In this document: positions 1 through 64,000 of the stretch, one piece after another
How positions within the stretch are numbered: position 1 is the stretch's first letter
How the letters are laid out: each line of letters begins with the position of its first letter
NCBI GenBank assembly: GCA_004376375.1
Contig: SOJX01000096.1
Span: forward strand, 20,557-84,556
Source: Planctomycetota bacterium
Lineage (GTDB): Bacteria; Planctomycetota; E44-bin39
DNA length: 64,000 nucleotides
Direction: 5' to 3'
Program-made: the position numbers and the translations under genes
The notes under the pieces: generated by a model
What the model was told of the DNA's origin: nothing
Database searches by the model: none
The model's input: only the letters and a program-made list of their open reading frames with translations

Positions 1-1
1 T

Positions 2-208
2 CACAACAAACGTCGGTTTATCCCCATCGTCAGAGCTAAATCCGCTGATAGTGAATCACTTCCAACCTACCTTGGCGGCGCTCTATACATTGACATGAAA
101 ACCCCTGACTGGAATGCTGAAGGATTTTCTTCCTTGTTAAGAGCTATTTACGACAGACCAGAAACACCGCGGCCACCTCTCGGGAAAATTCCATATGATG
201 ACAGCTAA
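2..208 (+). CDS. 3' end of a gene truncated by the window start; C-terminal fragment with weak TIR-domain-like character
   Basis: Open frame from nt 2 to TAA at 206-208 (...RRFIPIVRAKS...LPTYLGGALYIDMKT...). Local GC is lower than the rest of the window. Family assignment is tentative. Confidence 0.25.
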   Translation, partial: HNKRRFIPIVRAKSADSESLPTYLGGALYIDMKTPDWNAEGFSSLLRAIYDRPETPRPPLGKIPYDDS

Positions 209-478
209 CAAATCTCTTTAGTTGACTTGCAGTTATTTAAACCCATAGGGGAATGGGGTGGAAACAATAAATTATCACAATTCTATCACAAAACTACAAA
301 ACAGCGAAGCGTCTGTTGACATAACTAATTGTAATCATATAGCTAACAAATAATGCGGAAGGTTCGGACTGCGAATCCCCCCTTCGGCACAACACAACTA
401 TCCGGCTGGCCTGTACTTTCAGCGCCAGCCGCTTTTCTTTGCCGCCACCCCCACCGCTTGCCCTCTGCGCGGTCCAGG

Positions 479-515
479 TTAAAAAAACAGGGCGGCATTA
501 AGTAATGCCGCCCTG
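479..515 (-). terminator. Rho-independent terminator for the minus-strand gene ending at 545
   Basis: Hairpin cagggcggcatt-aagt-aatgccgccctg (488-515) is preceded on the plus strand by an A-run 479-487, which is a T-run on the minus strand. Confidence 0.55.
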
Positions 516-544
516 TGGTGATGATAACAAAATCAGGCTTACGG

Positions 545-2311
545 TTAGTGCTCGTATGCGCCGATCTCCACTGTGCCGGTAATGCGGTCGTCGCCGTCAA
601 GGTCGGTTTCAATGCCGGAAGGCACGAGAGAATTACTGCCCTTCTCCAGACATGGTGAGAATATCTGGAGATGAAAATCGTTGTTAGCACCGTTTGCGAA
701 CATCGGGTTGCCGTATATGCATTCCGTATCGACAATGCTTCCGGGGCCCGCGATGTCGCCCGCGTCGTTCGAGTAAACGGAGTAATTCAGAAGCGTCCTG
801 CCGGTGTCATTTACATAAATCTGGTTCCCCTCGCCCGTCGCGGTGTTCGCCCAGATAATCGTATTGTCTATATTCACCGAGAAAGAGTCGTCTCTCTGGT
901 CGTTGAAGTAGAAACCGCCTCCATCCGTCCCGGCCGAGTTGTACGCGATAACACAATTGACCACGCTTTCCAGCCTGCAGAAAAACTCGGCGCAGATACC
1001 TCCGCCGATTGTCCCGGCTGAGTTATTTGCGATTACAGTGTTGACTACAAGCGGCCTTGCCTGGTCGCGGAAGAAGATGCCGCCGCCCTCCTCGCCCGCG
1101 GTGTTACCTGTAATAAAACATCTTTCGATAACGTCGTTTGTTCCCATGCTTGTATGGTCGAACGCCAGTCCGCCTCCATCCGAACCGGCCGAGTTGTTCT
1201 TTATCCAGCAGTCTATCAGAGTACCACCGCCCGAGTGCCACTGCGCTATCGCACCGCCCCTGCCGTTTGCCGTGTTGCCTTCGAAAACGGAGCGATAGAT
1301 TTTCAACGTGGCGTCCGCGCCGATGGCGCCGCCGCTTCCGCCTGAAACGTTGTTTCTGAGAACGCAGTCAATCAGGGTGGCCCTGCTGGAGGTGCGCATG
1401 TAAATCGCTCCACCGCTGAAGCCTGCCTGGTTGTTCTCTATAATTGTATTCGAAATGAAGGATTCGGAGTCGCGGTTGCAGATTGCTCCGCCGCCGCCAT
1501 TCGTTTTGTTGTTCTTCAGGATGCAGTTAGATATCGTGGCGTCGGACGCATAGAGATAAATAGCGGCGCCCTCACCGCTGCCGCTGTAGGCGTTCTGAAT
1601 GGTGAATCCGTCGATTACCGAATCCAGGGTTTCGCCCGTAAGCTGGAAATTGAACGCGCGCCCGTCACCCTCGCAGTCGATAATGCATTTATCCGGGCCG
1701 TTTTCGGACTTCAGGCATATCTTCTTCCCGTCGAAGTGCAGGTCCTTGTTTCCCACACCCATGTAGGTTCCGTCTTTGACAAGTATCAGATCGTAATCAC
1801 CTGCGGCGTCGATGGCGGCCTGCAGGGTCGTAAAATCGCCGTTGCCGTTTACGTCGACTGTGCTGATGCCGTTGGCGACGTGAATGTACGTCACCTTTGT
1901 TGCCGTATCGGAACCGTCAGGACCGGCCACCGTCAGGCTGACGGAATACCATCCGACACTGCCGTAGGTGTGAAGCGGATGCTGAGAGGTTGAATCGACA
2001 ACACCGTCGTAATCAAAATCCCACGCCCATGACGTAACCAGACCGGCTGACTGGTCGGTGAATTGAACGTTCAGGCTTCCTGTTCCGTGCGTCGGGTTGC
2101 CGGTGAAGGCTGCAACAACCGCCTTGAAACCTCCGGGGCCGGTTCCGCCCGGGCCTGTTCCACCGCCGCCCCCCGGCGGAAGGATGATTTCTTTACTTTT
2201 TTTCTTCGTACCGCAGGCGCCCAGGGTCAATCCCAGACTCAACAGGACCGCCAGGCAAATGATGAACCTGACCGAACGGAGCTTTACGGGACTCGATAAC
2301 GACTTCGACAT
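545..2311 (-). CDS. Secreted lipoprotein with a PKD domain and right-handed parallel beta-helix (pectin-lyase-fold) repeats
   Basis: 588 aa ORF. N-terminal signal with lipobox LTLGACG. PKD-like segment (...WDFDYDGVVDSTSQ...YSVSLTVAG). Many NxxxGGAI/xNN repeat turns typical of beta-helix repeats. Confidence 0.7.
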   Translation of the reverse strand: MSKSLSSPVKLRSVRFIICLAVLLSLGLTLGACGTKKKSKEIILPPGGGGGTGPGGTGPGGFKAVVAAFTGNPTHGTGSLNVQFTDQSAGLVTSWAWDFDYDGVVDSTSQHPLHTYGSVGWYSVSLTVAGPDGSDTATKVTYIHVANGISTVDVNGNGDFTTLQAAIDAAGDYDLILVKDGTYMGVGNKDLHFDGKKICLKSENGPDKCIIDCEGDGRAFNFQLTGETLDSVIDGFTIQNAYSGSGEGAAIYLYASDATISNCILKNNKTNGGGGAICNRDSESFISNTIIENNQAGFSGGAIYMRTSSRATLIDCVLRNNVSGGSGGAIGADATLKIYRSVFEGNTANGRGGAIAQWHSGGGTLIDCWIKNNSAGSDGGGLAFDHTSMGTNDVIERCFITGNTAGEEGGGIFFRDQARPLVVNTVIANNSAGTIGGGICAEFFCRLESVVNCVIAYNSAGTDGGGFYFNDQRDDSFSVNIDNTIIWANTATGEGNQIYVNDTGRTLLNYSVYSNDAGDIAGPGSIVDTECIYGNPMFANGANNDFHLQIFSPCLEKGSNSLVPSGIETDLDGDDRITGTVEIGAYEH

Positions 2312-2423
2312 TGTGATTTCTCCTTTGAAAAAGTTGTCTGTCTACTGCCTGCTGAATTTTTGCATAACGTCATGATGCCTAAAGCTTATTTGTCGATTCC
2401 TTTCTAATTGCTGCCACATCAGA

Positions 2424-3152
2424 CTACTGAATCGTCACGTTACAGGTCGGCTCTGCGCTGCCAATGCCCGGGCCGGGGTGCGACCAACCGTGTGTCTGCT
2501 TTATCTGGTTCCAGCACTGCTGGCCACCGGTGCAGTTTGAAGGGTCACACCAGTTGAGCCTGCCTTCGGCGGGCCCGCTGCCCAGGATCATCATTCCCTG
2601 TGCGCAGGTATTTGCGCTCTGGTTCAGGCAGTTGTATTCTTCGGTGTGCCACGGGCCGACCCAGCCGTGTCCGAGCTCGTGCAGGAAACCATGTGTCTGT
2701 ATCTGGCCGGTTGACAGAGTTATCTTCCAGCTGCCGCCACCGGAAGTACAGTAGGCGGGGGGATTGCCCATTGCACCTTTCACGCGGTTTACGACCACGT
2801 TGCCGCTGGAGCTTCCGTCCGAGAGCGTCTGGTTGCGGAGATAGGACTGGCCTTCCGTTCCGATCCAGAGTCCTTTGTTAAACATCTTTATCCTGTCAAC
2901 CATGTATTCCAGATCAGCCTGGGATGATTGCTCTACAACCGTCCATGAAAGGTCCAGCTCGTTGGAATCGCCGGGGTTTCCGCCGCCATTTGCGCCGCCG
3001 CCACCGCCGCCGGTGGTTCCGCCGCCAGGGAGGCCGGATGTGGGAATACCGCTGCGGGAAGACTTGTGCTTCTTGGAGCAGCCTGAGACAAAAAGCAGTG
3101 CCGTTACAACCAGAAGGATAAGAATGCTTTTCTGAAGATGGCTGAATGTCAT
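2424..3152 (-). CDS. Lipoprotein zinc-metalloprotease-like protein (HExxH)
   Basis: ATG at 3152 with AGGAGA RBS. Signal plus lipobox LLFVSGCS. Gly-rich linker. HELGHGW motif. The ORF table gives a longer TTG/ATG-extended version, 2424..3254. Confidence 0.5.
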   Translation of the reverse strand: MTFSHLQKSILILLVVTALLFVSGCSKKHKSSRSGIPTSGLPGGGTTGGGGGGANGGGNPGDSNELDLSWTVVEQSSQADLEYMVDRIKMFNKGLWIGTEGQSYLRNQTLSDGSSSGNVVVNRVKGAMGNPPAYCTSGGGSWKITLSTGQIQTHGFLHELGHGWVGPWHTEEYNCLNQSANTCAQGMMILGSGPAEGRLNWCDPSNCTGGQQCWNQIKQTHGWSHPGPGIGSAEPTCNVTIQ

Positions 3153-3405
3153 GTAAGTTCTCCTTTCAGCTGCGGTGTCGGTTTTCTGTTTTTCATTCGA
3201 TTTTTGTGATTGAGTTGCTCTCATAAGCACAATTTTACCAGAAAAATTTTTCATATCAATTCGAGGCTAGAAACATCCTATTATTGAACAAACCTGGTAT
3301 TTATGTTCGTTTTTCGGCGCATTGCTGTATCAAATGATCGCGGGTTTAACAAATCGGGCAAGGTTATAACAGACTGTTTTGAAAATAGTTATAAATAGAA
3401 TGAGT

Positions 3406-3434
3406 TTGACGTATGACTCCTTGCAAGGTACAAT
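3406..3434 (+). promoter_or_regulatory. Candidate sigma70 promoter for the 3515 gene (TTGACG-17-TACAAT)
   Basis: TTGACG at 3406-3411, 17-nt spacer, TACAAT at 3429-3434, in an AT-rich divergent intergenic region. Confidence 0.35.
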
Positions 3435-3514
3435 ACTGCTAATCGAACAAAACCCGTGAAATGCGAACAATAAAGTAATTTCTGTTCGATTTCCGACACC
3501 AGGCGAGGTCCTGA

Positions 3515-5203
3515 ATGACAAGGGCGAATGTTGAAGAAATCGTAGTTTCCTCCGAAGCTGTCGAGCAACTGCTCGCAGGCAGCCTGCGCATTGCCACTTT
3601 TTCATTCGGCAGGACAAGAATCGTCAAGGCGATGGGCATAAGCATGTCGCGTCTGCATCGCCTGCTCTCTTTGAAAAAACCCGCGAGGCCGACTTTTGAT
3701 CTTGTTTACAGGATGCACAGGAGGCTCGGTCTGGACTGGCCTTATATTTTCACGGCGCGACACCACGAAGGCCTTGCCCTGGACATTCTCGGTAAAAGCC
3801 TTGAAAAAGAATTACCTGAAATCGACGAACAGGAAATCGACCGGGAGGAAGAAAAAACAAGAGAACGATTGAGAGAGATTATCAATCGGATTGGTCTCAC
3901 AAAATGCGCGAAAGGATGCGGGATCGCGCGGGCAACGCTTCACTCATACCTCGAAACGACAGGCCTTTCCGTTTCGCTGCTCTGGCGCATCCACCTTTTC
4001 ACCGGTGAGCCCTATTCCGTTATCTCCTCGGGCAGGCTGGACGAGGAGGAAAAAGCCTTATCCGAATCAATGGAAAATCCTGAAGACGTTACCGGGCGGT
4101 TTTCGGATTTATATGAACCGGTTGTCTGCCTTGCGGAAAGGTGCGCGTATGAAGGCCTGTATGAAACCATTGACATGCATGCGCCTTTTCTTCGAAGCAT
4201 GCTCGAAAAAAAGCTGCGCATATCCCAACACACGAGACTCGTCAGAATTCTGGCCCTGTACGAAAAGGGAAGAAAGAATATCAACGACGCCGATGCCCTG
4301 CTCAAGAAGTGCTGGCAGAAACTGAAGAAAAGCGAAGGAAGCACCAACCTCGCGCTCCTCACCCTTTACATGGGGGTCGCGGCCGGCCTTCAGGTTCCGG
4401 GGCTTTCGAAAGAGATAGCGGACCATATAAAAAGCCTTACCGACGACAACCTGATTCTTGCCAACATTTACAGGGTGCAGGCGAACGAGGCGTGCATCAT
4501 GATGAAGATGTTCGAGGCCGAGCACCTTGCGAGAACGGCAATTCTCCATGCCTCCAACGTAACCGGGCCTTTCAGGAACAACGCGATTGCGTATGCCAAA
4601 TACATCCTCACCATGGCTTCATGGCCGCTGGGGGATTACGAAGAAACGCTTTCAAGAGTAGAGCGCCTGCTTGCCTGGCCGCCGACGCCCCACGGCGTAA
4701 GGATTACTCTCGTCGAAATCGAGTTCAATATCCGCGTCTGGCTGAGAGATGCCGCGGGCACGGGCCGGGCCCTCAAACAACTAAAGAAATACTCCTCGCA
4801 CGTCTCCAATACGAAGGCGTTCCGCCGATCGCACGATATTTACCATCTCAGGTTTCTTCTGCTCAAGGAAGATATTCAGGGAAGCCTGTTCCCGGCCGAG
4901 GAAAGGAAAAAGAACAGCCTGGCCGGCAGGATGCTCACCCTCGGCGACGAGGTGGCAGACACCGACGTCCAGAGTATTCTTGCGGTCTGCCGCTACTATT
5001 CACGGGGCGACCGGGAAGGTCTGAAAACGATTCTGGACGGGCTGCTTGGCGGAACCCTTCCACGGCACAGCGCGCCGATTCTGAGCCTGCCGGACCTGTT
5101 CGAAGCGGCAAGAAAGGCCGGCCTCTGGTCCCGAGACCTCGAGGACTGGAAGGACAGCGCCGTCGAAAACGGTATGCTTTATCTCGAGCTGCCGCGGCCT
5201 TAA
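3515..5203 (+). CDS. Hypothetical 562 aa protein, possibly a regulator with N-terminal HTH-like segments and C-terminal helical repeats
   Basis: Long ORF with good coding GC. Two HTH-like stretches near the N-terminus. No recognisable catalytic motif. Confidence 0.4.
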   Translation: MTRANVEEIVVSSEAVEQLLAGSLRIATFSFGRTRIVKAMGISMSRLHRLLSLKKPARPTFDLVYRMHRRLGLDWPYIFTARHHEGLALDILGKSLEKELPEIDEQEIDREEEKTRERLREIINRIGLTKCAKGCGIARATLHSYLETTGLSVSLLWRIHLFTGEPYSVISSGRLDEEEKALSESMENPEDVTGRFSDLYEPVVCLAERCAYEGLYETIDMHAPFLRSMLEKKLRISQHTRLVRILALYEKGRKNINDADALLKKCWQKLKKSEGSTNLALLTLYMGVAAGLQVPGLSKEIADHIKSLTDDNLILANIYRVQANEACIMMKMFEAEHLARTAILHASNVTGPFRNNAIAYAKYILTMASWPLGDYEETLSRVERLLAWPPTPHGVRITLVEIEFNIRVWLRDAAGTGRALKQLKKYSSHVSNTKAFRRSHDIYHLRFLLLKEDIQGSLFPAEERKKNSLAGRMLTLGDEVADTDVQSILAVCRYYSRGDREGLKTILDGLLGGTLPRHSAPILSLPDLFEAARKAGLWSRDLEDWKDSAVENGMLYLELPRP

Positions 5204-5238
5204 TCCGGCATACCTGCTACACCCCGTTGAATAAAAAA

Positions 5239-5278
5239 AGCCCCGGAATTTCTTTCCGGGGCTTCTGCATTTCATTTT
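5239..5278 (+). terminator. Rho-independent terminator after the 3515..5203 gene
   Basis: agccccgga-atttcttt-ccggggct hairpin followed by a T-rich tail. Confidence 0.45.
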
Positions 5279-5420
5279 CCGTTCGAGCGGCATTCAAAAA
5301 GTAACGTACAGGAACTCTTCCGCCCAGACATCGGAGAGCAGGATAATCAAAGCCGTTATCACAAAAATCAGGAACGAGAGGCCGAAGTCGAGTATAAGCT
5401 CTTTTATCCCGCTTTTCATT

Positions 5421-6569
5421 CTACCGTTTCCTTTTCATGAGAGGCGCTACCTTCCGCGCAAGTTCTTCGGCAACCCGCTCGTTGCCTTTCGGCATCAGAT
5501 GGTCCATATCGATGGTCTCTTCCGAGAGCACGAATTCCAGAAAATCGGTCACATCTTCAACCCCCTCCTCACGCAGTACTGACTTTATTATTTCATGTGC
5601 GTCCCGGATTTTTTCACCTTCATGCCGGGGGTCGCGTTTGATTAACTCCGCGGCATACCTGATAAAGTCGGCGTTGGCGTAGGAGACGTACCAGAACACG
5701 GGAGGTTTCTTCTCCTTCACGAAGCGAACCATTTTCCTGAGGTATTCAATCTGCTCTCTCTCTTCGCTGACATGCATATATTTATCGCTTAGGTACTTCA
5801 TCAAATAGAAAATGTCTCCGATATTGTGGCCGCCCGCATTCTTCCTGTGAATCCAGTTCCGGTGCTTTTTCGTCTCTTTTCCGCCCAGGCGGCCCAGGAA
5901 ATCCCTGCCCGCATCACTGTCAAGCCAGAAACGATACATGTTGCCGGATGCATACAGCCGCCAGCATCTCTTGAGCAGATGTGACGACCGCAGAGGCGCG
6001 CGCCTGAAAAACGACTGCGGCGCGAGCTCATCGAGTCCGGCCTCCCTATGCAGCCGGGTCACTTCAATCGCCACGGCGGGATAAAGCGAAGGCAACCTGG
6101 AAAATAATTCGGTGGCGTTTGAAAACATGCGGTGGCTCAACTGAAGAACAAATAAATCAGCGGAATAATCCGCAAACGCGGTCAGAAGCAGGAGCTTGTC
6201 GGCAGGCCCGCCTGCAACCTCGGAAAGGTTCACGACCTCGACGTTTTCAAGGCCGGGATATTTTCTAAGGGCAGTCTCGAGCTGAGGCGGCAGAATGTAA
6301 CGCGTCCGCATGTTGATTCCCTGGCCGGTGGAATCGCCGAGAAAAAAAACACGGGGATAATCCACGTTCTTGGGAAGGTGGGCAAGGCACCACTCTGTAT
6401 ATGCGGAACTGAAAACGGGGTTTCTGCGAAGCTCTTTCGGAAAGAAGACTCCGGGTGCGGCCCAGAGCAGCACGTCGGCAAGAATAAACCAGAAGAGAAT
6501 AAATAGGGCCAGGCGTATCACTCGGGGGTAGCTGAGTTTGCTTATATATTTTCTTACCGTCAAAATCAT
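5421..6569 (-). CDS. Membrane-anchored putative SGNH/GDSL-type hydrolase
   Basis: ATG at 6569 preceded by GGGAG. N-terminal transmembrane helix. FFLGDSTGQG block (GDS motif) shortly after the anchor. The ORF table extends to 6632 through the upstream repeat. Confidence 0.4.
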   Translation of the reverse strand: MILTVRKYISKLSYPRVIRLALFILFWFILADVLLWAAPGVFFPKELRRNPVFSSAYTEWCLAHLPKNVDYPRVFFLGDSTGQGINMRTRYILPPQLETALRKYPGLENVEVVNLSEVAGGPADKLLLLTAFADYSADLFVLQLSHRMFSNATELFSRLPSLYPAVAIEVTRLHREAGLDELAPQSFFRRAPLRSSHLLKRCWRLYASGNMYRFWLDSDAGRDFLGRLGGKETKKHRNWIHRKNAGGHNIGDIFYLMKYLSDKYMHVSEEREQIEYLRKMVRFVKEKKPPVFWYVSYANADFIRYAAELIKRDPRHEGEKIRDAHEIIKSVLREEGVEDVTDFLEFVLSEETIDMDHLMPKGNERVAEELARKVAPLMKRKR

Positions 6570-6578
6570 CTCCCTGGG

Positions 6579-6648
6579 ATTAGTGGTTAGTCGTTTGTCA
6601 ATTTCTAACCAATAAGCACTAACGACTAACAACTAACCACTAACAACT
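6579..6648. repeat. Intergenic palindrome, 16-bp perfect inverted repeat (TTAGTGGTTAGTCGTT / AACGACTAACCACTAA) plus AACTAAC heptad repeats
   Basis: Direct reading of the sequence. Member of the heptad-repeat hairpin family described in the findings. Confidence 0.7.
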
Positions 6649-6771
6649 AACAACAATATAATGTCGGGATAAGACGCGTTTTACAAGTAAATTTCCTTGA
6701 CTTGTATTTACGACGTGGAATAGGATGCGCCAATCATCCATAAGAGTATAATTCAATCCGGGGGAAACGTT

Positions 6772-7188
6772 ATGAAAAATCCCGCATCACTCTCCATAGC
6801 TGCTGGTATTCTGTTTCTTTCCTGTTCTCTCGCGGCTTTTACCGGTTGCCCGAACATATCCGGCTCAGGCGGAGTGGAAGGCCCGACGCACATGCTCAAA
6901 GAAGACGCGTGCATATACCTGTACAAAGGCGACCAGTGGCCCCATAACCGGCAGTTAACAAATTATGTTGCCAGACAGTGCCGTGGCAATCCGCTCGCAT
7001 TCGAAGGTGAAGCAAATGTCGCAGTGTTGAAAAAGGGAGCCGAAGTGCAGGACCGCGGACCAATGCCTCTACAGATTCCCGGCCCTGAAGGTGCAAAAAC
7101 GGTGTCTGTCCGATACGTGTGCATTGAATCCGGCGAATTGAAAGGCGCGCTGGGCTGGATTTCAGACGAATACCTTGAAAAAAAATAA
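6772..7188 (+). CDS. Small lipoprotein, hypothetical
   Basis: Signal peptide with lipobox LFLSCSLAAFTGC. 138 aa. Confidence 0.5.
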   Translation: MKNPASLSIAAGILFLSCSLAAFTGCPNISGSGGVEGPTHMLKEDACIYLYKGDQWPHNRQLTNYVARQCRGNPLAFEGEANVAVLKKGAEVQDRGPMPLQIPGPEGAKTVSVRYVCIESGELKGALGWISDEYLEKK

Positions 7189-7211
7189 CCCATCGTAGGC
7201 GCGGTACTCCT

Positions 7212-7295
7212 GCCGCGCAATCCATTATGCCCGACAGGAGTGTCGGGCCTACCGGATGCCGCGCAATCCATTATGCCCGACAGGAGTGTCGGGCC
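7212..7295. repeat. REP-like element doublet: two direct copies of a 38-bp unit, each containing the hairpin GCCCGACA-GGAG-TGTCGGGC
   Basis: gccgcgcaatccattatgcccgacaggagtgtcgggcc at 7212-7249 and 7258-7295. A third copy of the hairpin is at 13175-13199. Confidence 0.7.
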
Positions 7296-8697
7296 GGCCA
7301 AAGAACTTCTTCCAGTAGTGTCCCTTCAGGACCCTGAGCGCAATCCACGGCGCCATCAGCCCCAGGTTCAGAATCTGCCTCGGCTTTATGAAGCCATTCG
7401 AAAGCGACTTCCGCATTATCCGCAACACCTGGGGCGCGTCGTAAAAACGCAACGTGATTTTCTTCAAAAGCTCAGTTAACTCTTCCTTTCCAAACTCGGA
7501 GGAATAAACGCCGCCGTCGGGACCCACGAAAACGTCGGAGTCCGCGTCTATCAACTCGCCCAGCCGGCTGTGCTTCTCGTACCGCAGGCGGTTGAGCGAA
7601 ATAATATCAAGCCCCACCCGCCTGGCGAAAGGCACGATTGAAAGCATCGCCCGGTCCGTCTCCCCGATGTTTCCGATAATAAAATAACCGTTTATCAGCA
7701 CCCGCGAGCGCGCCAGGCTCCGCATCGCCTCGGCGACGTCGGAGGTCGTAAAACCTTTGCCGAGCATTTTCAGCGTCCGGTCGACCGCGGACTCGATGCC
7801 TATATTCAGAATCACGAAACCCGCGCTCTCGAGTTTCCTGACCAGCCGCTCGTTCCGGCCGATCTCGATCCTTGCATTAGCGAGAAACTTTGTCTTCAGC
7901 TTTTCTGCCGTCAACCGGTCGCAGATTTCCTCCGCGCGCGCCTCATCGGCGAAAAAGTTATCGTCGATAAACGCGACTATATCCGCACGCGTACCCGCGA
8001 TTTCGCGGACAACCGCGGCCGGGTCGCGCGGCGTCCAGGTGCGCCTCTGGCCGAGCGGGTTCATCTTAAAGGAGCAGAACTTGCAGTTATACGGACAGCC
8101 GCGGCTGCCGAGAACGGCGTCGAAGGTCGTTCCGATGTCCCAGCCCTTGAACGTAATCCTGTACGGCTTCGCGCGGAGCTCGCGGGCGGGCTCGAGATTA
8201 TCGTCGATCTCACAAAGCGGGCGCGACGGATTGTGAACGATACTTTCACCGTTTCTGAAACTGATGCCTTCTATTTTCTTGAGAACTCCCGGGTCGCGCA
8301 AATCGCTTTCCAGCGAAAGCAGTTCGTGAACCGTTTCTTCGCCCTCCCCCCGCACGACAGCGGCCACCCGCGGACAGCGGTTGAGGATTTCTTCTGCGGA
8401 AACGGTCGCCTCGCGGCCGCCGACGATCACAACGGCGTGTTCGGGCAACGCATTGATTGTTTCCATAACGGAATCGAAATCGTAGCGCCAGTTCACGGAC
8501 ACGCAGACAAGGTCAACGGATTCGGGGATCGATTCCGGCGAATCCGGATTCTGCCGTGCGTCGAAAAGCTCGACCTTCGGAACTTTTTCTTTGAGGACGC
8601 GGGCGATATATTCAAGCCCGATGGGTGGGAAGAACTCGTATATCGGGACTTCGCGCCGGTAGGGGTAGAGGCATAACGCGTGCTTGAACTGCGGCAC
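7249..8697 (-). CDS. B12-binding domain radical SAM enzyme
   Basis: 482 aa. The N-terminal half resembles a cobalamin-binding domain. CPYNCKFCSF matches the CxxxCxxC radical SAM cluster motif. The last ~17 codons are supplied by the REP doublet. Confidence 0.7.
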   Translation of the reverse strand: MPQFKHALCLYPYRREVPIYEFFPPIGLEYIARVLKEKVPKVELFDARQNPDSPESIPESVDLVCVSVNWRYDFDSVMETINALPEHAVVIVGGREATVSAEEILNRCPRVAAVVRGEGEETVHELLSLESDLRDPGVLKKIEGISFRNGESIVHNPSRPLCEIDDNLEPARELRAKPYRITFKGWDIGTTFDAVLGSRGCPYNCKFCSFKMNPLGQRRTWTPRDPAAVVREIAGTRADIVAFIDDNFFADEARAEEICDRLTAEKLKTKFLANARIEIGRNERLVRKLESAGFVILNIGIESAVDRTLKMLGKGFTTSDVAEAMRSLARSRVLINGYFIIGNIGETDRAMLSIVPFARRVGLDIISLNRLRYEKHSRLGELIDADSDVFVGPDGGVYSSEFGKEELTELLKKITLRFYDAPQVLRIMRKSLSNGFIKPRQILNLGLMAPWIALRVLKGHYWKKFFGRPDTPVGHNGLRGIR

Positions 8698-8699
8698 TG

Positions 8700-11276
8700 T
8701 TACCTCCCCGTCTCCTTCGGCGGCTCTTCGGGTTTTTTGTCGGCGGGTTTTTGGGATTGTTCGCCGGCTGGCTTTTCTTCGGAAGGTGTCTTTTCCTCAG
8801 GGGCCGCAGGTTTTTCGCCGCCGGCCTTTTTCTCCGGAGCTTCTTCCTCTTTTTCTTTTGGAGCGTGCTTTTCAAGCCACTTGCTTATTACATCGAATAG
8901 CTGTTTCGGCAGGCGGAGTTCCTTCACCGGCGCGGCCTCCGAGTTAATCAGCGCCTCGTTGCCGAATTCGACGGCGTTACGCGTCCAGGTCGGAGCCTGC
9001 TTCGAATCCGGCTCCGAGATAACCAGCCTTGCGTAGTACTGCCAGAGCGCGGCTGTACGTTCAGGATTCGAAGGATAGAGCTTTCGCGCGTTCTGGAGTT
9101 CCGCCACCACCGCCCGGCGGTTTATCCCGAGCCGGATAAGGTCTTCCCTGGAAAGCTTGTCAAGAGCTACATAGCCGGCAAGCGCAAATTTAAACGCATC
9201 GTAATGGAGATTCGGATTAACGCTGAAAAGCTCGTCCTTTCTTTTCTGAAGTTTTGCCATCGCAACGGCGTCATAATCGGCGTCCCACTGGACCAGAGCG
9301 TTATAGAACCGTTCGCGGTAAAAGCGAAAATCCAGCGGATTCAGATTTATGGCTCTGTCAAGCGCCGCATCCGATTTTAGAGCCAGGTCTTTCGCCTTCT
9401 TGTGGTGCAGACGCAGGGCGCTCCGGGCGAGTCGCGTGGGATTCGTCGCGTTCTTGAAAACCATGTCCGCGCGGATAAACCGCATCGTGAAGAGACCCAG
9501 CGCCGCGGTCGCCGCGATAAAAACTATTACAAGTGTATAACGCGCGCCCGTGCCAAGCGGCAGAACGAAAAAGCTCTGCGGTTTCTGGGGCGCGACCGAG
9601 ACGATCGCCAGCGCAGCGACAACAATAAAAGCAAGCTGAACGCCCAGCGAGTAAAAACTGAAATCAACCAGGTTGTGCCAGAGGAACGCGAAAAAAGCGG
9701 CAACCAGCCCGGCGGTGAGCCAGGAATCCTTGAAGAAGAATTGATAACCGGCAATGCCCTCGTCTTTGTCTTTGGGCAGCGGCTCCCTGAAAAGCCAGTT
9801 AACCGGAAGAAGGAGCAGGAAAAATATTATCAGGACCGCAAGTCCGAAGTGCGTATTCATTTCCGTAGCCGGGCTGATGAGGAAACTCGATATCAACGCG
9901 GCAAGCGCGGCGCCGACGCCGATTGATAACACTATGGCCCGGTCATTCCCGAAAATGCTCCGCGTTCGCTCCGCCGGCAGGCGCTCGTGCGGCTCGAACA
10001 CGCGCGTAATTATCGAGGCAAAGAAAAGGAAAAAGAAAAGCAGGCCCGCGGCCCCGAGCTCGGTCCAGAGCTGAATATAAGAATTATGGGTAAGGGTGGA
10101 AGTTTCCGCGCCGGGCGGTTTGTAGATCGAATAGTTGTACTGGTAGTTGCCGCCGCCGACGCCGATCAGCCCGTTTCGTTTTATCATGCGCCCGGCCGTG
10201 CTCCAGTAGCCGTGCCGGACTTTCATGGAAGCTCCCAGCCACGACCCGTCCTTGCTTTTCAGGTTTCCGATGGAAAAAACCACCAGCCCCAGGAACATCG
10301 CGCCCAGAAGGCCGTAGGCATACCAGTCCGCGTGTTTCCTGATCTTCGAGATTATCACAAGGAGCGCAAGCGTACCCAGCCCTATGGCGCAGGCAACTAT
10401 CCCGCCCTTGGAGCGGGAAAGAAGAAGGGCTGACGCGGCAAGAGCGGTGCCGATGCCGGCCGCCGAAAGCCGCACCCAGCGCCAGGTGCCGGAACCCCGC
10501 CGTCTGATTAACTCTGCAACCAGGCCGGCGCCAAGGCACACCCCCATCGCGAGCACGGTGCCCAGGACGTTGGGGTTTTTAAACCACGTATACATGTCGA
10601 ATGCGCGCGCCCGGTCGACCAGGGGCTTTGTGTATATTCCCGCGCCCGCGCGCACATCCGGGCGAAGGCAGAAGTATTCGTAGAGCCCGGCCACCGCCGC
10701 GGCGACGCACGCGGCAAAAACGAGCGCCGCGAGCGCTATACGCACGCGCCGGTCAACGCCCAGATTAACAACGAGAATAAAAACAAGGAGAAACGCCGTT
10801 GCGTGGACGGCAGTATTAAACGCCGGCAGCGCGTAATCGGCGATCGGGACCTGAATCCAGGCAACCAGCGTAAATACGGCGAGAAAAACACCGCTGAGTA
10901 CGCCCGTTTTCAGCAGGCGAATCTCGCGCCGCATAAAGAAAAAAAGGCTCCACAGCGCGGCAGCGACCAGAAGCACAAGGCTTAGCAGGAGGTTTATCGA
11001 AGACAACTGGGGTTTCGTGCCCGTCTCGCTGTAAAATCCCGTTGTAGAATCGAGAATAAGGCTTGAGTGAAAAAACCGCAGAACAAAACCGAAGGCGAGC
11101 ACAACGAGCACGAGCACCAGCAGCCAGCTCTCGGCCTTTGTCTTTACCTCGGCCTGCCCGGCATCGGAGACCGCGGTTGACTTCTTCTGCATCGCATCCG
11201 GCACTGGTGCGGCAGCGTCTGCGTCCCGGCGCTTTTTCTTTTTGCCTTTCTGCCGTTTTCCCCGTTTCCTGGCCAT
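8700..11276 (-). CDS. Polytopic membrane protein of the O-antigen ligase (Wzy_C) family with a C-terminal TPR-like soluble domain
   Basis: 858 aa with more than 10 predicted transmembrane helices. HNSYIQLWTELG matches the Wzy_C/WaaL H-N-x-Y...E signature. The C-terminal ~280 aa are helical-repeat-like with a lysine-rich tail. Confidence 0.6.
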   Translation of the reverse strand: MARKRGKRQKGKKKKRRDADAAAPVPDAMQKKSTAVSDAGQAEVKTKAESWLLVLVLVVLAFGFVLRFFHSSLILDSTTGFYSETGTKPQLSSINLLLSLVLLVAAALWSLFFFMRREIRLLKTGVLSGVFLAVFTLVAWIQVPIADYALPAFNTAVHATAFLLVFILVVNLGVDRRVRIALAALVFAACVAAAVAGLYEYFCLRPDVRAGAGIYTKPLVDRARAFDMYTWFKNPNVLGTVLAMGVCLGAGLVAELIRRRGSGTWRWVRLSAAGIGTALAASALLLSRSKGGIVACAIGLGTLALLVIISKIRKHADWYAYGLLGAMFLGLVVFSIGNLKSKDGSWLGASMKVRHGYWSTAGRMIKRNGLIGVGGGNYQYNYSIYKPPGAETSTLTHNSYIQLWTELGAAGLLFFFLFFASIITRVFEPHERLPAERTRSIFGNDRAIVLSIGVGAALAALISSFLISPATEMNTHFGLAVLIIFFLLLLPVNWLFREPLPKDKDEGIAGYQFFFKDSWLTAGLVAAFFAFLWHNLVDFSFYSLGVQLAFIVVAALAIVSVAPQKPQSFFVLPLGTGARYTLVIVFIAATAALGLFTMRFIRADMVFKNATNPTRLARSALRLHHKKAKDLALKSDAALDRAINLNPLDFRFYRERFYNALVQWDADYDAVAMAKLQKRKDELFSVNPNLHYDAFKFALAGYVALDKLSREDLIRLGINRRAVVAELQNARKLYPSNPERTAALWQYYARLVISEPDSKQAPTWTRNAVEFGNEALINSEAAPVKELRLPKQLFDVISKWLEKHAPKEKEEEAPEKKAGGEKPAAPEEKTPSEEKPAGEQSQKPADKKPEEPPKETGR

Positions 11277-11285
11277 GGTGTCTTT

Positions 11286-11864
11286 CTAACCGGGCTCGAA
11301 CTTACCCTTCAGGAAGTTTGATAACAGATCCCTGCCGACCTCAGTCAGAAACGATTCGGGATGAAACTGGAAGCCTTCGACCGGCAGCGTCCTGTGGCGG
11401 ATTCCCATAAGCTCGTCCCGGTCGGTCCATGCGGTTTTGACAAGCTCGTCCGGCAGCGAGTCCTCTTTAACGATAAGCGAATGGTAGCGCATTGCACGGA
11501 ACGGGCTCTTAATGCCGGAAAAGAGCGAGCGCCCGTCGTGATGAATCATCGATGTCTTGCCGTGCATGAGCCTGTCCGCGCGCACCACCTTCGCGCCCAG
11601 TACGTGCGCAATGCACTGGTGCCCCAGGCAGACGCCGAGTATCGGCAGTTCTCCAATAAACGCTTCGATAATCTCATTCGCATTACCGGTCTCGAGCGGT
11701 GTACAGGGGCCGGGCGAAATAACGAGATGCGTCGGACTCAGCTTCCCGACCTCGCCCGGGGTTATGCGGTCATTGCGCCTGACCACGACTTCCGCGCCCA
11801 GTGTGCCGAAGGCCTGCACGAGGTTATAGGTGAAGGAATCGTAATTATCGATTGTGAGAATCAC
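11286..11864 (-). CDS. Class I glutamine amidotransferase, anthranilate/aminodeoxychorismate synthase component II (TrpG/PabA type)
   Basis: 192 aa with MILTIDNYDSFTYNLVQ, LGVCLGHQ (catalytic Cys) and FHPES blocks typical of TrpG/PabA. Confidence 0.8.
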   Translation of the reverse strand: MILTIDNYDSFTYNLVQAFGTLGAEVVVRRNDRITPGEVGKLSPTHLVISPGPCTPLETGNANEIIEAFIGELPILGVCLGHQCIAHVLGAKVVRADRLMHGKTSMIHHDGRSLFSGIKSPFRAMRYHSLIVKEDSLPDELVKTAWTDRDELMGIRHRTLPVEGFQFHPESFLTEVGRDLLSNFLKGKFEPG

Positions 11865-11954
11865 GGTATTCAGCGGCTCGAAAACAGGTGGAATATTATC
11901 AGAACCGACACGCTAACACACCGTTACATCGAATTCAAGCGAAAATTCATCGCC

Positions 11955-12135
11955 GGAAGCACCACGCCGGAAGGCGTGGTGAACGCCCGGAAGCACCACG
12001 CCGGAAGGCGTGGTGAACGGCAAGGGATCGGGGACATGAAGAATCCGGGACATGTACTTGTTACGTGTCCCGGGATTTTTTCCACGGGGACATGTATCCG
12101 ATTTCGCCTGCGAAATCAGTACGTGTCCCCGGAAG
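11955..12135. repeat. Cluster of GC-rich palindromic repeat units upstream of the island
   Basis: Tandem ggaagcaccacgccggaaggcgtggtgaacg x2, then gggacatgta...tacgtgtccc palindromes. Related to the units at 13130-13250. Confidence 0.6.
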
Positions 12136-12150
12136 GCCGAATAGTAAATA

Positions 12151-12185
12151 TCGCATAAAACAATATTAAATTAGGAACCGTCCCC
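12151..12185. repeat. Left terminal inverted repeat of the AT-rich island
   Basis: atcgcataaa...aaattaggaaccgtcccc. Its reverse complement occurs at 12953-12987. Confidence 0.75.
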
Positions 12186-12408
12186 AGAGATTCAAGTTTA
12201 CATGCGGGATGTAACGATTATAGAAGTATAAACGTTGCGCACTCGAACAATATCATGCACGGATCGATTTGGTTTATAATGATCACGGTGCGAATAGGTG
12301 TCTGTAATGCACGCGCGATTTGCTCTTTTGATAAGAGGTGGTATACTATGGAAAATTTTATGGACACCCTCCTTGAAACACTCGGTTATAGGTATCCCAT
12401 ATTTCTTC

Positions 12409-12925
12409 CTATTTCTTTAAAATTATTTCTTCAGTGTTATTTTTGGGCGACAAGAAATATATATTTTGACTTTCATTATAATATAACTTCTTAATGTCTT
12501 CATTAATAATTAAGTCAAAATCAACCCGAAGATTAGTTATTCCTTTTTTTGCAATACCCTTTACTCCTTCATTGTTGTCATTTGCAAAGCTCATCAACGC
12601 GACTATTTTGAATTTGTGTCTTATATTTGTGATATCTCGAATGGCTTCTACTCGCACAGGAACAGATTTATCAAATCTTAGCGAAGTTAACAAATCGAGC
12701 TTTTTCTTGGGGTCCTCTTCGATTTTCATTATTGCCCTAAGCGCACGTAACCTTAGTTTGTATTCCCTAGAGAGCAAATACTTTCTTATGGTTTTATCAT
12801 CCTCCTTGTCTATTGCGCGCCCAAGCATTTTGCCTTGTATGAATTCTGTATTATAAAAAACGTACCCACTGCACAGCACAACCACAAATAACACTATTAA
12901 TAATAATGTATATCTCTTTTTCATG
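12409..12925 (-). CDS. Cargo ORF of the AT-rich island: N-terminal membrane anchor followed by HEAT/ARM-like helical repeats; function unknown
   Basis: ATG at 12925 with AGGAGA RBS. About 30% GC versus more than 60% in flanking DNA. MKKRYTLLLIVLFVVVL anchor. Confidence 0.5.
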
Positions 12926-12952
12926 CTTTCTCCTCTACTTCTCAAATTCAGG

Positions 12953-12987
12953 GGACGGTTCCTAATTTATTATTGATTTATGCGATT
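12953..12987. repeat. Right terminal inverted repeat of the AT-rich island
   Basis: ggggacggttcctaattt is the perfect reverse complement of 12168-12185. tttatgcgat matches atcgcataaa. Confidence 0.75.
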
Positions 12988-13129
12988 TATTGTGTTATAT
13001 TCCGGGGACTGGAGGTTTTTTGCCAAGGTTTGCCAGAATCATCGTACCCGGTGTTCCTCACCACATTATACAACGCGGCAACCGCCGCCAAAAGACATTT
13101 TTCAGAGAATCCGAGTAAGCTTCAGGGGA

Positions 13130-13250
13130 CACATACCAATTTCGGTAAGCGCGGCACTCTTGCCCCGTGTTTTTATATTGCCCGACAGGAGTGTCGGGGC
13201 TTCCGGGGACACGTACCGATTTCACAAGTGAAATCGGATACATGTCTCCG
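13130..13250. repeat. GC-rich palindromic repeat units (REP hairpin and ggggacacgtaccgatttcac-aa-gtgaaatcggatacatgtctcc) downstream of the island
   Basis: Near-identical, in inverted orientation, to the unit at 12086-12132. Confidence 0.6.
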
Positions 13251-13475
13251 TCTTCACCCGGAAATCGCTTGCAAGGGGGCGAAGGTGGGAGTAGAATTAA
13301 CCAGGAACTGTAAGGCGTAACAAGTGTATTAAAAACAGGGCATTTGGAGCATGTTATTTTGAAGGAAAAAGCCTGAATTCACGTCTTATTATGGGTAGCT
13401 TTTAAGTAGATGTCTTTGTAATCTAGGTATATATACAGTCCGGTCGTCAACATCTTCTAAACGAGGGATAGTAAT

Positions 13476-14870
13476 ATGATTCGCAAACTCCTCCTTTCCG
13501 CATGCATACTTGCGATTGCTCTTGCCTTTTTGCCGCTTGCGCAGGCCAAACTCAGCTCGGCCGAATGGAAGAAAGCCAAGAGCAACCTTGACAAGCTGCT
13601 GAGGGCGGGCGAGGCAGGTAAAGCCCAACTCCCCGACGCGATAAGAAAAGTAGCCGACGACAATTCAGACCGCGCAGTCAAACTGCTGCTCACAGTCGGG
13701 CTGAGGGTTGAAGACTCCGCGGTATATGAAGCGACAAAGTCCGCGCTCTCCTCGATAACGGACCCCAAGGGAATGAAGGCTATCCGCAAGGAGCTCGAGC
13801 GCAAGAGCGACAAGAACTGGCGGATAAAGGTAATACTCGTCGAAGTCGTCGCCCGCATGCTGGGACGCGAGAAAATCAGGATAATATCCGACATCGCCGC
13901 GAACGAGACCAAGCAGGAAGTGCTTCGCGCGGTAATAAGGGCATGCAGAATCATCGACACCAAGGAAGTGATTTCCCCGCTGATCGAGCTGGTGAGGCGT
14001 TTCGAGAAGCTCAAAGGCAGCGTATGGATGGACTCCCGCGACGCGCTGTTCGCCATCACGGGCGGCGAAGATTTCGACTGCGCCGCAGACTGGAAACAGT
14101 GGTGGGACGGCGAGAAGGCAACCTGGAAAAAACCAAGCGAGGAAGATAAGGAAAAAGAAGAATCGGGCGCAAAAGGGGAGTCAGAGGGTTACAGGACGTC
14201 CCCGCGCAAGGCGCCGAGATTTTTCGGCACCGAAGTCACTTCAAAGCTTGTCGTTTTCGTGCTCGATACATCCGGCTCGATGAAGATCAAAGACCCCGGT
14301 GAAAACCCCGAAGATGAAGATGAAAAACCCGACACGCGAACAACCGCGGACCCGAAAAAGAAAAAGCAAAGCGGAGGCGGCGGCAAGGCGGGGAAGCAGA
14401 AACTGCCCGACCACCGGATGAGGGTAAAACGCGCCCAGAAAGAACTTATTAAGTGCATAAAAGCCCTGGATCCCAACGTGGAATTCAACATAGTTACCTA
14501 CGACTCAACCACAACTACATGGAGCAGGTCTGGCCTCAAGGTCGCGAGCGCTGCAAACAAGAAAGACGCTATCAAATACGTCAAGAACTTTCAGCCCAAA
14601 GCCACGACCCACACCGATGACGCCATCATCCGCGCGTTCAAGGAAAACCCGAAGGCCGACACCCTGATTTTGCTCTCCGACGGCTGGCCGACCCACAAAG
14701 GCGATAACAGCGACTGCAAGGAGATTATCGACCGCATCTGGAAGTTTCTGGCAAAAGCCAACAAGTTCCGCCGCGTCAGAATATTCACATTCGGCTTTGT
14801 AGACGCCCACCGCGCATTCATGGTGGAGCTGGCACGCAAGAACGGCGGCAAGTACAAAGATATCAAGTAG
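13476..14870 (+). CDS. Secreted protein with N-terminal HEAT-like repeats and a C-terminal von Willebrand factor A (vWA) domain
   Basis: Signal peptide. VVFVLDTSGSM MIDAS motif (DxSGS). 464 aa. Confidence 0.65.
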   Translation: MIRKLLLSACILAIALAFLPLAQAKLSSAEWKKAKSNLDKLLRAGEAGKAQLPDAIRKVADDNSDRAVKLLLTVGLRVEDSAVYEATKSALSSITDPKGMKAIRKELERKSDKNWRIKVILVEVVARMLGREKIRIISDIAANETKQEVLRAVIRACRIIDTKEVISPLIELVRRFEKLKGSVWMDSRDALFAITGGEDFDCAADWKQWWDGEKATWKKPSEEDKEKEESGAKGESEGYRTSPRKAPRFFGTEVTSKLVVFVLDTSGSMKIKDPGENPEDEDEKPDTRTTADPKKKKQSGGGGKAGKQKLPDHRMRVKRAQKELIKCIKALDPNVEFNIVTYDSTTTTWSRSGLKVASAANKKDAIKYVKNFQPKATTHTDDAIIRAFKENPKADTLILLSDGWPTHKGDNSDCKEIIDRIWKFLAKANKFRRVRIFTFGFVDAHRAFMVELARKNGGKYKDIK

Positions 14871-15014
14871 TTATCGCCCCGGGCCCGAAATGTAACGTTT
14901 ATGTAATACCTTCAAAGGCGGCATTTTTCACTACATTATTCCCCTTTTTAATCGTATAATTCCTAGAGGGAAAAGGTAAATATCTGCCGTATTCGAATAT
15001 CAAGGAGATATAAA

Positions 15015-15746
15015 ATGCGCGTACAAAAAAACCTCCAGTTTCTGCTTGGAGTAGCTATCCTTGCAATGGGCATAGTTCTTCTTATGACCCCATGCGCAAC
15101 AGGGTGAGGCGGCGGTGGAGCCCGGCGTCCGCCGTCGCGGCCGCCAGTAAGCCCGCCTCCAGGAGGAGGAGGACAACCCAGCAGCACACCCGACAGTCAA
15201 TGGCCCGAACCTGACCACGCACCACCGCCATCCACCGACGAAGACAAAAGTGGTGACAAAAGCGACGAAGGCGGTTCGAAAAGCAAAGTAACAAAGAAAC
15301 CCAAGGTGACCATCTTCGACGAGTTCGAAGGACTTGACAGCAAACGCGAAGATAAGCCCGTCATTTTCTTCTTCTACATCGAGGCCACGTCGCAGAAAGA
15401 CCGCAGCAAGCCGGTGCTGAATTCTCAACAGATGGCCAGGATGCTTGCGCACCCGAAAGTTTCCAATCAATTGAGCGAGTTCAGCTGCTACCGGCGCAAT
15501 TACAAAAAGACCAAGAAGGCCATTCGTAAGAAGTACAAGGTCAAGACCGCGCCGATGCTTGTCGTATTCGACGCCACCGGCAAGGTGATCTTCAGGACTA
15601 CGAGCTTCAAGATCAAGCCTGAAAGACTGGTGGCAACGCTCAAGAAGCTGGTCAAGAAATCTGAAAAGAATCTTGAGAAGTTCCAGAAGAAGCGCGAAAA
15701 GGATGAAGAAAAAGCTGCAAAAAAAGCTGAGAAAGAAAACGAATAA
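15015..15746 (+). CDS. Trx-fold paralog 0: signal peptide, in-frame TGA (15105-15107), Gly/Pro linker, thioredoxin-like domain, Lys-rich tail
   Basis: ATG at 15015 after GGAGA. MRVQKNLQFLLGVAILAMGIVLLMTPCATG-[TGA]-GGGGARRPPSRPP... continues in frame into the table ORF 15306..15746. Confidence 0.5.
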
Positions 15747-15772
15747 CAATTTACGACCCGACTGAACTAATG

Positions 15773-15805
15773 CTGAGCCCGGTCAAAGCCGGGCTCAGTT
15801 TCTTT
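15773..15805 (+). terminator. Rho-independent terminator after paralog 0
   Basis: ctgagcccggtcaaagccgggctcag hairpin followed by a T-rich run. Confidence 0.6.
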
Positions 15806-16009
15806 AATTGCCTTTTACATTACACAATCTGATTCTTCCACATAACTTACTGAGGTCAGCATAGATATACGCGCTGCTTCATTCCGTTGCCCCAGGCGTG
15901 AAAAGCCGGACTGGAAAGTCTGTCTATTTATGCCCTAAATGTCCTTTTACCGGCGCAATACAATAACTGTCACGTTTTTGTAATAATTGGATACAAATGT
16001 AATTCAAGC

Positions 16010-16038
16010 TTGTCATAGCAGAATTTCCGGGATATAAT
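16010..16038 (+). promoter_or_regulatory. Sigma70-like promoter of paralog 1 (TTGTCA-17-TATAAT)
   Basis: TTGTCA at 16010-16015, TATAAT at 16033-16038. Conserved TTTTGTAATAA box 24 nt upstream (15976-15986). Confidence 0.5.
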
Positions 16039-16129
16039 AGGAACAGATAAGGGAAGAAAGGTGTAAGGTTATATAGATGGTTTGATCTATGGCTCCGTTC
16101 GCCGAAGAACGGCCATGGAGGGAGGACCA

Positions 16130-17017
16130 ATGCAACGCACACTAGTTTTATTTATCGCGGCCCTGGCCATCACTGTTATGGCCCTGGACCTTCCCGCATA
16201 TTGCTGAGGTGGCGGAGGAGGATCGCGACCGCCGGCGCGGCCGCCAGCAAGACCGCCGACTCCACCTCCGGCACCGCCTCCGCGTCCGCCGAGTACGCCA
16301 CCGCCGAGCACACCGAGACCGCCGAGTACGCCACCGCCGAGCACGCCGACTCCGCCGAGGACGCCGACTCCGCCTCCAAGGCTGTCGACGCCTATTCCGC
16401 CAAGAGCTCCTGTAACGCTCGGCTGGCCGGAAGCGAAGCCGGTAGCGAACCCGACGCCGAAGAACGAGCCGACCATTACCGGCCGCGGCATCTTCGGTAA
16501 AAAGGACGGCAAAGCGGGAAAAGCGGAAAAATCGGCGAACAAGGTTATCGTCAAAAAGAAGGTGAAAATAACCTGCTTCGACGACTTCGACGCGCTGAAG
16601 GGCAAGGAAGAGAACAAGCCGGTCGTCATTTTCGTGTACTGGCCCGACAGGACCGACGACGCCGGCCGCACCTCAAAGCTCTATGCAAACTGCCAGAAGA
16701 TGATTGAAGTCCTTGCCAACGCGGACGTGCAATCCGCGCTGAGACAGTGTCAGTGCTACAAAGTGAATTTCCAGGGGCTTGACAAATCGCGCCGCAAACG
16801 TTACGGCGTGAAATCCGTACCGACGCTGCTCTTCATCGACGCAACCGGCAAGGTTCTCAAGAGACTTACATCACCGCGGATAAAACCCGCGAGCCTGGTT
16901 CGGCTGATACTGACCGTCGTCAAGAAGTCGGACAAGAACATGGAGAAGCTCGAGAAGAAGCGCGAAAGAGCCGCGGAAAAGGCAGCGGAAAAGGCAGCGG
17001 AAAAGGAGCGATCTTAG
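16130..17017 (+). CDS. Trx-fold paralog 1 with in-frame TGA at 16205-16207
   Basis: GGAGGGAGG RBS. MQRTLVLFIAALAITVMALDLPAYC-[TGA]-GGGGGSRPPARPP... No in-frame ATG for 357 nt after the TGA, yet that stretch is conserved at protein level with the other copies. In frame with table ORF 16562..17017. Confidence 0.55.
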
Positions 17018-17065
17018 CGCCGACACTCGGCGGCCTCTGAACAGGCTGCAACTTTACCGGAACCG

Positions 17066-17097
17066 AAAGCCCGGGATTTATCCCGGGCTTTATTTTT
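17066..17097 (+). terminator. Rho-independent terminator after paralog 1
   Basis: aaagcccgggatttatcccgggcttt followed by ATTTTTGG. Confidence 0.65.
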
Positions 17098-17177
17098 GGC
17101 CTCTCCAAGGCCCGAAAATCGCATTATTTGCCTTGTGTAACAGTTTTGTAATAACAGATAATACTGCCCTAACTTAC

Positions 17178-17206
17178 TTGCATCCCGGCCCGCCATGTCT
17201 TAAAAT
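17178..17206 (+). promoter_or_regulatory. Sigma70-like promoter of paralog 2 (TTGCAT-17-TAAAAT)
   Basis: TTGCAT at 17178-17183, TAAAAT at 17201-17206. TTTTGTAATAA box at 17144-17154. Confidence 0.5.
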
Positions 17207-17261
17207 ACAGTGACAGCTAAAAGGTATATTACGAACCAGAGTCCGATAAGAAGGAGAACTT

Positions 17262-18074
17262 ATGAAAAAGCTGCCAATAATATTTATTGCTGCGCTGGCC
17301 ATCACCGTAATGGCCCTGGACCTTCCCGCATACTGCTGAGGCGGCGGAGGAGGATCGCGGCCGCCGGCGCGGCCGCCTGCAAGACCGCCGACACCAAGAC
17401 CGCCATCAAATCCCGGTGGTAACCCGGGTGGCAGTAATCCGGGTGGTGGAGGCACGCCAATGGTACCTACGGGTTCTAAACCGAGTATCAATTGGCCGGA
17501 AGCCAAACCAGTCGCCAACCCGACTCCCAAATCCGAGCCCACGACCACGGGCAGAGGGATTCTCGGGAAAAAAGACGACAAAACTGACGAGAAATCCGGC
17601 TCCAAAGTCATCGTCACCAAGAAGCCGAAAATTACCTGCTTCGACGACTTTGACGCGCTGAAGGGCAAGGAAGAGAACAAGCCAGTTGCCATTTTCGTGT
17701 ACTGGCCGGACCGGACAAACTCAAAAGGCCAGACGTCGAAGGCGTACCAGAACAGTCAGAAGATGATTGACCTCCTTGCCAAGTCTGCGGTTCAGTCGGC
17801 CTTCCGCGAGCTTAACTGCTACAAGGTGAACTACAAGTCGCTCGACAAGTCGCGCCTCAAACGCTACGGCGTGAGAGGCGCGCCGACGCTGCTCTTCATC
17901 GACGCGACCGGCAAGGTTCTCAAGAGAATCACCTCTTCGCGGATCAAGGCTGCAAGTCTTGTGAAACTGATCAAGACCGTTGTCAAGAAATCAGACAAGA
18001 ACCTTAAAAGGCTTCAGAAGAAGCGCGAAAAGGCAGAAGAGAAAAAAGCAAAAGAGGAAGAAGAGAAGAAATAA
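17262..18074 (+). CDS. Trx-fold paralog 2 with in-frame TGA at 17337-17339
   Basis: AAGGAGA RBS. MKKLPIIFIAALAITVMALDLPAYC-[TGA]-GGGGGSRPPARPP... In frame with table ORF 17460..18074. Confidence 0.55.
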
Positions 18075-18112
18075 GAAAACAGCTTCTTCCAGTACAATGG
18101 CAGATTAACTTC

Positions 18113-18146
18113 AAAGCCCGGGACTCGTCCCGGGCTTTTGTTTTTC
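18113..18146 (+). terminator. Rho-independent terminator after paralog 2
   Basis: aaagcccgggactcgtcccgggctttt followed by GTTTTT. Confidence 0.65.
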
Positions 18147-18198
18147 CACAGCAGGTTTATGAAAGACAAGCGGGTACAGTGTTTCCCGAAAGTTAGTT

Positions 18199-19173
18199 CT
18201 ACTGGGAATGAGTCTTGAAGAAATCCCAGATAACGGTGTTGGCGTCCATATCGCGGCAGGTTTTGCCGACCAGCCATTCACCCAGATACTGCCATCCGCC
18301 GGGCCAGGTGTGACCGCCGCCTACCACTTCATAGTAAACGACCTCCGAGCCGCTCAAACCATTGCCGTATACATCCCGCCGCACCAGCGTTCCGTCGTCG
18401 GGGTCCAGGTCGGGCAGCCATGTAACGGTCGGCGCCGGATCGCACACGTTGTTGCTCACCCAGTAATTGACCGTATTTGCCGCCGATATGACGCGCCCCA
18501 TTCCGGTGATGCCGAGGATTACTATATCCCCGCCGCCGAAGGGAACCATCGGATCCTCAACGCCGACCATGATCAGGATGGGAATCGGGCCCATCGGCGT
18601 GAGCAGCGACAGGTTTTCGGTAAGCGAGCCGCAGACCGGGGCGACGGCGGCGAACCTGTCGGACGCTTCAATGCCGAGGCGGTGGGACATGAAGGAACCG
18701 TTGGATATCCCGGTCGCGTACACGCGCTTGCGGTCGATATTATAACTATCGTCGAAGTAATCGATAAGGGTGGAGAGGAAACCCACGTCGTCGACATTAT
18801 AGAGGTGCGAAGCGTAGTCCTCTATGCCGCGCCCGTCGTTCCATTGCTTTTCGTAAGCGTCCGGGTAAACGACGATGAATCCTTCGCTTTCCGAGAGCGT
18901 GTCGAAACCTCCCTGCGTAAGGGCTATCATCCTGTCGCCGTTACCGCCGCCGCCGTGAAGGGCGAAGACCAGCGGCTGTTCATCCGCGTAAGTCCACGAC
19001 GCGGGAACATGGTACTCGAAAGTCCGCGTCAGGCCTATGTGCTGTATCGAATCCTTGTGGTCTCCGGGGCCGATAGAAGGGCCGGCCGGAGGGAAGAAAA
19101 GGTTGCTTTTCTTTTTCCTGCAGGCGGGTACAAGAAGCGCGAAAAAAAGGAGCGTGAAAGTCATATAACGCAT
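18199..19173 (-). CDS. Lipoprotein esterase of the PHB-depolymerase/LpqC-like alpha/beta-hydrolase family
   Basis: Signal with lipobox LLVPACRKK. FALHGGGGNG and GISNG (GxSxG nucleophile elbow) motifs. 324 aa. Confidence 0.5.
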   Translation of the reverse strand: MRYMTFTLLFFALLVPACRKKKSNLFFPPAGPSIGPGDHKDSIQHIGLTRTFEYHVPASWTYADEQPLVFALHGGGGNGDRMIALTQGGFDTLSESEGFIVVYPDAYEKQWNDGRGIEDYASHLYNVDDVGFLSTLIDYFDDSYNIDRKRVYATGISNGSFMSHRLGIEASDRFAAVAPVCGSLTENLSLLTPMGPIPILIMVGVEDPMVPFGGGDIVILGITGMGRVISAANTVNYWVSNNVCDPAPTVTWLPDLDPDDGTLVRRDVYGNGLSGSEVVYYEVVGGGHTWPGGWQYLGEWLVGKTCRDMDANTVIWDFFKTHSQ

Positions 19174-19283
19174 TTTTTATCCTCTGGCCTTGGATATAAT
19201 TCAATCATCAGGCGAGGCACGTCATCGCTTTAATATATCATACAACACCGCATTAAACAAGGTTGCAGAATCTTCAACCCCGT

Positions 19284-20276
19284 TTACGGCGAATCCGTCA
19301 CGTCCGCTTTGCGCACGTCCGTTCCGTCGCTCCAGGTGCCGAGGTGGCGCTGCTTACCGGTGCCATCGAGCCCGTAAGCGCGGTTCCTCCCTTTTACGGC
19401 GAAATCGGAGAGCGCGTCGAACCACTTCCAGAATCCGTACCAGTCCAACGCGTCCGGTCTGAAAAACGACCCCGCCAGAGGCGCAAAGTGGCCCGCGACC
19501 AGAGGCGGTTCTCCGTGCTCGTCGGTATGGACTGTAATGAAATCCTTGTTTTCGAGACTAACCTGCGTCGCTCCGAAAAATATTTTTTTTGCAATCCGAT
19601 TCCCGACCATCCTGTCGTCCGCGCCGACAACCAGGAGCATCAGCGTGTCGGACGGGATGCGCGCGTAATCCTCGAGCGAAGATACCGGACCTCCCGGCTC
19701 GACGCACATCATGGCCCGGATTTTCGGGAGGTTCTCTCTCTCGGCGAGGGCGGCGATGTTCGCGGTCAGAACCCCGCCCATCGAATGCCCCAGCGCGCAG
19801 ACATTGTCGAGCTGTGGCGATACATGGCCTGCTTTTTTGAGTTTGGCAATTGCCGATTTTATCGCGCTTATCGCGTTCGGCGTAAAGTGTCTGGCACGCG
19901 TGAAAATCGAATTCTGGTAACGCGGGTAGATTACAACAGACCCCCGCCGCACGATGTGCTTTATCCATTCAAGGTAAGACCTCGGATTCATCGCACCCCA
20001 GCCGTGATTGAAGATTACGACGGGCGCGCTTTTCGGCTTCGGGTCCGCGGGCTCGAACAGCCAGTACCGCGTCCCTCCCGTGCCGTGGTGACTTTTCGTT
20101 ACGGACCCGTGCGCATACTCGGACGACCCGGGCCCGCTTTTCGGCTGCACCGGAGGAGTAATATCGCCGGTGTAAATGCCAGCCGGTTTATCTGCGAACT
20201 TGCAGCCGCTCCCGACCACCGCCGCGAAGAGCAGGACGACGAAGATGCCGGGTTTGAGTGGTAGAAATGTTTTCAT
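19284..20276 (-). CDS. Lipoprotein alpha/beta-hydrolase (lipase/esterase-like)
   Basis: Signal with lipobox VVGSGCKF. GHSMGG nucleophile motif. 330 aa. Confidence 0.5.
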   Translation of the reverse strand: MKTFLPLKPGIFVVLLFAAVVGSGCKFADKPAGIYTGDITPPVQPKSGPGSSEYAHGSVTKSHHGTGGTRYWLFEPADPKPKSAPVVIFNHGWGAMNPRSYLEWIKHIVRRGSVVIYPRYQNSIFTRARHFTPNAISAIKSAIAKLKKAGHVSPQLDNVCALGHSMGGVLTANIAALAERENLPKIRAMMCVEPGGPVSSLEDYARIPSDTLMLLVVGADDRMVGNRIAKKIFFGATQVSLENKDFITVHTDEHGEPPLVAGHFAPLAGSFFRPDALDWYGFWKWFDALSDFAVKGRNRAYGLDGTGKQRHLGTWSDGTDVRKADVTDSP

Positions 20277-20309
20277 TTATTAAGGCACCTTTGAGAATGC
20301 ATGCGAAGT

Positions 20310-21401
20310 TCAATAGCGCAGCAGGGCTGCGATATTGCCGACTTCGGTCAGGCCCGGAATCGGGTCGACGAAGTCCGCTTCCGCACCGGATGATGCGAGC
20401 AACTCGATTATCTCGTTGACAAGGTCGATTTTAAAAATTGACTGCGAGCCGCATTTGGAACAGGCCGCATGCGCTCCCTCGTCCAGATGATCGCAGTCGC
20501 GGCAGCGGATGCCGTCTATCCGAACATCGCGGCTGACGACAACCTTGCTGACCCGCCCCGCTTTCGCCGCGTCGAGCACGTCCGCGGCGCCGACGGTTGC
20601 CTTGCCTTTACGACAGTATTCGTTCCTGATCCGCTCCCAGAGCCTTTCTTCGGAGCGGCGTTCCTCGTCGAAGTACAGGTCGAATATTTCCCGGTTGATA
20701 CAATGCTCGCCTTCGGACAGGTTCATGGCCTTTTCGCCGACAAGTTTCCTGGCGAGATGGGCCGGAAGCACCCGCTTGATTTCAGCCAGCGTTTCCCTCG
20801 ACCCGGCCATAAGGATGCGGCGGAAGCTCTCGCTCCGGTCCAGTTCCTTAAGCCTGTCGACGATATCCTTGGCGTAATGATGAAGCTGTTTGTCGCGCCT
20901 GCGCTCGTAGCGCTGCTGCGACCAGCCGCCTTTCCGCACGTGGTTTTTTATATTCCCCCTGACTCGCTCCTCGGACTCGGCCTTCGCGGACACGACCAGA
21001 TAAATGCGGGCGGATTTATTGTCGGCGACGACCACCGCGAAATTCTCGTATTCGTCCTGCAGTTCGGCCAGCGGACGGATATAGGGCGAGGAATCAACGA
21101 TTAATAAATCGGGCATATCTACTTCAATCGGAAAGGCCTTGAAATAATCCAGCGCCCAGCAGGCGAAAATGCATATCCCGCCGGACTCGACCGGATTCTT
21201 CTTCAGGTATTTTTCCACAAGCTCGATGTTCTCATCGAAGTATTCCGCTTCGTCCCTGTTATCCCGTAAAAGAGAGCGCGTGTTCCCGATGCGCTTCCCC
21301 AGCGATTCCAGCGCTCCGGCATCGGAAAGGTAGAGGCTCAGAAACGCGCGGTCCGGCGCCGTTACTTTCGCCAATTCGCGCAGGTTGATTTTGTCGAACA
21401 T
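20310..21401 (-). CDS. Hypothetical protein, tentatively eRF1/Pelota-like (bacterial aeRF1-type), with a C-terminal C4 zinc ribbon
   Basis: 363 aa. Central KGGWSQQRYERRRD loop reminiscent of the eRF1/Dom34 central-domain loop. C-terminal CRDCDH...CSKCGS zinc ribbon. Assignment is by motif impression only. Confidence 0.3.
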   Translation of the reverse strand: MFDKINLRELAKVTAPDRAFLSLYLSDAGALESLGKRIGNTRSLLRDNRDEAEYFDENIELVEKYLKKNPVESGGICIFACWALDYFKAFPIEVDMPDLLIVDSSPYIRPLAELQDEYENFAVVVADNKSARIYLVVSAKAESEERVRGNIKNHVRKGGWSQQRYERRRDKQLHHYAKDIVDRLKELDRSESFRRILMAGSRETLAEIKRVLPAHLARKLVGEKAMNLSEGEHCINREIFDLYFDEERRSEERLWERIRNEYCRKGKATVGAADVLDAAKAGRVSKVVVSRDVRIDGIRCRDCDHLDEGAHAACSKCGSQSIFKIDLVNEIIELLASSGAEADFVDPIPGLTEVGNIAALLRY

Positions 21402-21464
21402 GATATGACCGGCCTCCTATTGCTCTGTTACGCCTGATGTGATAAGTAGGCCGTCAATGCGAGG

Positions 21465-21590
21465 AGCGAAGCGACGTAGCAATCTCAGACTAGGTTACAG
21501 GTTACAGGTTACAGGTATCAGAATATATTTTTTACCTGTTACCTGTCACCTGTTACCTGATTTGTCGGCAGCTTTGCTACCTCCTCGCAA
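21465..21590. repeat. Nested intergenic palindrome built on GGTTACA heptad repeats
   Basis: Inner arms CAGGTTACAGGTTACAGGTA / TACCTGTTACCTGTCACCTGTTACCTG. Outer arms ttgcgaggag...gtagcaa / ttgctacctcctcgcaa. Confidence 0.7.
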
Positions 21591-21634
21591 TGACCTGTAC
21601 ATATCATTTGAGGTGTAACGGAGTACTAGTTATC

Positions 21635-22219
21635 TTATCTCCTCAGTTCTTTCCATGTCTTTCCGCCGTTGGCGCGGATGAAATCTGCAATCGCTTCGTG
21701 CCGCAATAACTGCGCCCAGTCAAGGGGCGCACATCCGAATTCGTCTTTTGTATTGATGTCGGCCTTCATTCTTACCAGCGACTCAACAAGGTCCTTGTTT
21801 TTTTCCCGTATCGCCCAGAACAGCGGCGTCCAGTCGTCTTCATCTCTCGCGTCTATTTCCGCGCCTTTGTCGATCAGCAGCATCGCAACGTCATTCCATT
21901 TATTCCTTGCGGCCAGGTGCAGGGGGAAGCTCTTAAACATGCTCTTTGGCACCAGGGTGTTGACATGTTCCCAGTGTTCTGCCAGGAATTCCGCTGCCTT
22001 CTCGCCGCCTTCCAGTTCCCCCGCCAGCACATCGAAGCCTTTCCTGCCTTTGCCGAGCAGCCAGCTGACGGATTTCACCCTCTCTTTCGCGTCATTGGAA
22101 TGCAGACAGGAGGCGTTCCACAATATTCTCACCGGCGTCCACAGCAGGCAGGTCGCTATCACGGCCGCGAAAAGCAGGACGACGAAGATAGTGAGCTTGA
22201 GAGGCAGCGAAAGCTTCAT
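21635..22219 (-). CDS. Ankyrin-repeat protein with N-terminal signal/anchor
   Basis: Three or four ankyrin repeats (LHLAARNKWNDVAMLLIDKGAEIDARDEDDWTPLFWAIREKNKDLVESLV...). The N-terminal 19 aa are nearly identical to those of the 19284..20276 gene. Confidence 0.65.
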   Translation of the reverse strand: MKLSLPLKLTIFVVLLFAAVIATCLLWTPVRILWNASCLHSNDAKERVKSVSWLLGKGRKGFDVLAGELEGGEKAAEFLAEHWEHVNTLVPKSMFKSFPLHLAARNKWNDVAMLLIDKGAEIDARDEDDWTPLFWAIREKNKDLVESLVRMKADINTKDEFGCAPLDWAQLLRHEAIADFIRANGGKTWKELRR

Positions 22220-22309
22220 TTATTCTCTTTTGTCTCTTTTTCGGATTTCTTTTCAGGTTCTGGAACAGGGAGAGTAATTTCCGTGATTTCCTCGACCTTG
22301 AGTGAATCC

Positions 22310-23410
22310 TTAATCGGTATAATGAGCAGGCGCGGTTTTTTTTCCCGTAAGCTGAAGGACAAACCTGCTTCGGTCGCCGGATGAATTGTATAATTCAAAG
22401 CGGTCACCCGGTTTGCTTGGTATGTCCAGAATCACTTTTCGGCCTTTTTCAGTGTGGACGGCGAGAACGATCTCACTGGGCACTTTATCTTCCCTGTCCG
22501 CTTCTTTTTCTGAATCCTCATCATCGCTTTTCGGCTCGGGGATATTCTTCAGCTCTATTGCGTATATCCTGTCTTTAATCATTACAGGCGGCCCCAGAAT
22601 ATTTTTTGAATGACCAATCCAGAGGAGTTTGCCCGTTGAAAGGTCAAATACGCCGAGTTCGCTTATGCGGTCGAGCTTGTATGATATATTATGACTGCCG
22701 TATCTGACGCCGAGAACAATCTTTTTGTGGTCGCTGGAGACTCTTGTGAATATCATCATCTGATCTTTCACTTTAATAATCTTGTCGAGTTCCGGTTTGC
22801 CGATTGTCACCATTTTTTTGGCGCCGGGTGAATAGACTTCGATTTTCTGGAAAGCCCAGCCGAGCAGTTTTTTCGACTCGTCTTCGGGATCTTCAGTTAT
22901 AATACGGAGAAAACAGCCGTCGCCCGCGTTCCATGCATGATAATCCAGAGTGGTTATAATATTCGAAAGGTTATCAAGGGAGTAGACTGTTGTTTTCCAT
23001 TTTTCTTCTTCTTCCTTGCAAGGGACGTAAAGCGCGTTCCCGCCGTCGAAGGTTCCTGTAAAAATGAAAAGCTCGCTGGCTTTTATGGATGTTTCCGTGC
23101 ATTCTCCGGTTGCAGGATTCACCAGCCAGTAAGGACCATCGTCGTTGCTGTTTACCTTCTCGCTGCCTATCAACAGATTACTTTTAATCCATCTAAGGCC
23201 TTTCGGCTCCCACCCTTCGGGAAGTTTCAGGTCTGTAACCTTTTTCGTCGCAAGCTCGACGACGTAAATTCTATTAAGGCCTTCCAAGACCATCACGTGA
23301 ACGGCCACGTACTTGCCGTCGGGCGAGAACTTGGGCAGGACGTCATATATGCATCCTGCAACCCATAAAAATATAAAGACAATAATTAGAAATCTGGTAA
23401 CCCTCAGCAT
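22310..23410 (-). CDS. Lipoprotein with TolB-like/WD40-like beta-propeller repeats
   Basis: N-terminal transmembrane/signal with WVAGC. Repeated PDGKYVA-type blades. The table ORF extends to 23452. Confidence 0.45.
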   Translation of the reverse strand: MLRVTRFLIIVFIFLWVAGCIYDVLPKFSPDGKYVAVHVMVLEGLNRIYVVELATKKVTDLKLPEGWEPKGLRWIKSNLLIGSEKVNSNDDGPYWLVNPATGECTETSIKASELFIFTGTFDGGNALYVPCKEEEEKWKTTVYSLDNLSNIITTLDYHAWNAGDGCFLRIITEDPEDESKKLLGWAFQKIEVYSPGAKKMVTIGKPELDKIIKVKDQMMIFTRVSSDHKKIVLGVRYGSHNISYKLDRISELGVFDLSTGKLLWIGHSKNILGPPVMIKDRIYAIELKNIPEPKSDDEDSEKEADREDKVPSEIVLAVHTEKGRKVILDIPSKPGDRFELYNSSGDRSRFVLQLTGKKTAPAHYTD

Positions 23411-23653
23411 TAATTGATCTCCATTTTGCTGAATACCGAACCACCTGACCACCGTATTCTATCCCGCATTAGAAAAGAATGCAACCAATAGCAGAAAAGC
23501 GATGCCTCAAGAACAGGCAAGATGAACAAAAAGCAGGTAAACAAAGCGAAAAACCGGCAAAAATGCATCATTTCGGACATCTGCATCACCAAATCTGCTC
23601 TATTTGGCTTATGTAAAGGTTTTGTAATAATAGACAGGCGTGTCCTAATATAC

Positions 23654-23683
23654 TTGAAATGATTATCCGCGCTCAATATAATA
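23654..23683 (+). promoter_or_regulatory. Sigma70-like promoter of paralog 3 (TTGAAA-18-TATAAT)
   Basis: TTGAAA at 23654-23659, TATAAT at 23678-23683. TTTTGTAATAA box at 23620-23630. Confidence 0.5.
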
Positions 23684-23725
23684 GGTTTGAGGCTGGAACG
23701 GACCGCTCGCTGAAAGGAATTGAAA

Positions 23726-24523
23726 ATGCAAAAACTGCTTACCACATTCCTGCTCGCTATGTGTGCAGTCGGATTTGCCTTGGACAATGTGGCCTATGCT
23801 GCCGGCGGCTGTTGAGGCGGCGGTGGCACTCCGCGGCCGCCGGCGCGGCCACCTACGACTCCAAGACCGCCTGCAGGAAATCCCGGGAACCCCGGTACTC
23901 CCAGTACGGGAACTCCCATTCAGCCTCGTACGCCCGCAGAACTCAGCTGGCCTGAGGCCAAACCCGTTGCCGAATCGACCCCTGAAGTTGAGCCCACAAC
24001 TACGGGCAAGGGAATTCTCGGTAAAAAGGACGACAAGGGCAAAACGGCTGAAGGGGAAAAATCCGGCAACAAGGTCGTCGTTAAAAAGCGAGAAAAACCC
24101 ACCTGCTTCGACGACTTCGACGCGCTGAAAGGGAAGGAAGAAAATAAACCTGTCCTCCTTTTCGTGTACTGGCCTGACATGAAGGATTCCAAAGGCCGCA
24201 CTTCGAAGGCCTACGAGAACTGCCGGAAGATGATTGAACTCCTTGCCAGGTCGTCGGTCCAGTCAGCCCTCGAAAAGATAGACTGTTACAAAGTCAACTA
24301 CAAGTCGCTCGACAAGGCGCGCCTCAAACGCTACGGCGTGAAAGGCACGCCGACGCTGATTTTCATCGACGCGACCGGCAAGGTGCTCAAGAGGATCACG
24401 TCTCCGCGGATAAAGCCGTCAAACCTTATCCGGTTGATTAAGACCATCGTCAAGAAATCGGACAGGAACCTGGAGAAGCTTCAGAAGAAGCGCGAGAAGG
24501 AAGAGGAAAAGCAGTCCAAGTAA
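23726..24523 (+). CDS. Trx-fold paralog 3 with in-frame TGA at 23813-23815
   Basis: MQKLLTTFLLAMCAVGFALDNVAYAAGGC-[TGA]-GGGGTPRPPARPP... In frame with table ORF 24164..24523. Confidence 0.55.
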
Positions 24524-24578
24524 GGCGATAAAGGCGAGTTTGCAGCCATAACAGACTACCAATAAAAGGGAGATTCCA

Positions 24579-25397
24579 ATGCGAAAACTGCTTATCCCGT
24601 TTGTACTCGCCTTATGCATAGTCGGATTTGCAGTAGATGATGTGACGCATGCATGCGACACCTGCGGCTGCGGTAAAAAAGGGCCTTGCGGTCCGAGCGG
24701 TGGCGGTGGCGGTGGTTGCTGAGGCAGCGGCGGCACTTCGAAGCCGCCGGTAGCTGGGCCTACCGGTAAAAACTCTCAGCCCGACAAGCCCATTGGCATC
24801 CCGTGGCCGGATGCAAAACCGGCATCTGAAGAAACGGTCACCGGCAAAGAAATCCTCAAGAAGAAAGACGACAAGGCCGCGGCCGGCAAAACCGATACCG
24901 GCAAAAACGCGGCAGAAAAGGGCGGAACCGACCCGAAAAAGGCGACCTGTTTCAACGACTTCGACGCGCTCAAAGGCAAGGAGTTGAAAAAGCCGATCCT
25001 TCTCTATTTCTACTGGCCCGAGGACAAGGCTTCGAAAAGCCGGGCGCAATACCGCGATTGTCAGAAGATGAACAAACTGCTTTTCGAGGACCCGGACGTC
25101 AAGGATGAACTTTCCAAACTCGATTGCTACAAGGTTAACCTGTCCATACTGAGTAAAGAGCTCAAGAAACAGTACAAGATTAAGAGCGCGCCGACGCTGA
25201 TCTTCATCGACCCGACCGGAAAGGTGCTCAAGAAAAGCTCTTCAACCAGGACAAAACCTTCGAGAATGGTCCGCCTGATAAAGTCGGTCGTCAAAGCCTC
25301 CGCCCGCAACCTGAAGCGGTACAAGAAAAAACTGGCGCAGGAAGAGAAAAAGGAAAAACCGCAGGCAAAGGAGGAAGACGAAGCCAAGGCCAAATGA
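24579..25397 (+). CDS. Trx-fold paralog 4 with in-frame TGA at 24720-24722; extra Cys cluster before the TGA; probably co-transcribed with paralog 3
   Basis: GGGAGA RBS. ...HACDTCGCGKKGPCGPSGGGGGGC-[TGA]-GSGG... In frame with table ORF 24984..25397. No separate promoter in the 55-nt gap after paralog 3. This copy ends with TGA. Confidence 0.5.
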
Positions 25398-25452
25398 TAC
25401 AAGCGCCTCGTTTCACCGGCCGCATAACCAGCCTTGCGGCCGACGTATTGGC

Positions 25453-25486
25453 AAAGCCCGGGATAAAACCCGGGCTTTTTTTCTGC
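25453..25486 (+). terminator. Rho-independent terminator after paralog 4
   Basis: aaagcccgggataaaacccgggctttttttc. Confidence 0.65.
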
Positions 25487-25570
25487 AGAAATTGCCTTTG
25501 GCTCCAATTATATAATCAGTATGTTTTCACGTCGGAGTCTATTCTTTCGGTATGCCCGTTAAACAGGCTC

Positions 25571-25608
25571 TTAACTTCAGACTTTTAACTTTGAACTTTG
25601 AACTTCTG
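25571..25608. repeat. AACTTTG heptad tandem repeat between convergent genes
   Basis: ttaacttcagacttttaactttgaactttgaacttctg. Confidence 0.5.
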
Positions 25609-25609
25609 C

Positions 25610-26305
25610 CTACCTGTAGACTTTGACGAGCATGCGGAGGAAACGCAAAGTATCGCGGGCGGGTCTGATGGTGGACTGTTCGTCGCCGTAGACGCAGCTT
25701 ATCGGGACTTCCGCGAAGCGAAAACCGCGGCGGGCGGCGCGGATCAGAATCTCCGACTCGAATGCATAACGTGAAGAAGAATACTTCACACCCATGACAA
25801 CCCGCGGGCGAATAAGCCGGTATCCGGTCTGAGTATCGGATATGCCAGGTCCGCCAAGAATGGAAAGTAAAAGAGACTGGGAACGGTTGACGGCCCGGCG
25901 GTGAAGCGGCATTTCTTTCGGATTGCGGAGCCTGTTGCCCAGGACGATATCCGCGCCCGTCTGGGTCATTTTGTCTATAAAGCGGGGCATTTCTTCGGGG
26001 AGGTGCTGGCCGTCGGCGTCGAGAGTGAATGCGGCGTCAAATCCTTTATGTCCGGCAAGCTGCAGGCCCTTTATCAGCGCAACCCCCTTTCCGCGATTGC
26101 GCTCGAATCTGACAACTTCGGCACCCGCCGAGGAAGCAACATCGGAGGTATCGTCGCTCGAACCGTCGTCGATAACCCAGACGTCGTGGAGGTAACGCTT
26201 CACGCGGCGCACCACGTCGGCAATGTGCTTACCCTCGTTGTATGCAGGAATAACAGCGCAGCAGGTCAGTTCAGAGGTGAGTGAATCGGCCGCACAAGTG
26301 GCCAT
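25610..26305 (-). CDS. GT2-family glycosyltransferase (polyprenol-phosphate sugar transferase, DPM1-like)
   Basis: CAVIPAYNE...VWVIDDGSSDDT...NRGKG motifs of GT2 dolichyl/undecaprenyl-phosphate glycosyltransferases. 231 aa. Confidence 0.65.
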   Translation of the reverse strand: MATCAADSLTSELTCCAVIPAYNEGKHIADVVRRVKRYLHDVWVIDDGSSDDTSDVASSAGAEVVRFERNRGKGVALIKGLQLAGHKGFDAAFTLDADGQHLPEEMPRFIDKMTQTGADIVLGNRLRNPKEMPLHRRAVNRSQSLLLSILGGPGISDTQTGYRLIRPRVVMGVKYSSSRYAFESEILIRAARRGFRFAEVPISCVYGDEQSTIRPARDTLRFLRMLVKVYR

Positions 26306-26308
26306 ATC

Positions 26309-28906
26309 TTACTTCTTTTTTTCTTTACCCGCCTTCTTGGCGGGCTTTTTCCTGGACGGCGACGCTTTCTTCATGCTCTTTGTGGTCTTACACGCGGGAT
26401 AGCCGGAGCATGCGAGGAACTTGCCGCGCGGACCGCTCTTTATAACCATTTTCTTGCCGCAGTTTTCGCAGACTTCATCTGTTTCCGGCTCTTTTTCCTT
26501 TTCTTCCTTCTCCAGCGTCCGAGTATTGCGGCATTTCGGATAACCGCTGCAACCGATAAAGCGCGCACCGCCCCGCCCCACGCGGTAGACCAGAGGCTTC
26601 CCGCATTTTTCACACATTTCCCCGGTCTCTTTGGGCGGTTCCTTGGCTTTCTTACCCGCAATTGGCTTCGTGTTCTTGCAGTTCGGATACGCGGAGCATG
26701 CCCAGAAGCGTCCGCGCCGGGAAGCCTTCACAACCATCTGGCTTCCGCATTTATCGCATGTCGGCGCCTCTTCATCCTCCCCGGTCTTTCCGCCGATGGG
26801 GCGGGTATTCTTACAGTCGGGATATGCCGAGCAGGCGAGAAACTTGCCGCGCCTCCCTGCCTTTACGACCATGGGACTGCCGCATTTCTCACACTTCTCC
26901 TCCCCCTCGCCGGGCTTTTCTATTTCACCGTCCTCATTGATTGAAAGAGTTGTCTTGCATTTCGGATATCCGGTACATGCGAGGAAGCGCCCGTGCTTTC
27001 CCGTTCGGATAACCATCGGTTCGCCGCAGTTGGGGCATTTATGGTCGGTCGGCTCCGGCTCGGTTCGGGAGCCGTTAAGCGACATCGCCGTTTTACATTT
27101 CGGGTATTTCGAACATCCGAGAAAACGGCCCCGTTTGTTCAGTTTATACACCATAGGTGAGTTGCACTTGGGACAAACCTCCTCGGATTGCTCCGGGTCT
27201 TTGTTTATATTCGTCATTTCCTTTTTTGCATGTTCGAGTTCAGAAGAAAAGGGCTCGTAAAACTCCCTGAGCAGTCCGACCCAATCGCCCTCGCCCTCCT
27301 CTATGCTGTCGAGACTGTCCTCCAGTTTTGAAGTAAACTCGAGGTTCATAAGCTTGGGAAAGTGCTTCACCAGTTTCTCGGTAACGGCAATCCCGAGGTC
27401 GCTGGCATGGAGCTTGCGTTCGCGGTCCTCGACGTAACCGCGCTGGATAATCGTTGAAAGGATGTGCGCATACGTAGAGGGCCGGCCGATCCCTTCCCGC
27501 TCCAGGGCCCTGACGAGCGAAGCCTCGTTATAGCGCGGCGGCGGCTGGGTAAAATGCTGCTCCGGCGATATCTCGTCCAGCGAAACGCCGTCGCCTTCGG
27601 CAACGTCAGGCAGCGTCTGGTCCTCTTTTTTGCCCTTCGTGCCCGTCAGTTTCGTATAGCCGTCAAACTTTGTAATGCGGCCCGTCGCCCGGAGGAGGAA
27701 CCTGCCGCCTGTGATTTCAACCGTCGTCACGGCATAAACGGCAGGATGCATCTGGCTGGCTACGAACCGCTCCCAGATCAGCGTATAGAGTTTATGCTGA
27801 TGGGGGGTCAAGAACTGCTCCACCTTTTCGGGCATGTACCCGACCTGCGTCGGGCGGATCGCCTCGTGCGCCTCCTGTGCGCCTTTTTTCGACTTATAGG
27901 TGTGGGGCGCCTCGGGAAGGTACTTTTCGCCAAACACCTTGTTGATATGGCCGCGCACCTCCTCGATAGCCTCGCCGGCGACATTAACGGAGTCGGTCCG
28001 CATATACGTGATAAGTCCGACCGGCCCCTCCTCGCCGATATCCACTCCCTCGTAAAGCTGTTGGGCCAGCATCATCGTCTGCTTGGGGTGGAAGCGGAAC
28101 CTGGTGGACGCCTGCTGCTGGAGCGTGGAAGTCGTGAAAGGGGGCGAGGGGTTGTCCTGCTTGTCTTTCTTATCGACAAGTGTAATTGTAAAGTTCTGTT
28201 TCCCAATGTCTTTGACCGTTTTTTCGGCCTCTGCCTGAGATGAAATTTTAGGGTCCTCTTTATCGATTTTCTTCAAATCGACAATAAACGGAGTGTCCCG
28301 GTGCTTATCCGGAAGGGCTTTCGCTTTTACTTCCCAATACTCCTCCGGTTTGAAACCCTGGATTTCCTTTTCCCTCTCCGCCACCATGCGCACGGCGACG
28401 GACTGCACGCGCCCGGCGGAAAGGCCTCTCCAGAATTTTTCCCATAAAAGCGGTGAAAGCTGATAGCCCACGATCCGATCCAGGATTCGCCTGGCCTGCT
28501 GGGCGTTGACCTTGTTCATCGATATCTTGCCGGGGTTCTCAAAGGCTTTCAAGATGGCTTTTTTGGTTATCTCGTTGAAAGTCACGCGGAAAAGCTTCTT
28601 ATTCGGCAGCCTGAGGGCCTTGGCGATATGCCATGCAATCGCCTCACCCTCACGGTCGAGGTCGGGGGCAAGGTAAACCGCATCCGCTTCCTTTGCCGCT
28701 TTCCGCAGTTCGGCCAGTACTTTGGCCTGCCCGCGAATGGTCTTATAGGTGGGTGTAAAATCACTTTCAATATCAATGCCCAGCTCTTTGGGTGGAAGAT
28801 CGCGGACATGGCCTTTCGACGCCTTTACAACATATTTCCCACCAAGATACTTGGTTATGGTTTTAGCCTTGGTCGGTGACTCGACAATTACCAGTGGTTT
28901 CCCCAT
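26309..28906 (-). CDS. topA: DNA topoisomerase I with six tandem C-terminal C4 zinc ribbons
   Basis: MGKPLVIVESPTKAKTI...KGHVRDLP Toprim start. Type IA core throughout. Six repeats of CxxCGxxM...RGxFxxCSxYPxCK in the C-terminal 300 aa. Confidence 0.9.
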   Translation of the reverse strand: MGKPLVIVESPTKAKTITKYLGGKYVVKASKGHVRDLPPKELGIDIESDFTPTYKTIRGQAKVLAELRKAAKEADAVYLAPDLDREGEAIAWHIAKALRLPNKKLFRVTFNEITKKAILKAFENPGKISMNKVNAQQARRILDRIVGYQLSPLLWEKFWRGLSAGRVQSVAVRMVAEREKEIQGFKPEEYWEVKAKALPDKHRDTPFIVDLKKIDKEDPKISSQAEAEKTVKDIGKQNFTITLVDKKDKQDNPSPPFTTSTLQQQASTRFRFHPKQTMMLAQQLYEGVDIGEEGPVGLITYMRTDSVNVAGEAIEEVRGHINKVFGEKYLPEAPHTYKSKKGAQEAHEAIRPTQVGYMPEKVEQFLTPHQHKLYTLIWERFVASQMHPAVYAVTTVEITGGRFLLRATGRITKFDGYTKLTGTKGKKEDQTLPDVAEGDGVSLDEISPEQHFTQPPPRYNEASLVRALEREGIGRPSTYAHILSTIIQRGYVEDRERKLHASDLGIAVTEKLVKHFPKLMNLEFTSKLEDSLDSIEEGEGDWVGLLREFYEPFSSELEHAKKEMTNINKDPEQSEEVCPKCNSPMVYKLNKRGRFLGCSKYPKCKTAMSLNGSRTEPEPTDHKCPNCGEPMVIRTGKHGRFLACTGYPKCKTTLSINEDGEIEKPGEGEEKCEKCGSPMVVKAGRRGKFLACSAYPDCKNTRPIGGKTGEDEEAPTCDKCGSQMVVKASRRGRFWACSAYPNCKNTKPIAGKKAKEPPKETGEMCEKCGKPLVYRVGRGGARFIGCSGYPKCRNTRTLEKEEKEKEPETDEVCENCGKKMVIKSGPRGKFLACSGYPACKTTKSMKKASPSRKKPAKKAGKEKKK

Positions 28907-29235
28907 TAATACCTCATCGAACTGTACAGCCGGCGTCTATGGTGTTACCGAACAAAAAACAAAACATTTCCCTTAAATAATCGGGCTATTCTAGCAGAAA
29001 CTGAAGTCCTGTCAAAATAATTTTATCGCCAGACGGTCGTAAACCTGTAAATCCAGCCATTTCGAGGAATTTGTATTGAATTTCCCCGTCATTTTTTATA
29101 TAATAATAAAAGTAGTTGTCGGACACTTCCGCAATGCGGGGTAGGGGGATAAATCAAACGCCCTTCCGGGCGTGTGATTACATTCCCATATTCGATTTCT
29201 ATCGTTCGCTGAGCTTCTTAGTGGGGAGAAGAGAT

Positions 29236-31368
<2,133 letters not shown>

Positions 31369-31426
31369 GGATTGAAACTATAATCAGATAGGCTGGCAGC
31401 ATCATCCTGGTTAAACCGGCAATCAT

Positions 31427-31461
31427 CACCCGGCGCCGAATACGGCGCCGGGTTTTTTTTC
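31427..31461 (+). terminator. Rho-independent terminator after 29236..31368
   Basis: cacccggcgccgaatacggcgccgggt followed by TTTTTTTT. Confidence 0.65.
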
Positions 31462-31871
31462 GTCTTTGTACAGGTTTTACTTGCCTGCAAAGGCTTTTAT
31501 TGGTAGAATATTGTGACTGAATATGTGAACACCTCACCGGGGAAGAGAATTTTGCCCAACGGCAGAACTGATTGAACCCTTAAACCAGGTAAAGGAGTAA
31601 TCTTGCGGGGCCCATGATACCGCGTTTATACTATTGAAAATTGGAAATTCCGGCGAAAAAGAACCCGGCTCTTTGAAAGCGCAACTGACTTACGAGCAAA
31701 TAGTTACGCCAATCGCAGGTAATTTGCTTGGATTTTTTGCAAGGTTAAGAGATATAATCAGTCTTAATATCATGTGAGACATTATATGTATACTAGAATG
31801 TCTCGAGGAAAATTGCTCGTGGATCATTAGCGGAAACTTAACACGATCCTTATCTAAGCATAGGAGCAATC

Positions 31872-32582
31872 ATGCGCAAATCTCCAATCTTGGTCCTGGC
31901 AATAATCTTATCCGTTTCAGTAGCTTTCTCCATTAACTGCGGCGGCAGCGGCGGGGGAACGAAAATCGTCTACCCGAGCACGAACACCGGCACGGGCACG
32001 ACGGGAACCGGAACCGGCACAGATACCGGGACCGGCACGGGAACCGGAACGACAACTTCCACAAATACTCTCCGGGTAGAACTCGGTCCCAACAATCCCG
32101 GCGGAAAAATGACCTGGCAATTGCCGGACACGGGAACGTTCGACTGCTGCCTGCTTCAATTCAGGTTCGAGGCAATTGGCGGTAACGTCAGCGTTATCTC
32201 GATGGTGGTCACTGATACCGGAGACGGAAGCCTGACCAATGGAATCGCGATGAAATGTAACGTCTGGGAAGACATAGGCGACTGTGCGGGAAAGTGGGAC
32301 CCAAGCGACGTAAGGGTAGCAAACGACGTTGCCTGGGACGACACGCGAACAGTAACGATTACATTCACCACTCCTATTAAACTTGAAAACCTCGTACGAA
32401 GAACTTTTATTATCTGTTACAAGGTAATATGTCCCAATTATTCACTGGATCCTCTCTACTATCAGGCGGTAATCCCTGTTGATCAGATTGACGCCGTGGA
32501 AACAGGCGGGTCTCTGAAAGTACCAACCGATCCGCCTAGCGGCAACATAACCGGCCAGCAAACCTTATTTGCGCCCATTTGA
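31872..32582 (+). CDS. Paralogous smaller lipoprotein with a Gly-Thr linker and a C-terminal domain related to that of 29236..31368
   Basis: Lipobox [33 protein letters not shown] linker (DNA array 31984-32056). 236 aa. Confidence 0.55.
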   Translation: MRKSPILVLAIILSVSVAFSINCGGSGGGTKIVYPSTNTGTGTTGTGTGTDTGTGTGTGTTTSTNTLRVELGPNNPGGKMTWQLPDTGTFDCCLLQFRFEAIGGNVSVISMVVTDTGDGSLTNGIAMKCNVWEDIGDCAGKWDPSDVRVANDVAWDDTRTVTITFTTPIKLENLVRRTFIICYKVICPNYSLDPLYYQAVIPVDQIDAVETGGSLKVPTDPPSGNITGQQTLFAPI

Positions 32583-32603
32583 CGATATTATTATATAGAC
32601 AAG

Positions 32604-32637
32604 AACCCGGGCATATGCATGCCCGGGTTTTTTTTAT
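32604..32637. terminator. Bidirectional rho-independent terminator between convergent genes
   Basis: aacccgggcatatgcatgcccgggtt followed by TTTTTTT. Confidence 0.65.
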
Positions 32638-32659
32638 TCTCTCCCAAATACCCGCTTCT

Positions 32660-33340
32660 TTATCCTTTAAACTTATACCCCACGCTGCGGACGGAGATGA
32701 TGTACCTGGGGTCGGTCGCGTCTTCCTCGAGCGCCTTGCGCAGCTTCACGATATGGTTGTCGACGGTGCGGGTGGTCGGGGCGACGTCGTAGCCCCAGAC
32801 CGCTTTTAACAGTGCTTCCCGCGTAACAACCTTGCCGCGCCTTTCGATAAAGACCCTCAGAATATGAAACTCGCGGGTCGTAAGCTCGATCTTCTTCTTG
32901 CCTTTAACGACCTCCATCCGCTCGAAATCCACGCGGACGTTGCCGAACTTGTAGGATTTGAGCTCGGATTCCGGCTCCACCTCGCGGCGAAGGACCGCCT
33001 TCACACGGGCAAGAAACTCCTGCACGCCGAACGGCTTGGTGATGTAGTCGTCCGCGCCGAGGTCGAGGCCGCGCACCTTGTCGGTCTCTTCCCTCTTGGC
33101 GGAAAGGATTATTATGCGCGCCGGGTTCTTCTCCTTGCGCAGGCGCTTGCAGACCTCGAACCCGTTCATCTTCGGCAGCATGATGTCCAGGATAATCAGG
33201 TCCGGCGCCTTTTGCCGCGCGAGGGTGAGCCCTCTCTTCCCGTCCCGGGCGGTGAACACCGTATACCCATCCATCTCGAGATTGTCCTTAATGCCCATAA
33301 GGATCGGTCTTTCGTCCTCGACTACGAGTATCTTCTCCAT
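32660..33340 (-). CDS. OmpR/PhoB-family response regulator
   Basis: Receiver domain (VVEDE...D...ILDIMLP...K) plus winged-helix output domain. 226 aa. Confidence 0.85.
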   Translation of the reverse strand: MEKILVVEDERPILMGIKDNLEMDGYTVFTARDGKRGLTLARQKAPDLIILDIMLPKMNGFEVCKRLRKEKNPARIIILSAKREETDKVRGLDLGADDYITKPFGVQEFLARVKAVLRREVEPESELKSYKFGNVRVDFERMEVVKGKKKIELTTREFHILRVFIERRGKVVTREALLKAVWGYDVAPTTRTVDNHIVKLRKALEEDATDPRYIISVRSVGYKFKG

Positions 33341-33357
33341 GGATTATTCCTTCCCGC

Positions 33358-35571
33358 CTACCCGCTTTCATCAAGCGGCAGCGCTATGGTAAAAATACTA
33401 CCCTTGCCCGGAGAACTCTGGACGTCGATCTGCCCGCCGTGAGCGGTTGCCACGGCCTGGACAAGCGTAAGGCCGAGCCCTGTGCCGGATACTTCCGGAA
33501 TCTCTCTGCTGCCGGCGCGGTAAAACTTATCGAATATCCGCTCCAGGTCTTCCTCCCTGATTCCAATCCCCCGGTCGCGTACGCTGATACGGACGTGCCC
33601 CTCAACCAGTTTGACCGAAACATCGATTATGCGGTCCTCTTCCCGAGAATACTTCACAGCGTTCGACAGGAGGTTAAGAACGGAACGGCTCAGGGCGTCC
33701 TGGTCCATCTGAATTACCGGTACGTCTTCGTCGAAAGAAGTCCGCACCTCGAAATCCTGCTCCTGCATGTAATAGCTGAAGACCTGAAGCGTCCTGCGCA
33801 CGACTTCCACCGGGTCGGCCGGAGCGAATGAGTAACTTTTCTTCCCGGCCTCGAGCCTGGAAAAGTCCAGGACATTATCAATTAATTTTGTGAGCCGTTC
33901 GCTTTCCGCGGAAATAATGTCGTAGTATTCCCGCCGTTTGTTTTCATCAGGTACGCGGTCGAGCTTCAGCATCTCCCCGAACATGCGAATCGAGGTAAGG
34001 GGGGTCTTGAGCTCATGCGAGACATTGGATACGAAACTCGCGCGCAGCCGGGTCAGCTCGAGCTCTTTGCGGATAAACCTGAGCACCAGGAAAACACCGA
34101 GCAGGAGACTCACAACCAGAACGGAAATGAGCGCGATATCCAGGTTTCTTCTCCTCGCAAATATGCGGGAGAGCTCGCGCGGGTCACGGAAGAAAACCTG
34201 AAGTTTCATATCCGAAAGCGGCGCCGGCATGGCAACTTCAAGATGAGGCTTCGCCGCTTCGAGCGGTTTTGTTCCGGCGAGCACTTTTCCGTTTTTGCCA
34301 ACCGCCGCCACGGAAATTTCTTCCGGGAAGCGCTCGGCGGAAAGCAAGGGAGGCAGAACGTCCCTGATCAACCTGACCTCGTCAAGCGCAAAACCGGCCG
34401 CGATATATTTCCTGTCGCTCCGCTGTCCGACCCGGAAGATAAAGCGAAAATCACATTCCTCCCTTTCCACGGTATAGTCCAGCCGTTTATCAAGATATTC
34501 TCCCATTTCGCTGAACTTTGATTTGAAATCCATTGCAAAAGAATCGCTGATAACGCCCCCGAGTTTCTTTATCCATGTCTCACGCCGTCTCTCATGACGC
34601 AATAACGAATACCTTCTTCGAATTTCATCGTCAACCGGATTTCGCTTCAACAACGAATCCAGCCTGCCCCCGGCAATGTCAAGATAGGCCCGTTTCTCCC
34701 GTGCCGAGATACTGAAACGGCGCTCGAGAAGCCCTTTGTACAGTTCACTCAGGGCGTTCGCCGCGTTCCGCGTGCGGCCAAGCTTCAGGGCGCAGTCGGC
34801 CCATTGAAAATATGCAATAAGCCTGAGCGGAATATCTTCGCCGGCAAAAAGAGACGCGACTGCGCCTCCCGCACCGTCACTTGAAACTGCAATCTCGCGG
34901 AACAGGCCCAGCGCCTTTTCGTAGTTCTTCTCGCGGTAGTAAGTGTTTGCAATCATGTCCCGCGAAAGCAGGGCTAAATCGCCGTTGGAAGGTTTTGCCA
35001 GTTGTGTAATCGCTATATGCTGATTGCGGGCTGCGGTCCGGTCGCCCTGAACGTTCTGCATCTCAAGCGCATTTTCGTAAAGATCGAGCAGTCTGCCGCG
35101 CTCAAGATGCAAACGCCGTAAAGCCTTTCCCTTAAGCTCTGCGCCCGGTTGAGACGTCACGAGGAATTCAAGCAGGTCGGGCCTTCCCGCCGCGGAACCG
35201 GACGGGGGCGGGTATAGAACTTCCCCGGTCGTATCGAATGCGAACGCTTCTACAATAAGCGGCTCCTCTTTTACAAGATCCTTTACCAATCCGCCGAAGT
35301 TTTTTCCAAGCCTGCCGCCCACGGCTCGCGGGATAATTTCCTCCGTGATAGCGTAGTCCATAAGGCCGAAATGCTTTTCCAGGCTGTCCATGACCAGCCC
35401 GAGCTGGCGGCGGTATTCTTCGCGGTAACGCTGTTCAAATACAAGCTGTTCCTGCCCGAGGCTGGTGAGGCTGTAATACGAAAGGAAAAGGCCCGGCAGC
35501 ACAATCAGGAAAACGAAAGTGAGCACGATGTAAAGATAGGTGCGTTTTGCCGATACCGGTCGCTGCGCCAT
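33358..35571 (-). CDS. Sensor histidine kinase with a large N-terminal sensor region (helical/TPR-like)
   Basis: One transmembrane helix near the N-terminus, a second before the HisKA domain. H-box SHELKTPLTSI. HATPase_c G-boxes (GTGLGLTLV). Adjacent to the response regulator. Confidence 0.8.
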   Translation of the reverse strand: MAQRPVSAKRTYLYIVLTFVFLIVLPGLFLSYYSLTSLGQEQLVFEQRYREEYRRQLGLVMDSLEKHFGLMDYAITEEIIPRAVGGRLGKNFGGLVKDLVKEEPLIVEAFAFDTTGEVLYPPPSGSAAGRPDLLEFLVTSQPGAELKGKALRRLHLERGRLLDLYENALEMQNVQGDRTAARNQHIAITQLAKPSNGDLALLSRDMIANTYYREKNYEKALGLFREIAVSSDGAGGAVASLFAGEDIPLRLIAYFQWADCALKLGRTRNAANALSELYKGLLERRFSISAREKRAYLDIAGGRLDSLLKRNPVDDEIRRRYSLLRHERRRETWIKKLGGVISDSFAMDFKSKFSEMGEYLDKRLDYTVEREECDFRFIFRVGQRSDRKYIAAGFALDEVRLIRDVLPPLLSAERFPEEISVAAVGKNGKVLAGTKPLEAAKPHLEVAMPAPLSDMKLQVFFRDPRELSRIFARRRNLDIALISVLVVSLLLGVFLVLRFIRKELELTRLRASFVSNVSHELKTPLTSIRMFGEMLKLDRVPDENKRREYYDIISAESERLTKLIDNVLDFSRLEAGKKSYSFAPADPVEVVRRTLQVFSYYMQEQDFEVRTSFDEDVPVIQMDQDALSRSVLNLLSNAVKYSREEDRIIDVSVKLVEGHVRISVRDRGIGIREEDLERIFDKFYRAGSREIPEVSGTGLGLTLVQAVATAHGGQIDVQSSPGKGSIFTIALPLDESG

Positions 35572-35788
35572 GTTGGCTGTTTCCCCCGGGCGTTATGCGG
35601 AATGCTTTACCCCCGTTAGTATATTCAACATCTGCGCGCCTGTCAAACCCTTACCGGCAAACATGGTGTTGTAAAATGAGATTCGATGTGTACAATAGAG
35701 CGGTCAGCTTTCAGCAATCAGCTTTCAACTATTTATTAATTATTGGCTGATCGCTGAATGCTGAGCGCTGAATGCTTGAATAAGGGCC

Positions 35789-36415
35789 GTGAAAATGCCG
35801 GACGACCATCCCACCCGCACATGGCAGGAAGCTGAAGACCTGCTCCACTCGCTCGCGTCTCCGGACGAGCCCTGGGTCCACCATTCCCGCAGGACAAGCG
35901 AGGTTGCCGGCCGAATCGCGGACGCTCTTGCCGAGGCGGGGCAGGATATAGACCCGGCTTACATCCGCATCTGCGGGCTCCTGCACGACGTGGGAAGAAG
36001 CATTGACCACGGGTTCCTGCACGGCTGGGAAGGCTACCAGATAATGATGGAACGCGGTTTCGGCGCCTATGCGAAATGCTGCGTATCACACTGGTTCAAG
36101 GGCCGCTCCAAGAAACTCATCCGCGACGAAAACATCTCGCTCGAGACAGCGCTCCTGGAACAGGACATCTACGACAAGGTCGGAGCCGACACATTCGAAC
36201 TGGATGAAAAAATAGTCGCGCTGGCCGACAGCATGACCCTCGTCGACAGGATGGTAACCATCGACGAGCGCTATGACGAAGCTGAAGAAAGGTACGGCAC
36301 TTCCCCCTGGATTACGGGGAACCGCAGAATCTCGCATGCGATCAAGGCGGAATTCGACGCGCTTCTCGGTTACGACCTTGAAACGCTGTTTCCTGAGCTT
36401 GGAAAGCAGAAATAA
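35789..36415 (+). CDS. HD-domain phosphohydrolase
   Basis: H...LLHDVGR...D motif set. 208 aa. Confidence 0.65.
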   Translation: MKMPDDHPTRTWQEAEDLLHSLASPDEPWVHHSRRTSEVAGRIADALAEAGQDIDPAYIRICGLLHDVGRSIDHGFLHGWEGYQIMMERGFGAYAKCCVSHWFKGRSKKLIRDENISLETALLEQDIYDKVGADTFELDEKIVALADSMTLVDRMVTIDERYDEAEERYGTSPWITGNRRISHAIKAEFDALLGYDLETLFPELGKQK

Positions 36416-36416
36416 T

Positions 36417-36506
36417 GGTCCCTTGGTCCCTCAGTCCATTGGTCTATTGGTCTATATATTATTCTTAATAAGACCAAGAGACCAAGGGGCCAAAGGACCA
36501 ATAGAC
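36417..36506. repeat. Intergenic palindrome built on TGGTCYM/ATTGGTC heptad-like repeats
   Basis: ggtcccttggtccctcagtccattggtctattggtct...agaccaagagaccaaggggccaaaggaccaatagacc. Confidence 0.65.
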
Positions 36507-36595
36507 CTGTTTGGATTTGTGTTGCGTTCGTGCCGGGCTCATGCTAGGATGACGTCGAATCTCAGGCGCATTTTGTTATCGGAAAGGAGAAGGTC

Positions 36596-37138
36596 ATGTT
36601 GCGGATTTTGCTTCTTTTCCTCGCGCTTTTTGCCATTGCGTCCTTCCCGGTTATGGTTTCAGGTTGCACGGGTAGAAGTGACTACGATCCTTACGAAGAA
36701 GATGACGTGGATGATTACAGCGACTATTCGTCCTCGTCGTCACCATCCTCATCCGGGTCGCCAATGCCCGGCGCCGGCGTCGGCATCTCACCGGGCGGCG
36801 GCACACCTACCGCCGGGTCCGGGGCCGTCCGCCTTGCCGACGGCAGAGTAATGAGCGGCGCCGACCGGGGCGGGCAGCTTAACAGGACCGATTACGAGCA
36901 TTACCGCAAGGGGTCTATCGCCCTCGGGCAAGGCCTGAAAATCTACAAGAGATATTTCCAGATGAAAGGCGACGGCGCTGAAGTCGATCCCGCCATGGCC
37001 CACCGTGGAGTCGCCAAACTCAAAGAAGCCCTCACGGCATTTGAAAAGATCAGAAGCGTAAGAGGCAGCATGAAAGAGCAGATTGAAGACGAAAAGAGCA
37101 AAGCTGCCCACTGGATAAGCGACCTGTTGCGCGAGTAA
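36596..37138 (+). CDS. Lipoprotein with an acidic/Ser-rich linker, hypothetical
   Basis: Lipobox VMVSGCTG. 180 aa. Confidence 0.5.
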   Translation: MLRILLLFLALFAIASFPVMVSGCTGRSDYDPYEEDDVDDYSDYSSSSSPSSSGSPMPGAGVGISPGGGTPTAGSGAVRLADGRVMSGADRGGQLNRTDYEHYRKGSIALGQGLKIYKRYFQMKGDGAEVDPAMAHRGVAKLKEALTAFEKIRSVRGSMKEQIEDEKSKAAHWISDLLRE

Positions 37139-37230
37139 CGGGTATTTTCTATACCGGCACGAAATCACGCGGCGGTTTCCCGGCGCATGTTCAGAACGAA
37201 CCGTGCGATGGATCGCCGCTTTTTTATTGT

Positions 37231-37266
37231 AACCGAAGAACCGAACAACCGAACAACCGAATAACT
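37231..37266. repeat. (G/C)AACCGAA tandem repeat upstream of the 37270 gene
   Basis: aaccgaagaaccgaacaaccgaacaaccgaataac. Confidence 0.5.
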
Positions 37267-37269
37267 ATT

Positions 37270-37656
37270 ATGTTTCTAGCCTATCTCGGACTGACCGCCG
37301 TCATTATCCTCTGCACGCTCGCCGTCTGGGAAGCGCGCCGCAAGTTCGGCAACAGCGGAATCGAAGTTCCCATCATCGGGGCCATCGTATGGTTCCTCAT
37401 GACGGTTGGATTTCTCGTACACGCGGTCTCCATGCCGCCGGCGGTAAAGGAAAAGGAAGAACCCGTCAATATCCAGGAAAGAACACTGCCGAAGACGGAC
37501 CGCTCGGCAAATCCAAGAGGCGTTTTCCATCCTCCAAAAATGAAACGGCGGCCCGGTCGAAAGCCCCGGGGGGATGAGTTTGAAGAAGAGGACATGTTCG
37601 GCGGCGAGCCCGAAAATCTGTTTCCCCCGGGAGGGGAAAACAGATCCAACCGCTGA
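37270..37656 (+). CDS. Small membrane protein, hypothetical
   Basis: Two transmembrane helices then a basic/acidic tail. 128 aa. Confidence 0.4.
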   Translation: MFLAYLGLTAVIILCTLAVWEARRKFGNSGIEVPIIGAIVWFLMTVGFLVHAVSMPPAVKEKEEPVNIQERTLPKTDRSANPRGVFHPPKMKRRPGRKPRGDEFEEEDMFGGEPENLFPPGGENRSNR

Positions 37657-37840
37657 AGAAAGTATGAAGTATGAAGGCTGAAGTATGAATTAAGAATATT
37701 TATTTTATAATCCGTCCTTCATCTTTAAAGAACTCGCCGAGCAAACCGGTCTGGTTGCGCTCGGCGGCTAATTATTATATTATTAGCATATTCTTCTTTT
37801 CATCCTTCATACTTCATCCTTCATACTTTCTTCATACTTT
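37655..37840. repeat. Pair of inverted GTATGAA(G) heptad arrays flanking an AT-rich spacer
   Basis: gaagaaagtatgaagtatgaaggctgaagtatgaa... and ...tcatccttcatacttcatccttcatactttcttcatacttt. Confidence 0.65.
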
Positions 37841-37854
37841 TTCCAACAGCCCTG

Positions 37855-37883
37855 TTGACAGCAAGTTCTGCACATACTATAAT
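37855..37883 (+). promoter_or_regulatory. Perfect-consensus sigma70 promoter for parA (TTGACA-17-TATAAT)
   Basis: TTGACA at 37855-37860, 17-nt spacer, TATAAT at 37878-37883. Confidence 0.55.
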
Positions 37884-37948
37884 GATTTACGACCTCGAGG
37901 GGTGGGTCCATCCACTGCCGCGTTTTTGCCGTTCAGAGAGGGGGATCA

Positions 37949-38881
37949 ATGCGCAAGATTGCAGTAATAAATCAAAAAGGCGGCGTCGGCAAAACAACTA
38001 CCGTCGTAAACCTCGCCGCGGCTCTGGCAAGAATGGGGCAGCGCGTCCTGGCCTTGGACATTGATCCCCAGGCAAACCTTTCGGTCCACCTGAACATCGA
38101 CGTTGCCACCGCCGAGCGAACTATATACGAAGTCCTGAGCGGAACATTTTCCCTCACCGACGTAATCCAGACTCTGCCCGACGAGGGATTCGATATGGTC
38201 TCATCGAACATCGACCTTGCCGGCGCGGAGATAGAGCTCGTCAGCCAGATGGGCCGCGAAACCATACTGCGGGACGCCGTGGATGCGCTTTGCAAATCGT
38301 CGCCCGATTATGATTTCCTGATTATAGACTGCCCGCCCTCGCTCGGTCTGCTCACGATCAACTCGCTCACGGCCGTACGCGAGCTTTTCATTCCGCTGCA
38401 GGTCCAGTTCTTCGCGCTGCAGGGCGTAACCAAGCTGCTGGAAATCGCAAACCTTGTCCGGAGCCGCCTGAACCCGGACCTTGAAATCACCGGCATCATT
38501 CCGCAAATGTTCGACCAGCGCACCAAGCTCTCCCATGAAGTGCTCGAGGAGATACATACCTTTTTCAAAAACACGGTTACAAACACCGTTGTGCGGTCGA
38601 ACATCCGGCTGGCGGAAGCGCCGTCGCACGGGAAGTCGATCTTTCGCCACGCCCCCTCCTCCTTCGGCGCGGCAGACTACCAGGCGCTGGCCGAGGAAGT
38701 CCTGAACATGGTTCCGCAGGAGAGAGTCTATCAGATGCCGGAGATACCCGAGCTCCCGCCGGAGCCGGCCGCTGAACAGACGCAGAAATCCGAGGAGCCG
38801 CCCGCCGAGGGGCCGCCCTCCGAGGAGCCGAAAGACAAGCAGCTTGAGGTCGAAGAAACCTTCATGAAGCATGAAGTATGA
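37949..38881 (+). CDS. ParA/Soj-family P-loop ATPase with a Pro/Glu-rich C-terminal extension
   Basis: KGGVGKTT deviant Walker A. ParA blocks throughout. About 60-aa acidic/Pro-rich tail. TGA stop at 38879-38881. Confidence 0.85.
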   Translation: MRKIAVINQKGGVGKTTTVVNLAAALARMGQRVLALDIDPQANLSVHLNIDVATAERTIYEVLSGTFSLTDVIQTLPDEGFDMVSSNIDLAGAEIELVSQMGRETILRDAVDALCKSSPDYDFLIIDCPPSLGLLTINSLTAVRELFIPLQVQFFALQGVTKLLEIANLVRSRLNPDLEITGIIPQMFDQRTKLSHEVLEEIHTFFKNTVTNTVVRSNIRLAEAPSHGKSIFRHAPSSFGAADYQALAEEVLNMVPQERVYQMPEIPELPPEPAAEQTQKSEEPPAEGPPSEEPKDKQLEVEETFMKHEV

Positions 38882-38924
38882 AGAACAAAAAATAAAATCT
38901 CAGCCTTCATACTTCATGCTTCAT
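38863..38924. repeat. Perfect 21-bp inverted repeat (CATGAAGCATGAAGTATGAAG / CTTCATACTTCATGCTTCATG) overlapping the parA stop
   Basis: Direct reading. A-rich loop. Followed by CCTTATC tandem repeats. Confidence 0.7.
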
Positions 38925-38967
38925 CCTTACTCCTTATCCCTTATCCTGTTATGCACTCGTTTTTCGC

Positions 38968-38995
38968 TTGACAGCCCTGAAGGCCGTGATAGAAT
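38968..38995 (+). promoter_or_regulatory. Near-consensus sigma70 promoter (TTGACA-16-TAGAAT) for the 39038 gene
   Basis: TTGACA at 38968-38973, TAGAAT at 38990-38995. Confidence 0.45.
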
Positions 38996-39037
38996 GGCTC
39001 TGCTCTTCTGGACCGCCGAAAAAGGAGACAATCTGCC

Positions 39038-40279
39038 ATGGCGTCAGCTATTAAGAAGATGTCCGCACTGCTCATTCCGCTTATTCTTTCCATTATCGTG
39101 AACGTGGTCCTGATTTTCGTTCTCGTCCATCTCAATTCCAAACAGGAAGAGATGGGAATCCGCGTGCGTCAGGGCGACCGCAAGGCCAAAGAGGCTATAA
39201 AAAAGAAAGCGAAGTCGGACGACGACGTAAAAAGACTCTCCAAAATAATCGACGGAAGCGAACAAGGGGTTGGAATAATTCCTGAAGTCCAGGATACGCT
39301 TCTCAAGCCTCAAAACGTAGACAGGTTAAGCAAGCTCGAGAATATCGATAAGAAGAGATTTCTCTACCGCGAAGACCGGCAAAACCAGTACGCCCATTTC
39401 GCGGAATACATCCCCCAGCTTTATCTCGACCGCGTCCTCCTCCTGGAGGAATACGTTCGCCAGAAAACGAAGCTGTATCAACTCGAGGCGCGCGGCCTGA
39501 AGCTGGAAAACGAGAAGAACAAGGTAATCGTCCAGAAAGAGGAGGAAATCACCGACCTGCAGGAGCAAAACCAAAAGCTCGTGGAGGAGAAGGAGTCGAT
39601 CGCCAAGGAAGCGGCCGAAGCCAGGACCCAGTACATCTTCGAGAACCAGAGGCTCAAGCAGCTCATCGAAGAACAGAAAAAAGCCCATAACGAAGAGATC
39701 GCCAAGCTGGAATCCCACATCGCCGAGCGCGAGGCCCGCATCCGCGACCTGACGAAGAAGGACGCGAAAACCCTTGCCTCACTCGAGCCGGACGGGGAAA
39801 TCATCCTCGCGGAATCCGATCTCGGCGCCGCGTGGATCGACCTGGGCCGCGTAAACAACATACGCAAGGGGCTCCGCTTCAAGGTGTTCCGCTATATCAA
39901 GGGCGGGCGCCCGAAGGAAAAAGGCACCATCGAAGTCAAGAACGTGAACGACAACCACTCCTACTGCGCCATTATTGAGACCAAGGACCCGCGCGACCCG
40001 ATCGTCAAGGGCGACTATTACATCAGCCCCCTATTCGATAAGCACGAGAAGAAGATCTTCGTATTCGCGGGCGAGCTGGTGAACCTCCGCTACTCCCGCC
40101 AGGAACTCAAGAAAAAGATCGAGGAGGCCGGGGCGGCGGTCGAGTTGACCGTATCCATCCACACCGACTTCCTCATCGCTGGAAAGAACGCGGAAGCCGA
40201 CGAGGCCTTCACCAAGGCGCTCCAGTTCGGCGTAATTATCATGCGCGAGAAAGACCTTTTCGAGTACCTCGGCGACTAA
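39038..40279 (+). CDS. Membrane-anchored coiled-coil protein with a C-terminal BRCT domain
   Basis: N-terminal transmembrane helix. About 200 aa of heptad-rich coiled coil. The C-terminal ~80 aa (KIFVFAGELVN...DFLIAGKNAE...GVIIMRE) match BRCT as in LigA C-termini. Confidence 0.55.
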   Translation: MASAIKKMSALLIPLILSIIVNVVLIFVLVHLNSKQEEMGIRVRQGDRKAKEAIKKKAKSDDDVKRLSKIIDGSEQGVGIIPEVQDTLLKPQNVDRLSKLENIDKKRFLYREDRQNQYAHFAEYIPQLYLDRVLLLEEYVRQKTKLYQLEARGLKLENEKNKVIVQKEEEITDLQEQNQKLVEEKESIAKEAAEARTQYIFENQRLKQLIEEQKKAHNEEIAKLESHIAEREARIRDLTKKDAKTLASLEPDGEIILAESDLGAAWIDLGRVNNIRKGLRFKVFRYIKGGRPKEKGTIEVKNVNDNHSYCAIIETKDPRDPIVKGDYYISPLFDKHEKKIFVFAGELVNLRYSRQELKKKIEEAGAAVELTVSIHTDFLIAGKNAEADEAFTKALQFGVIIMREKDLFEYLGD

Positions 40280-40309
40280 CCGGGTCCGCATATAAAGGCA
40301 CGAAAACAT

Positions 40310-40347
40310 AACCGGCGCACCTTGAAAAAGGCGCGCCGGTTCTTTTA
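40310..40347 (+). terminator. Rho-independent terminator after the 39038..40279 gene
   Basis: aaccggcgc-accttgaaaaag-gcgccggtt followed by CTTTT. Confidence 0.55.
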
Positions 40348-40374
40348 TAAGGCTTGAGACTTGAGGCCTGAGAA

Positions 40375-40476
40375 TTTTCGATTTACGATTTTCGATTGTC
40401 GATTTCGGATCGAATTTAACCGCTGAGCCGCAGTGAAATATTTGAACCGAAGAACCGAACAACTGAAGAACCGAAG
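40375..40476. repeat. TTTCGAT heptad array followed by a GAACCGAA array
   Basis: ttttcgatttacgattttcgattgtcgatttcggatcgaa ... gaaccgaagaaccgaacaactgaagaaccgaag. Confidence 0.6.
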
Positions 40477-40477
40477 C

Positions 40478-41305
40478 CTACGCCTGGTGCAACCTCCCGG
40501 ACTGGGCGGACTCTATACTCTTCGCCAGCTTCTCTATCTTCTTTCCAAGGGGTTCCATCGCAGCTTTCTTGAGCTTCCCGTTTTTCAGCTTTGCCTTGGC
40601 CTTGCGAAGTGCGATCCGGGCCCGGTCGTAAAAGCCCGACTCGTGGAAGCTTTTCGCCGCCTCGAAATATCCGCCGGCGGGCCCCAGCTTCGGGTACATT
40701 ATCCCGTATAACGATTCAATGCCGTCAGCATAGATTTTCTCCAGAAAGTCGTTCCCGAAAAGGTAAAGCGAGCGCACGAACACCGTATCCCGTTTCCACT
40801 TGGGGAGAAGTTTTTCCAGCCTCGTCTTGGCTTTCTCGAAAAGCTGGTTTATGGTCCGCATCTTGAGCGGAAACAGGTCGGCTGCCTCGGAAAGCATCGT
40901 CTCGGCAATATCCTTCTCTTTGCTCTTTTCATACGCGGGAATGTAATGCTCTATCGAGTAGTGCTCTTCCCGGAGAACCGACATCTCATGATAGGCCTCG
41001 GAAACGTACCTGTCAAAATCGTCGTTCCCTTCGTCCGTTCTGAAGAGGAGATGCGAAAGCTCTTTAAGCTTAAAAAGGGCTTCGTCACGAAGTGTGCCGA
41101 GGCGTTCCTGGTCGACAAGCGTCGCGACTTCCGACGCATCCAGATGGAGTTTCTCGCGCTCCTCCCCATATTTCTTGACAAGTTCCCCAACCAGCCTCTC
41201 ATAGGTCTCGTATTGTTCCTGAAAATCGGCCATGCAGCGGTAGAATGACTCTACAACATCCCACATTACCCTGGCGTGGTCGTTTATCCCGGAACTCTTC
41301 ATCAA
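40478..41305 (-). CDS. Hypothetical protein (275 aa, helical)
   Basis: Long ORF with coding-like composition. No motif recognised. Confidence 0.4.
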   Translation of the reverse strand: MMKSSGINDHARVMWDVVESFYRCMADFQEQYETYERLVGELVKKYGEEREKLHLDASEVATLVDQERLGTLRDEALFKLKELSHLLFRTDEGNDDFDRYVSEAYHEMSVLREEHYSIEHYIPAYEKSKEKDIAETMLSEAADLFPLKMRTINQLFEKAKTRLEKLLPKWKRDTVFVRSLYLFGNDFLEKIYADGIESLYGIMYPKLGPAGGYFEAAKSFHESGFYDRARIALRKAKAKLKNGKLKKAAMEPLGKKIEKLAKSIESAQSGRLHQA

Positions 41306-41519
41306 TCAGCATCCTTTTTGCATTCCTGATACGGAACAGTTTTATGATTGTAACCGTCACGATGAAAAATGTCAAAATCTTTTTCAGAACCGCATGGCCT
41401 GTGGTTTCGCTCCAAAGCTAGGCCTTGACTTGTTTGCCTCTCCAAGATAGACTGTCTTGCCGGCTGCTTAAAGGCCACATCTGCCGCGAACTGCTCTCAT
41501 CCGAACAGAGGCAAACCTG

Positions 41520-43205
41520 ATGGGGACACTGATTCTCAGCCTGATAGGCCTGATGATCGCCCTGACGTACCAGGCGCCGATCACCCCGCCCGACGCCCCG
41601 CTCAGGACGACGCTTCTGTTCCTGGGAATCTTCATCGCGATGAGCATCGTCCTTGCCGTGTTTCTCAGGCAGGCGGCTCTTCGCGCCTTCGAAAATATCC
41701 GGGACAGCCATCAGGGCGGCCCGCCGATACTGGGATCGGGCGACCCCGCACGCACGCTGTACAATATGCTGACCTACCGCAATTTCGTGCGGATGAGGCG
41801 CCTCTACTGGGCGGCCGTCCTCGTCGGATTCTATATCCTCATACACAACTTCCACCTGCCGTATATTATCGAGCGGCCTCCTTTCCTGGGCCTTGGAGAC
41901 GGCACGCATTCGAAAATCATCCAGGCCCTGCCGTTCTTCACCGTTTTCATAATTGCCCTGGCTCTCTTCTGCCGGGTTGATAACGCCTTCACCGCAGGGC
42001 GCTGGAAGCTGCGGCACTACCTCGTTTATCATATCCGGTGGATGCTTGTAGTGGCGTTCCCGCTGACCTGTCTCGGCTTCACTTTCGACGCCGTTCGCCG
42101 ATACGTTTTTGACTTTGAGGCCTGGGCGTTCCGGTACCCCGCGGTTCACGTAGTCGCCAACTTCGCCGTCTTCATTGTCCTGTTTATTCTTTTCCCGCTC
42201 GTGCCGCGGATTCTCTTTCGCAACCGCTCGCTCACGCGCCGGCCGATGAGAGAACGCCTTGAAAACCTCGCAGCGCGCATGGAAGTGAAATACCGCGACC
42301 TCCGTGTATGGGTCACCGGAGGCGGAGGCGCCACGGCATTCGTCGCGGGGCCCATCAGGTGGACCCGATACATCTTCTTCGCCGACACGCTGCTCGACGG
42401 GCTCAGCGGCCCGGAAATAGAAGCCGTCGCGGCGCACGAGTACGCGCACGCGCGGCGAAACCATCTCATCGTTTACATGGGCCTTATCTTCGCCTTCACG
42501 GCATGCATCAGCCCGCTTGAAACCTATGACCTGTATTCCGCGCTCGGGATTTCGAGCGGGCTGGCGACGGAAATTAACGTTACGGCGCAGCTTGCGGCTA
42601 TGCTGGTATTCCTGCTCACTTTCAGCTACCTTGCAAAGCGTTTCGAGCTCGAGGCCGACATCCTCGGCGCGCAGGCGGTCGGCGATTTTCCCCTGTTCAT
42701 CATCATGCTCGAAAGGCTGGCAATCCTGAACGGCGTGCCGACGACCGCCTGGTCGCCCATGCACTTCTCGATTGCAACGCGAATGGAGCGTCTTACGATG
42801 TTCCATATGTTCCCCGGGGAGATCGAAAAATACCTGTCCCGGATCAGAAAAGCGAGAACCGTTATCGTCCTGTTTATCGTGCTCGGGATTATCACACTCA
42901 TAAGCGGAGGCTATCGAGACCTCACCCGCTCACCGGCAGAGATTGCCATCCGCGATTATTCCTACGCGATACACAAGCAGGACTATGTCCGGGCCTTCAG
43001 GCATCTGGAAAGGTGGGCGCCATATGTAAACCAGGAAGACGCAGCAGAAGAAGCTGATAAGCTGAGCGGGAAACTGCTGAGAGCGGGCTGGCTGGAAGAG
43101 GGCCTCCTCGCCCTCAAGCGCGCAGGCGAATTTGACACGGAAAAAAAAGCGCTCTACCAGGAAAAACTCGAGCAGTTGAAAAGACTTATTGCGCCGCGAA
43201 ACTGA
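41520..43205 (+). CDS. Polytopic membrane HExxH zinc metallopeptidase (M48-like)
   Basis: About 8 transmembrane helices in the N-terminal half. HEYAHARRNH motif. TGA stop at 43203-43205. Confidence 0.5.
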   Translation: MGTLILSLIGLMIALTYQAPITPPDAPLRTTLLFLGIFIAMSIVLAVFLRQAALRAFENIRDSHQGGPPILGSGDPARTLYNMLTYRNFVRMRRLYWAAVLVGFYILIHNFHLPYIIERPPFLGLGDGTHSKIIQALPFFTVFIIALALFCRVDNAFTAGRWKLRHYLVYHIRWMLVVAFPLTCLGFTFDAVRRYVFDFEAWAFRYPAVHVVANFAVFIVLFILFPLVPRILFRNRSLTRRPMRERLENLAARMEVKYRDLRVWVTGGGGATAFVAGPIRWTRYIFFADTLLDGLSGPEIEAVAAHEYAHARRNHLIVYMGLIFAFTACISPLETYDLYSALGISSGLATEINVTAQLAAMLVFLLTFSYLAKRFELEADILGAQAVGDFPLFIIMLERLAILNGVPTTAWSPMHFSIATRMERLTMFHMFPGEIEKYLSRIRKARTVIVLFIVLGIITLISGGYRDLTRSPAEIAIRDYSYAIHKQDYVRAFRHLERWAPYVNQEDAAEEADKLSGKLLRAGWLEEGLLALKRAGEFDTEKKALYQEKLEQLKRLIAPRN

Positions 43206-43273
43206 CGTGCCCCTTTTCAAGCTCGAATCCTGAAGATTCTTTCACCCACATGACTCATCCCCGAAAAAATGCA

Positions 43274-43356
43274 CAGGTTTCAGGCGTCAGGTTTTAGGTA
43301 TCAGGTTTTAGGTGTTAGGTTATTATTTTCTTATGCCTGAAACCTGATACCTATTA
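43274..43356. repeat. Intergenic palindrome built on CAGGTTT/AGGTWTC heptad-like repeats
   Basis: caggtttcaggcgtcaggttttaggtatcaggttttaggtgttagg...gcctgaaacctgatacct. Confidence 0.65.
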
Positions 43357-43364
43357 AATACCAT

Positions 43365-43386
43365 GCGCCCCTCCCGGGGCGCATTT
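43365..43386 (+). terminator. Rho-independent terminator (GCGCCCC-TCCC-GGGGCGC followed by ATTTT)
   Basis: Perfect 7-bp GC stem followed by a T-run. Confidence 0.55.
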
Positions 43387-43430
43387 TCCGGCTCTACTGC
43401 TCGCGTTCGACTTCAAAGGCCAGGGCAAGG

Positions 43431-43664
43431 TTACCTGTTACTGTATTTCCAGTCTTCCTCGTCCCAGGAAGGCTGGTAGCCTTCCTCGTCTTCCATAAAT
43501 TTAATGTCTTGTTTTTTCTGCCGATGATAGGCGGCCGCGGGTGAAAGGTCGCTGGCCTGCTGCGGGTCATCGATTTCGGCCGACGGCGGCAACGGGCCTA
43601 TAACGCAACCGGCCAGTTGAAAAACAAGAACCGCGATAACCAGCCATGCGAGAAACGATTTCAT
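43431..43664 (-). CDS. Small lipoprotein, hypothetical
   Basis: Lipobox FQLAGC. 77 aa. Confidence 0.45.
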   Translation of the reverse strand: MKSFLAWLVIAVLVFQLAGCVIGPLPPSAEIDDPQQASDLSPAAAYHRQKKQDIKFMEDEEGYQPSWDEEDWKYSNR

Positions 43665-43731
43665 ATTGCCTCCCCGCTCTTTATACTCATCCCCACGTTA
43701 CGCGCTGCAATCATCCCGGGCATCACTGCTA

Positions 43732-44253
43732 TTACCGGGAAAACTCTTTGTATCGCTCCTGCGCCTTGTCCGTGAAAAGGGTTTCGATAAGGCCACGCAG
43801 ACCCGGCGCCGGCTGGTAGTAACCAAGCGTCGGCGGCTTGTCCTCTTTTATTTCAATCAATACCCGCACAATTCCTTCATCGGCAAACAGGTAGCAGTCG
43901 CGCCATACGACCTTTTGTTCCTCGTAATGCGTAAACACCAGCGAGATTTCAAAGTACTTGCGGACAATATCGGCGCCGCCGCCGCTGCCTTCCGATGCAC
44001 GCACTTCTTTCCGGTATGCGGTGTATTTATCCGCCAGAGCTTTTTTCCTGTCTCCGTCGGCAGGATCAAAGGGCGTCAGGTCCTTCAGGAGCTTCGGCAG
44101 CCACTCGAACGCGGCTTCGCCCGGCAGGATCTCATAAAACCCGTCTCCCGATTTTTCATACTTGGCGAGCGAAACAAAAGTGCCGTTCAGGTGCGAACAT
44201 CCGGCAACCAGGGCAACTGCACAGAGGACCGATAAAAGGCGAATTGTCCGCAT
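43732..44253 (-). CDS. Lipoprotein, hypothetical
   Basis: Lipobox ALVAGCSH. 173 aa. Confidence 0.5.
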   Translation of the reverse strand: MRTIRLLSVLCAVALVAGCSHLNGTFVSLAKYEKSGDGFYEILPGEAAFEWLPKLLKDLTPFDPADGDRKKALADKYTAYRKEVRASEGSGGGADIVRKYFEISLVFTHYEEQKVVWRDCYLFADEGIVRVLIEIKEDKPPTLGYYQPAPGLRGLIETLFTDKAQERYKEFSR

Positions 44254-44280
44254 ATTGATCTCCGATCAAGTATTTCTTAA

Positions 44281-44385
44281 TATTTAGTGCTTCTTACTTG
44301 GTTCTTGGTTCTTGGTTCTTGGTTCTTGGTTCTTGGTACTTGGTACTTGGTACTTGGTACTTGGTACTTGGTACTTCTTATCACG
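44281..44385. repeat. Tandem heptad array (GGTTCTT)x5 then (GGTACTT)x6 ending GGTACTTCTTA
   Basis: Direct reading. Generates spurious ORFs in three frames. Confidence 0.8.
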
Positions 44386-44388
44386 CAA

Positions 44389-44484
44389 TTATTTGCCGCG
44401 TTTCTTGCGACGACGACGACGGGCGCGGCGCTTTTTCGAGCCGATCTTACGGCGCCCGCGGCCCGTTTTCTTTCCACTGGCCAT
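44389..44484 (-). CDS. 31-aa arginine/lysine-rich small protein (MASGKKTGRGRRKIGSKKRRARRRRRKKRGK)
   Basis: ATG at 44484 preceded by GGGAGA at the right distance. TAA at 44389. Too short for the ORF table. Flanked on both sides by heptad arrays. Confidence 0.4.
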   Translation of the reverse strand: MASGKKTGRGRRKIGSKKRRARRRRRKKRGK

Positions 44485-44559
44485 ATCCGTCTCCCGTACT
44501 TTGAGTTACGACTGGTAGGATACCAAATGAATATCTGTATAACAAGTGAAAAATCATCT

Positions 44560-44650
44560 TGAGTACCGAGTATCGAGTTACGAGTTTCGAGTAAAAACAT
44601 AATTGCGGAATTCTTCACTCGGTACTCGGTACTCGGTACTCGATACTTCT
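44560..44650. repeat. Inverted heptad arrays (CGAGTAN)n / (CGGTACT)n ending GGTACTTCTTA-G
   Basis: gagtaccgagtatcgagttacgagtttcgagt...actcggtactcggtactcggtactcgatacttcttag. Its TTA is the complement of the TAA stop of the permease gene. Confidence 0.75.
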
Positions 44651-45531
44651 TAGAACCTGCCGAGCGCGCGGGGCGGGCGGACCGCAATATTGAAAACGCA
44701 CAGGACGACAATCGTCAGGACGTAGGGCAGCATGCGCCACACTTCCTCCGGCACCCCGAAACCGGTAAGCGCGTAACCGGCTTCATAAGCTGCGCCGATG
44801 AGAAGACACGCAGCCGCCGTTCTGACGGGCCGCCAGTTTCCCATTATCAGCGCGGCAATCGCGATAAAACCACGGCCGTGCGTTATCGTAGTCATAAACT
44901 GGTTCAGGTAGCCTATGGAAAGAAAAGCGCCTCCAAGCCCGCAGAGAATCCCGGAACACAGGAGCGCGAAATACCTGACCCGCCTTGGAGAAACGCCGGT
45001 GGCAACGAGCGCGGACGGGTCTTCCCCGGCCGCGCGGAGGTTGAGCCCGAAAACGGTCCGCCTGAGAATAAACCACACAACGATAACCGCGACAAACGCC
45101 ACCGGGACAAGAATCGAAATCTCCCGGCGGAAATCTCCGAATGCAATCGGAATGGAAAACAGCTTTTCGACCGGCGGCGAATTCTGGCTTATGTTCCATA
45201 TCCGCTTGACGAGAAAAGCGCAAATCCCCGCCGCGAGAAGATTCATGACTATTCCGGCCACGATCTGGTCGGCGCGGAGGTCCAGGCACAGGAACGCGTA
45301 AACAAGCGCGAAAACGGCGGCGGCGATGACTGCGCCGATCAGACCTGCAAGCGGCGAGCCGGTAACGTAGGTAACCAGCACGGCCCCAAACGCGCCAACC
45401 AGCATGAACCCCTCGAGCGCAAGGTTTATCACGCCCGCCCGCTCCGAGCACAGCCCGCCGAGCGCGGCGAAAATAAGCGGCGTCGCCCCCGCGAGCGCGC
45501 CGAGTATCAGCCCGAGAATTACCGCGGTCAT
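44650..45531 (-). CDS. ABC transporter permease (BMP-family nucleoside transporter, second permease)
   Basis: ATG at 45531 overlaps the upstream stop (ATGA). About 9 transmembrane helices. The table ORF is extended to 45771. Confidence 0.7.
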   Translation of the reverse strand: MTAVILGLILGALAGATPLIFAALGGLCSERAGVINLALEGFMLVGAFGAVLVTYVTGSPLAGLIGAVIAAAVFALVYAFLCLDLRADQIVAGIVMNLLAAGICAFLVKRIWNISQNSPPVEKLFSIPIAFGDFRREISILVPVAFVAVIVVWFILRRTVFGLNLRAAGEDPSALVATGVSPRRVRYFALLCSGILCGLGGAFLSIGYLNQFMTTITHGRGFIAIAALIMGNWRPVRTAAACLLIGAAYEAGYALTGFGVPEEVWRMLPYVLTIVVLCVFNIAVRPPRALGRF

Positions 45532-46586
45532 GCGGCACCCCGCTCTTGCGACCGCAAGGTTTTCAAAATCCGCGCCAGCATCGGCGTCAGCCTCCGCGCC
45601 GAAATCGTAAGAACAAGCGTCATCGTTATTATCAGGGTAAGATCGCTGGAGAGCGCAAGCTCCTGCTCGAGCCAGAAACCGCCGACCTTCAACACGCCGA
45701 AAAGCAGGGCGACCGGCACGACCGCAAGCGGGTTGTTCCGCGCCACCAGCGCGACCGCAATGCCGAGCCACCCCGCGCCCCCGGAAATATCGGGAAGATA
45801 TGCGAAACTCTCGCCGAGGACTCTGCTCGCACCGGCAAGACCGGCCATCGCGCCCGAGACGCCGAGCGCGAAAAGCATCACCTTTCCGACATTAATTCCC
45901 TGGTAACGGCTGACGTTGCTGTCGGCGCCGACCGCTCGTACTTTGAAAGCCGCGCTCGTGTAACGCTCGTAAAGAAAAACGAGAATAACCATTGCCAGGG
46001 CAATCGCGCACCCGATATGGATTCCCCCCACACCCGGAAGGTGCGCTGCGGCTGCAATCGGCGGCGACTTGTAAGCCCCGGGCGTACCGGCCCACACGCG
46101 CATCAGCCACTCGAACAGGATATTGAGTATATGGAACAGCATAATTCCGGTAATGACTTCACTGGCGCCGAACCGCACGCGGAGAAGCGCCATAACAAGC
46201 CCGACGGCGCCGGCGGCGGCGGCGGCCAAAATAAAGGCGAGCGGGATAAGCAACAGGCCCGAGCCGACGGGCCAGGAACCGACCCACGCCGCCACGAATG
46301 CGCCCGCGAGCACCTGCCCTTCGATGCCGATGTTGAACAATCCGCCGCGCATCGCGAATGCGAACGCAAGGCCGGTAAAGACAAGCGGGGTTGCGGCGAG
46401 AATCGTGCGTGAAAAAGAAATCCAGCTTCCAAAAGCACCGCGCAGAATAGCGCCGTAGGCGGCAAAAGGGCTCCGCCCGGCGGCCAATACGAAAACACCG
46501 CCGACCAGGAGCGCGATGATAAACGCAATCGAGACTTCGAGTGCCGCGTGTTTCCAGTCTTCCCGATTCTTCCCGCCCCGCATCAT
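45528..46586 (-). CDS. ABC transporter permease (BMP-family nucleoside transporter, first permease)
   Basis: ATGATG start at 46586 overlaps the ATPase stop. Polytopic. Confidence 0.7.
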   Translation of the reverse strand: MMRGGKNREDWKHAALEVSIAFIIALLVGGVFVLAAGRSPFAAYGAILRGAFGSWISFSRTILAATPLVFTGLAFAFAMRGGLFNIGIEGQVLAGAFVAAWVGSWPVGSGLLLIPLAFILAAAAAGAVGLVMALLRVRFGASEVITGIMLFHILNILFEWLMRVWAGTPGAYKSPPIAAAAHLPGVGGIHIGCAIALAMVILVFLYERYTSAAFKVRAVGADSNVSRYQGINVGKVMLFALGVSGAMAGLAGASRVLGESFAYLPDISGGAGWLGIAVALVARNNPLAVVPVALLFGVLKVGGFWLEQELALSSDLTLIITMTLVLTISARRLTPMLARILKTLRSQERGAA

Positions 46587-48043
46587 GCCCCACCCCCGGT
46601 CATGAGCGAGGCAAGCGACTGCCGCGGAATTTCTCCGCGTGCAAACGTGCCGCGGCTCTCGCCCCGGTAGAGCACGGTTATCGTATCGGAAAGCTCGAGC
46701 AGCTCCTCGAGGTCGTAGCTTATGAGCAGCACGGCCCCGCTTATTGCGCGGATACGCGAATGCAGATACGCGCGGCTTGCGAAATCTATTCCCCGCGTCG
46801 GGTTGAAGAGGCACGTGACAGGCGTTCCATGCTTGGCAAGCTCGCGGCCGACAAGGAACTTCTGCGCGTTTCCGCCCGAAAGCGAGCCGTAAAGCGTTTC
46901 CGGTCCCGCGTTCTTGACGTCAAGGTCGCCGATAACCTTTTTCGCCACAAGCGCCGCCCCGGCCCGGTTGAGGATAAAACCCGAGCGGATGTCACCATGC
47001 GCAAGCTCGACGTTTTCCGAAAGAGTAAAGTCCGGTATCCCGCCCTGGCGGAAGCGGTCGCCCGGCACTCTCGCAATCTCTCCGGGCTTGACCATGACCC
47101 TGCCGCGCGAAGGAGAAATCACGCCGGCAAGCAGATCGAATATTTCGTCCTGCCCGTTCCCGGCCACGCCGGCGACGCCGTGGATGGCGCCGGGAAAAAC
47201 CTCCAGTGTAAAATCCTTCAGCCGCGCCACGCGCTCGCCCCGCCGGATAACCGTCGCGTTCTCCAGCAGGGGTATCGGCATCTCTTCCTCAAACAGCCCG
47301 GCTTTGAGGCGCGGCTCCGCCTCAACCTCGCCGACCATCATAACGGCGATTTCATCCGGCGTTGTTTCTGAAACCTTCCGCTGGCCAACCTTACAGCCGG
47401 CACGCAGCACGACAATACGCTCGGCGATTTTGAAGACCTCTTCCAGCCGGTGAGTTACAAAAACGATTGCAGCCCCCCTCGAGGCTTCCTCGCGCAGGAC
47501 GGTAAAAAGCTCCTCAGTTTCCTGCGGGAGAAGAAGGGCCGTCGGCTCGTCGAGCAGGAGTATTTTTACGCCGCGATAAAGGAGGCGGGCGATCTCGACT
47601 TTCTGCCTTTCCGGCAGAGTCAGAGAGGCAAGCAGCTCATCAGGTCCGCGATCCAGGCGAAGCCGGTCGAAAAGCTGACTGACTTTCTCACTCAACTTAT
47701 CGCGGCTGATAATACCGCACCTGGAAGGCGGTACGCCGAGGGCAACGTTTTCCGCGCAGCTCAAATCGTCGACGAGGCGGGTATGCTGGTAGACGAGCCC
47801 GACTCCGCGCGACAGCGCGTCAAGCGGACGGCTCAGCGCGAGGGTTTCTCCACCCGCATTTATTTCACCGGAATCGGGCCGGACCGCGCCCGCGGCGATG
47901 CCTACCAGGGTCGTCTTCCCTGCGCCGTTTTCGCCGACAAGCGCGGTTACGCTGCCGGCCGGTACGGAGAAATCAACATTATCAAGCGCGAGGATATTTC
48001 CGAAACGTTTTGTGATACCGCGAAGCTCTAGTGCAGGCGGCAC
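46583..48043 (-). CDS. ABC transporter ATP-binding protein with duplicated ATPase domains
   Basis: Two Walker A boxes (GENGAGKTT ... GVAGNGQ) and two LSGG signature boxes. 486 aa. Confidence 0.85.
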   Translation of the reverse strand: MPPALELRGITKRFGNILALDNVDFSVPAGSVTALVGENGAGKTTLVGIAAGAVRPDSGEINAGGETLALSRPLDALSRGVGLVYQHTRLVDDLSCAENVALGVPPSRCGIISRDKLSEKVSQLFDRLRLDRGPDELLASLTLPERQKVEIARLLYRGVKILLLDEPTALLLPQETEELFTVLREEASRGAAIVFVTHRLEEVFKIAERIVVLRAGCKVGQRKVSETTPDEIAVMMVGEVEAEPRLKAGLFEEEMPIPLLENATVIRRGERVARLKDFTLEVFPGAIHGVAGVAGNGQDEIFDLLAGVISPSRGRVMVKPGEIARVPGDRFRQGGIPDFTLSENVELAHGDIRSGFILNRAGAALVAKKVIGDLDVKNAGPETLYGSLSGGNAQKFLVGRELAKHGTPVTCLFNPTRGIDFASRAYLHSRIRAISGAVLLISYDLEELLELSDTITVLYRGESRGTFARGEIPRQSLASLMTGGGA

Positions 48044-48046
48044 AAC

Positions 48047-49024
48047 CTACTCCGGTGTGGCAAGTGGTTTAATCTTGCCGGAAATAATATCGGCGATGGT
48101 CTGTTTCAGTTTCTTTCTGATTTCCGGCGTCACCGTTTTTAAGGAATGTTTGAAATCGGTGAGCTCGAGGCCCTTTTCCCTCAACCCGTAGGAGCGGTGG
48201 CCCGGCTTGAAATCTTTCCCGATCGCCTCTCCGATAAGCTCTTCAAGGACCCGGTCCATCCGCTTCATCGCAGAAGTGAGGACATAGCCGGGTGCTTTAT
48301 CGTCCTGATTATCGTCCGAGCCGATGACAAATTTTCTCGACTCCCTGGCGGCCTGTATGACTCCAAGGCCGGTTTTACCCGCGCCCTGGAAGATCACGTC
48401 GCAGCCTTCCGCGTACATCGTGTTCGCAATCGCCTTGCCCGTGGCGGGGTCGTCGAACGTTTTCGCGTACCTGGCGGCAACCTTCTTCGCGCCGCCGGCC
48501 CTCGCGCCGAGCCTGAACGCTTTCTCCCAGTTCACAAGGAGAGGAATTTTGGCGCCGCCGAGGAACCCGACCTGGCCCGTCTTTGTAATCCCGCCTGCAA
48601 GCACCCCCACCACGTAGGCTATTTCGTAGCCCCGGAAGTCGGCGGAAAGAATATTCTTACCCTCGGCCTTTATATCAGCGATAACAAACTTCACCTTCGG
48701 ATATTTCTTTGCAACCTTCTCAAGCGGGGCCTTGGCGTAGAAGCCGATGGTCACGACCACGTCAAACCCGGACTGGCAGAAGTTTTCCAGCCTGGGTTCG
48801 AACTCATCCGCGTTTTTCGGCTCGACCGTCTTGAGCTCGAAACCCAGCTTCTCCGCCGCCTGCTTCAGTCCGGCGTGGCCCATATCGTTGAACGACTGGT
48901 CGCCGAGGCCGGCGATCGAGGTGACGAACCCGACGCGGACTTTTTCCGCATCCTGCTTCTCACCGGTGCAGCCGGCGATGAAAACGGTAATTATCGATAA
49001 TAGCAGGAAAGTTGGGCGGTTCAT
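48047..49024 (-). CDS. BMP-family (PnrA/Med-like) substrate-binding lipoprotein of the ABC transporter
   Basis: Lipobox FIAGCTG. VGFVTSIAGLGDQSFND block typical of basic membrane protein/purine-nucleoside-binding proteins. Confidence 0.75.
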   Translation of the reverse strand: MNRPTFLLLSIITVFIAGCTGEKQDAEKVRVGFVTSIAGLGDQSFNDMGHAGLKQAAEKLGFELKTVEPKNADEFEPRLENFCQSGFDVVVTIGFYAKAPLEKVAKKYPKVKFVIADIKAEGKNILSADFRGYEIAYVVGVLAGGITKTGQVGFLGGAKIPLLVNWEKAFRLGARAGGAKKVAARYAKTFDDPATGKAIANTMYAEGCDVIFQGAGKTGLGVIQAARESRKFVIGSDDNQDDKAPGYVLTSAMKRMDRVLEELIGEAIGKDFKPGHRSYGLREKGLELTDFKHSLKTVTPEIRKKLKQTIADIISGKIKPLATPE

Positions 49025-49036
49025 TGGGGTCCCCCG

Positions 49037-49990
49037 TTATCGATTCTCGAACTTTGTGCCGGCGTGGAATTCCTCGAGGTATACCTCGGCGCCTCGCGCG
49101 GCCGTGGCGCCCTCCCCGACGGCAACTGCAATCTGCTTGAACAGGTTGGCGCGGATGTCGCCGCAGACGAAAAGTCCGCGCGTCTTTGTTTCCATCGACT
49201 TACCTGTACGGATAAAACCGAGCCTGTTCCTGGCCACCGGAACCTTGATGAAATCCGTCTTCGCGAGAAAACCGACGAAGATAAAGCAGCCTTCGACGTC
49301 CAGGCTTCCGGCTTCTTCCGTCTTGACATTCTTCAGCGCTACGGACTTCAACAGGTCCTCGCCGCAAAATTCCGTTACAACTGTATCCCAGTGTACTTTT
49401 ATTTTATCGTTTTTTGCAGCCCTCGCGGCAAGGCCCGGGTCCGCCCGGAGCTTGTCGCGCCTGTGGATAATGTGAACCGCATCGGCGAAACGCGTAAGAA
49501 ACAGGGCCTCCTCGACGGCGGAGTCGCCGCCCCCGACAACGGCAACCTGCCTGCCGCGGTAAAGCGGGCCGTCGCACGTCGCGCAGTACGAAATACCCTT
49601 GCCGGAGTACCTGTCGTGGCCGGGCACATTGTACTGCCTGCGCTCGACGCCGGTGGCGACAATCACCGATTTTGCATCGAGTTTTTCGGAATCAGTCTCG
49701 ACCATGAACTCGCACTCGTCCTGTTTTTCAATCGAACTCACGGCCGCGGTCTTTATCTCGGCGCCGAACCGCCTGGCCTGCTCCGCCATCGCGCTTGAAA
49801 GCTCCATTCCCGTTACAGGCTTTGGGAACCCCGGATAGTTCTCAATCTCGAAAGTCTCGTTCATCATACCGCCGGGAAGCCCTTTCTCGAGAACAACCGT
49901 CGTGAGCTCCGAGCGTGAGGCATATATGGCGGCCGTCAGGCCCGCAGGCCCGCCGCCGACGATTACGACATCGTAACAGGACGCGTCCAT
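49037..49990 (-). CDS. trxB: Thioredoxin-disulfide reductase
   Basis: VVIVGGGPAGLTAAIY FAD motif. CATCDG redox-active disulfide. Second GGGDSA NADPH motif. 317 aa. Confidence 0.85.
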   Translation of the reverse strand: MDASCYDVVIVGGGPAGLTAAIYASRSELTTVVLEKGLPGGMMNETFEIENYPGFPKPVTGMELSSAMAEQARRFGAEIKTAAVSSIEKQDECEFMVETDSEKLDAKSVIVATGVERRQYNVPGHDRYSGKGISYCATCDGPLYRGRQVAVVGGGDSAVEEALFLTRFADAVHIIHRRDKLRADPGLAARAAKNDKIKVHWDTVVTEFCGEDLLKSVALKNVKTEEAGSLDVEGCFIFVGFLAKTDFIKVPVARNRLGFIRTGKSMETKTRGLFVCGDIRANLFKQIAVAVGEGATAARGAEVYLEEFHAGTKFENR

Positions 49991-50159
49991 GCAACTCTCC
50001 TTGAACCCCGGCGTGAAACTCGATACACGCGTGAATTGTCAGGACATTATACGAACCGACGGCGGGACAGTCAACGGTTGGTACTTAAATAAAACGGGAC
50101 GCGGTTCTGGCCGCGTCCCGTTTCGTTTTACACTGCAAACTTCCAAACCATCCCGGCTT

Positions 50160-51746
50160 TTACCAACTACGGCCGCTGCCTCTGATGTTGGCGCGTGCGT
50201 AGCGGTAGTAAATCTCGAGCGTAAGGACGTTGACTGCGGTCGCGTAGGTACGCCCGCCTACGATGCACCATTCGCCAACCGGGTCCCAGCTGCCGTCCTG
50301 GCATATCCGTCCGGCGCGCTGGGTCTTCAGAAGCGATCTCTTCATCGCCTCGTTCCAGGTCTTCCATTTCGGGCCGCCGACTTGGAACATCGCGTAAGTA
50401 GCGTAGTACCAGTAGTAGAAGTTAACCTTGTCGTTCCTCGGCTTGTTCCAGTCCGGCAGGTTGGCCATGAGAATGCCCACGCCCTGCTGTATCTTCTTGT
50501 GCGTGCGCTTCTGGCCGCAGAAGATACGGCACAGCACTGCGACCGACGTCATCGTCGGCAGGCTCTTGAACGTGTCCGCCGCGCGGCCGGCAAGCTTGGC
50601 GCCGTTGTCGCCCGGGCGCATGTAACCGACCTTGCCGTCTGATACGCGGGTTACGCGGTCGAACCAGGCGATAGCGCCGTTGAAAGCGGTCTGCGGTATT
50701 ACCAGCTTGCCCATCTTGGCAGCCTTCAGTGCAAGCACCATCCACCCGGTAACGGATGTGTCGTTCTTGCCGTCGCGCGGCTCATACTTCCATCCATATC
50801 CCGGGTTCTGGGCCTGGACCATGTAGTCGACAGCCTTCTGGGCCGGACCCTTCAGGATGTTGTCGCGGGTGACCGCGAAGGCCTCGCACATGGCCATTGT
50901 GCCGAGCGCGTGGTTGTAGATCCAGCTCTCGCCCTCGGTGTGGCCGAAGCATCCAGAAGCCTGCTGAGCGCCCTTGAGGTATTTCAGTCCGCGGCGGACA
51001 GTTCTTTTGAACTTTCCCACGCGGTGCGTCTGCCCGTGGCCGAGGAATGCCAGAAGGGCAAGACCTGAAACACCCGCGTCAAACGTGGCGGCGGGCGGCT
51101 GGCCCTGGTTCATGTGAGAGCAGGGCGAGCCGGGGCCTTTGCAGTTCTTCTGATAGTCGTCCACGTCCCAGTTGCCTCTCGGCTTGTCCTGGTGGAAGTG
51201 GAGCCAGCGAAGGCCTGCAAGAACCGCCGACTCGGTACCGGGGCTGCCTCCCTCGTTAATGAGAGAGCCTTTGCCCCATCGTTGACCATAGGCACCGGCT
51301 GCACCGCCTCCGACGCCGTACGCGTCAACGACCGATGTAGAGTTCAGGTTCTTGTTGGAAAGGTTGTCGAAAGACGTTCCGCGGGGAATATCCTTCGTAA
51401 TCTCAACCTCTTCCTCGAGCATGATAATCGGTTTCTCGACGATCTTGTCTGCGAGAATTCTCGGCGTCTTGAAAATAGCACGCTCGAGTTCGGGGTCGTA
51501 TTCCTGCTCCTTGTGCTCGCGCTTGGCAAGGATCGTAATCTGATCCTGCTGTGTAATATAGGTTGTAATAATATAGGCCGCGATCAGAAGCATAATAGCG
51601 TGGAAACCGCCGGAGATGAGCAGGGGGGGAGCTTTGCGTACCCACCATGGCAGGTCGCTACCCCCTGCAAACTCCTCCTCCTCCTCCTCGTCAAACTCGT
51701 CGTCGTCTAACATCTCATCATCATCGTAGTATTCGTCCTCAGCCAT
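50160..51746 (-). CDS. Membrane-anchored protein with prenyltransferase/squalene-cyclase-type alpha-alpha toroid repeats and a highly acidic N-terminus
   Basis: MAEDEYYDDDEMLDDDEFDEEEEEE, then one transmembrane helix, then repeated GWxxxALKAA / YYATYAMFQ-type helical hairpin repeats. Confidence 0.5.
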   Translation of the reverse strand: MAEDEYYDDDEMLDDDEFDEEEEEEFAGGSDLPWWVRKAPPLLISGGFHAIMLLIAAYIITTYITQQDQITILAKREHKEQEYDPELERAIFKTPRILADKIVEKPIIMLEEEVEITKDIPRGTSFDNLSNKNLNSTSVVDAYGVGGGAAGAYGQRWGKGSLINEGGSPGTESAVLAGLRWLHFHQDKPRGNWDVDDYQKNCKGPGSPCSHMNQGQPPAATFDAGVSGLALLAFLGHGQTHRVGKFKRTVRRGLKYLKGAQQASGCFGHTEGESWIYNHALGTMAMCEAFAVTRDNILKGPAQKAVDYMVQAQNPGYGWKYEPRDGKNDTSVTGWMVLALKAAKMGKLVIPQTAFNGAIAWFDRVTRVSDGKVGYMRPGDNGAKLAGRAADTFKSLPTMTSVAVLCRIFCGQKRTHKKIQQGVGILMANLPDWNKPRNDKVNFYYWYYATYAMFQVGGPKWKTWNEAMKRSLLKTQRAGRICQDGSWDPVGEWCIVGGRTYATAVNVLTLEIYYRYARANIRGSGRSW

Positions 51747-52176
51747 ATCTACCCTCCTTATACGGGCCGAAGTTGGTTGCAGGATTTAAAGACCTTCTTT
51801 GATTCTGCTTCAAGTATACTCCGAATTGAGATTTTGTCAACAAAAAATTGAGGAATTTTTCTATTTATCCGATAATTGCCAATGCGGCAACTATAGTTGA
51901 CACCCAGATATGAGACAATTGAGGAGGTTTCTCTGTCTTGCAGTATTTCTTCGGCATAATATTCCAATTCCGCCTGCGGGGTGAATGCAAATACAACCCC
52001 GGGATACTCAAGAAGTTGCGGACATGAACCGGAGTGTTTTGGATTCCAGTTTATTGTGAAGAATATTCATACATTGCACTTCATAATGGAATCGAGAAGA
52101 ATTTCGGGAACATTCCGTGGTATTTCGAGTCAAATAATAATAGGATATATAATTATTTCTTCAAGGAGTCTCTGAA

Positions 52177-53493
52177 ATGATTCACCGGACAACCGGTATT
52201 TTCATTGCAGTTCTCGGCCTGCTTGTTGTCGTCATCCTCATCCTCATCAGATTTGACATCCATCTCGCCGCGAAGCGCGGGCCGAGATGGAAACGAAACC
52301 TGGTTACGGCCGGCATACTTGCCATGTCGCTCCTGGGGCTGACGATACCAAACGTTTCGTGCACCAACGGCAAGGACTCGACAACGGTGACGGGCCGGGA
52401 CGGAAAGAAAACCGGTGATGAAGGCAGGCCGGAAGAACAGAGCCACCTCGAAAGCGTGTGGAGCGAGGCAACTGAAATCGCAAGCGGCAAGCGCGGCGCC
52501 TACCCCTTCGATAAGAAAGGCAAGAAGAAGATACTCGCCGAGCTCGAGAAAGCAAAGACAGACATTGATACGCTGGAATCGAACGGCACGATATGCGGCG
52601 CGCTGGCGTCCATTCTCAGAAAAGACCTTGCAGTTTTCGTAGTGGGGGTAAATGAAAAGCAGCCGACCGAGTTGCGCCCCCTGATGTGTTATTCGCCGAA
52701 GATGTTCCTTCCCGCGAAGGCCAGCATGAAAAGGCTTACCGAGCGCATGCCGCTGCTGGAAAAGCTTCTTGCCAGAGAGAAAGTGAACAAGGCGCTTGTA
52801 TCAAAGGTGCTTGAGAATATTGAAAAAGAGATTTCCATACTCGAACAAGAGCATTACATCAGAATGCTTACGCCGGATGAAAAGACTGAAGCAGAAGAAC
52901 TGAAGAAAAAGGCTGCCAGTCAGATAGAAAAAATCCGGGCAAAGCTCGAAAGCAAAGAGGTAAGCCTCAAGGATTCCGGGGATATCAAAACAATCGAAGA
53001 GGCCCTGAATTTTGCCAAACCATTCGCGGACAGCGGTAAAAGCACAACCGCCCAGCGAAAGAGTATCTGTAAGAAGCTTGACGAGGCCGACAAGGCTGCA
53101 GGGCAACTTTCCAAGGCGGGATTGATAAGCATAGAGGAAGCGGAACTGATCCAGACCGAGACCGCGCGGGTGAGAAACCGGGTACTGCGAAATCCTCCCA
53201 CTGACAACCGGATAATGTGTTACGACATGATGTTTGTTTATCCTTCGCAAAAGAGCATGAACAGGATTTCAAAACGTCTGCCGCTTCTGAAACGGATCGT
53301 AAAAGACGGTAAAGTCGCGCCGGAAGTAATAAAAAAAGTCCTGCCCTCGATTGAAAAGGATATCGAAACACTATCTTCGGAAAAGGAGCTCAAACACCTT
53401 CAGGCCGATAAACAATCAGAAGCAACTTCGTTGCGTGATGACATGAAAAAAGTCGTTTCTGAAATAAAAAACATAATGAATAAGAAAAAATGA
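52177..53493 (+). CDS. Membrane-anchored coiled-coil protein with two internal ~95-aa repeats, each carrying a conserved M-C-Y motif
   Basis: Repeats ...LMCYSPKMFLPAKASMKRLTERMPLLEKLL... and ...IMCYDMMFVYPSQKSMNRISKRLPLLKRIV... The stop overlaps the start of the radical SAM gene (ATGA). Confidence 0.5.
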   Translation: MIHRTTGIFIAVLGLLVVVILILIRFDIHLAAKRGPRWKRNLVTAGILAMSLLGLTIPNVSCTNGKDSTTVTGRDGKKTGDEGRPEEQSHLESVWSEATEIASGKRGAYPFDKKGKKKILAELEKAKTDIDTLESNGTICGALASILRKDLAVFVVGVNEKQPTELRPLMCYSPKMFLPAKASMKRLTERMPLLEKLLAREKVNKALVSKVLENIEKEISILEQEHYIRMLTPDEKTEAEELKKKAASQIEKIRAKLESKEVSLKDSGDIKTIEEALNFAKPFADSGKSTTAQRKSICKKLDEADKAAGQLSKAGLISIEEAELIQTETARVRNRVLRNPPTDNRIMCYDMMFVYPSQKSMNRISKRLPLLKRIVKDGKVAPEVIKKVLPSIEKDIETLSSEKELKHLQADKQSEATSLRDDMKKVVSEIKNIMNKKK

Positions 53494-54548
53494 CCGACCC
53501 GGAAACCATGACGGACTCCCGCAACCACGGCACGATGATCTTCGAAGTAACACAAAAGTGCAACCACGACTGCCTGCACTGCTACAACGTCTGGAAAAAT
53601 CCTGCGCCCTACCCAACGGGCGAACTGGGAACCGATGAAACACTGGCCATGCTGTCCAAACTGCTCGATGAAACCGGTGCGACCAGCGTTACCCTTACCG
53701 GCGGCGAGCCGCTGCTGCGGAAAGATATTTTCGACATCGTCGACTTTCTGGACGAAAAAAACGTCTCAGTCAACCTGATTACGAACGGAACGCTGCTCAA
53801 TGAGAAAACGATCGGGCGGTTTGGTTCGAAAATCGACGTGTACGAGCTTCCCCTCCTCTCGGTCGAGGCGGAAATCCACGACCGGATGAGCGGAAGCGCC
53901 GGCGCGTTCGACAAAGTCACGATGGCAATCGCCGACCTCAAGACGGCGGGCGCGAAAATCGTCACCGTGTTCGTCGCGACGAAACTGAACCTCGACACCT
54001 GGCCGGAAACGGCAGAGCTTGCGTTCGCGCTCGGCGTGGACGCGATAATGTTCAACAGGTTCAACCCCGGCGGTGAAGGCTTCAAGAATTTCGACATGCT
54101 TCAGGCAACACCAGAGCAGCTTTCAAGAGCGCTGGACCACGCCGACGGGTTTTCGAAAGAATACGAGATGCCGATAAGCTGCTCGATCGCCATGCCGCCT
54201 TGCCTTTTTGAAACGTCAAAATATGAAAATCTCACCTTCGGATTCTGCGCGGCCGGGACGGAGCGGGCATATTACACGCTCGACCCGCTCGGCAATTTGC
54301 GGCCGTGTAACCACTCGGCCACCATCCTCGGCAACATCCGCGAGACCGGGTTCTGGGAAATGGCGGACGGCGGGCTTATGAAGGACTTCACCGCCGCCTG
54401 CCCCGAGTTCTGCAGCGGCTGCAGGCTGGAGAGAGAATGCCTCGGCGGCTGCAAGGCAGCCGCGGAGGTTTGCATCGGTTCTCCCGCCGACCTCGACCCA
54501 TTCATCGCCGCATTCCGAAACGAAGCCAGGCCTCTGAAGACACCGTAA
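53490..54548 (+). CDS. Radical SAM enzyme with a C-terminal SPASM domain
   Basis: CNHDCLHCYN (CxxxCxxC) near the N-terminus. C-terminal Cys-rich region CAAG...C-x13-C...CPEFCSGCRLEREC typical of SPASM auxiliary clusters. 352 aa. Confidence 0.7.
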   Translation: MTDPETMTDSRNHGTMIFEVTQKCNHDCLHCYNVWKNPAPYPTGELGTDETLAMLSKLLDETGATSVTLTGGEPLLRKDIFDIVDFLDEKNVSVNLITNGTLLNEKTIGRFGSKIDVYELPLLSVEAEIHDRMSGSAGAFDKVTMAIADLKTAGAKIVTVFVATKLNLDTWPETAELAFALGVDAIMFNRFNPGGEGFKNFDMLQATPEQLSRALDHADGFSKEYEMPISCSIAMPPCLFETSKYENLTFGFCAAGTERAYYTLDPLGNLRPCNHSATILGNIRETGFWEMADGGLMKDFTAACPEFCSGCRLERECLGGCKAAAEVCIGSPADLDPFIAAFRNEARPLKTP

Positions 54549-54834
54549 AGGTAAAATTCCTTCCCAAGCTCTGGATTACCGAAACGCGACTTTTACCGAA
54601 ATACGACAATTTCATCGGCTGTAATATTCTGCATTTATATCAAACGGCTCAATTTTTTATAATAACCTCTTGCGCTGAGCGGGGAAATCTGGTAAATTGG
54701 AATATCTGTGTAACTCAGCCGGTCCACACAGCGTTTGTAAAATTTGCAGGTTGTCCGCTTTCATAATGCCCTTTTTAGTCGGCATTATGAACGCAGAAAC
54801 CGGGTGAACCGCAACCCCGATAAGGTGAGGTAAT

Positions 54835-55179
54835 ATGCTTACCATTGAAGTAAAAGCAGATATACTCGGCCTGCGGGTTATAAATGTCGGAGCCGCGTTC
54901 GACGAAGACTGCCTGACGCGCATGCACGATGAAATCAGCCGCGCGATAATCGAGGATCAACACACCATTATTTACGATTTCTCCGAGGTGAAGGAAATCA
55001 CCTCAGGCGAAGGCGCGATTTTCCTGGGATTGCTTGCCACCGTGCGCGACCACGGTATTTTCCAGGCTATTGCGAACCTGCAGATTCCGGTCCGAAGAAT
55101 TTTCAACCTCATCGGAATAACGCAGGTGGTTAAGACTTACGATTCGGTGGAAAGCGCAATAGGGGTCCTGGCTGCATAG
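54835..55179 (+). CDS. STAS-domain protein (anti-sigma-factor antagonist-like)
   Basis: 114 aa. SpoIIAA-like pattern (MLTIEVKADILGLRVINVGAAFDEDC...). Confidence 0.55.
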   Translation: MLTIEVKADILGLRVINVGAAFDEDCLTRMHDEISRAIIEDQHTIIYDFSEVKEITSGEGAIFLGLLATVRDHGIFQAIANLQIPVRRIFNLIGITQVVKTYDSVESAIGVLAA

Positions 55180-55258
55180 GACTCAGCCGTATAGATAAAG
55201 CTATATCCCTCCTCTTTAAGCCCGTAATCTTTACTGAGAAAAAGGAAATACGCAAACC

Positions 55259-56734
55259 ATGTGCGGCGTTCTTGGAATTCTGACCGGCGGACACGCAGCC
55301 GCCGAGATTTACGAGGGGCTCACCGCCATCCAGCACCGCGGCCAGGACGCCGCGGGCATCGTCACATGGGACGGCGCCTTCCACCTGAAAAAAGGGAACG
55401 GCCTCGTCCACGACGCCGTATCGGAAAAAAACATAAAGCGTCTCAAAGGGCATATCGGCATCGGCCACGTCCGCTATCCCACCGTCGGCGGCGGCGGCGC
55501 GGAAGACGCCCAGCCCTTTTTCCTCAGCTACCCGCTCGGCCTCGCGATGGTATACAACGGGAACCTTACGAACTACCACGAGCTGAAGCGCGAGCTCGAG
55601 ACGAAAAAGTTCCGCTACATCAACACCACCTGCGACGTCGAGGTACTCCTCAGCGTTTTCGCGGAAGACCTGCTCAAGCACGGGCCGACCCGCACCGAGC
55701 CGGACGTTTACTTCGACGCGCTGCGCGACACGTACGCAAAAATAAAGGGCGCGTACTCCACCGTCGCCCTTATAGCGGGCCGCGGCATGCTGGCCTTCCG
55801 GGACCCGTACGGCATCAAGCCCCTTATCATGGGGGAGCGGATACTGAACGGGGAAAAAGACTACGCAATCGCCTCCGAATCGGTCGCGCTCGCCATCCTG
55901 GGCTTTTCAAACCACCGCGATATCGGCAACGGGGAAGCGATTTTCATCGACCTCGACGGCAAGGTTACAAGCAGGATAATCGAGCGTAAAAAGCACACGC
56001 CCTGCATCTTCGAGTACGTCTACTTCGCCCGCCCCGACTCGTTTATCGACAGGATTTCCGTGTACCGCACCCGCCGCCGCTTCGGAAAAGAGCTGGCGAA
56101 ACTCTGGCGGGAAAAAAAGCTGAAAGCCGATGCCGTCATCCCCGTGCCCGATTCCGCACAGGGCGCTACACTCGCCCTTTCCGACGAGACCGGCATCAAG
56201 TACCGCGAGGGGCTGGTAAAGAACCGCTATATCGGGCGCACGTTCATAATGCCCGCCCAAAAGAAGCGGCGCCAGTCGATCAGGCGCAAGCTCAATACAA
56301 TCAACACCGAATTCGGGAAAAAGAACGTGCTTCTGATCGACGACTCCATCGTGCGCGGCAGCACCTCGGCGCAGATAATCAACCTCGCCCGTCAGGCGGG
56401 GGCGAAAAAGGTCTATTTCGGCTCCTACTCGGCGCCGCTGCGACACCCGTGCTATTACGGCATCGACATGCAGACGCGAAGCGAGTTTGTCGCCCGTGAC
56501 CGCGACGTCGACGAAATCGCAAAGAAAATCGGCGCCGACGCGCTGGTTTACAACACGGTTGAAGGAATGGTCAGCGCCGCCCATAAGGGAAACAGGAAAA
56601 TCACCGAATTCTGCACCGCCTGCTTCACCGGCTGTTACCCCGCCGGAGACATCCCCGAAGAAACCAGAGAAGCAATCGCCCGCGACCGCATACGCGCCGA
56701 CCGCGACAGAGATTCCGTAAATACGGAAGAATAA
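55259..56734 (+). CDS. purF: Amidophosphoribosyltransferase
   Basis: MCGVLGI N-terminal nucleophile Cys. QHRGQDAAGI block. C-terminal PRTase motif (VLLIDDSIVRGSTS). Confidence 0.9.
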   Translation: MCGVLGILTGGHAAAEIYEGLTAIQHRGQDAAGIVTWDGAFHLKKGNGLVHDAVSEKNIKRLKGHIGIGHVRYPTVGGGGAEDAQPFFLSYPLGLAMVYNGNLTNYHELKRELETKKFRYINTTCDVEVLLSVFAEDLLKHGPTRTEPDVYFDALRDTYAKIKGAYSTVALIAGRGMLAFRDPYGIKPLIMGERILNGEKDYAIASESVALAILGFSNHRDIGNGEAIFIDLDGKVTSRIIERKKHTPCIFEYVYFARPDSFIDRISVYRTRRRFGKELAKLWREKKLKADAVIPVPDSAQGATLALSDETGIKYREGLVKNRYIGRTFIMPAQKKRRQSIRRKLNTINTEFGKKNVLLIDDSIVRGSTSAQIINLARQAGAKKVYFGSYSAPLRHPCYYGIDMQTRSEFVARDRDVDEIAKKIGADALVYNTVEGMVSAAHKGNRKITEFCTACFTGCYPAGDIPEETREAIARDRIRADRDRDSVNTEE

Positions 56735-57203
56735 AAATGCAAAGGCGGGTTTCAAACCCGCCCATAACGCGCAAAGCTGATTGTGGCGCTCGACGCCTGA
56801 CCCATTAATAAAAACAGGGCGCCCGCCTGACTTCTCCTAGGCGAAGTCGGCAGACGCCCTGCTATGGATTCCTCAATTATAGTTACTTAACTATACTCCC
56901 TAAATTCGAAATTGTCAAGCTTAATTTCGACTTTCCGGTCATCGTAACCTATTCACCAAGGTAAAGTTACGCAAGAGCGCGTGAAACGCAACAAACCGGA
57001 CTACAAAACTTAGACTCGATTGTAATTCCCAGGAAAGCCGCTTTTGCGGTTTTACTAACGTGACCTGCCTCATGCGCTTCATTAATATACTTGCCCTTCT
57101 CCGGTTTTAGAAGTAAAAAACTGTTGTCGCTTCCGTATTATATATGTATAATCAAATCAAAGGCTGAGATAACAAACGCCCGAGGGGCACAAGGGGTGGC
57201 GAA

Positions 57204-57413
57204 ATGGTGCGCGAATTTCCGTGTAAGGGGTGTCAGAAACCTATCCTGCTCAAAGGTGCGTGGTGCTACAAGTCCAAAGAGCAGATCTGGAAACGCACTG
57301 AAAAAGAAGACGTTATGGACCTCGACCCCGACCACATCAATACGGACTCGCGAACCGACATCACGTTCTACTGCGACGAGTGCCACGAAAAATTCGGCAA
57401 GAAAGACGATTAG
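57204..57413 (+). CDS. Small zinc-ribbon protein (two CxxC pairs)
   Basis: 69 aa with CKGC...CDEC. Confidence 0.4.
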   Translation: MVREFPCKGCQKPILLKGAWCYKSKEQIWKRTEKEDVMDLDPDHINTDSRTDITFYCDECHEKFGKKDD

Positions 57414-57418
57414 CATTA

Positions 57419-57520
57419 GGTCCAGAATACCCGGTACCCGGTACTCGGTACTCGGGACTCGGTACTCGGTACTCGGTACTCGGTACTCGGTACTCGGTAC
57501 TCGGTACTCGGTACTTCTTA
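57419..57520. repeat. (CGGTACT)x11 tandem heptad array ending GGTACTTCTTA
   Basis: Same unit and same terminal motif as the arrays at 44281-44385 and 44560-44650. Confidence 0.8.
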
Positions 57521-57525
57521 ACTGC

Positions 57526-59853
57526 TCACCGCCTCTTTTTCGGCTTCACCGTAACGTTCCTGTACTCCACAATAACCGGATCGTTGATTTCAAGGCTGCC
57601 TTCGGTTACTTTAATAGTTATTTTACTTTTATTCTTCCTGGATACGCCTTCAGCGCCGATTTTCCAGACTTCTGAACCGTCCAGGAAAGCGATATATTTC
57701 CCGCCGTAAAGGCGGACTTCCACTTCAAATTTTTCGAAAGGCGCAAGCTCCCATTTATGCTCCCTCAGTTTCCCGGATTTTGCGCCCGCGATCATCACCC
57801 GGGCATGACCTGCGGCGTCAGCCTTCCAGACAAGGCCGCTGTCGCCCGCCGGCAGTGAAATGCTGAAAGACGCCCCCTGGTCGAGCGCGCACAACGAGGC
57901 TTTGAACCTGTATGCCGGGCCAATCTGTTTCGTGACCGTAAGCGAGCCCTTCCCGTCGCACACCGCACTGGTCGCGGCCTTGATATCCCATTTGCCTTTG
58001 ACGGCAAGGTCTTTTGTGCCGAAATACTGCATGGCCGGTTTGTAGAGGGCGGCGTCCTCCTCCCACTCGTAGACCCATTTGGTCATCAGCGTTCGGGACG
58101 ATTTTTCCTGCAGTTCCGACAAATGCGAGCGCGCGGAATCAAAAGCACCTTTTACAACAAGCCACGCGATCCCCGCCGGCCACCCGTCAATCATCGCACC
58201 CGGATACGCGCCCACGCCGAGGCGCATTATAATTCCCGGCTCGAGCTCGTCCCACCGAACCGTCAGCGTGCGCGACTCGACCCTGATGTCGAACGATTCC
58301 GCGTCGGCGCGGAGAACCTTGCCGGTGAACCTGATGCCGGAAGCGCGCTTCACCTTATATCTTTTTCCAACCAGCAGGTTTATGCCTTCGGCAACGGCGG
58401 CGGCAAAAGTCGGGACGTCGGAAAGCACCCGTGCGCGCTCCCTGGCCATCTCGACGTCCTCGGCCGAGCTATCGGCCGCCTCGTTGGCGAAAGAGCGCAG
58501 CGCGCTGACGGCAGGCTCCAGATTTCCCTGAAGCGCGTCTATCCGCGCCTTTCGGTTTGCAGCCTGTGCGGCCGCGAACTGCTTCATGCGCGGCAGCTTT
58601 GCACCCTCGCGCAGCTTTGCGATATCGCGATACGCACGCTCGACATATTCCGGCAGCCCGAACTTCCCGGCAATTGACTCATAAACCTTGATTGCGCCTT
58701 CCAGGTCGCCCGCGGCGGCACGGTTCCGGCCCGAGGACGCAATCTCCTGGTAGCGACGTTTCGCCTGTTTTTTCAGGTCATTGGAAAGTGCCTGGTACCT
58801 TTTCAGCTCGCCGAACTCCTCTTTTCCCTGCTCGAGCACTTTGAACGCGACACCGAAACTGTCCTCGGCCGCGATTTTCTCAATCGGTTTGTAGAACGAT
58901 TTCCAGCGCTCGTCCAGCTCCGCGTTTCTGATTCTCCGCTTTATGTCCTTCAGAAGTCCGAGCATCCTGGGTGTATGCTTTGTTTTGGGATTCTTTTTCA
59001 GGAAATCCTCTATCTCCGAGCGGATGGCCCGCAACTCCGCCGTGCTCGCCCGACCGGCTTTCAGCGAAATATCATTGGCCACCTTGTTGGCCGCGCGCTG
59101 CCTTATCTTTATTTTCAACTCCTTAATTCTCGAATCGAACTCGGCGGCGTATTCGCTGGTCGGGAACCTGCGACTGTACGTGCGCAATTCCTCCAGGAGC
59201 GCTTCATCGCCGAGATCTTCAACGCCGATCCGCGACATCAGCTCATCGTACGCCAGCTTTGCCTCGTCGACCTTCCCCTCCGGCGCGGAACGCAGGTAAA
59301 CAAACACCGCAACCCCGACTATAATGCCGAGGAGCGCGACGACACCGATCAAGCCGACCAGTGCGCGAATAGGCGCCGCACCTCCGCTTTCCTGAGCCGA
59401 CTCCTCCGGCCGGACATCTGTTTCATCATTAGCGTGCAACCCGCGGGGACGATCGGAAGGCCGTGCAACGCGGGGCGCACGCTCCGGGCGGGAACGGACG
59501 CGTCCCCCGGCGACTTCCGGAAGCTCTTCCCCGTCGGCGCCGGCCAAAATCACATGCTGCCTGTCTCCGGTAATCCTGCGACCGGAGGAATCGTCTCTTC
59601 CGCGGATTGCTTCGACTTCGTGTTTATTGATTTGCTGGTTGGTCGCAAGGGTGCGCTGTATCGCCTCGCCGATAAGTTCTCCCTGCTTTTGAGAAAGTAT
59701 CCCGATCTGGCAGGCGATTGCGAAAAGGGTAAGGTGCTCGCCGTCCTGAAGAAGTTCTTCCTGCTTTTCCCGCAGGTGGTCAAGCACAGACTCGCCCAGA
59801 AGGTTGTGCTCCCGGACGAATTTTACGAAGGCTTTGTCGATTTGTTCATCCAC
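57526..59853 (-). CDS. Large bitopic membrane protein (775 aa), hypothetical
   Basis: Cytoplasmic N-terminal region, one transmembrane helix near aa 170, long helical periplasmic region. TGA stop. Confidence 0.45.
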   Translation of the reverse strand: MDEQIDKAFVKFVREHNLLGESVLDHLREKQEELLQDGEHLTLFAIACQIGILSQKQGELIGEAIQRTLATNQQINKHEVEAIRGRDDSSGRRITGDRQHVILAGADGEELPEVAGGRVRSRPERAPRVARPSDRPRGLHANDETDVRPEESAQESGGAAPIRALVGLIGVVALLGIIVGVAVFVYLRSAPEGKVDEAKLAYDELMSRIGVEDLGDEALLEELRTYSRRFPTSEYAAEFDSRIKELKIKIRQRAANKVANDISLKAGRASTAELRAIRSEIEDFLKKNPKTKHTPRMLGLLKDIKRRIRNAELDERWKSFYKPIEKIAAEDSFGVAFKVLEQGKEEFGELKRYQALSNDLKKQAKRRYQEIASSGRNRAAAGDLEGAIKVYESIAGKFGLPEYVERAYRDIAKLREGAKLPRMKQFAAAQAANRKARIDALQGNLEPAVSALRSFANEAADSSAEDVEMARERARVLSDVPTFAAAVAEGINLLVGKRYKVKRASGIRFTGKVLRADAESFDIRVESRTLTVRWDELEPGIIMRLGVGAYPGAMIDGWPAGIAWLVVKGAFDSARSHLSELQEKSSRTLMTKWVYEWEEDAALYKPAMQYFGTKDLAVKGKWDIKAATSAVCDGKGSLTVTKQIGPAYRFKASLCALDQGASFSISLPAGDSGLVWKADAAGHARVMIAGAKSGKLREHKWELAPFEKFEVEVRLYGGKYIAFLDGSEVWKIGAEGVSRKNKSKITIKVTEGSLEINDPVIVEYRNVTVKPKKRR

Positions 59854-59874
59854 CGGAACCTCGGCTCGGTGGGT

Positions 59875-60147
59875 TTAGCGGATCAACTGCTCCATCAGGC
59901 GGCCAGGTTTGAAAGTAACGACCTTCCTTGGAGGAACGTTTACGATATCCCCGGTGCGGGGGTTGCGGGCGACTCTGCCGTTGCGTTCTTTAACTTTGAA
60001 AACGCCGAAATTGCGAAGCTCGATCTTGCCGGTCTTGACAAGAGTCTCGATTATGGTGTCAAGCATTCCCTGAACGATCTCCTTGACTTCAAGCTGGGTC
60101 AGGCCGTATTTTTCAGCAAGCATTTTCACAATTTCTTTTTTTGTCAT
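59875..60147 (-). CDS. HU/IHF-family nucleoid-associated DNA-binding protein
   Basis: 90 aa. MTKKEIV...RNPRTGD...FKPG signature arm. Confidence 0.85.
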
Positions 60148-60421
60148 GATGACTCCCCTATGAAAACCGGATCGCGTAAACCCGGAAAATTTGTAATGAC
60201 TACAGCATAAGCTGCATACCCGATTTTACAACTCGGCAGGCAATTTTCGAAAACCGTTTCTGGAAGGAATAGCCCGCCCCCGCCGGCACTTTGCGGAGCG
60301 CCCGAACTTCTTATATATCCAAGTACGCTTCCGAAGTCAAGAAAAAATATAATCCGGGCAACAGGAATATACGACACCTCCGCGGGAATGCCCGTAAACC
60401 GCCTGATCTTCTTGATTTTCG

Positions 60422-61249
60422 CTATTTTACCCGGAAAGAACCCGTATAGACTTTGAGAGCGCCGCCGCGAACCTGCATCAGCGTAAGGTTGCACGCATCC
60501 GCCGTCTCCACGGCAAGCGAGGTCGGAGCGCCGCGGGACAGCAGAAACGGAACACCGACCCGGAGGCCCTTCAGCACAATATCGAACGACGGGCGGCCCG
60601 ACGTCGAAAGAAGAAGATCGTGCATCGCCGCGCCCGAGAGAACCGCCATTCCGATAACCTTGTCGACCGCGTTGTGGCGGCCGACGTCGTCCGCGAACGC
60701 GATTGAGTCCTCTCCCCGCCACAGTGCGGCCGAATGTACGCCGCGGGTACTGCCGTAAAGCTCCGACATCTTCACGAAGCGCCGCTGGCAATCGATTACC
60801 GCGTCCGCGGCGACCGACGCCATCATGTTTATCTTGAAATCGCAATCGGAAAGATCAATGTGGGATGAAAACGTAATGCCCCGGCCGCACCCGGTGGTAA
60901 ACGACGCGCGGGCCGCCATGTCTTCAAGTCTTTTCTCATCGATCGCGGCGGTGACGCTGACAACCCCCTCCTCCCGGTCCACATCAATGGACGATATCTC
61001 CTCGCGCCTCCTGACAATCGCCTCGGTAAGAAAATAGCCGATCACCATTTCCTCGAGCCGGCCGGGCGAGCACTGTAGCGTCATGAAGTGTTTGCCGTTC
61101 AGGAGGATCCTGACGGGAGCCTCGACTGCAACGGAAGCGCCGGTCTCTTCCTTTTTGCCCGACCGGTAAATGACTATGTTTCTGTCTACCTGCATCTTCC
61201 CGAAAGCCACAAGAAACTCCTGGTCTTGAATGTAAAAAGTTAATAACAA
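60422..61249 (-). CDS. fdhD: FdhD-family sulfurtransferase (formate dehydrogenase accessory protein)
   Basis: Conserved Cys loop ...TGCGRG... and GRHNAVDKVIG block. 275 aa. Confidence 0.7.
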   Translation of the reverse strand: MLLTFYIQDQEFLVAFGKMQVDRNIVIYRSGKKEETGASVAVEAPVRILLNGKHFMTLQCSPGRLEEMVIGYFLTEAIVRRREEISSIDVDREEGVVSVTAAIDEKRLEDMAARASFTTGCGRGITFSSHIDLSDCDFKINMMASVAADAVIDCQRRFVKMSELYGSTRGVHSAALWRGEDSIAFADDVGRHNAVDKVIGMAVLSGAAMHDLLLSTSGRPSFDIVLKGLRVGVPFLLSRGAPTSLAVETADACNLTLMQVRGGALKVYTGSFRVK

Positions 61250-61380
61250 ATAAAATCATCGGCGCGACATTGTATCAGAAGAAACGTATACATTGAAGAA
61301 CAAATTAGCCGGGCGCAAAAGACTTGAAAGGAGCATTTCCTTTTGTTATAAGCTGCAAAAACCGCGGGGAGGCAAAGACG

Positions 61381-63723
61381 ATGATGAATACAAACGTTTT
61401 CAGCCGGAGGATTGCGGTAACTTGCTCATGCATTCTTATCGCGTTCGCCGTTCCTCTATTCGCGTCCCGGGCGATTGCGGGAGAAACGGAAAATAAAAAG
61501 CCGGCGGAAATCCTCCTCGCTGAGGCCGGCAAGTCCGTCTATCGAATCGTCGTCGCGGACGACGCATCGGAGTCCACCATGCACGGCGCACGCGAGCTTC
61601 AAACTTTCCTGAAACAGATTACAGACGCCGATTTTCCGGTTGTTTCCGACAACACATCCCTGAAGCCGCATGAAATCATAATCGGCAACAATTCTCATCT
61701 GGCGCAAATCGGCGTCAAAATCGATTTCGAGAAACTCGGCGACGAAGGATATGTAATAAAAACATCGGGCAACCGCCTCGTTATCGCCGGCGGTTCGCTC
61801 CGGGGGAACCTGTACGGCGTTTACGGGCTTCTGGAAGACCATCTCGGCTGCCGCTGGTTCACGTCGGAAGTGAGCCGTATCCCGAAACGCAGGAAATTAA
61901 CTCTACCTGAAATCGACGAGACCAGAATCCCCGTTTTCGAATACAGGTACCCGTTCGTCACGGAATGCTTCGACCCGGACTGGAGCGCGCACAACCGCAT
62001 GAACGGCTCAAAAAAGCTGACGAAAAAGCACGGCGGTTACGTCAAGCGGTGGCACGACATTTTTGGACACAGTTTCCAGTTCTTTTTGCCGCCGGCGAAA
62101 TATTTCGATAAACACCCCGAGTATTTCGCGCTTGTAAAAGGTAAGCGGCTGAAAGATCATTCGCAGCCCTGCTGCACCAACGAGGACGTGATAAAAATAA
62201 TCAAAGAAGGCGTTCTGAAAGCGCTCCGCACGGATCCGGCCTGCTCCATTGTCCACGTATCCCAGAACGACAATTTCAACCAGTGCAGGTGCGACAAATG
62301 CAAAGCGCTGTCGGCAAAGGAAGGCTCCGACATGGCGCCCGTATTGAAGCTGGTAAACGCTGTCGCGGAAGCGGTCGAAAAAGAATTCCCGAAAATTTCG
62401 GTAATGACCTTCGCCTACCAGTGGACGCGCAAACCGCCGAAAACCATCCGCCCGCGGAAAAACGTGATTATACAGCTCTGCAGCATCGAGTGCTGCTTCG
62501 CCCACCCGCTTGCAGAGTGCAACGACGAGCGGAACCGCGCTTTCGTCAAAGACCTCGAAGCGTGGTCGAAAATCTGTAACCGGCTGTGGATATGGGACTA
62601 CAACACTTCTTTCACCCACTACCTCGTCCCCTTCCCGAACCAGCGCGTCCGCGACGACAACATAAGGCTGTTTCAGAAAAATAACGTTAAAGGCGTTTTC
62701 GAACAGGACTGCTACAACACCAGAGGCGGCGAGCTTGCGGAGCTCGGCGGCTATATCACGGCCAGGCACTTATGGAACCCGGACTACGGCGAAGACCGTG
62801 CGATGAACGAATTCCTCGAAGGCGTTTACGGCAAGGCCGCGCCTTTCATCAGAAAATACATCGACATGCTGCACGACAGGTCTGAAAAGGAAAACATTCA
62901 TAACAATATCTGGATCGGCTTCGACTACCGGCATCTGACTGAAAAGCTCCTCGCCGAAGCGGACAGGCTTTTCGAAAAAGCTGAAGCCGCCGTCGCCGAC
63001 GGCCCCGGCGTTCTCAAGCGGGTGAAAATCGCGCGCATGAGCGTGGACTACGCTATCCTCGAGCGCGCCCGCTTCGGCATATCGAGAAACTACAAAATTG
63101 ACCACGAGAATTTCCGTATAATCCCCGACCCGGTCTGCGTCAGGCGTATCGGGCCTTTCTTTGAAGCAATCAGGCTTTCGGGTTTGACCCGTCTGAGAGA
63201 ATGGAACAGGGCGGATTTCAAGAAATACAGGGAAGGTTTCAAGCACGTCGTCACTGAAAGAAAACTCACGCCTATGGAACCGGTAGATTCGAAAGACCTC
63301 GCTCCCGGCCTGGCTTACGAATACTACGAGGGAAACTGGAGAAAGCTTCCCGATTTTGCGAAGCTCACGCCTCTGAAGTCCGGCATTGCGAACAGCTTCG
63401 ACATCGGGATAACGAAAAAAAAGCAGAACTTCGCCGTGAAGTTTACGGGCTTTATCGAGGTTCCCGCCGACGGGATTTACACGTTCATTACCACATCTTC
63501 AGCCGGTAATAAATTGTATATCGGCAATCAACTCGTCGTGGACAACGACGGTTTTCATCACGCGGCGGAAAGGGTGGGCCTCGCCGCCTTGAAGGCGGGA
63601 AAGCACCCTGTCACCGTAACTTATTACGCAGGCACGATGGACGGCATGCTTGACGTCAGCTACAAAGGCCCGGGTCTGAAGAAACAGAAGATTCCTTCGA
63701 AGGCTCTATTTCACAAAAAGTAA
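61381..63723 (+). CDS. Secreted protein with a DUF4838-like (glycoside-hydrolase-like) region and a C-terminal PA14 domain
   Basis: ATGATG at 61381. Signal peptide. C-terminal 150 aa are PA14-like (GFIEVPADGIYTF...YYAG). Confidence 0.5.
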   Translation: MMNTNVFSRRIAVTCSCILIAFAVPLFASRAIAGETENKKPAEILLAEAGKSVYRIVVADDASESTMHGARELQTFLKQITDADFPVVSDNTSLKPHEIIIGNNSHLAQIGVKIDFEKLGDEGYVIKTSGNRLVIAGGSLRGNLYGVYGLLEDHLGCRWFTSEVSRIPKRRKLTLPEIDETRIPVFEYRYPFVTECFDPDWSAHNRMNGSKKLTKKHGGYVKRWHDIFGHSFQFFLPPAKYFDKHPEYFALVKGKRLKDHSQPCCTNEDVIKIIKEGVLKALRTDPACSIVHVSQNDNFNQCRCDKCKALSAKEGSDMAPVLKLVNAVAEAVEKEFPKISVMTFAYQWTRKPPKTIRPRKNVIIQLCSIECCFAHPLAECNDERNRAFVKDLEAWSKICNRLWIWDYNTSFTHYLVPFPNQRVRDDNIRLFQKNNVKGVFEQDCYNTRGGELAELGGYITARHLWNPDYGEDRAMNEFLEGVYGKAAPFIRKYIDMLHDRSEKENIHNNIWIGFDYRHLTEKLLAEADRLFEKAEAAVADGPGVLKRVKIARMSVDYAILERARFGISRNYKIDHENFRIIPDPVCVRRIGPFFEAIRLSGLTRLREWNRADFKKYREGFKHVVTERKLTPMEPVDSKDLAPGLAYEYYEGNWRKLPDFAKLTPLKSGIANSFDIGITKKKQNFAVKFTGFIEVPADGIYTFITTSSAGNKLYIGNQLVVDNDGFHHAAERVGLAALKAGKHPVTVTYYAGTMDGMLDVSYKGPGLKKQKIPSKALFHKK

Positions 63724-63728
63724 TTCCT

Positions 63729-63998
63729 CTATTCCATGGAAACCGCTTCGGCTGGAACGGTCACGCTGACTTTCTCGCCGGGCAGCAGCTTTATGGAATT
63801 GTATTCATCGGCGCTCAGCACGACGACAAGTTGAACGCCAACGTCTATTGATAATTTAATCGAACTCCCCGCGCTTTCAATTTTCCACACCGTACCGGAC
63901 GGTTTCTCCGTTTCAGGCGTCCTTTCGATTCTTATTTTTTCCGGAGATAAAACAACTTTAATCTTTTCACCGGCAGTTGACTCGACCGGCAAAGGCAC
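63729..63998 (-). CDS. 3' end of a gene encoding a TOBE (molybdate/sulfate transport-associated OB) domain; 5' part lies beyond the window
   Basis: The open frame runs to the window edge. ...VVLSADEYNSIKLLPGEKVSVTVPAE... is TOBE-like. Typically the C-terminus of a ModC-type ABC ATPase. Confidence 0.4.
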   Translation of the reverse strand: MPLPVESTAGEKIKVVLSPEKIRIERTPETEKPSGTVWKIESAGSSIKLSIDVGVQLVVVLSADEYNSIKLLPGEKVSVTVPAEAVSME

Positions 63999-64000
63999 TG

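Follow-up and report, generated by a model that had tools for sequence, protein, structure and literature searches.

A probable decayed RAYT/TIRYT transposase locus with foreign DNA between two head-to-head terminal repeats in a Planctomycetota contig

Described repeat-bounded systems and the trpG-vWA locus

In TIRtrons, or TIRYT loci, a RAYT-like gene for a Y1 transposase lies between long terminal inverted repeats (Di Nocera et al. 2013, PMC3733652). Their architecture and the repeat consensus GGGG[AT][CG]A[CG] were described by Di Nocera et al. and by Quentin et al. (2018, PMC6006769), and the group corresponds to TnpA-REP subclass 2.1 in the latter study and to RAYT group 1 of Bertels et al. 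(2017, PMC5581495). RAYTs are also known from REPtrons and REPINs, in which REP doublets are mobilised by these enzymes (Bertels and Rainey 2011, PMC3337134, PMC3116915), the REPIN spacers measuring 34-110 bp and the hairpin being maintained (PMC3337134). In mobile insertion cassettes (MICs), a passenger gene lies between IS-type inverted repeats without a transposase (PMC4337579), and MIC231 of Bacillus cereus is an example cited in that paper.

A repeat-bounded unit of 837 nt was found in a 64-kb stretch of a Planctomycetota contig (hereafter the window, 64,000 nt), with a GATase (trpG/pabA-type) gene on one side and a vWA gene on the other, a location that the first-pass annotation had given correctly. 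The locus resembles TIRYT loci in its GGGGAC-headed repeats, which do not fold alone, in an upstream repeat directed toward the start codon (69 nt away here), in the PGVPxHxxQRG-type N-terminus of its transposase, in the occurrence of repeat copies as dimers and clusters, and in an arm spacing of 759 nt, within the range of four intact loci (731-1001 nt). It differs from them in that only 32 codons of the transposase are present, in that the inverted partner is found upstream, the repeats accordingly surrounding a foreign HEAT-like gene and not the transposase, and in that the core GGGGACGG deviates from the published consensus at one position (7/8 match), while the adjacent hairpin units GGGGACAC match it at 8/8. 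The likeness to REPINs consists of two inverted copies of a transposase-associated repeat beside a RAYT-family gene and of true palindromes (hairpins A and B) clustered nearby, whereas the spacer is ~750 bp long and protein-coding here and the arms are not palindromes. Each REP of a REPIN is an imperfect palindrome, and REPINs number tens to hundreds per genome; within the 64 kb the arms have no further copy. As in MICs, terminal inverted repeats surround one passenger gene with no transposase inside, and related arms flank a transposase gene; MICs, in contrast, have target-site duplications, several copies and DDE-type IS ends, while here the enzyme is a single-strand Y1 transposase, the repeat orientation puts the gene outside the transposase unit, and the searches described below found neither a duplication nor a second copy. 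The ends of IS200/IS605 elements are asymmetric hairpins in the same orientation, without long terminal inverted repeats, and these elements have transposase-less derivatives (PATEs). The locus has in common with them the Y1_Tnp superfamily and, on either edge of a 1.17-kb block, a subterminal hairpin (A and B), but it holds no tnpB, and no characteristic target tetranucleotide is definable.

The preferred reading, to which a probability of about 0.6 is given, is that of a decayed RAYT/TIRYT locus (RAYT group 1, subclass 2.1) with foreign DNA between two head-to-head end-repeats. On this reading the arms, rather than being anonymous MITE ends, derive from the GGGGAC-headed terminal repeat of a dead Y1 (HUH) transposase, of which they represent two copies in inverted orientation. 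The features of the region are collected in Table 1.

Table 1. Features of the repeat cluster between trpG and the vWA gene, in window coordinates (L011, the more distant of the two relatives compared).
Feature	Position	Strand	Remarks
33/34-nt hairpin unit (CACCACGCC-GGAA-GGCGTGGTG), present as an exact tandem pair	11953..12019	+	z -5.2; left copy partly common to L011
Degenerate small hairpin, GGGGAC/GGGAC-headed (12044-12074), then T-run	12029..12075	+	
Hairpin A, GGGGACAYGTAYC-headed palindrome	12084..12138		z -4.8; 89% inverted partner of hairpin B
Left arm, 39-nt inverted repeat	12150..12188	-	core 12168-12185; extended 12125-12192
Island interior, non-coding part	12193..12408		40% GC; similar to nothing searched
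Orphan gene, 171 aa, N-terminal membrane anchor and 3-4 HEAT-like helical hairpins	12409..12924	-	RBS AGGAGA 12929-12934
Right arm, 39-nt inverted repeat	12948..12986	+	core 12951-12968; extended 12944-13009, second GGGGAC at 13004-13009
Y1/HUH tyrosine transposase gene remnant (RAYT group 1 / TIRYT type)	13020..13118	+	TTG start, GGAGG 13011-13015, 32 codons (LPRFARIIVPGVPHHIIQRGNRRQKTFFRESE), stop
Half hairpin unit (CTTCAGGGGACACATACCAATTTCG)	13119..13143	+	ends transposase frame early
Two-hairpin element (GCGCGGCAC..GCC.. / GCCCGACAGGAGTGTCGGG)	13144..13200	+	
Hairpin B, GGGGACACGTACC-headed palindrome	13197..13251		z -5.1; also in L011

Arms, transposase remnant and hairpin cluster

The two arms are complementary at 36/39 positions. 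They contain the exact 18-mer core GGGGACGGTTCCTAATTT and outer exact 10-mers (12150-12159 and 12977-12986), both of which had been recognised in the first-pass annotation with coordinates off by 1-2 nt. Together with the 55-nt pair formed by hairpins A and B, they are the longest two inverted repeats of the window. With up to 3 mismatches, the 18-mer occurs at 2 sites only in the 64 kb, where shuffled sequences lead one to expect 0.06. Allowing gaps, the similarity of the arms reaches ~66-68 nt (53/68 identical), and a second GGGGAC terminates each extended arm. Neither arm folds on its own (DNA folding z 0.0 and 0.6), and the arms thus fit terminal inverted repeats rather than REP hairpins. 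Since the right arm reads GGGGAC... toward the transposase remnant, with its head 69 nt before the remnant's start, it is taken to be the upstream terminal repeat, and the left arm is read as an orphan inverted copy of this transposase-associated repeat, the two heads facing each other across ~750 nt. Divergent promoter-like hexamers lie in the right arm's AT-rich tail (minus strand 12998..12969, plus strand 12973..13001), and promoter and terminator scans of the region returned counts no higher than in shuffles. An integron gene cassette, in which a promoterless ORF is followed on its 3' side by one attC-type imperfect palindrome and successive sites have direct orientation, was rejected, the arms being inverted copies that are not self-complementary and that show no R-box (GTTRRRY) by inspection.

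It had been stated that no transposase is present, which is true of the DNA inside the repeat; outside it, a Y1 remnant adjoins the right arm, its HUH and Tyr motifs lost and its reading frame truncated after codon 32 by the half hairpin unit, well before the C-terminal helix-turn-helix extension that a TIRYT protein would be expected to have. A tblastn search of plasmids with the 32-aa peptide returned 7 records, 6 of them annotated as 'transposase', and in the four that were inspected the match begins with the gene's first codon, the gene being annotated as a transposase CDS in 3 cases and lying in an unannotated stretch in 1. The PGVPxHxxQRG-type N-terminus is common to the remnant and the plasmid-borne members. 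The homologue from R. rubrum belongs to Pfam Y1_Tnp (E 1.1e-11) and to the NCBIfam family 'REP-associated tyrosine transposase' (77 bits), and the reverse search with this protein finds 13020-13115 at 50% identity over residues 1-32, with an E of 1.9e-5 against all DNA compared and of 9.6e-8 within the region, a homology that spans 32 residues and 16 identities. No Pfam or NCBIfam model scores the fragment, and a word-indexed protein search with the 42-aa ORF of the remnant returned no candidate sharing three 5-mers. When two full-length RAYT-family queries were run by tblastn over 11900-13400, only the N-terminal 32 residues were found, and the island therefore does not hide the remaining part of the transposase gene. 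Both the remnant and the GGGGAC repeats are missed by gene callers.

Intact loci provide the frame in which the orientation of the arms can be read. Three matches to the 18-mer were found in a search of one genome per GTDB species, all in one Clostridiales MAG, in which it is a unit of the repeats that make up 58-nt inverted repeats, 90% complementary and separated by 1001 nt; between these lies an intact Y1_Tnp gene of 261 aa. The intact homologues of R. rubrum, P. aeruginosa and Pseudoalteromonas have flanking inverted repeats of 19-38 nt that are 731-807 nt apart. In 4/4 comparators the upstream arm reads GGGG[AT]C... or GGGTC... toward the gene, and the arm head, 69 nt from the start here, lies at a distance of 49 nt (R. 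rubrum), ~73 nt (Pseudoalteromonas) or 76 and 153 nt (P. aeruginosa) in the three plasmid loci; the Clostridiales locus has the same arm orientation with the head farther upstream than the 49-153 nt of the plasmid loci. A head-to-head dimer of the same 18-mer with a 20-nt spacer was found in an unrelated metagenome contig (L013). Altogether, four unrelated lineages carry the 18-mer as inverted pairs, in one case flanking a RAYT-family gene that is intact. Relative to the four intact loci the heads at this locus face inward, which places the island outside the transposase unit and not as cargo within it. Downstream of the remnant no inverted partner repeat is present, that stretch holding same-orientation GGGGAC units and hairpin B; the sole inverted copy is the left arm, upstream and across the island.

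The GC-rich palindromes that had been noted on both sides of the unit were recovered as the tandem unit and hairpins A and B, with z from -4.8 to -5.2. Of the 17 GGGGAC/GTCCCC sites in the 64 kb, 9 fall within 12030-13250. Hairpin A, which is separated from the left arm by 11 nt only, is 92% identical, in reversed orientation, to the single hairpin of L011. The two-hairpin element is a member of a small dispersed family that also occurs at 7200-7295, in the nearest relative (L010) and in L011.

The AT-rich island and its orphan gene

By its composition the AT-rich interior is foreign, and it contains a single real orphan gene. The bounded unit has a GC content of 35% and the ORF one of 33% (GC3 35%), against a window mean of 54% (sd 5.5%), and the lowest-GC 400-nt window of the 64 kb (31.8%) begins at 12398; the island described in the first-pass annotation is thus real, although its surroundings average 54% and not above 60%. 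The single minus-strand ORF with its AGGAGA ribosome-binding site was likewise upheld, an ORF of this length being found in 1/5000 dinucleotide shuffles of the island.

A search of 5.8 billion (5.8e9) protein clusters found no homologue of the ORF. A HMMER search of 1.84e9 representatives gave 13 matches, all to long multi-repeat proteins (E 3.5e-12 to 8.5e-4), and the 5 of these that were scanned against Pfam were all HEAT_2 arrays. The ORF itself scores 17.8 bits against Pfam HEAT_2, below the cut-off of 27.7, and E 1.5e-4 and 5e-4 against NCBIfam HEAT-type lyase models, far under the model cut-offs. A structure model with an alignment of HEAT segments as input reached a pLDDT of 79.8 and showed four helical hairpins over residues 43-149, this alignment being itself built from HEAT segments and the single-sequence AlphaFold model being poor (pLDDT 45.8). 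Compared with the PDB, the model was closest to alphaRep, CpcE/F and PP2A-A (prob 1.0, TM ~0.5, E 0.008-0.1). The product is accordingly predicted, from the model, to be a stack of helix-turn-helix hairpins (alpha-solenoid). The membrane anchor and HEAT-like repeats first proposed for it are supported. By sequence, comparison with the PDB gave noise only (E ~0.4), and PADLOC and PHROGs gave no match. The ORF shows no similarity to the HEAT-containing N-terminus of the neighbouring vWA protein and is thus not a local paralogue. A blastn search of plasmids and phages with 12140-13130 gave no match, and an Rfam scan of 11000-14500 at E<=1 returned nothing. Transcription of the gene probably starts in the right arm's AT-rich tail and runs toward trpG.

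Relatives, copy number and the origin of the arrangement

The site was compared with the two closest available relatives, L010 (nearest) and L011. The trpG-vWA spacer measures 1611 nt here, 342 nt in L010 and 405 nt in L011, and a complex of ~1.2-1.3 kb comprising hairpins, arms, island and remnant is missing from both relatives. The expectation of an empty site was thus borne out in part, the edges of the indel lying at 11955/13255 against L010 and at 11977/13142 against L011 and not at the arm ends (12150 and 12986). Since these edges take in the hairpins and the remnant, the 837-nt unit is not established as the unit that moved. L010 lacks elements that are common to the window and the more distant L011, which indicates that at least one deletion occurred. 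The locus is read as a lineage-specific scar in an intergenic region, rather than as a demonstrated mobile cassette.

That the 837-nt unit could be a non-autonomous TIR cassette (MITE-/MIC-like, or a REPIN with cargo) whose passenger gene is mobilised in trans by a Y1/RAYT-type enzyme encoded elsewhere is unlikely, even though the terminal inverted repeats are real, long and of the transposase-associated type, a single foreign passenger gene lies between them with no transposase inside, and the site is empty in relatives. RAYT group 1 is also the most IS-like group still within the RAYT clade (PMC5581495), and MICs are an established concept in other IS families (PMC4337579). Against such a cassette stand the indel edges, which lie outside the arms in both comparisons, and the want of a target-site duplication: the flanks, reading ...AATAGTAAAT (GTAAAT) before the left arm and TTATTGTGTT... 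(TTATTG) after the right arm, hold no direct repeat. The search for a second copy of the arms or the cargo covered the 64 kb and, beyond it, a GTDB set with one genome for each species, metagenome records numbering 241 million and viral contigs, collections that do not include the source genome, and none was found; nor did the cargo have a homologue in the searches made. The k-mer contig L002 runs unbroken through both arm boundaries, which, given the way in which Logan contigs are presumably built, argues against a second near-identical copy. Finally, relative to the orientation in the four intact loci the heads face inward, which puts the island outside the transposase unit. It is unlikely that a RAYT group 1 / TIRYT repeat pair carries a protein-coding passenger here, with the 837-nt unit excised and re-inserted by a single-strand Y1 transposase encoded elsewhere. 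Of the two origins first proposed, a MITE-like element or a horizontally acquired cassette, the latter is the better half.

The inward heads would be explained without a pre-existing dimer if two transposase elements in direct orientation had bracketed the AT-rich gene and been imported together, the left one having decayed to its downstream repeat and the right one to its upstream repeat and 32 codons. The GC content of the whole 1.2-kb block (40%) and of the remnant (48.5%), both lower than that of a typical window gene (57%), fits such a joint import, and among group 1 RAYTs 6.3% are accompanied by a near-identical duplicate on their own replicon, some being on plasmids (PMC5581495). This composite origin is nevertheless improbable, as it requires two independent large deletions, no second transposase trace lies left of the left arm (tblastn of the region gave one N-terminal fragment only), and RAYT-type transposition is not documented (PMC3337134).

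It is very improbable that the locus is no mobile-element scar at all but a local palindromic regulator of the divergent trpG and vWA promoters or a chimeric assembly, as its position in the divergent promoter region, the one copy known and the ability of metagenome misjoins to create inverted repeats might suggest, because the complex sits between promoter-proximal stretches conserved with L010 (93% over the 90 nt of 11865-11954 and 89% over the 220 nt of 13256-13475), because the relatives do without it and it is thus not needed for trpG/vWA regulation, because an NCBI MAG contig and a k-mer contig assembled independently from one run carry the identical sequence, with the protein also on record from a third assembly (a 132-kb contig), and because the arms have the GGGGAC head in common with the native hairpins around them, one of which is also in L011. 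The sequences L001-L004 are base-for-base identical to the window; they were rejected as independent strains and confirm the assembly only.

Under the preferred reading of a decayed RAYT/TIRYT locus, the ancestral state would have been a tight head-to-head repeat dimer just upstream of the transposase gene, for which the dimer of L013 offers a precedent. Foreign DNA would then have been captured at the centre of the palindrome, either through break repair at a cruciform-prone site or through the transposase cutting and rejoining single strands at the repeat heads; another possibility is that copies of the repeat settled on both sides of a small, already acquired gene. With the transposase dead, the structure could now move only if another gene of the genome supplied a cognate enzyme. 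The arm spacing of 759 nt, which equals that of the intact loci, is unexplained by this reading and is treated as a coincidence. Two other routes to the topology were rejected: an inversion between hairpins A and B would not bring the remnant inside the arms, and a circle-junction or permuted-element origin is contradicted by the lack of a 3' transposase part left of the left arm.

In annotation terms, what looks like a 'MITE with cargo' would here be the wreck of a RAYT-type locus, for which the 32-codon remnant and the GGGGAC repeats are diagnostic. The DNA substrates of this enzyme class are still undefined, and the recurrence of the 18-mer in four unrelated lineages suggests a recognition sequence longer than the published 8-mer, as a lead rather than an established point. 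Foreign coding DNA placed exactly between head-to-head transposase-associated repeats offers, again as a lead and not as an established result, a usable test of palindromic dimers as capture sites. If the cargo-carrying reading were true, no cargo-bearing element would have preceded this locus in the RAYT world, and it would represent an entry route for orphan genes into intergenic repeat clusters.

Inverted repeat and probable transposase remnant

The inverted repeat that the first-pass annotation had reported around the AT-rich island was found to be real, although its arms had been placed 1-2 nt off. The 39-nt arms share an exact 18-mer core, GGGGACGGTTCCTAATTT, at 12168-12185 (-) and 12951-12968 (+), and end in exact 10-mers; with up to three mismatches allowed, the 18-mer occurred at two sites in 64 kb, both of them the arms, against 0.06 expected. 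In gapped alignment the arms lengthened to about 66-68 nt (12125-12192 and 12944-13009, 53/68 identical), each extended arm being closed by a second GGGGAC. The arm pair and the neighbouring 55-nt pair of hairpins A and B (12084-12138 and 13197-13251) were the two longest inverted repeats of the window, and 9 of its 17 GGGGAC/GTCCCC sites fell in 12030-13250.

The absence of a transposase inside the repeat had been noted correctly, but the beginning of a probable Y1 transposase gene adjoining the right arm had been overlooked. Its frame is interrupted by a GGGGAC-headed half unit (13119-13143). By tblastn against plasmids, the remnant peptide matched seven records, six of which are annotated as "transposase"; in all four records opened the match started with the gene's first codon, and three of these are annotated transposase CDSs. 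The R. rubrum homologue belongs to Pfam Y1_Tnp (E 1.1e-11) and scored 77 bits against the NCBIfam model "REP-associated tyrosine transposase", for which the cut-off is 80. Used as query, this protein returned 13020-13115 at 50% identity (E 1.9e-5 in the wider DNA search, 9.6e-8 within the region), and the search for the rest of the gene in 11900-13400 gave nothing beyond this N-terminal part.

Features of the locus, of the window and of comparator loci
Feature	Position	Strand	Details
Inverted repeat, left arm	12150-12188		39 nt; 36/39 complementary to right arm
Inverted repeat, right arm	12948-12986		39 nt; 36/39 complementary to left arm
Y1 transposase remnant	TTG start 13020	+	32 codons LPRFARIIVPGVPHHIIQRGNRRQKTFFRESE, then stop; GGAGG ahead; directly right of right arm
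ORF inside island	12409-12924	-	171 aa; GC 33%, GC3 35%; AGGAGA four bases ahead of ATG
Repeat-bounded unit			GC 35%
Lowest-GC 400-nt stretch in window	starts 12398		GC 31.8%
Other long ORFs of window, mostly			GC 52-62%, GC3 mostly 55-80%
Whole window			mean GC 54%, sd 5.5%
Tandem arrays	6605-6654, 21492-21516, 37231-37265, 37654-37850, 38864-38936, 40374-40476, 43274-43321, 44295-44376, 44561-44647, 57428-57515
Two-hairpin element	7200-7295, 13144-13200; L010:6393-6411; L011:469-487
GGGGACGGTTCC[TC][AG]ATTT	L005, L006, L008 (Clostridiales MAG CROMO_A_104); L013:3957-4012; L016:2047-2109
R. rubrum locus			inverted repeat 19 nt, perfect; arms 747 nt apart; head GGGGTCAG
P. aeruginosa locus			inverted repeat 38 nt, 95%; arms 731 / 807 nt apart; head GGGGACAG
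Pseudoalteromonas locus			inverted repeat 19 nt, perfect; arms 767 nt apart; head GGGTCAGAG

Y1 genes with flanking terminal inverted repeats are known as TIRtrons or TIRYT, with the consensus GGGGWSAS (PMC3733652), and have been treated as equivalent to TnpA-REP subclass 2.1 and Bertels' RAYT group 1 (PMC6006769), the group with the most IS-like distribution if group 6, which clusters within IS200, is set aside (PMC5581495). In a set of one genome per GTDB species, from which the source genome is absent, the 18-mer matched a single Clostridiales MAG three times and, by chance, a cyanobacterial gene once. In the MAG, it represents one version of the repeat unit GGGGACGGTTC[CT][CT]..TTGCA, copies of which are paired as inverted repeats of 58 nt (90% complementarity, separated by 1001 nt) on either side of an intact Y1_Tnp gene; the product of this gene has 261 aa and a weak HTH at its C-terminus. 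A metagenome scan with the motif recovered the same Clostridiales contigs and two more unrelated ones carrying it in inverted pairs, with heads inward across a 20-nt spacer in L013 and heads outward in L016. The sequence GGGGACGGTTCC[TC][AG]ATTT was observed in inverted pairs in four unrelated lineages of 47% to 70% GC, in one of which it flanks an intact RAYT-family gene, and may be a recognition sequence that extends beyond the published GGGG[AT][CG]A[CG] consensus.

In all four comparators (three plasmid loci and the Clostridiales locus), the upstream arm reads GGGG.../GGGTC... toward the start codon, its head lying 49-153 nt from the start in the plasmid loci and farther in the Clostridiales one. 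The right arm of the window resembles these intact loci, since its head reads toward the start from 69 nt ahead, with a second head at 16 nt. An unannotated match to a Y1/RAYT-family gene start, absent from the plasmid gene table, was observed in Pseudoalteromonas sp. THAF3 plasmid pTHAF3_a (L021:1425-2337, about 663.5-664.4 kb), with one AAAGGGTCAGAGTTGTTGA upstream and four inverted copies downstream.

The island and its HEAT-like gene

The remainder of the window had been described as exceeding 60% GC, which is wrong in view of the mean in the table. When the island was shuffled 5000 times at the dinucleotide level, an ORF of at least 171 codons arose once, and a chance reading frame is therefore very unlikely. 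On inspection, the N-terminus of the protein is basic and continues with about 20 hydrophobic residues, a predicted membrane anchor that forms one long helix in the model. Among 5.8 billion protein clusters it matched only its own entry, which comes from a Planctomycetota MAG and is annotated as hypothetical. When all 1.84 billion representatives were scanned with HMMER, 13 weak matches emerged (E 3.5e-12 to 8.5e-4), all of them long multi-repeat proteins, and the five scanned with Pfam were all HEAT_2 arrays. The protein itself reached 17.8 bits against Pfam HEAT_2, under the 27.7-bit threshold, and three clear L..LL.D....VR..A..AL-type repeats were seen when it was aligned with HEAT segments. 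AlphaFold, run on that alignment, produced stacked helical hairpins (pLDDT 79.8), the closest PDB structures being alphaRep, CpcE/F and PP2A-A. These data support a HEAT-like protein, of which the model is not independent proof because its alignment consisted of HEAT segments. Defence-system and phage families gave no matches, and the protein is not similar to the vWA protein encoded next to it.

Related loci and other repeats of the window

The vWA protein has orthologues of 91% and 83% identity in the two closest relatives, L010 and L011, respectively. In L010, where 342 nt separate trpG from vWA, homology to the window ends at 11954 and restarts at 13256, the gap being filled by 25 unrelated nt. 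The corresponding spacer of L011 measures 405 nt, with homology up to 11976 and again from 13143; L011 keeps a single copy of the left hairpin unit, one GGGGACACGTACC hairpin and the two-hairpin element. Since homology breaks off on both sides in both relatives, the island and the remnant appear to be specific to the window's lineage. L010, the closer relative, lacks elements common to the window and the more distant L011, so that at least one deletion occurred; the 9-nt near-repeat in which L011 has its junction (CGGAAGGCG / CGGTAAGCG) would be compatible with deletion by microhomology.

The first-pass annotation had likened the island to a MITE-like element with a passenger gene, or to a horizontally acquired cassette. 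The island is indeed missing from both relatives, but homology does not break off at the repeat ends, and the arms have no target-site duplication beside them. The terminus copies sought under the mobile reading did not appear either, neither as further arms in the 64-kb window nor as extended arm sequence in three DNA collections, the source genome not being among them. A mobile cassette is considered improbable.

Other repeats were also observed. The two-hairpin element, GGCGCGGyACTyyTGCCGCGC-N10-GCCCGACAGGAGTGTCGGG, is small and dispersed, forms an exact tandem at 7211-7295, is kept in two related genomes, and constitutes a palindromic repeat family distinct from the GGGGAC units. Many intergenic tandem arrays have 7-8-nt units (e.g., TACTTGG x11.7, TACTCGG x12.6 and AACCGAAC x4), which is out of the ordinary for a bacterial genome; they include inverted sets flanking the gene 37949..38881 (37654-37850 vs 38864-38936) and others 13 kb apart (44561-44593 vs 57442-57509). 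Coding repeats of 12/18-nt periodicity in two neighbouring large genes (29317-29532 and 31989-32068), with units such as GGAACCGGCACT, yield Gly/Thr-rich linkers. A family of small thioredoxin-like paralogues, at least five in number and with 300-nt DNA repeats of 66-79% identity, is clustered downstream of the vWA gene (15306-18074 and 24056-25241). A bacterial eRF1-like gene (baeRF/acVLRF1-type; 20310-21401, -) lies beside an ankyrin-repeat gene (21635-22219, -), as identified by Pfam.

Arrangement and possible origin of the locus

In canonical TIRYT loci, the transposase unit carries the repeat heads at its outer ends. In the window, the sole inverted copy, the left arm, sits across the island from the remnant, so that the heads face each other and the island is not part of the transposase unit but lies between the left arm, an orphan copy of the repeat, and the right arm, the putative upstream repeat of the transposase. 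This is the head-to-head dimer geometry of L013, but with about 750 nt between the arms instead of 20 nt. The 759-nt arm spacing equals that of intact loci, a match treated here as coincidence, for which no explanation is offered. Di Nocera et al. described that TIRYT-type repeats form dimers and that DNA is inserted between dimer partners (PMC3733652). For the same facing arms and remnant, a decayed composite arrangement is judged about as improbable as the mobile cassette.

Taken alone, the arms show no folding tendency (z about 0), in contrast to the strong folding of hairpins A and B (z about -5). The NCBI contig matches the window base for base, as does the k-mer contig from run SRR7716471; the latter spans 11990-16618, crosses both arm boundaries and breaks only at locally repeated sequence. 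Logan contigs are built from a k=31 graph; if such a graph underlies this contig, its continuity would argue against a second near-identical copy in the SRR7716471 data. It is hardly credible that the locus is a regulatory palindrome or an assembly artefact.

The preferred reading, with a probability of about 0.6, is a decayed RAYT group 1/TIRYT locus in a GGGGAC-hairpin cluster, in which foreign AT-rich DNA with a membrane-anchored HEAT-like orphan gene lies between two head-to-head terminal-repeat copies. The foreign DNA may have entered by capture at a cruciform-prone palindrome or by transposase-mediated joining at the repeat heads, or the repeats may have settled on either side of an acquired gene. 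Elements of this kind are already known, and the locus adds a new, degenerate member whose arrangement is unusual.

What the first reader, a model, noticed from the sequence alone, without database searches (positions are those of the whole stretch)
15015..25397. Five paralogous secreted Trx-fold genes each carry a conserved in-frame UGA just after the signal peptide: candidate undescribed selenoprotein family or programmed UGA recoding
The start codons are at 15015, 16130, 17262, 23726 and 24579. Each is followed by a 25-47 aa signal-peptide-like segment and then TGA, at 15105, 16205, 17337, 23813 and 24720. In all five copies the downstream conserved domain is in the same frame. The offsets to the table ORFs are 291, 432, 198, 438 and 405 nt, all multiples of 3. 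The peptide right after the TGA is conserved, as GGGG(G)(S/A/T)RPP(A/S)RPP. In copy 1 there is no in-frame ATG for 357 nt after the TGA. That stretch still aligns with copies 2 and 3 (WPEAKPVANPTPK...TTGRGI(L/F)GKKDDK) with mostly third-position synonymous differences. This means it is translated and under purifying selection. The TGA sits in a C-U-G context in copies 1-2 (YC*G) and G-C-U-G in copies 3-4. The latter is the TrxR-type Cys-Sec dyad; copy 0 lacks the adjacent Cys (TG*G). Other genes in the window end in TAA, TAG or TGA (parA 38879, M48 peptidase 43203, copy 4 itself at 25395), so this is local recoding rather than a genome-wide code change. Five copies argue against pseudogenes.
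Basis: partly seen in the sequence, partly recalled or inferred. Interest (0 to 1): 0.93.

Follow-up and report, generated by a model that had tools for sequence, protein, structure and literature searches.

The report
Probable new secreted selenoprotein family
Five neighbouring genes for exported thioredoxin-like proteins each have a conserved in-frame UGA right where the signal peptide ends; 22 relatives elsewhere have it too. This is most likely an undescribed selenoprotein family with selenocysteine at or near the first residue of the mature protein.

Summary
All five genes have a Shine-Dalgarno site, an ATG, a 25-47 aa signal peptide, TGA, a Gly/Pro-rich linker and a thioredoxin-fold domain without CXXC, all in one frame.

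I found the same TGA at the same place in 22 more genes. That makes 27 genes on 14 contigs, in three clades that are 25-30% identical, from organisms of 33-57% GC.

- **Same-frame coding:** substitutions on both sides of the TGA fall mostly on third codon positions.
- **Not a code change:** TGA is an ordinary stop in these genomes, and six or seven of the 27 genes end in TGA themselves.
- **Cys form:** one paralog in the same genome has Cys at this position, an uninterrupted reading frame and no downstream hairpin.
- **RNA signal:** 17 of 27 sites meet all four published bacterial SECIS constraints, against about 11% of control positions. Synonymous sites are unusually conserved in the first 14 codons after the TGA.
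- **Not catalogued:** no Pfam or NCBIfam family, and none of the 119 selenoprotein families in a 2026 review, matches.

The main gap is that selA, selB, selD and tRNA-Sec could not be looked for in these genomes. The RNA structure evidence is suggestive rather than conclusive.

Verdict: a probable new selenoprotein family with an unusual layout. The biochemical function is unknown.

The parts
15015..15746 (+). Copy 0: signal peptide (15015-15104), TGA (15105-15107), Gly/Pro linker, Trx-like domain (about 15303-15695), stop TAA
   Evidence: The ortholog L002b in another MAG keeps the TGA.
16130..17017 (+). Copy 1: signal peptide (16130-16204), TGA (16205-16207), long Pro-rich linker, Trx-like domain (about 16571-16951), stop TAG
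17262..18074 (+). Copy 2: signal peptide (17262-17336), TGA (17337-17339), linker, WPEAKPVA motif, Trx-like domain (about 17628-18032), stop TAA
   Evidence: AlphaFold2 model with pLDDT 85.9. Fold matches the DsbD C-terminal domain and thioredoxins.
23726..24523 (+). Copy 3: signal peptide (23726-23812), TGA (23813-23815) in a GGC-U-GGGG context, Trx-like domain (about 24095-24472), stop TAA
24579..25397 (+). Copy 4: signal peptide plus a Cys-rich insert (24579-24719), TGA (24720-24722), Trx-like domain (about 24939-25331). The gene's own stop codon is TGA.
15124..15145 (+). Candidate SECIS hairpin of copy 0: GGCGUCCGCCGUCGCGGCCGCC, 4-nt loop CGUC, 25 nt after the UGA, -13.2 kcal/mol
16225..16244 (+). 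Candidate SECIS hairpin of copy 1: loop CGGC, 25 nt after the UGA, -9.9 kcal/mol
17357..17376 (+). Candidate SECIS hairpin of copy 2: GCGGCCGC-CGGC-GCGGCCGC, 8-bp stem, 25 nt after the UGA, -17.1 kcal/mol
23835..23850 (+). Candidate SECIS hairpin of copy 3: 6-bp stem, loop CGGC, 25 nt after the UGA, -11.3 kcal/mol
24746..24767 (+). Candidate SECIS hairpin of copy 4: different sequence (GCCGGUAG..CUACCGGU), 7-bp stem, 30 nt after the UGA, -9.5 kcal/mol
13476..14870 (+). Upstream neighbour: secreted protein with HEAT-like repeats and a vWA domain. It is syntenic with the family in a second MAG (L002).

Best explanation
These genes encode a previously uncatalogued family of exported selenoproteins.

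Proposed mechanism:
1. Translation starts at the ATG in front of a Sec-type signal peptide.
2. The UGA immediately after the signal peptide is read as selenocysteine by SelB and tRNA-Sec. A hairpin 15-30 nt downstream, formed by the Gly/Arg/Pro-coding stretch, directs this.
3. Translation continues through a flexible Gly/Pro-rich tether into a DsbD-gamma-like thioredoxin fold that has lost its CXXC.
4. Signal peptidase I cuts at the A-x-(G/A/C) site directly before the Sec. The selenol then sits at or within a few residues of the mature N-terminus, usually next to a Cys (CU, CxU, Ux4C).
5. This N-terminal arm acts as a tethered redox-active or metal/metalloid-binding arm in the cell envelope.

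Shown here: the conserved same-frame UGA, the Cys paralog, the thioredoxin fold, the absence of CXXC, and the enrichment of hairpins.

Inferred, not shown: Sec insertion itself, the signal-peptidase cleavage site, and the biochemical role.
For: - The UGA sits at the homologous position in 27 of 27 genes read at DNA level. These lie on 14 contigs, in 3 clades that are 25-30% identical, at 33-57% GC.
- Third-position substitutions dominate on both sides of the UGA. Shine-Dalgarno sites lie before the signal-peptide ATGs. In copy 1 there is no in-frame start codon for 357 nt after the TGA.
- TGA is a normal stop: 6 of 26 window genes. Six of the 27 family genes end in TGA; a seventh, L015a, is cut short by a second in-frame TGA of unknown meaning. 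The low-GC contigs also use TGA as a stop.
- A Cys paralog in the same MAG (L004...TAG-C-RRPPRPPC) has an uninterrupted reading frame, no Gly run, and no hairpin that fits the SECIS geometry.
- 19 of 27 genes have a Cys within 5-6 residues of the U. This is typical of selenenylsulfide or metal-binding motifs.
- Published bSECIS constraints (PMC13188914, Fig 2 legend) are all met at 16 of 22 plus 1 of 5 sites. Control rates are 11-13% in the window and 1.5-4% in the low-GC loci. A stricter test, a hairpin with a G[G/U] loop, is met at 16 of 27 sites against 9.7% of random positions.
- At conserved residues with four or more codons, codon identity is 0.58-0.60 in the first 14 codons after the UGA. 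It is 0.32-0.46 elsewhere in the gene, in both clades tested.
- Residue -3 is Ala in 18 of 27 genes and residue -1 is G, A or C in 26 of 27. This fits signal peptidase I cleavage directly before the U.
- The domain is a confident thioredoxin fold (pLDDT 85.9). The best Foldseek matches are the DsbD C-terminal domain and thioredoxins.
Against: - No selA, selB, selD or tRNA-Sec was found in the 232 kb I could read. The rest of these genomes could not be searched.
- RNAalifold finds no consensus structure across the family.
- The stem nearest the UGA has only one covarying pair, which amounts to a single event between clades.
- Synonymous-codon shuffles fold as stably as the real sequences (mean z +0.39). 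Much of the folding therefore follows automatically from Gly/Pro/Arg codons.
- Ten of 27 sites fail the full SECIS model.
- Only one close Cys homolog was found. This Sec:Cys ratio is unusually skewed.
- Eight genes, including the whole low-GC clade, have no Cys near the U.
- Rfam gives no SECIS hit.
Confidence: 0.8

Rival explanations
1. Programmed low-level UGA readthrough by a near-cognate tRNA (Trp, Cys or Arg), possibly stimulated by the downstream GC-rich structure. Here the UGA works as an expression throttle or an export-coupled pause rather than coding for Sec.
For: - The Sec machinery is unverified.
- The folding energy is explained by the amino-acid composition alone.
- No consensus RNA structure was found.
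- Eight of 27 genes lack a nearby Cys.
- Cys forms are almost absent.
Against: - UGA is kept in 27 of 27 genes. UGG, UGC and CGA are never seen at this position. The apparent Trp forms in protein databases turned out to be TGA translated with code 4 by gene callers.
- The single sense-codon variant has Cys (L004).
- A Cys lies close by in 19 of 27 genes.
- Hairpins with G[G/U] loops at SECIS-like spacing are about six-fold enriched.
- From general knowledge, not tested here: no comparable conserved readthrough system is known for cellular bacterial genes.
Confidence: 0.1
2. Translation really stops at the TGA. The short upstream ORFs are separate leader peptides or leftovers, and the Trx domain is made from a downstream start or is a pseudogene.
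For: Gene callers annotate the genes this way: downstream starts for P0001, P0006 and P0007, and a 29-aa leader ORF in L012.
Against: - The stretch between the TGA and the first possible start is 40-116 codons long. It evolves mainly by third-position and synonymous changes in the same frame.
- The frame across the TGA is preserved in all 27 genes despite many insertions and deletions in the linker.
- Without the upstream part, an obviously envelope-type protein would lack its signal peptide.
- Shine-Dalgarno sites precede the upstream ATGs.
- The Cys paralog is one continuous ORF.
Confidence: 0.03
3. Genome-wide or contig-wide reassignment of UGA (genetic code 4, Trp, or code 25, Gly).
For: - Some sources translated the low-GC relatives with TGA as Trp (P0075, P0184-P0186, P0092).
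- Gly would extend the Gly run that follows the TGA.
Against: - TGA ends 6 of 26 confident window genes and at least six of the family genes themselves.
- In the contig that was called with code 4 (L017), only this site and one TGA six codons before a called gene end are 'in-frame' across 19 genes.
- No other read-through candidates exist in the window.
Confidence: 0.01

Closest known systems
Thioredoxin-fold bacterial selenoproteins, e.g. [quoted passage not shown]
   Same: Exported or redox-type thioredoxin fold, Sec encoded by UGA with a hairpin just downstream, and gene calls truncated at the UGA.
   Different: In those families Sec replaces a Cys of the CXXC at the start of helix 1. Here the fold has no CXXC at all (YWPDR or FYWPxED occupies that place). 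The Sec lies about 100 residues upstream, outside the domain, at the signal-peptide boundary.
C-terminal GCUG arm of animal thioredoxin reductase
   Same: A Cys-Sec dyad flanked by Gly on a flexible tail that could carry redox equivalents. Copies 3 and 4 literally read GCUG.
   Different: The arm is N-terminal rather than C-terminal. There is no flavoprotein domain. Most family members have CxU, Cx2-3U, Ux4C or no Cys. The resemblance is one of working principle only.
CU-motif exported selenoproteins SaoB and SaoC, and the N-terminal extension of HgcA (Haft & Gwadz preprint, 10.1101/2022.07.06.499078)
   Same: Sec next to Cys in extracytoplasmic or terminal segments, systematic mis-annotation as truncated proteins, and a proposed role in binding soft metals.
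   Different: No sequence relationship: the NCBIfam models do not hit. The folds and gene neighbourhoods differ. Here the Sec sits at the signal-peptidase site.
C-terminal domain of DsbD (cDsbD) and DsbH
   Same: Best structural matches (Foldseek E about 1e-6, target TM 0.55-0.64). These are periplasmic thioredoxin folds.
   Different: The CXXC is missing. A long C-terminal Lys/Glu-rich helix and an N-terminal tether are added. There is no membrane domain.
Glycine reductase selenoprotein A (GrdA)
   Same: A selenoprotein family that essentially lacks Cys-containing homologs. This point rests on general knowledge, not on a tool result here.
   Different: Unrelated fold, cytoplasmic location and a known enzyme complex.

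Membership tests
Bacterial selenoprotein (UGA/bSECIS/SelB recoding) | In-frame UGA conserved at the homologous position among homologs | tested here: met
   27 of 27 genes on 14 contigs, in 3 clades
Bacterial selenoprotein (UGA/bSECIS/SelB recoding) | Protein-coding conservation in the same frame on both sides of the UGA | tested here: met
   Third-position and synonymous changes dominate upstream and downstream. The frame is kept despite linker insertions and deletions.
Bacterial selenoprotein (UGA/bSECIS/SelB recoding) | Cys-containing homologs aligned with the Sec | tested here: met
   One close paralog, L004/P0003 (AG-C-RRPP), in the same MAG. More distant members have Cys clusters after the signal peptide (P0040, P0014). 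The support is thin: 1 close Cys form against 27 UGA forms.
Bacterial selenoprotein (UGA/bSECIS/SelB recoding) | [quoted passage not shown] | tested here: inconclusive
   17 of 27 sites meet all constraints, against about 11% of controls. Synonymous-site conservation is raised after the UGA. However, there is no alignment-wide consensus structure, and the folding energy is explained by amino-acid composition.
Bacterial selenoprotein (UGA/bSECIS/SelB recoding) | selA, selB, selD and tRNA-Sec present in the same genome | not testable with these tools
   None found in the 232 kb held. The other contigs of these MAGs cannot be fetched.
Bacterial selenoprotein (UGA/bSECIS/SelB recoding) | UGA otherwise functions as a stop codon in the organism | tested here: met
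Thioredoxin-family thiol:disulfide oxidoreductase (Pfam Thioredoxin_2, DsbD-gamma-like) | Thioredoxin fold | tested here: met
   AF2 pLDDT 85.9. Foldseek hits to 2fwf, 1vrs and thioredoxins.
Thioredoxin-family thiol:disulfide oxidoreductase (Pfam Thioredoxin_2, DsbD-gamma-like) | CXXC (or UXXC) active site after the first core strand | tested here: not met
   That position reads YWPDR, YIEAT or FYWPxED.
Thioredoxin-family thiol:disulfide oxidoreductase (Pfam Thioredoxin_2, DsbD-gamma-like) | Score above the curated family cut-off | tested here: not met
   Best PF13098 score is 24.1 bits against a cut-off of 27. All NCBIfam hits are far below their cut-offs.
Bacterial lipoprotein (Lgt/LspA lipobox with Sec in place of the +1 Cys) | Lipobox [LVI][ASTVI][GAS]-C directly after the hydrophobic core, with no charged residues in the c-region | tested here: not met
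   A polar or charged c-region (PSDAKG, MADA, QARA, SEAG) precedes the U. Position -3 is Ala rather than Leu. Only the Cys paralog L004 fits a loose lipobox. This was pattern inspection only.
Alternative genetic code (table 4 or 25) | TGA frequent inside conserved genes and never used as a stop | tested here: not met

The most novel reading that the evidence does not exclude
Signal-peptidase cleavage exposes selenocysteine as the very first residue of a secreted protein. An N-terminal selenol next to a free amine, on a long flexible tether, would be a kind of reactive protein end not described before. It could serve covalent capture, ligation, or soft-metal/metalloid trapping in the cell envelope.

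The family also seems to depend on Sec almost completely (27 UGA forms to 1 Cys form) and is amplified to six Sec paralogs in one genome. In this reading, the slow Sec-decoding step at the end of the signal peptide could also couple selenium supply to export.
Probability: 0.3. Interest if true: 0.85.

Novelty: new variant of a known kind. Interest (0 to 1): 0.7.

Why it matters
If confirmed, this adds a selenoprotein family that standard pipelines miss for two reasons. Searches based on Sec/Cys pairs find almost no Cys homologs. And because the UGA lies only 25-47 codons from the start, gene callers simply choose a downstream start, or translate the TGA as Trp.

It would also place selenocysteine outside a catalytic CXXC, at the N-terminus of an exported protein. 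That opens a testable question about what a tethered selenol does in the envelope of Planctomycetota and of other uncultured bacteria.

Finally, it would reveal unrecognised selenium dependence in these lineages. One genome alone carries six Sec paralogs.

Tried and rejected
- **Trp homologs.** Five database proteins show Trp exactly at the UGA position. For a while this favoured a readthrough model. For the forms whose DNA I could read (P0075 and P0184, plus close relatives of P0092 and P0186), the codon is TGA, translated by gene callers with code 4; P0185 could not be read.
- **Code change.** Rejected on stop-codon usage and on the lack of other in-frame TGAs.
- **Lipoprotein with Sec at +1.** Rejected because of the polar c-regions.
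- **Selection on synonymous codons for a more stable fold.** Not supported: mean z +0.39.
- **One alignment-wide consensus hairpin.** RNAalifold finds none. The stem next to the UGA has a single covarying pair.
- **Rfam.** No SECIS or other relevant hit at gathering or E-value thresholds.
- **Sec machinery.** No tRNA-Sec and no SelD-like sequence in the window or the 19 loci.
- **GTDB representative genomes.** The scan returned only unrelated CXXC thioredoxins.
- **AFDB Foldseek library.** Unavailable.
- **Release-factor-like gene inside the cluster.** It is not conserved with the family in any other locus, so I treat it as coincidence.


Full report
**1. What is in the window**

- Met and a Lys/Arg-rich start
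- a hydrophobic core and a short polar segment
- one in-frame TGA (15105, 16205, 17337, 23813, 24720)
- a Gly run and an Arg/Pro-rich linker
- a conserved WPEAKPVA motif and a Lys-rich spacer
- a domain of about 130 residues, then a Lys/Glu-rich tail

The offsets to the mechanically listed ORFs are 291, 432, 198, 438 and 405 nt, as stated. Each upstream ATG has a good Shine-Dalgarno site. The only correction is that copy 4 does not carry the GGGGxRPPxRPP motif.

**2. TGA is not reassigned**

Of 26 confident genes in the window, 6 end in TGA. These include parA, the M48 peptidase and copy 4 itself. A scan for other ORF pairs joined by a single TGA with coding potential on both sides found nothing convincing beyond this family.

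**3. Relatives elsewhere**

A word-indexed search of 5.8 billion proteins found only a handful of close relatives, all from Planctomycetota MAGs and nearly all N-terminally truncated. Reading their DNA showed the cause:
- L001 reads AYC-TGA-GGGGG.
- The syntenic locus L002, from another MAG, has three copies, all with TGA.
- L003, on another contig of the window's MAG, has TGA.
- L004, a seventh paralog in that same MAG, is an uninterrupted ORF with Cys at this position (...TPATAG-C-RRPPRPPCG).

Metagenome scans, an exhaustive HMMER search (205 representatives at E below 1e-3) and two profile searches added two further clades that are only 25-30% identical in the domain.

Every member whose DNA I could read has TGA at the same place: L009A-C, L010, L011a/b, L012, L013, L014a/b, L015a/b, L016a/b, L017 and L020a/b. 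The total is 27 genes on 14 contigs, from organisms of 33-57% GC.

Six of these genes end in TGA, and a seventh (L015a) is cut short by a second in-frame TGA. The low-GC contigs also use TGA as a stop.

**4. A false lead**

Five database proteins show Trp exactly at this position. That would have favoured near-cognate readthrough.

The look-up flagged that these genes do not translate to the deposited protein. In the DNA I could read (P0075 and P0184, plus close relatives of P0092 and P0186), the codon is TGA. The sources had used genetic code 4. In the contig concerned, only this site and one other TGA, six codons before a called gene end, are 'in-frame' among 19 genes. The organism is therefore not recoded.

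**5. Both flanks are translated in one frame**

In ortholog and paralog pairs, differences at codon positions 1/2/3 are:
- c2 against L001: 4/1/11 in the signal peptide, and 4/1/14 between the TGA and the first possible downstream start
- c0 against L002b: 9/11/31 between the TGA and the first downstream start, but 17/8/19 in the signal peptide, where the third-position excess is weak
- c3 against L002c: 26/20/70 between the TGA and the first downstream start

This is the same pattern as in the rest of each gene. The frame is kept despite many insertions and deletions in the linker.

**6. RNA evidence**

GC-rich hairpins follow every UGA. I applied the four published constraints of the bacterial SECIS model (PMC13188914, Fig 2 legend):
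- 16 of the first 22 sites and 1 of the 5 low-GC sites meet all four constraints.
- Among controls, 12.7% of random window positions pass, as do 11.1% of all TGA trinucleotides and 10.3% of positions in the Gly/Arg/Pro-rich region of a non-Sec relative.
- In the low-GC loci, 1.5-4% of random positions pass.

A stricter test asks for an uninterrupted stem of at least 5 bp with a G[G/U] loop, 15-30 nt from the UGA. It is met at 16 of 27 sites against 9.7% of random positions.

The hairpin sequences differ between clades:
- GCGGCCGC-CGGC-GCGGCCGC
- GCCUA-GGCC-UAGGC
- GGGUUG-UUC..-CAACCU
- UGGAACU-GGA-GGUUCCA

The Cys paralog has no hairpin with this geometry.

At conserved residues with four or more codons, codon identity is 0.58-0.60 in the first 14 codons after the UGA. 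It is 0.32-0.35 in codons 14-60 and 0.38-0.46 in the rest of the gene, in both clades tested.

Against this:
- Synonymous-codon shuffles fold just as stably (mean z +0.39).
- RNAalifold finds no family-wide consensus.
- The stem next to the UGA has a single covarying pair.
- Rfam has no hit.

I rate the RNA evidence as supportive but not conclusive.

**7. The protein**

Pfam gives only sub-threshold Thioredoxin_2 hits: at most 24.1 bits against a cut-off of 27. NCBIfam, which includes the curated selenoprotein models, gives nothing near threshold for either the part after the UGA or the full length.

An AlphaFold2 model of the copy 2 domain is confident (pLDDT 85.9). The WPEAKPVA segment is also predicted with high confidence. 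Foldseek places the domain with the DsbD C-terminal domain, DsbH and thioredoxins.

The canonical CXXC is absent. A Cys in the third strand is nearly invariant (CYKVN, or HCxKC in the second clade).

Across the 27 genes:
- residue -3 before the U is Ala in 18
- residue -1 is Gly, Ala or Cys in 26
- the residue after the U is Gly in 24

This fits signal peptidase I cleavage directly before the Sec. That is an inference from the pattern; no predictor was run.

Nineteen of the 27 genes have a Cys within 5-6 residues of the U (CU, CGU, CAGU, CxxxU, UGPxGC). Two of the second-clade members that lack a nearby Cys (L009C, L014b) carry Cys/Gly-rich C-terminal tails; several other relatives do too (P0157, P0167, P0169), but the third, L012, does not.

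**8. Gene context**

- In the window and in L002, the family follows a secreted HEAT/vWA protein.
- In the second clade a conserved gene string surrounds it: a HEAT-repeat protein, a long non-Sec paralog, a 164-aa protein, one or two Sec paralogs, a 272-aa protein ending in ...IMF (probably an outer-membrane barrel), a 250-aa membrane protein, a 332-aa Trx-like/TPR protein, a methyltransferase and a HAMP kinase.
- This points to a role in the cell envelope but does not identify the chemistry.

**9. Comparison with what is known**

The 2026 inventory of 119 prokaryotic selenoprotein families has thioredoxin-fold families with UxxC. It has none with Sec at the signal-peptide boundary of a CXXC-less fold. 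The deep-Sep, BSepDB and Haft papers do not mention one either.

The closest working analogies are:
- the flexible GCUG arm of animal thioredoxin reductase
- the exported CU-motif proteins of the SAO and HgcA systems

Membership in those families, or in the thiol:disulfide oxidoreductases, is not supported.

**10. Verdict**

This is most likely a new selenoprotein family with an unusual layout (confidence about 0.8).

The decisive missing piece is whether selA, selB, selD and tRNA-Sec are present in these genomes. I could not test that: only 232 kb were accessible, and they contain none of these genes. The biochemical role, a tethered redox or metal-binding selenol, is inference.

Noticed in passing
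window 20310-21401 (-): A 363-aa protein of the bacterial eRF1-like release factor family 10 (PF18854, E 1.2e-23; eRF1_2, E 7.8e-9) lies between UGA-gene copies 2 and 3. This is striking next to five recoded stop codons. It is absent from the syntenic locus L002 and from every other family locus, so it is probably coincidence.
   Followed up: partly
L017/L018/L019 6001-6648 and 984-1631; proteins P0075, P0184-P0186, P0092: Public protein collections hold these family members with Trp at the UGA position, because the gene callers used genetic code 4. The DNA has TGA, and the contig is not otherwise recoded.
   Followed up: yes
L015 4684-4686: One second-clade copy (L015a) has a second in-frame TGA inside the Trx-like domain, followed by an Asp/Lys-repeat insert (PIEGDGGSVDKDKDKDKDKD). 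It could be a second Sec, a pseudogene or an assembly problem.
   Followed up: no
window 21489-21561: A long, near-perfect palindromic hairpin lies in the gap between the release-factor-like gene and the ankyrin gene. It scores weakly against miRNA-precursor models on both strands. It is probably a bidirectional terminator or a repeat element.
   Followed up: no
L011 11508-14063; also L009, L010, L013, L014, L015: A conserved gene string lies downstream of the second-clade Sec genes: a 272-aa protein ending in ...IMF (outer-membrane-barrel-like), a 250-aa multi-pass membrane protein, and a 332-aa protein with another CXXC-less Trx-like domain plus TPR. A UbiE-like methyltransferase and a HAMP histidine kinase follow in L011, L014 and L015; the three-gene string is complete in L011, L013, L014 and L015 and only partly captured in L009 and L010.
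   Followed up: partly
L009 about 5240-5330 (copy C); L014 about 6080-6140 (copy b); proteins P0157, P0167, P0169, P0176, P0178: Some family members carry Cys/Gly-rich C-terminal tails (e.g. HDCGCAAGGCTPGGGAAPGGG). The two whose DNA I read (L009C, L014b) lack a Cys next to the Sec, so the tails may supply the partner thiol.
   Followed up: no
window 15000-15749 (-), 16087-16671 (-), 17174-17692 (-); L002 3127-3453 (-): Long spurious ORFs run on the opposite strand across the Gly/Pro-coding linkers. One of them was called as a gene in a public annotation (L002).
   Followed up: partly
window 60422-61249 (-) and 49037-49990 (-): An FdhD/NarQ-family gene (formate dehydrogenase maturation) and a thioredoxin-reductase-like flavoprotein are present. 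FdhD hints that the genome encodes a formate dehydrogenase, the most common bacterial selenoprotein, but no such gene lies in the window.
   Followed up: no
window 21635-22219 (-); L003 7612-8991 (-): Ankyrin-repeat proteins lie near family members on two different contigs of the same MAG.
   Followed up: no

Follow-up and report, generated by a model that had tools for sequence, protein, structure and literature searches.

A TGTAA direct repeat upstream of a family of probable selenoprotein genes in Planctomycetota is a predicted operator of the OmpR/PhoB type

Introduction

Identical 5-6-mers placed head to tail and one helical turn apart are the hallmark of operators bound by winged-helix regulators of the OmpR/PhoB family. 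The half-site of ArcA is TGTTA. CpxR, whose targets include DsbA and other factors for folding and redox reactions in the periplasm, recognizes GTAAA-N5-GTAAA. In promoters that carry a Pho box, the box takes the place of the -35 hexamer. UP elements, a different kind of upstream promoter sequence, span -40 to -60. To our knowledge, the promoters and operators of Planctomycetota are almost undescribed.

The footprinted consensus of WalR/VicR, TGTWAH-N5-TGTWAH, is very similar to the PhoB box CTGTCATAWAWCTGTCAY (PMC4168254). At isaA of S. aureus, WalR motifs precede the transcription start by 49 and 228 nt (PMC6624279). OmpR-family activators work from boxes 12-58 nt upstream of the -10, which is the range of box-to--10 distances in the PhoP set (PMC3335776). 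Direct-repeat sites are also described for ArcA (PMC4173790).

The stretch of DNA analysed here, referred to as the window, comprises 64,000 nt (64 kb) of a contig from a Planctomycetota bacterium. The analysis assigned it to a MAG of an uncultured member of this phylum (GCA_030588815.1, locus tags E3J72_). A first-pass annotation of the window had pointed to a short box, TTTTGTAATAA, shared by the promoters of several paralogous genes. The genes, their promoters and the larger repeat to which this box belongs are described below, and the repeat is considered as a predicted operator.

Results

Paralogous genes and their transcription units

The window holds five paralogs, c0 to c4 (Table 1), which were collected by tblastn with the C-terminal domain. 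Both c0 and c4 are absent from the first-pass annotation, and its count of three paralogs with three promoters is replaced by five genes and four predicted promoters. In each paralog, a signal peptide and a Cys-x(0-3)-UGA motif are followed by a Gly run and a Pro-rich linker, and then by a conserved domain that ends in a Lys/Glu tail. The c4 gene begins 55 nt after c3 with no promoter or terminator between them, so the terminator that follows c4 closes a two-gene operon in which c4 is predicted to be co-transcribed with c3.

G+C-rich hairpins followed by a T run, the form of an intrinsic terminator, stand after c0, c1, c2 and c4. The statement that every gene has its own terminator is correct for c1 and c2 and fails for the third annotated copy, c3, which has none. 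The terminators of c1, c2 and c4 share a perfectly palindromic stem, AAAGCCCGGG/CCCGGGCTTT, with different loops, and the window has no further copy of it. The same stem follows family genes in related genomes (position 3330 of contig L008, 6435 of L009, 6625 of L007 and 758 of L010). It was found only after family members, both in the window and in the relatives, which upholds the proposal that promoter, gene and terminator were duplicated as a module and indicates that the three travelled together. The duplications are old, since they happened before the separation of lineages in which identity of the neighbouring gene has dropped to 70%. The identity of the stem across paralogs and genomes could be explained by gene conversion or by an extra constraint on the stem sequence.

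Table 1. Positions in the window of the direct repeats (DR), predicted promoters, paralogous genes, terminators and candidate regulatory genes. PWM, score against the position weight matrix described in the text.
Feature	Position	Strand	Description
DR0	14891..14907	+	TGTAAC-GTTTA-TGTAAT; upstream of c0; exact TGTWAH-N5-TGTWAH; PWM 19.3; conserved in orthologous intergenic regions
c0 core promoter	14932..14960	+	Predicted; weak -35 TACATT 14932-14937, 17-nt spacer, -10 TATAAT 14955-14960
c0 CDS	15015..15746	+	In-frame TGA 15105; motif CATG-U-GGGG
Terminator after c0	15772..15799	+	
DR1	15968..15984	+	TGTCAC-GTTTT-TGTAAT; box 15976-15986 is its 3' part; PWM 18.5
c1 core promoter	16010..16038	+	Predicted; TTGTCA-17-TATAAT, hexamers at 16010 and 16033; 11/12 consensus positions
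c1 CDS	16130..17017	+	In-frame TGA 16205; motif AYC-U-GGGGG
Terminator after c1	17066..17091	+	AAAGCCCGGG-loop-CCCGGGCTTT
DR2	17136..17152	+	TGTAAC-AGTTT-TGTAAT; PWM 23.4
c2 core promoter	17178..17206	+	Predicted; TTGCAT-17-TAAAAT, hexamers at 17178 and 17201
c2 CDS	17262..18074	+	In-frame TGA 17337; C-terminal domain modelled as thioredoxin fold
Terminator after c2	18113..18138	+	AAAGCCCGGG/CCCGGGCTTT stem
DR3	23612..23628	+	TGTAAA-GGTTT-TGTAAT; PWM 24.9
c3-c4 operon core promoter	23654..23682	+	Predicted; TTGAAA-17-TATAAT, hexamers at 23654 and 23677; 11/12 consensus positions
c3 CDS	23726..24523	+	In-frame TGA 23813
c4 CDS	24579..25397	+	In-frame TGA 24720; without own promoter or repeat
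Terminator closing c3-c4 operon	25453..25478	+	AAAGCCCGGG...CCCGGGCTTT
Post-UGA segments	15105-15150, 16205-16250, 17337-17382, 23813-23858, 24720-24765		Possible GGCGG/CCGCC hairpin starting 4-5 nt after UGA
Response regulator gene	32660..33340	-	OmpR/PhoB family; Pfam Response_reg + Trans_reg_C; candidate binder only
Histidine kinase gene	33358..35571	-	Partner of the response regulator; HisKA + HATPase_c

A 17-bp direct repeat contains the annotated box

A pattern search of the window located TTTTGTAATAA exactly where it had been annotated, at 15976-15986, 17144-17154 and 23620-23630 on the + strand, and returned no fourth exact copy. Random occurrence of the motif across the genome had been named as one result that would count against it; within the 64-kb window, exact copies stand only before these three promoters. 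The identical spacing also holds, with 34 nt from the start of the box to the start of the -35 in all three cases, as does the extended upstream similarity of copies 2 and 3 (flank identity 0.62-0.64, compared to about 0.3 for other pairs). When one mismatch was allowed there were six matches in the window, against 0.92 expected. The three additional copies were rejected as instances of the same element: that at 5356 lies within a gene, that at 54655 abuts a -35 and that at 61341 overlaps a -10.

In every case a second TGTAA (TGTCA in DR1) lies 11 bp 5' of the TGTAA of the box. The region upstream of c0 has no exact box; it carries TGTAACGTTTATGTAATAC instead, 47 nt before TATAAT, and it was this sequence that allowed the direct repeat to be recognized as the real unit. 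The unit is 17 bp long, TGTAAH-N5-TGTAAT, with the core TGTAA-NNNTTN-TGTAA and a period of 11 bp. In related genomes the box takes the forms TTGTGTAATTC, TTTTGTAATGA, TTTTGTAATAG and TTTGTGTAAAT, and its trailing AA and first Ts are unconserved outside the window. Since the relatives differ in the trailing AA and in some of the Ts, while the upstream TGTAA is invariant, the alignment indicates that TTTTGTAATAA is only the 3' half of the direct repeat plus the T-rich end of its spacer, and that the 11-mer is not the functional unit.

The repeat is far more frequent than expected by chance. In 300 first-order Markov simulations, TGTMA-N6-TGTAA was expected 0.06 times per window and was observed four times; the composite of the repeat, 25-26 nt, TTG, 20 nt and TANNNT was observed three times and never in the simulations. 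All four repeats of the window are on the + strand, and the ATG of a paralog follows each of them at a distance of 108-162 nt. Inspection of the window sites and of the alignment with the relatives revealed no third half-site 11 bp to either side.

Geometry relative to the predicted promoters

The three promoters that carry the exact box all have a 17-nt spacer between -35 and -10. Their hexamers lie where they had been placed, except that the TATAAT of the third copy starts at 23677 and not at 23678. The repeat is 24-25 nt upstream of the -35, its 3' half-site starting 30-31 nt and its 5' half-site 41-42 nt before that hexamer. These distances are three and four helical turns, so both half-sites are on the same face of the DNA as the -35. 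The repeat-to--10 distance is 48 nt. For a transcription start placed about 7 nt beyond the -10, the repeat occupies about -77 to -61 and is centred near -69. The 5'UTR varies from 37 to 85 nt while the distance from repeat to hexamers is fixed, which ties the element to transcription initiation and not to the coding region. The hexamers, the 17-nt spacers and the phylogenetic conservation of the -10, which for the c0-type promoter extends to L009, L007 and L011, are consistent with promoters of the sigma-70 type; these promoters and their start sites are predictions.

The long 5'UTR of c1 contains, within 16078-16129, a hairpin that ends just 5' of the GGAGGGAGG Shine-Dalgarno sequence. The folding energy of the whole UTR is about -25 kcal/mol (z = -2.1), and the hairpin is mostly kept in the orthologous UTR of L009.

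Conservation in related genomes

Homologues of the family were present on further contigs. L009 derives from a close relative, L007 from a more distant MAG that is syntenic with the window (VWA gene, three paralogs, GT2, topA), and L008 and L011 are short. L004 and L006 carry out-of-cluster paralogs and belong to the same genome as the window, and L010 begins at a family gene without its upstream region. Four related Planctomycetota contigs have the repeat upstream of family genes, always in the same orientation: L009 (4141, 5397 and 6504), L007 (3058 and 5666), L008 (2385) and L011 (797). Together with the window sites, the 11-bp period is kept in 11 of 11 sites, all of which point to the promoter.

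An ungapped alignment was made of eight sites from the window, L007, L008 and L011, with the near-identical L009 sites excluded. Eleven of the 17 columns are invariant (TGT.A...TT.TGTAA) and the T that follows is present in seven of the eight sites. The 17-mer has a pairwise identity of 0.80, compared to 0.32-0.33 for the 25-nt flanks. The WalR/VicR consensus TGTWAH-N5-TGTWAH is matched exactly by seven of these sites and with one mismatch (TGTCAC) by the eighth; within the window, exact matches occur only at paralog sites. The four orthologous intergenic regions behind the VWA gene, a gene with nucleotide identities of 92, 71 and 70%, provide a second view of this conservation. Their only invariant parts are the repeat, the -10, a run of Ts that precedes the -35, and the Shine-Dalgarno/ATG.

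A position weight matrix (PWM) was built from the four L007, L008 and L011 sites only, and the ranking that it gives in the window is not circular because the matrix comes from foreign sites alone. Among 128,000 positions, the four window sites took ranks 1-4 (24.9, 23.4, 19.3 and 18.5), and the next score was 14.9. This next match, TGGAATATCTGTGTAAC at 54698-54714 (+), is the best one not associated with a paralog. A STAS-domain gene (54835-55179) is preceded there by a promoter-like site, TTGCGC-17-TAAATT; the match begins with the final base of its -10 and extends over the position where transcription would probably start. On L006, a small gene with a weak STAS_2 match lies upstream of the out-of-cluster paralog, and the paralog on L004 directly follows a 109-aa gene without a Pfam match.

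About 85 kb of this genome were scanned without revealing other high-scoring repeat sites. The two same-genome paralogs, P0002 (L004, the form without UGA) and P0006 (L006, operonic), have no repeat upstream.

The promoter geometry is also conserved. In L007, L008 and L011 there are 24-25 nt from the repeat to TTGNNN and a 17-nt spacer to the -10; for the first L007 promoter (L007a) this requires TATACT as the -10, as read by hand from the alignment. The c0- and c1-type promoters of L009 keep the geometry of the window. In the case of the L009 orthologue of c2 (6504-6560, compared to 17136-17206 in the window), a 34-nt deletion has removed the -35 and the spacer and has left the repeat and the -10. 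The repeat there ends 14 nt before the -10, a geometry resembling that of class-II sites of PhoB and PhoP. This promoter lost its -35 region and kept the repeat, so the fixed spacing is not absolutely required.

The sites belong to paralogous and orthologous promoters, are related by descent and are thus not fully independent samples. Taken together, these data show that the repeat is real and non-random, has a fixed geometry and orientation, is restricted to these promoters, and is conserved across paralogs and genomes against diverged flanks.

The encoded protein family

The family comprises 15 clusters among 5.8 billion proteins. It has no firm Pfam or NCBIfam assignment, and its sole Pfam match is a weak one to Thioredoxin_2. 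The modelled C-terminal domain (mean pLDDT 82, above 90 over the core) has a thioredoxin fold and is closest to the C-terminal domain of DsbD (DsbD-gamma) and to DsbH, with WPD(R) in place of CXXC. Scans of the genome and metagenome contigs with degenerate peptide patterns for more family loci produced only distant thioredoxin-like matches.

The UGA is kept in all homologues but P0002, which has Cys in that region, and other genes of the window end at TGA as a normal stop. Conservation of the UGA together with this use of TGA makes selenocysteine the likely reading of the codon, and the paralogs probably constitute an undescribed selenoprotein family. Third codon positions after the UGA (GGN GGN GGA GGA ... 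CGG CCG CCG GCG CGG CCG CC) seem by eye to be kept across paralogs and genomes. On folding, the GGCGG/CCGCC hairpins of these segments were stable. However, they were no better than those of shuffled sequences and showed almost no covariation, and for these reasons a SECIS element is not demonstrated. Rfam and tRNA scans of the window found nothing.

Several other genes of the window can be mentioned here. A thioredoxin-reductase-like flavoprotein is encoded at 49037-49990 (-), and a gene of the FdhD/NarQ family at 60422-61249 (-); formate dehydrogenase, in many cases a selenoenzyme, depends on FdhD as an accessory factor. A baeRF_family10 gene (20310-21401, -), whose product has an eRF1-like fold and resembles a ribosome hibernation factor in NCBIfam at a score below cutoff, adjoins an ankyrin-repeat gene (21635-22219, -). 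This pair sits between the two clusters of UGA-containing paralogs, and an ankyrin gene is also found near the out-of-cluster paralog on L006.

A candidate regulator in the window

Essentially all long ORFs of the window were scanned with Pfam, and the response regulator gene at 32660-33340 was the sole recognizable DNA-binding regulator. Its best NCBIfam models are YycF/WalR (224 bits) and PhoB (222), followed by RpaB and MtrA; those of the adjoining kinase are PnpS, PhoR and WalK. All scores of both proteins are below the equivalog cutoffs (YycF, 224 compared to 340 for the regulator; WalK, 189 compared to 725 for the kinase), so that the window, in which this is the only such pair, contains no WalRK equivalogs. 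Among PDB structures, the DNA-binding domain of the regulator is closest to DrrB (1P2F, 1e-17), followed by VicR/WalR/YycF (5e-17 to 2e-16) and, at lower ranks, PhoB (1.5e-13), OmpR (3e-10) and CpxR (2e-6). A search for usable literature on the DNA motif of RpaA found none.

An OmpR-family regulator in the window agrees, though weakly, with the operator reading proposed below. It is doubtful that the pair at 32660-35571 is the regulator of the repeat. The regulator gene is 7 kb from the paralogs and behind unrelated genes, the differences between its model scores are small, and no repeat that might signal autoregulation was found upstream of the regulator-kinase operon. The genome surely encodes further OmpR-family regulators.

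Discussion

The reading favoured here, to which a probability slightly below 60% is assigned, is that the repeat is a predicted operator to which an OmpR/PhoB-family response regulator would bind near -69 as a tandem dimer, and from which it would probably activate and co-regulate c0, c1, c2 and c3-c4. We infer that the repeat is bound by a protein, that this protein is of the OmpR/PhoB type, that it activates, and that transcription starts follow the predicted -10s. In such a mechanism, a winged-helix regulator would bind head to tail as a phosphorylated dimer, one monomer to each TGTAA. The upstream, in-phase dimer would then recruit RNA polymerase in class-I fashion through the C-terminal domain of its alpha subunit, and c0, c1, c2 and the c3-c4 operon would come under one signal. 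The repeat has the generic features of OmpR/PhoB operators, namely direct repeats of about one turn in a fixed orientation to the promoter. The class-I-like activation by a tandem dimer is suggested by the known distances of 12-58 nt between OmpR-family boxes and the -10, and by the WalR motifs 49 and 228 nt upstream at isaA.

The main alternative, unlikely overall and still the one that deserves most weight among the rivals, is that the repeat is an operator for a transcription factor of another family, or that the protein bound there represses or modulates, for example as a tandem binder that damps strong promoters. The c1 and c3 promoters match 11 of 12 sigma-70 consensus positions. Activation is normally superfluous at promoters of this kind, and the role of the element might be repression or modulation only. 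The promoters of c1, of its L009 orthologue and of L008 have extra TGTAA half-sites, which adjoin the -35 or closely follow the -10, and no regulator is tied to the repeat. However, the 11-bp head-to-tail TGTNA core is the signature of the OmpR/PhoB family (WalR, PhoB), and a site at -77 to -61 leaves RNA polymerase unoccluded. The c0-type promoter, with its poor -35 TACATT in both the window and L009, would suit dependence on an activator.

It had also been suggested that the box is either an operator or an UP element. The notion of a shared cis-regulatory element stands, whereas a promoter part contacted directly by the alpha C-terminal domains of RNA polymerase, with no regulator involved, is very improbable. 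The region is A/T-rich and upstream of the -35, and a conserved T run (CATTTT) just before the -35 of several promoters could be a proximal UP subsite. The repeat itself, however, is too far upstream for an UP element, whose range is -40 to -60, and each of its halves contains an invariant G. It is a precise 5-mer at an 11-bp period instead of an A/T tract, and is absent from other promoter-like sites in the window.

Slightly less probable again is a tandem promoter arrangement, in which the box would be the extended -10 (TGtAATAAT) of a second, upstream promoter, or its TTGTAA a -35. A consensus scan did find TTGGCT-16-AATAAT with a TG at 23604-23631, and TTGCCT-16-AATAAC occupies the same place upstream of c2. 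These AATAAT and AATAAC hexamers are confined to the window; the relatives have AATTCC, AATGAA, AATAGA and AAATCC at this position and keep the TGTAA. In addition, the second base of TGTAAT is not the A that is critical in a -10, no suitably spaced -35 exists in copy 1, and the upstream TGTAA half is left unexplained. An ECF-sigma -35 (TGTAAC) was considered as well and rejected, as the two halves have the same sequence and a CGT-type -10 is missing downstream.

A functionless leftover of duplication or of gene conversion between paralogs is about as improbable as a second promoter: the sites do share a common descent, similarity between copies 2 and 3 extends over about 60 nt and the identical terminator stems could reflect conversion, but the flanks have fallen to about 32% identity (near random) against 11 invariant columns in eight sites from four lineages, whose neighbouring gene is about 70% identical, and the distance to the -35 and -10 is preserved while the intervening sequence is not.

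An OmpR/PhoB-type operator would bear on two matters. Phylogenetic footprinting of the repeat at a fixed distance from -35 and -10 hexamers indirectly supports the use of sigma-70-type promoters by this lineage and defines a testable regulon. Co-regulation of a small family of probable selenoproteins, with one signal and one regulator, would offer a handle on what these proteins do. The repeat itself is a conventional kind of site and the gene family is the more unusual part. A further and only tentative proposal is that Planctomycetota have a dedicated two-component system, possibly the pair at 32660-35571, with a DNA-binding domain like that of WalR or PhoB, and that its lineage-specific regulon consists of secreted Cys-Sec proteins of the thioredoxin fold.

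Among the known systems, ArcA and CpxR likewise use short direct repeats of the TGT/GTAA type for tandem OmpR-family monomers, with a different spacing or core. ArcA mostly represses, from sites that overlap the promoter. The control of DsbA by CpxR is a functional analogy to a thioredoxin-fold regulon, although the DNA-binding domain of CpxR is a poor match to that of the local regulator. The PhoP promoters of Salmonella also have a direct-repeat box at a fixed, helically phased distance from the -10, which is 48 nt here. The PhoP half-site is (T/G)GTTTA, and distal PhoP boxes (30-58 nt) are reversed and accompanied by a second box, whereas the promoters described here have a single box in one orientation.

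The Pho box CTGTCATAWAWCTGTCAY has the same TGTNA cores, the 11-bp repeat and an A/T-rich spacer. Its core is TGTCA, as in the half-site at 15968, compared to TGTAA elsewhere here. The Pho box replaces the -35, whereas the present repeat ends 24-25 nt upstream of a recognizable -35 and lies three turns further upstream, except in the L009 deletion variant (14 nt from the -10). CTGTCAT repeats overlapping or replacing the -35 are thus not what these promoters contain, and no pst or pho genes are nearby.

The WalR/VicR/YycF box shows a close likeness, with the same two direct hexamers, the same 5-nt spacer and the same 11-bp period, and the WalR motif positions at isaA are comparable to the position of about -69 found here. 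It is a box of Firmicutes, whereas the present sites come from a Planctomycetota MAG, and here W is always A and a TT is conserved in the spacer. The regulons also differ, since WalR targets cell-wall hydrolases and the genes described here encode secreted, Sec-containing, DsbD-gamma-like proteins of the thioredoxin fold. If the dedicated two-component system is real, the WalR box sequence of Firmicutes would have been reused in a phylum unrelated to them, where it would serve an unrelated function in a circuit responsive to envelope redox state or to selenium.

Follow-up and report, generated by a model that had tools for sequence, protein, structure and literature searches.

The tetrapeptide Gly-Cys-Sec-Gly is that of the mobile C-terminal arm of mammalian thioredoxin reductase (TrxR). 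In the thioredoxin-fold (Trx-fold) selenoprotein families described in the consulted part of PMC13188914 (Table 1), selenocysteine (Sec) takes the place of a Cys in the CxxC or TxxC active-site motif inside the fold. Cys-Sec (CU) motifs have been argued to mark heavy-metal handling, and a metal role was proposed for the CU/CC motifs of the selenoproteins SaoB, SaoC, SaoL and HgcA (Haft & Gwadz, bioRxiv 10.1101/2022.07.06.499078). The DNA analysed here, a stretch of 64 kb called the window below, carries five genes (g1–g5) which probably represent a new, oddly built family of candidate selenoproteins.

All five genes lie on the forward strand, and each contains exactly one in-frame TGA, shortly after the signal peptide; the residue decoded there is written as U. 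Gene g2 (16130–17017, TGA at 16205–16207) starts with the ATG at 16130, with a Shine-Dalgarno-like GGAGG directly 5' of it. It encloses the ORF 16562–17017 of the initial annotation, which is present but constitutes merely the tail of g2, a gene broken by its single TGA. The g2 product is laid out as a signal peptide with the end ..DLPAY-C-U-GGGGG-SRPPARPP, a Pro-rich rod of ~70 aa, the motif WPEAKPVA (16424–16447), a Lys-rich linker, the Trx fold and a tail. Gene g1 (15015–15746, TGA at 15105–15107; PF13098, E 2e-4) encodes a signal peptide, ..TPCATG-U-GGGG-ARRPPSRPP, a linker, a WPEPD motif, a CxxC-less Trx fold of the YIEATS type and a KKREK tail. The tip of g3 (17262–18074, TGA at 17337–17339) reads ..DLPAY-C-U-GGGGG-SRPPARPP.., and its fold is of the WPDRTN type. 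Gene g4 (23726–24523, TGA at 23813–23815) has ..AYAAGG-C-U-GGGG-TPRPPARPP.. and a fold of the WPDMKD type, while g5 (24579–25397, TGA at 24720–24722) has a Cys-rich tip, ..THA-CDTCGCGKKGPCGPSGGGGGG-C-U-GSGG.., and a fold of the WPEDKA type. The database entries of all UGA-bearing members are truncated (P0001, for instance, is a truncated call of g3); the UGA-free paralogue P0002 was called at full length.

At least two further paralogues are located on other contigs of the same MAG (GCA_030588815.1), and members occur in at least five other samples. The search with the domain alignment in genome contigs (one distant locus) and metagenome contigs (three distant loci) gave no new UGA-bearing members. 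Directly upstream of g1 lies a gene for a secreted HEAT and VWA protein (13476–14870, forward strand), and the same neighbour is present in loci L005 and L007. The motif GTTTTGTAATAAYAGA is found at 15975–15990, 17143–17158 and 23619–23634 on the forward strand, 107–155 nt before the starts of g2, g3 and g4, which makes three matches against 0.4 expected. A role of the baeRF (eRF1-like) gene between g3 and g4 was considered and is unsupported, its block being missing from the syntenic locus L005.

The comparison of family members supported the earlier claim that these genes need UGA decoding, as there is one TGA per gene and its flanks code in one frame. TGA was found in 13 of 13 members from this MAG and other samples, TAA or TAG never, and the codon is retained across these 13 genes from at least six samples, although synonymous divergence around it is heavy in the orthologue pairs compared. 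Substitutions in these pairs are biased towards third codon positions both before and after the TGA, in a single frame; between TGA and domain, the differences at codon positions 1/2/3 are, for example, 8/5/23 and 14/5/40. In the five window genes, no start codon is found for ~40–120 codons downstream of the TGA, and no ribosome-binding site either. Moreover, the UGA-free relatives P0002, P0018 and P0050 have the signal peptide, linker and domain within one ORF. The UGA is most likely read as selenocysteine.

It could be argued instead that the TGA does not encode Sec and is either a real stop, in pseudogenes or between a short leader ORF and a separately translated domain, or a codon that a standard tRNA reads through at a low level, inserting Trp, Cys or a Gly that would lengthen the Gly run. 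We regard this as improbable. The persistence of TGA despite the synonymous divergence of the pairs compared, its never being replaced by TAA or TAG, the evolution of both flanks as coding sequence in one frame and the missing internal start speak against it, and a domain made alone would have no signal peptide, unlike all full-length relatives. Genome-wide reassignment of UGA was also rejected, because TGA terminates other ORFs of the window normally (9 of the 38 long ones), including g5, whose own stop codon is also TGA. What favours a non-Sec reading is that the UGA-free relatives carry GGGGG-RP at the same place, so that Gly at the UGA would yield a homologous peptide, together with the lack of a SECIS hit or Sec machinery in the DNA searched. 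Candidate Cys counterparts at the tip occur in P0050 (AFAQ-CC-GGGC) and P0018 (C-FDE-C-SGQGRRP), within a low-complexity region that is not aligned residue by residue; the UGA-free paralogue P0002 has C-x7-C there and lacks both U and GGGG.

The search for a SECIS element was based on the folding of 50–66 nt after each TGA, both as single sequences and as an alignment. A GC-rich hairpin is possible in every gene, with GGNGG facing CCGCC at a distance of 6–7 codons; the candidate SECIS hairpin of g2 (16208–16250, forward strand) comprises four to five GGN Gly codons after the TGA, then 6–7 codons and CCGCC. These hairpins are stable, yet they do not outperform dinucleotide shuffles (z from +0.4 to -1.7), and the consensus fold has a covariation term of +0.35 and no compensatory change, only C/U wobble opposite G. 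The Gly and Pro codons of the peptide would by themselves lead one to expect such GGN/CCG pairing, and the UGA-free relatives also have GGGGG-RP runs. The Rfam scan gave no SECIS at the gathering score in the whole window or at E<=10 in 14900–18200, only terminator-like noise. Likewise, selA, selB, selD and tRNA-Sec were not detected in the 64-kb window and the fetched loci (~50 kb from elsewhere in the same MAG) by ARAGORN (window and 11 loci), tblastn with E. coli SelD, the Pfam listings of neighbouring genes and one 10-kb contig-end extension. The scan of the window and loci L001 and L004 for further ORFs divided by an in-frame TGA was uninformative, as the spurious ORFs of a GC-rich genome swamped it.

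The C-terminal ~130 residues have a thioredoxin fold according to profile matches, AF2 and Foldseek, so both checks proposed earlier, HMM search and structure prediction, agree with the initial annotation on the fold. In g2 the domain spans 16565–16945 (forward strand) and contains the strand VVIFVY and the inserted loop WPDRTDDAGRTSKL. The AF2 model of the domain (pLDDT 90, pTM 0.82) shows a beta-alpha-beta-alpha-beta-beta-alpha arrangement (elements E-H-H-E-H-E-E-H). Foldseek against the PDB returned 185 matches at E<=1e-3, all of them Trx folds with TM 0.5–0.64, with DsbD-gamma in first place and DsbH and thioredoxins among the top matches. PF13098 (Thioredoxin_2) matches all five paralogues below its gathering score (17–23.7 bits vs 27), and the family profile matches the solved chains 2kuc_A (E 1.2e-6) and 2ju5_A of DsbH (E 1.1e-4). 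The Lys-rich tail noted earlier is present as well; it is predicted to be a single long helix, and in g2 this Lys/Glu-rich stretch (16946–17014, forward strand) is predicted to continue the last helix of the fold.

The CxxC motif is absent, and WPDRTD, WPDRTN, WPDMKD, WPEDKA and YIEATS are present as originally quoted. However, WPDRTD is not the equivalent of WCGPC, as had been proposed: in the HMM alignment with CxxC relatives and 2kuc, the second Cys of CxxC falls on that of YANCQKM, whose YANC is at 16682–16693 in g2. This position follows the inserted loop of 11–13 residues and reads YANC, YQNS, YENC, YRDC or VLNS across members. Of the two CxxC cysteines, the nucleophilic one is lost, and the second remains in most members, although not in g1 or g3 (NSQKM in the latter). 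The former statement that there is no cysteine pair and that the N-terminal Cys-Sec is the only redox-capable dyad was too strong, since the Cys of CY[KR] is invariant (CYK, Cys codon at 16754–16756 in g2), the second Cys is mostly kept and g2 has CQC. The assignment of RYGVKSVPTLLFIDATGKVL to the cis-Pro loop was correct according to the AF2 model and the profile alignment. The loop Pro (that of VPT in g2, 16820–16822), presumably in the cis conformation, is invariant in the family and aligns to YPTLLF of 2kuc.

The CxxC motif is likewise missing in 96 of 100 related domains; among those 96, the second-Cys column is kept in 60 and the cis-Pro in 93. Most of the relatives that bear a signal peptide have neither Cys nor Sec after it. 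These relatives thus give no support to a need for an N-terminal dyad, and because the CxxC-less relatives mostly lack an N-terminal Cys or Sec, the fold is probably non-catalytic.

These results bear on the model of a split active site advanced before, in which the N-terminal Cys-Sec dyad docks in the groove of its own Trx fold, thioredoxin reductase recycles the dyad and fdhD marks the Sec machinery. The GCUG of g4 and g5 is in its favour, as are the cis-Pro and the second CxxC Cys kept in most members, which make a mixed selenenylsulfide with the fold chemically conceivable. Nevertheless, the vestigial Cys is missing in g1 and g3, the C-to-U spacing is inconstant and most relatives consist of the fold without any tip. 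Nor does AF2 place the tip on the fold: in the full-length model of the UGA-free P0002, the N-terminal Cys segment has pLDDT <50, which does not support its docking in the vestigial groove, and it is the conserved WPEAKP region (pLDDT 67–78, with beta bridges) that seems to be the ordered part.

The two accessory genes of this model are real, and neither informs on Sec machinery. The trxB-like gene (49037–49990, reverse strand; Pyr_redox_2 1e-48, CATC motif) encodes a low-Mr thioredoxin reductase without a signal peptide; it was rejected as a part of the system, being a cytoplasmic housekeeping enzyme 25 kb away, beside a nucleoside-type ABC transporter. A cytoplasmic reductase is at odds with exported substrates, and no redox partner or membrane relay of the DsbD or CcdA type was found near the genes. 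The fdhD gene (60422–61249, reverse strand; PF02634 4e-64), for an FdhD/NarQ family sulfurtransferase, was rejected likewise, as there is no adjacent fdhA and FdhD serves formate dehydrogenases of the Cys type as well as those of the Sec type. The split-site model is accordingly considered very unlikely.

At the N-terminal tip, U-GGGG is the sole invariant element among the 13 TGA-bearing members. The upstream Cys is 0–3 residues from U (CU, CxU, CxxU and CxxxU), and because this distance varies there is no fixed dyad of the kind the initial annotation had defined. This Cys may belong either to a lipobox or to the c-region of the signal peptide. All 14 members carry it where the hydrophobic core ends, ~19–33 residues into the protein, whereas its spacing to U is variable, which would suit a lipoprotein. 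The Cys would then be the diacylglyceryl-modified +1 residue with its thiol blocked, Sec at +2 to +5 would be a lone selenol beside the membrane, and the Gly/Pro rod would push the Trx-like module away from it. Signal-peptide ends resembling a lipobox ([LVI][ASTVI][GAS]-C) were seen in P0002 (..ATAG|C), g4 (..AAGG|C), g5 (..THA|C), L004 (..FPA|C) and L005 (..YPA|C), similar ends in the window neighbours 18199–19173 (VPAC), 19284–20276 (GSGC) and 22310–23452 (VAGC), and VLAC|GG in the relative P0019. However, only 5 of the 14 members have Gly or Ala at -1, and the remaining 9 have Tyr, Trp or Pro there (PAY|C, PAW|C, TP|C), a poor fit to the usual lipobox, and most relatives have A-x-A|Q sites of signal peptidase I, including P0050 (AFA|QCC) and P0035 (ACA|Q). 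Lipidation of the Cys is therefore possible, if rather doubtful.

The best explanation overall, to which we give a probability of roughly 0.55, is that these are exported proteins with a UGA-encoded, tethered Sec tip and a non-catalytic Trx-fold module. The UGA at the end of the signal peptide would be read co-translationally, most likely as selenocysteine, which would put the decoded residue at the mature N-terminus or a few residues from it. As Gly4–5 and then a rod rich in Arg and Pro, of varying length, always follow this residue, it would be a reactive selenol tip held by a flexible tether. The Trx fold may have descended from a DsbD-gamma or Thioredoxin_7-like oxidoreductase by loss of the nucleophilic Cys and gain of a loop, with the cis-Pro kept, and would serve as a binding or scaffold module common to many Sec-free, secreted, Lys-rich relatives. 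The W-P-E motif, rather than the tip, seems to pack against this fold. The chemistry, either redox or the capture of soft metals or metalloids, would be left to the Sec tip, alone or with the nearby Cys. In this account, the data show how the genes are built, the fold, its loss of CxxC, where the family occurs and the coding signal that runs across the TGA in one frame; which residue is decoded, how the proteins are exported and cleaved and what the tip does are inferred.

A more specific version holds that the tip, with its Cys/Sec and Gly residues, is a periplasmic chelator of Hg, Cu(I), Cd, As or similar species; since metal binding specifies the chemistry of the tip, this version and the best explanation overlap. 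The inconstant distance from C to U and the Cys-rich tips of g5 (CDTCGCGKKGPCGPSGGGGGGCU) and P0050 (QCCGGGCPNGG..GGGCPTGKCP) resemble chelating rather than catalytic sites, and the many paralogues differ in their tips. On the other hand, U is accompanied by a single Cys in most members, the neighbourhood contains no metal transporter and no mer, cop or ars gene, and the Sao and Hgc models are unmatched; metal binding is put forward tentatively. A broader proposal goes further and sees an unrecognised class of exported selenoproteins, with at least seven paralogues per genome, in which Sec is the first or near-first mature residue (possibly +2 of a lipid anchor) and not part of an active site, and the tethered tip on its Gly/Pro rod acts together with a dead Trx fold as a split or trans-acting device for redox or metal capture. 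In this full form we think it unlikely.

If UGA is read as Sec, the genes would show a selenoprotein layout not found in the checked parts of the inventory, with Sec outside the fold, in a low-complexity segment at the signal-peptide junction. With the CxxC of the fold itself degenerate as well, this layout would be an exception to the usual expectation that Sec in a Trx-fold protein stands in for an active-site Cys, and automated gene callers as well as Sec-finders keyed to CxxC-like sites would miss such genes. What a lone, tethered, extracytoplasmic selenol does could also be studied in these proteins as a natural example. Moreover, a family of considerable size emerges from the analysis, made up of secreted, Lys-rich Trx-like proteins without CxxC, for which a binding or scaffold function may be suggested.

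The view that this architecture is undescribed was borne out within the sources used: the NCBIfam r20 scan gave no match above cut-off, only sub-threshold ones that involve the Trx part of models such as TsoB and DsbH, and the covered or keyword-searched parts of the 119-family inventory PMC13188914 hold no matching entry. The family shares the CU dipeptide, exported members, an apparent interchange with CC in homologues and database truncation at UGA with the SAO/HgcAB selenoproteins (Haft & Gwadz 2022), but its folds and gene neighbourhoods are unrelated to theirs. As in the mammalian TrxR arm, KCU-star, UXX-star and the CU-COOH of SaoC, Sec would sit away from the globular domain, on a flexible extension of one terminus. 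Here, however, the extension is N-terminal rather than C-terminal, there is no flavin, dithiol or other redox domain to reload it, and the TrxR-type Gly-Cys-Sec-Gly is limited to g4 and g5, with the CxU, CxxU and CxxxU forms elsewhere in the family.

Bacterial Trx-fold selenoproteins (Trx, Grx, Prx-like, DsbA/DsbG-like and PF13098 UxxC), as far as the consulted part of the inventory describes them, likewise combine a Trx fold with an in-frame UGA, and they have Cys-containing homologues, of which the present family has candidates; in the present family, Sec would instead lie >100 residues upstream, in a low-complexity region beside the signal peptide, and the site of the fold is dead. The best structural and profile matches are DsbD gamma, DsbH and the periplasmic oxidoreductases of the Thioredoxin_7/Thioredoxin_2 type (2fwf, 2fwe, 2ju5 and 2kuc), which have the same fold and order of elements. 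The extracytoplasmic location, the cis-Pro loop xPT[LM] and the helix motif C-[QK]-[KR]-[ML] after the active-site position are common to both groups. Unlike the DsbD-gamma group, the family has Tyr, Leu or Val in place of the nucleophilic Cys of CxxC, a loop of 11–13 residues before the helix and a long Lys/Glu helix appended to the fold.

The open reading frame at 16562–17017, listed by the ORF finder with a GTG start and 151 aa, exists but is not a stand-alone gene. It is the tail part of a longer gene, g2, whose frame runs upstream without TAA or TAG as far back as an ATG at 16130 preceded by GGAGG, and whose sole interruption is the TGA at 16205–16207. The full product of g2 (295 aa) consists of a typical signal peptide (MQRTLVLFIAALAITVMALDLPAY), a Cys, the UGA residue (U) and GGGGG, followed by SRPPARPPARPP with about 70 Pro-rich residues, the WPEAKPVA motif (16424–16447) with a Lys-rich linker, and a thioredoxin (Trx)-like domain with a Lys/Glu tail. 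The window contains four paralogues of the same plan, with exactly one in-frame TGA apiece: g1 (15015–15746, TGA 15105), g3 (17262–18074, TGA 17337), g4 (23726–24523, TGA 23813) and g5 (24579–25397, TGA 24720). A GC-rich hairpin follows each UGA gene (window positions 15772–15800, 17068–17100 and 25456–25485), with a T run 3' of it behind g2 and g5, resembling an intrinsic terminator; the paralogues therefore look like separate transcription units. The motif GTTTTGTAATAAYAGA is present on the plus strand at 15975–15990, 17143–17158 and 23619–23634, 107–155 nt 5' of g2, g3 and g4 (three matches vs 0.4 expected by chance), as well as in locus L007 of a close relative (9406–9415 and 10513–10522), and is a candidate for a common promoter or operator. 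Residues 14–44 of g1, covering the signal peptide and the tip (the Cys/U/Gly segment), gave a weak and probably compositional match (E 0.033) to NCBIfam NF058595, 'lipo-invert putative C-terminal anchoring domain'.

The comparison of orthologue pairs showed that substitutions concentrate at third codon positions in one frame, both before the TGA and for 56–99 codons after it (e.g., 8/5/23 and 14/5/40 at codon positions 1/2/3). Full-length relatives carry the signal peptide, linker and domain in a single protein. No start codon was found for roughly 40–120 codons after the TGA, and TAA or TAG never replaces it in 13 genes. Genome-wide reassignment of UGA is ruled out, as TGA serves as an ordinary stop in the window, where it ends 9 of 38 long ORFs, g5 itself among them. 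Such features are those by which selenoprotein genes are classically recognised, with selenocysteine (Sec) as the only established mechanism that fits, and we put the probability that UGA is read as Sec at roughly 0.8. The search for a SECIS element gave no Rfam match. The GC-rich segment after the TGA has a stable fold in every gene, no stabler than that of dinucleotide shuffles. A consensus hairpin pairs GGNGG (Gly codons) with CCGCC (Pro codons) 6–7 codons downstream because a Gly run stands beside a Pro run, and it shows C/U wobble changes only, with no compensatory pairs. No tRNA-Sec, SelD or other sel genes were present in the window or in about 50 kb of further sequence from the MAG to which the window belongs, GCA_030588815.1.

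With the family profile as query, a word-indexed search across 5.8 billion proteins retrieved only 14, all of them from uncultured Planctomycetota or metagenomes; those that bear the UGA are without exception called as truncated after the TGA in the database. The DNA recovered for the 14 members revealed one TGA, in the same place, in 13. The residues after it are GGGG(G)-[AS]-R-[PT]-P throughout, in g5 in the form GSGGTSKPP. The tip reads CU in g2, g3, g4, g5 and two orthologues, CGU in two members, CAGU in one and CxxxU in g1 and three orthologues; the paralogue P0002, located on another contig, has neither the TGA nor the Gly run and reads ..TAGC-RRPPRPP-C-GTP. As the Cys-to-U spacing varies from 0 to 3 residues among the 13 TGA-bearing members, the fixed C-U dyad proposed in the initial annotation does not hold, and the conserved unit is U-GGGG rather than C-U.

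One possible role of the tip Cys is that of a redox or chelating partner. It could also be an acylated lipoprotein Cys: lipobox-like ends are found in P0002, g4, g5 and two other members, with comparable ones in three neighbouring genes, but position -1 is Tyr, Trp or Pro in nine members. In some members, the Cys could even be cleaved off with the signal peptide. The ACA|GU of locus L005 is similar to ACA|Q, the site in the related protein P0035, and cleavage at AYA|U in L007 would leave Sec as the first mature residue.

The assignment of the C-terminal domain to the Trx fold was borne out by several methods. All five proteins matched Pfam Thioredoxin_2 (PF13098) with 17–23.7 bits and E values of 6e-5 to 7e-3, below the curated cut-off of 27, and the NCBIfam scan of the five gave no match above cut-off. 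The family profile matched the solved Trx-like chains 2kuc_A (E 1.2e-6) and 2ju5_A of DsbH (E 1.1e-4). The AlphaFold2 model of the g2 domain, built from a 15-row alignment, reached pLDDT 90 and pTM 0.82, with the order strand-helix-helix-strand-helix-strand-strand-helix. All 185 Foldseek matches of this model in the PDB at E<=1e-3 were thioredoxin folds, headed by the DsbD C-terminal (gamma) domain, a Xylella disulphide isomerase, AGR2, DsbH and ordinary thioredoxins.

The active site was located in an HMM alignment of 150 representative relatives, including genuine CxxC proteins (..GSDWCGACKKL, ..TCVYCQQM, ..GAWCPWCIRM), and by alignment to 2kuc (WCGPCKRL). Both place the second Cys of CxxC at the Cys of YANCQKM (16682–16693) in g2, past a loop of 11–13 residues (PDRTDDAGRTSKL) inserted between strand and helix, so the equation of WPDRTD with WCGPC was positionally off. 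The absence of CxxC from g1–g5 stands. The claim that only C-U is redox-capable was overstated: the first, nucleophilic Cys is lost in the family, but the second is kept in g2, g4, g5 and most relatives (Ser in g1 and g3), and the Cys of CY[KR], where the next strand begins (16754–16756), is invariant, as is the cis-Pro position. A CQC (CxC) at 16748–16756, at the start of beta3, occurs only in g2 and its L007 orthologue. Nothing like a working Trx site is left in the domain. Docking of the C-U tip in the vestigial groove found no support in the AlphaFold2 model of the UGA-free P0002, in which the Cys-bearing N-terminus is unplaced (pLDDT <50), a weak negative given the shallow alignment there. 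The WPEAKPVA region has pLDDT 67–78 and predicted beta bridges, suggesting that it is this motif, rather than the tip, that packs on the fold. The motif is conserved, as in P0002 (residues 41–60; locus L001, 10001–10729), and distant relatives carry W-x-E.

When 1.84 billion cluster representatives were searched exhaustively with HMMER, 312 proteins matched at E<=1e-3, and 51 of these reached E<=1e-10. Among the best 150 of the 312, 100 domains cover the strand-helix junction and 96 of these lack CxxC; the second-Cys column is kept in 60 of the 96 and cis-Pro in 93. Many full-length relatives are secreted and Lys-rich, with N-terminal Gly/Arg/Pro-rich segments and the W-x-E motif. Since both a TGA and a Cys are missing behind the signal peptide in most relatives in which one can be recognised, the fold probably works without an N-terminal redox centre, and the Sec tip would have been added in a single small clade. 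In three relatives, Cys residues stand at roughly the place of the Sec, in a low-complexity segment: P0050 (AFAQ-CC-GGGC-PNGG..GGGC-PTGKC), P0018 (C-FDE-C-SGQGRRP) and P0002. In P0017, P0034 and P0044, the CxxC-less module is fused to other regions, by eye a peptidase-looking one with HExxH and a metallo-beta-lactamase-like one with HSHGDH, and, in a protein of 1064 aa, a large C-terminal region; these fusions hint that the module serves more generally for targeting or binding.

A secreted HEAT-repeat and VWA protein (13476–14870, +; MIDAS DTSGS, own Lys-rich insert) is encoded immediately upstream of the array, with counterparts in the same position in L005 (3398–4801) and L007 (6732–8120), and is a possible functional partner. 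The array is flanked by genes for a B12-binding radical SAM enzyme (7249–8697, -), a large Wzy_C (O-antigen ligase-like) membrane protein (8700–11276, -) and a GT2 glycosyltransferase (25610–26305, -), an envelope-biogenesis context. The GT2 and topA genes that follow the array in the window also follow it in L005, so the block 18199–23452, which encodes two hydrolases, an eRF1-like baeRF protein, an ankyrin protein and a further protein of unknown function, is an insertion and not part of the UGA-gene system. A link of the baeRF gene between g3 and g4 (20310–21401, -; 'bacterial archaeo-eukaryotic release factor family 10', PF18854, E 1e-23) to UGA decoding is unlikely, because the block is missing in the syntenic L005. 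The trxB and fdhD annotations were right but lend no support to Sec or to a dyad. TrxR is near-universal, and that of the window is a cytoplasmic low-Mr enzyme with a CATC motif, encoded 25 kb away from the array beside a BMP-type ABC transporter, whereas the UGA-gene products are predicted to be exported and no DsbD- or CcdA-type relay lies near their genes. FdhD also serves Cys-type formate dehydrogenases; here, its gene is flanked by an unrelated ORF of 775 aa and that of a DUF4838/PA14 protein, and no formate dehydrogenase gene adjoins it.

Thus, the initial annotation was confirmed in part, while its mechanism, a dyad docked in the groove and backed by trxB and fdhD, was mostly unsupported. 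The UGA genes are a real, unusual family, probably a new one of selenoproteins whose thioredoxin fold is degenerate, with probable Sec decoding and a putative function of the tip. The fold of the domain comes closest to those of DsbD-gamma, DsbH and Thioredoxin_7-type periplasmic oxidoreductases, and in their recoding the genes are like those of bacterial selenoproteins. Terminal Sec arms are known from mammalian TrxR (GCUG), KCU-star, UXX-star and SaoC, which differ in bearing them at the C-terminus and in other contexts. The CU/CC motifs of exported Sao proteins have been tied to heavy-metal handling (bioRxiv 10.1101/2022.07.06.499078), and, as the tips of g5 and P0050 are Cys-rich, such chemistry is a serious candidate for the tip. 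In the Trx-fold selenoprotein families of a 2026 inventory (PMC13188914), Sec occupies the CxxC/TxxC site, whereas in the family described here it would lie >100 residues from that site, in a low-complexity tip.
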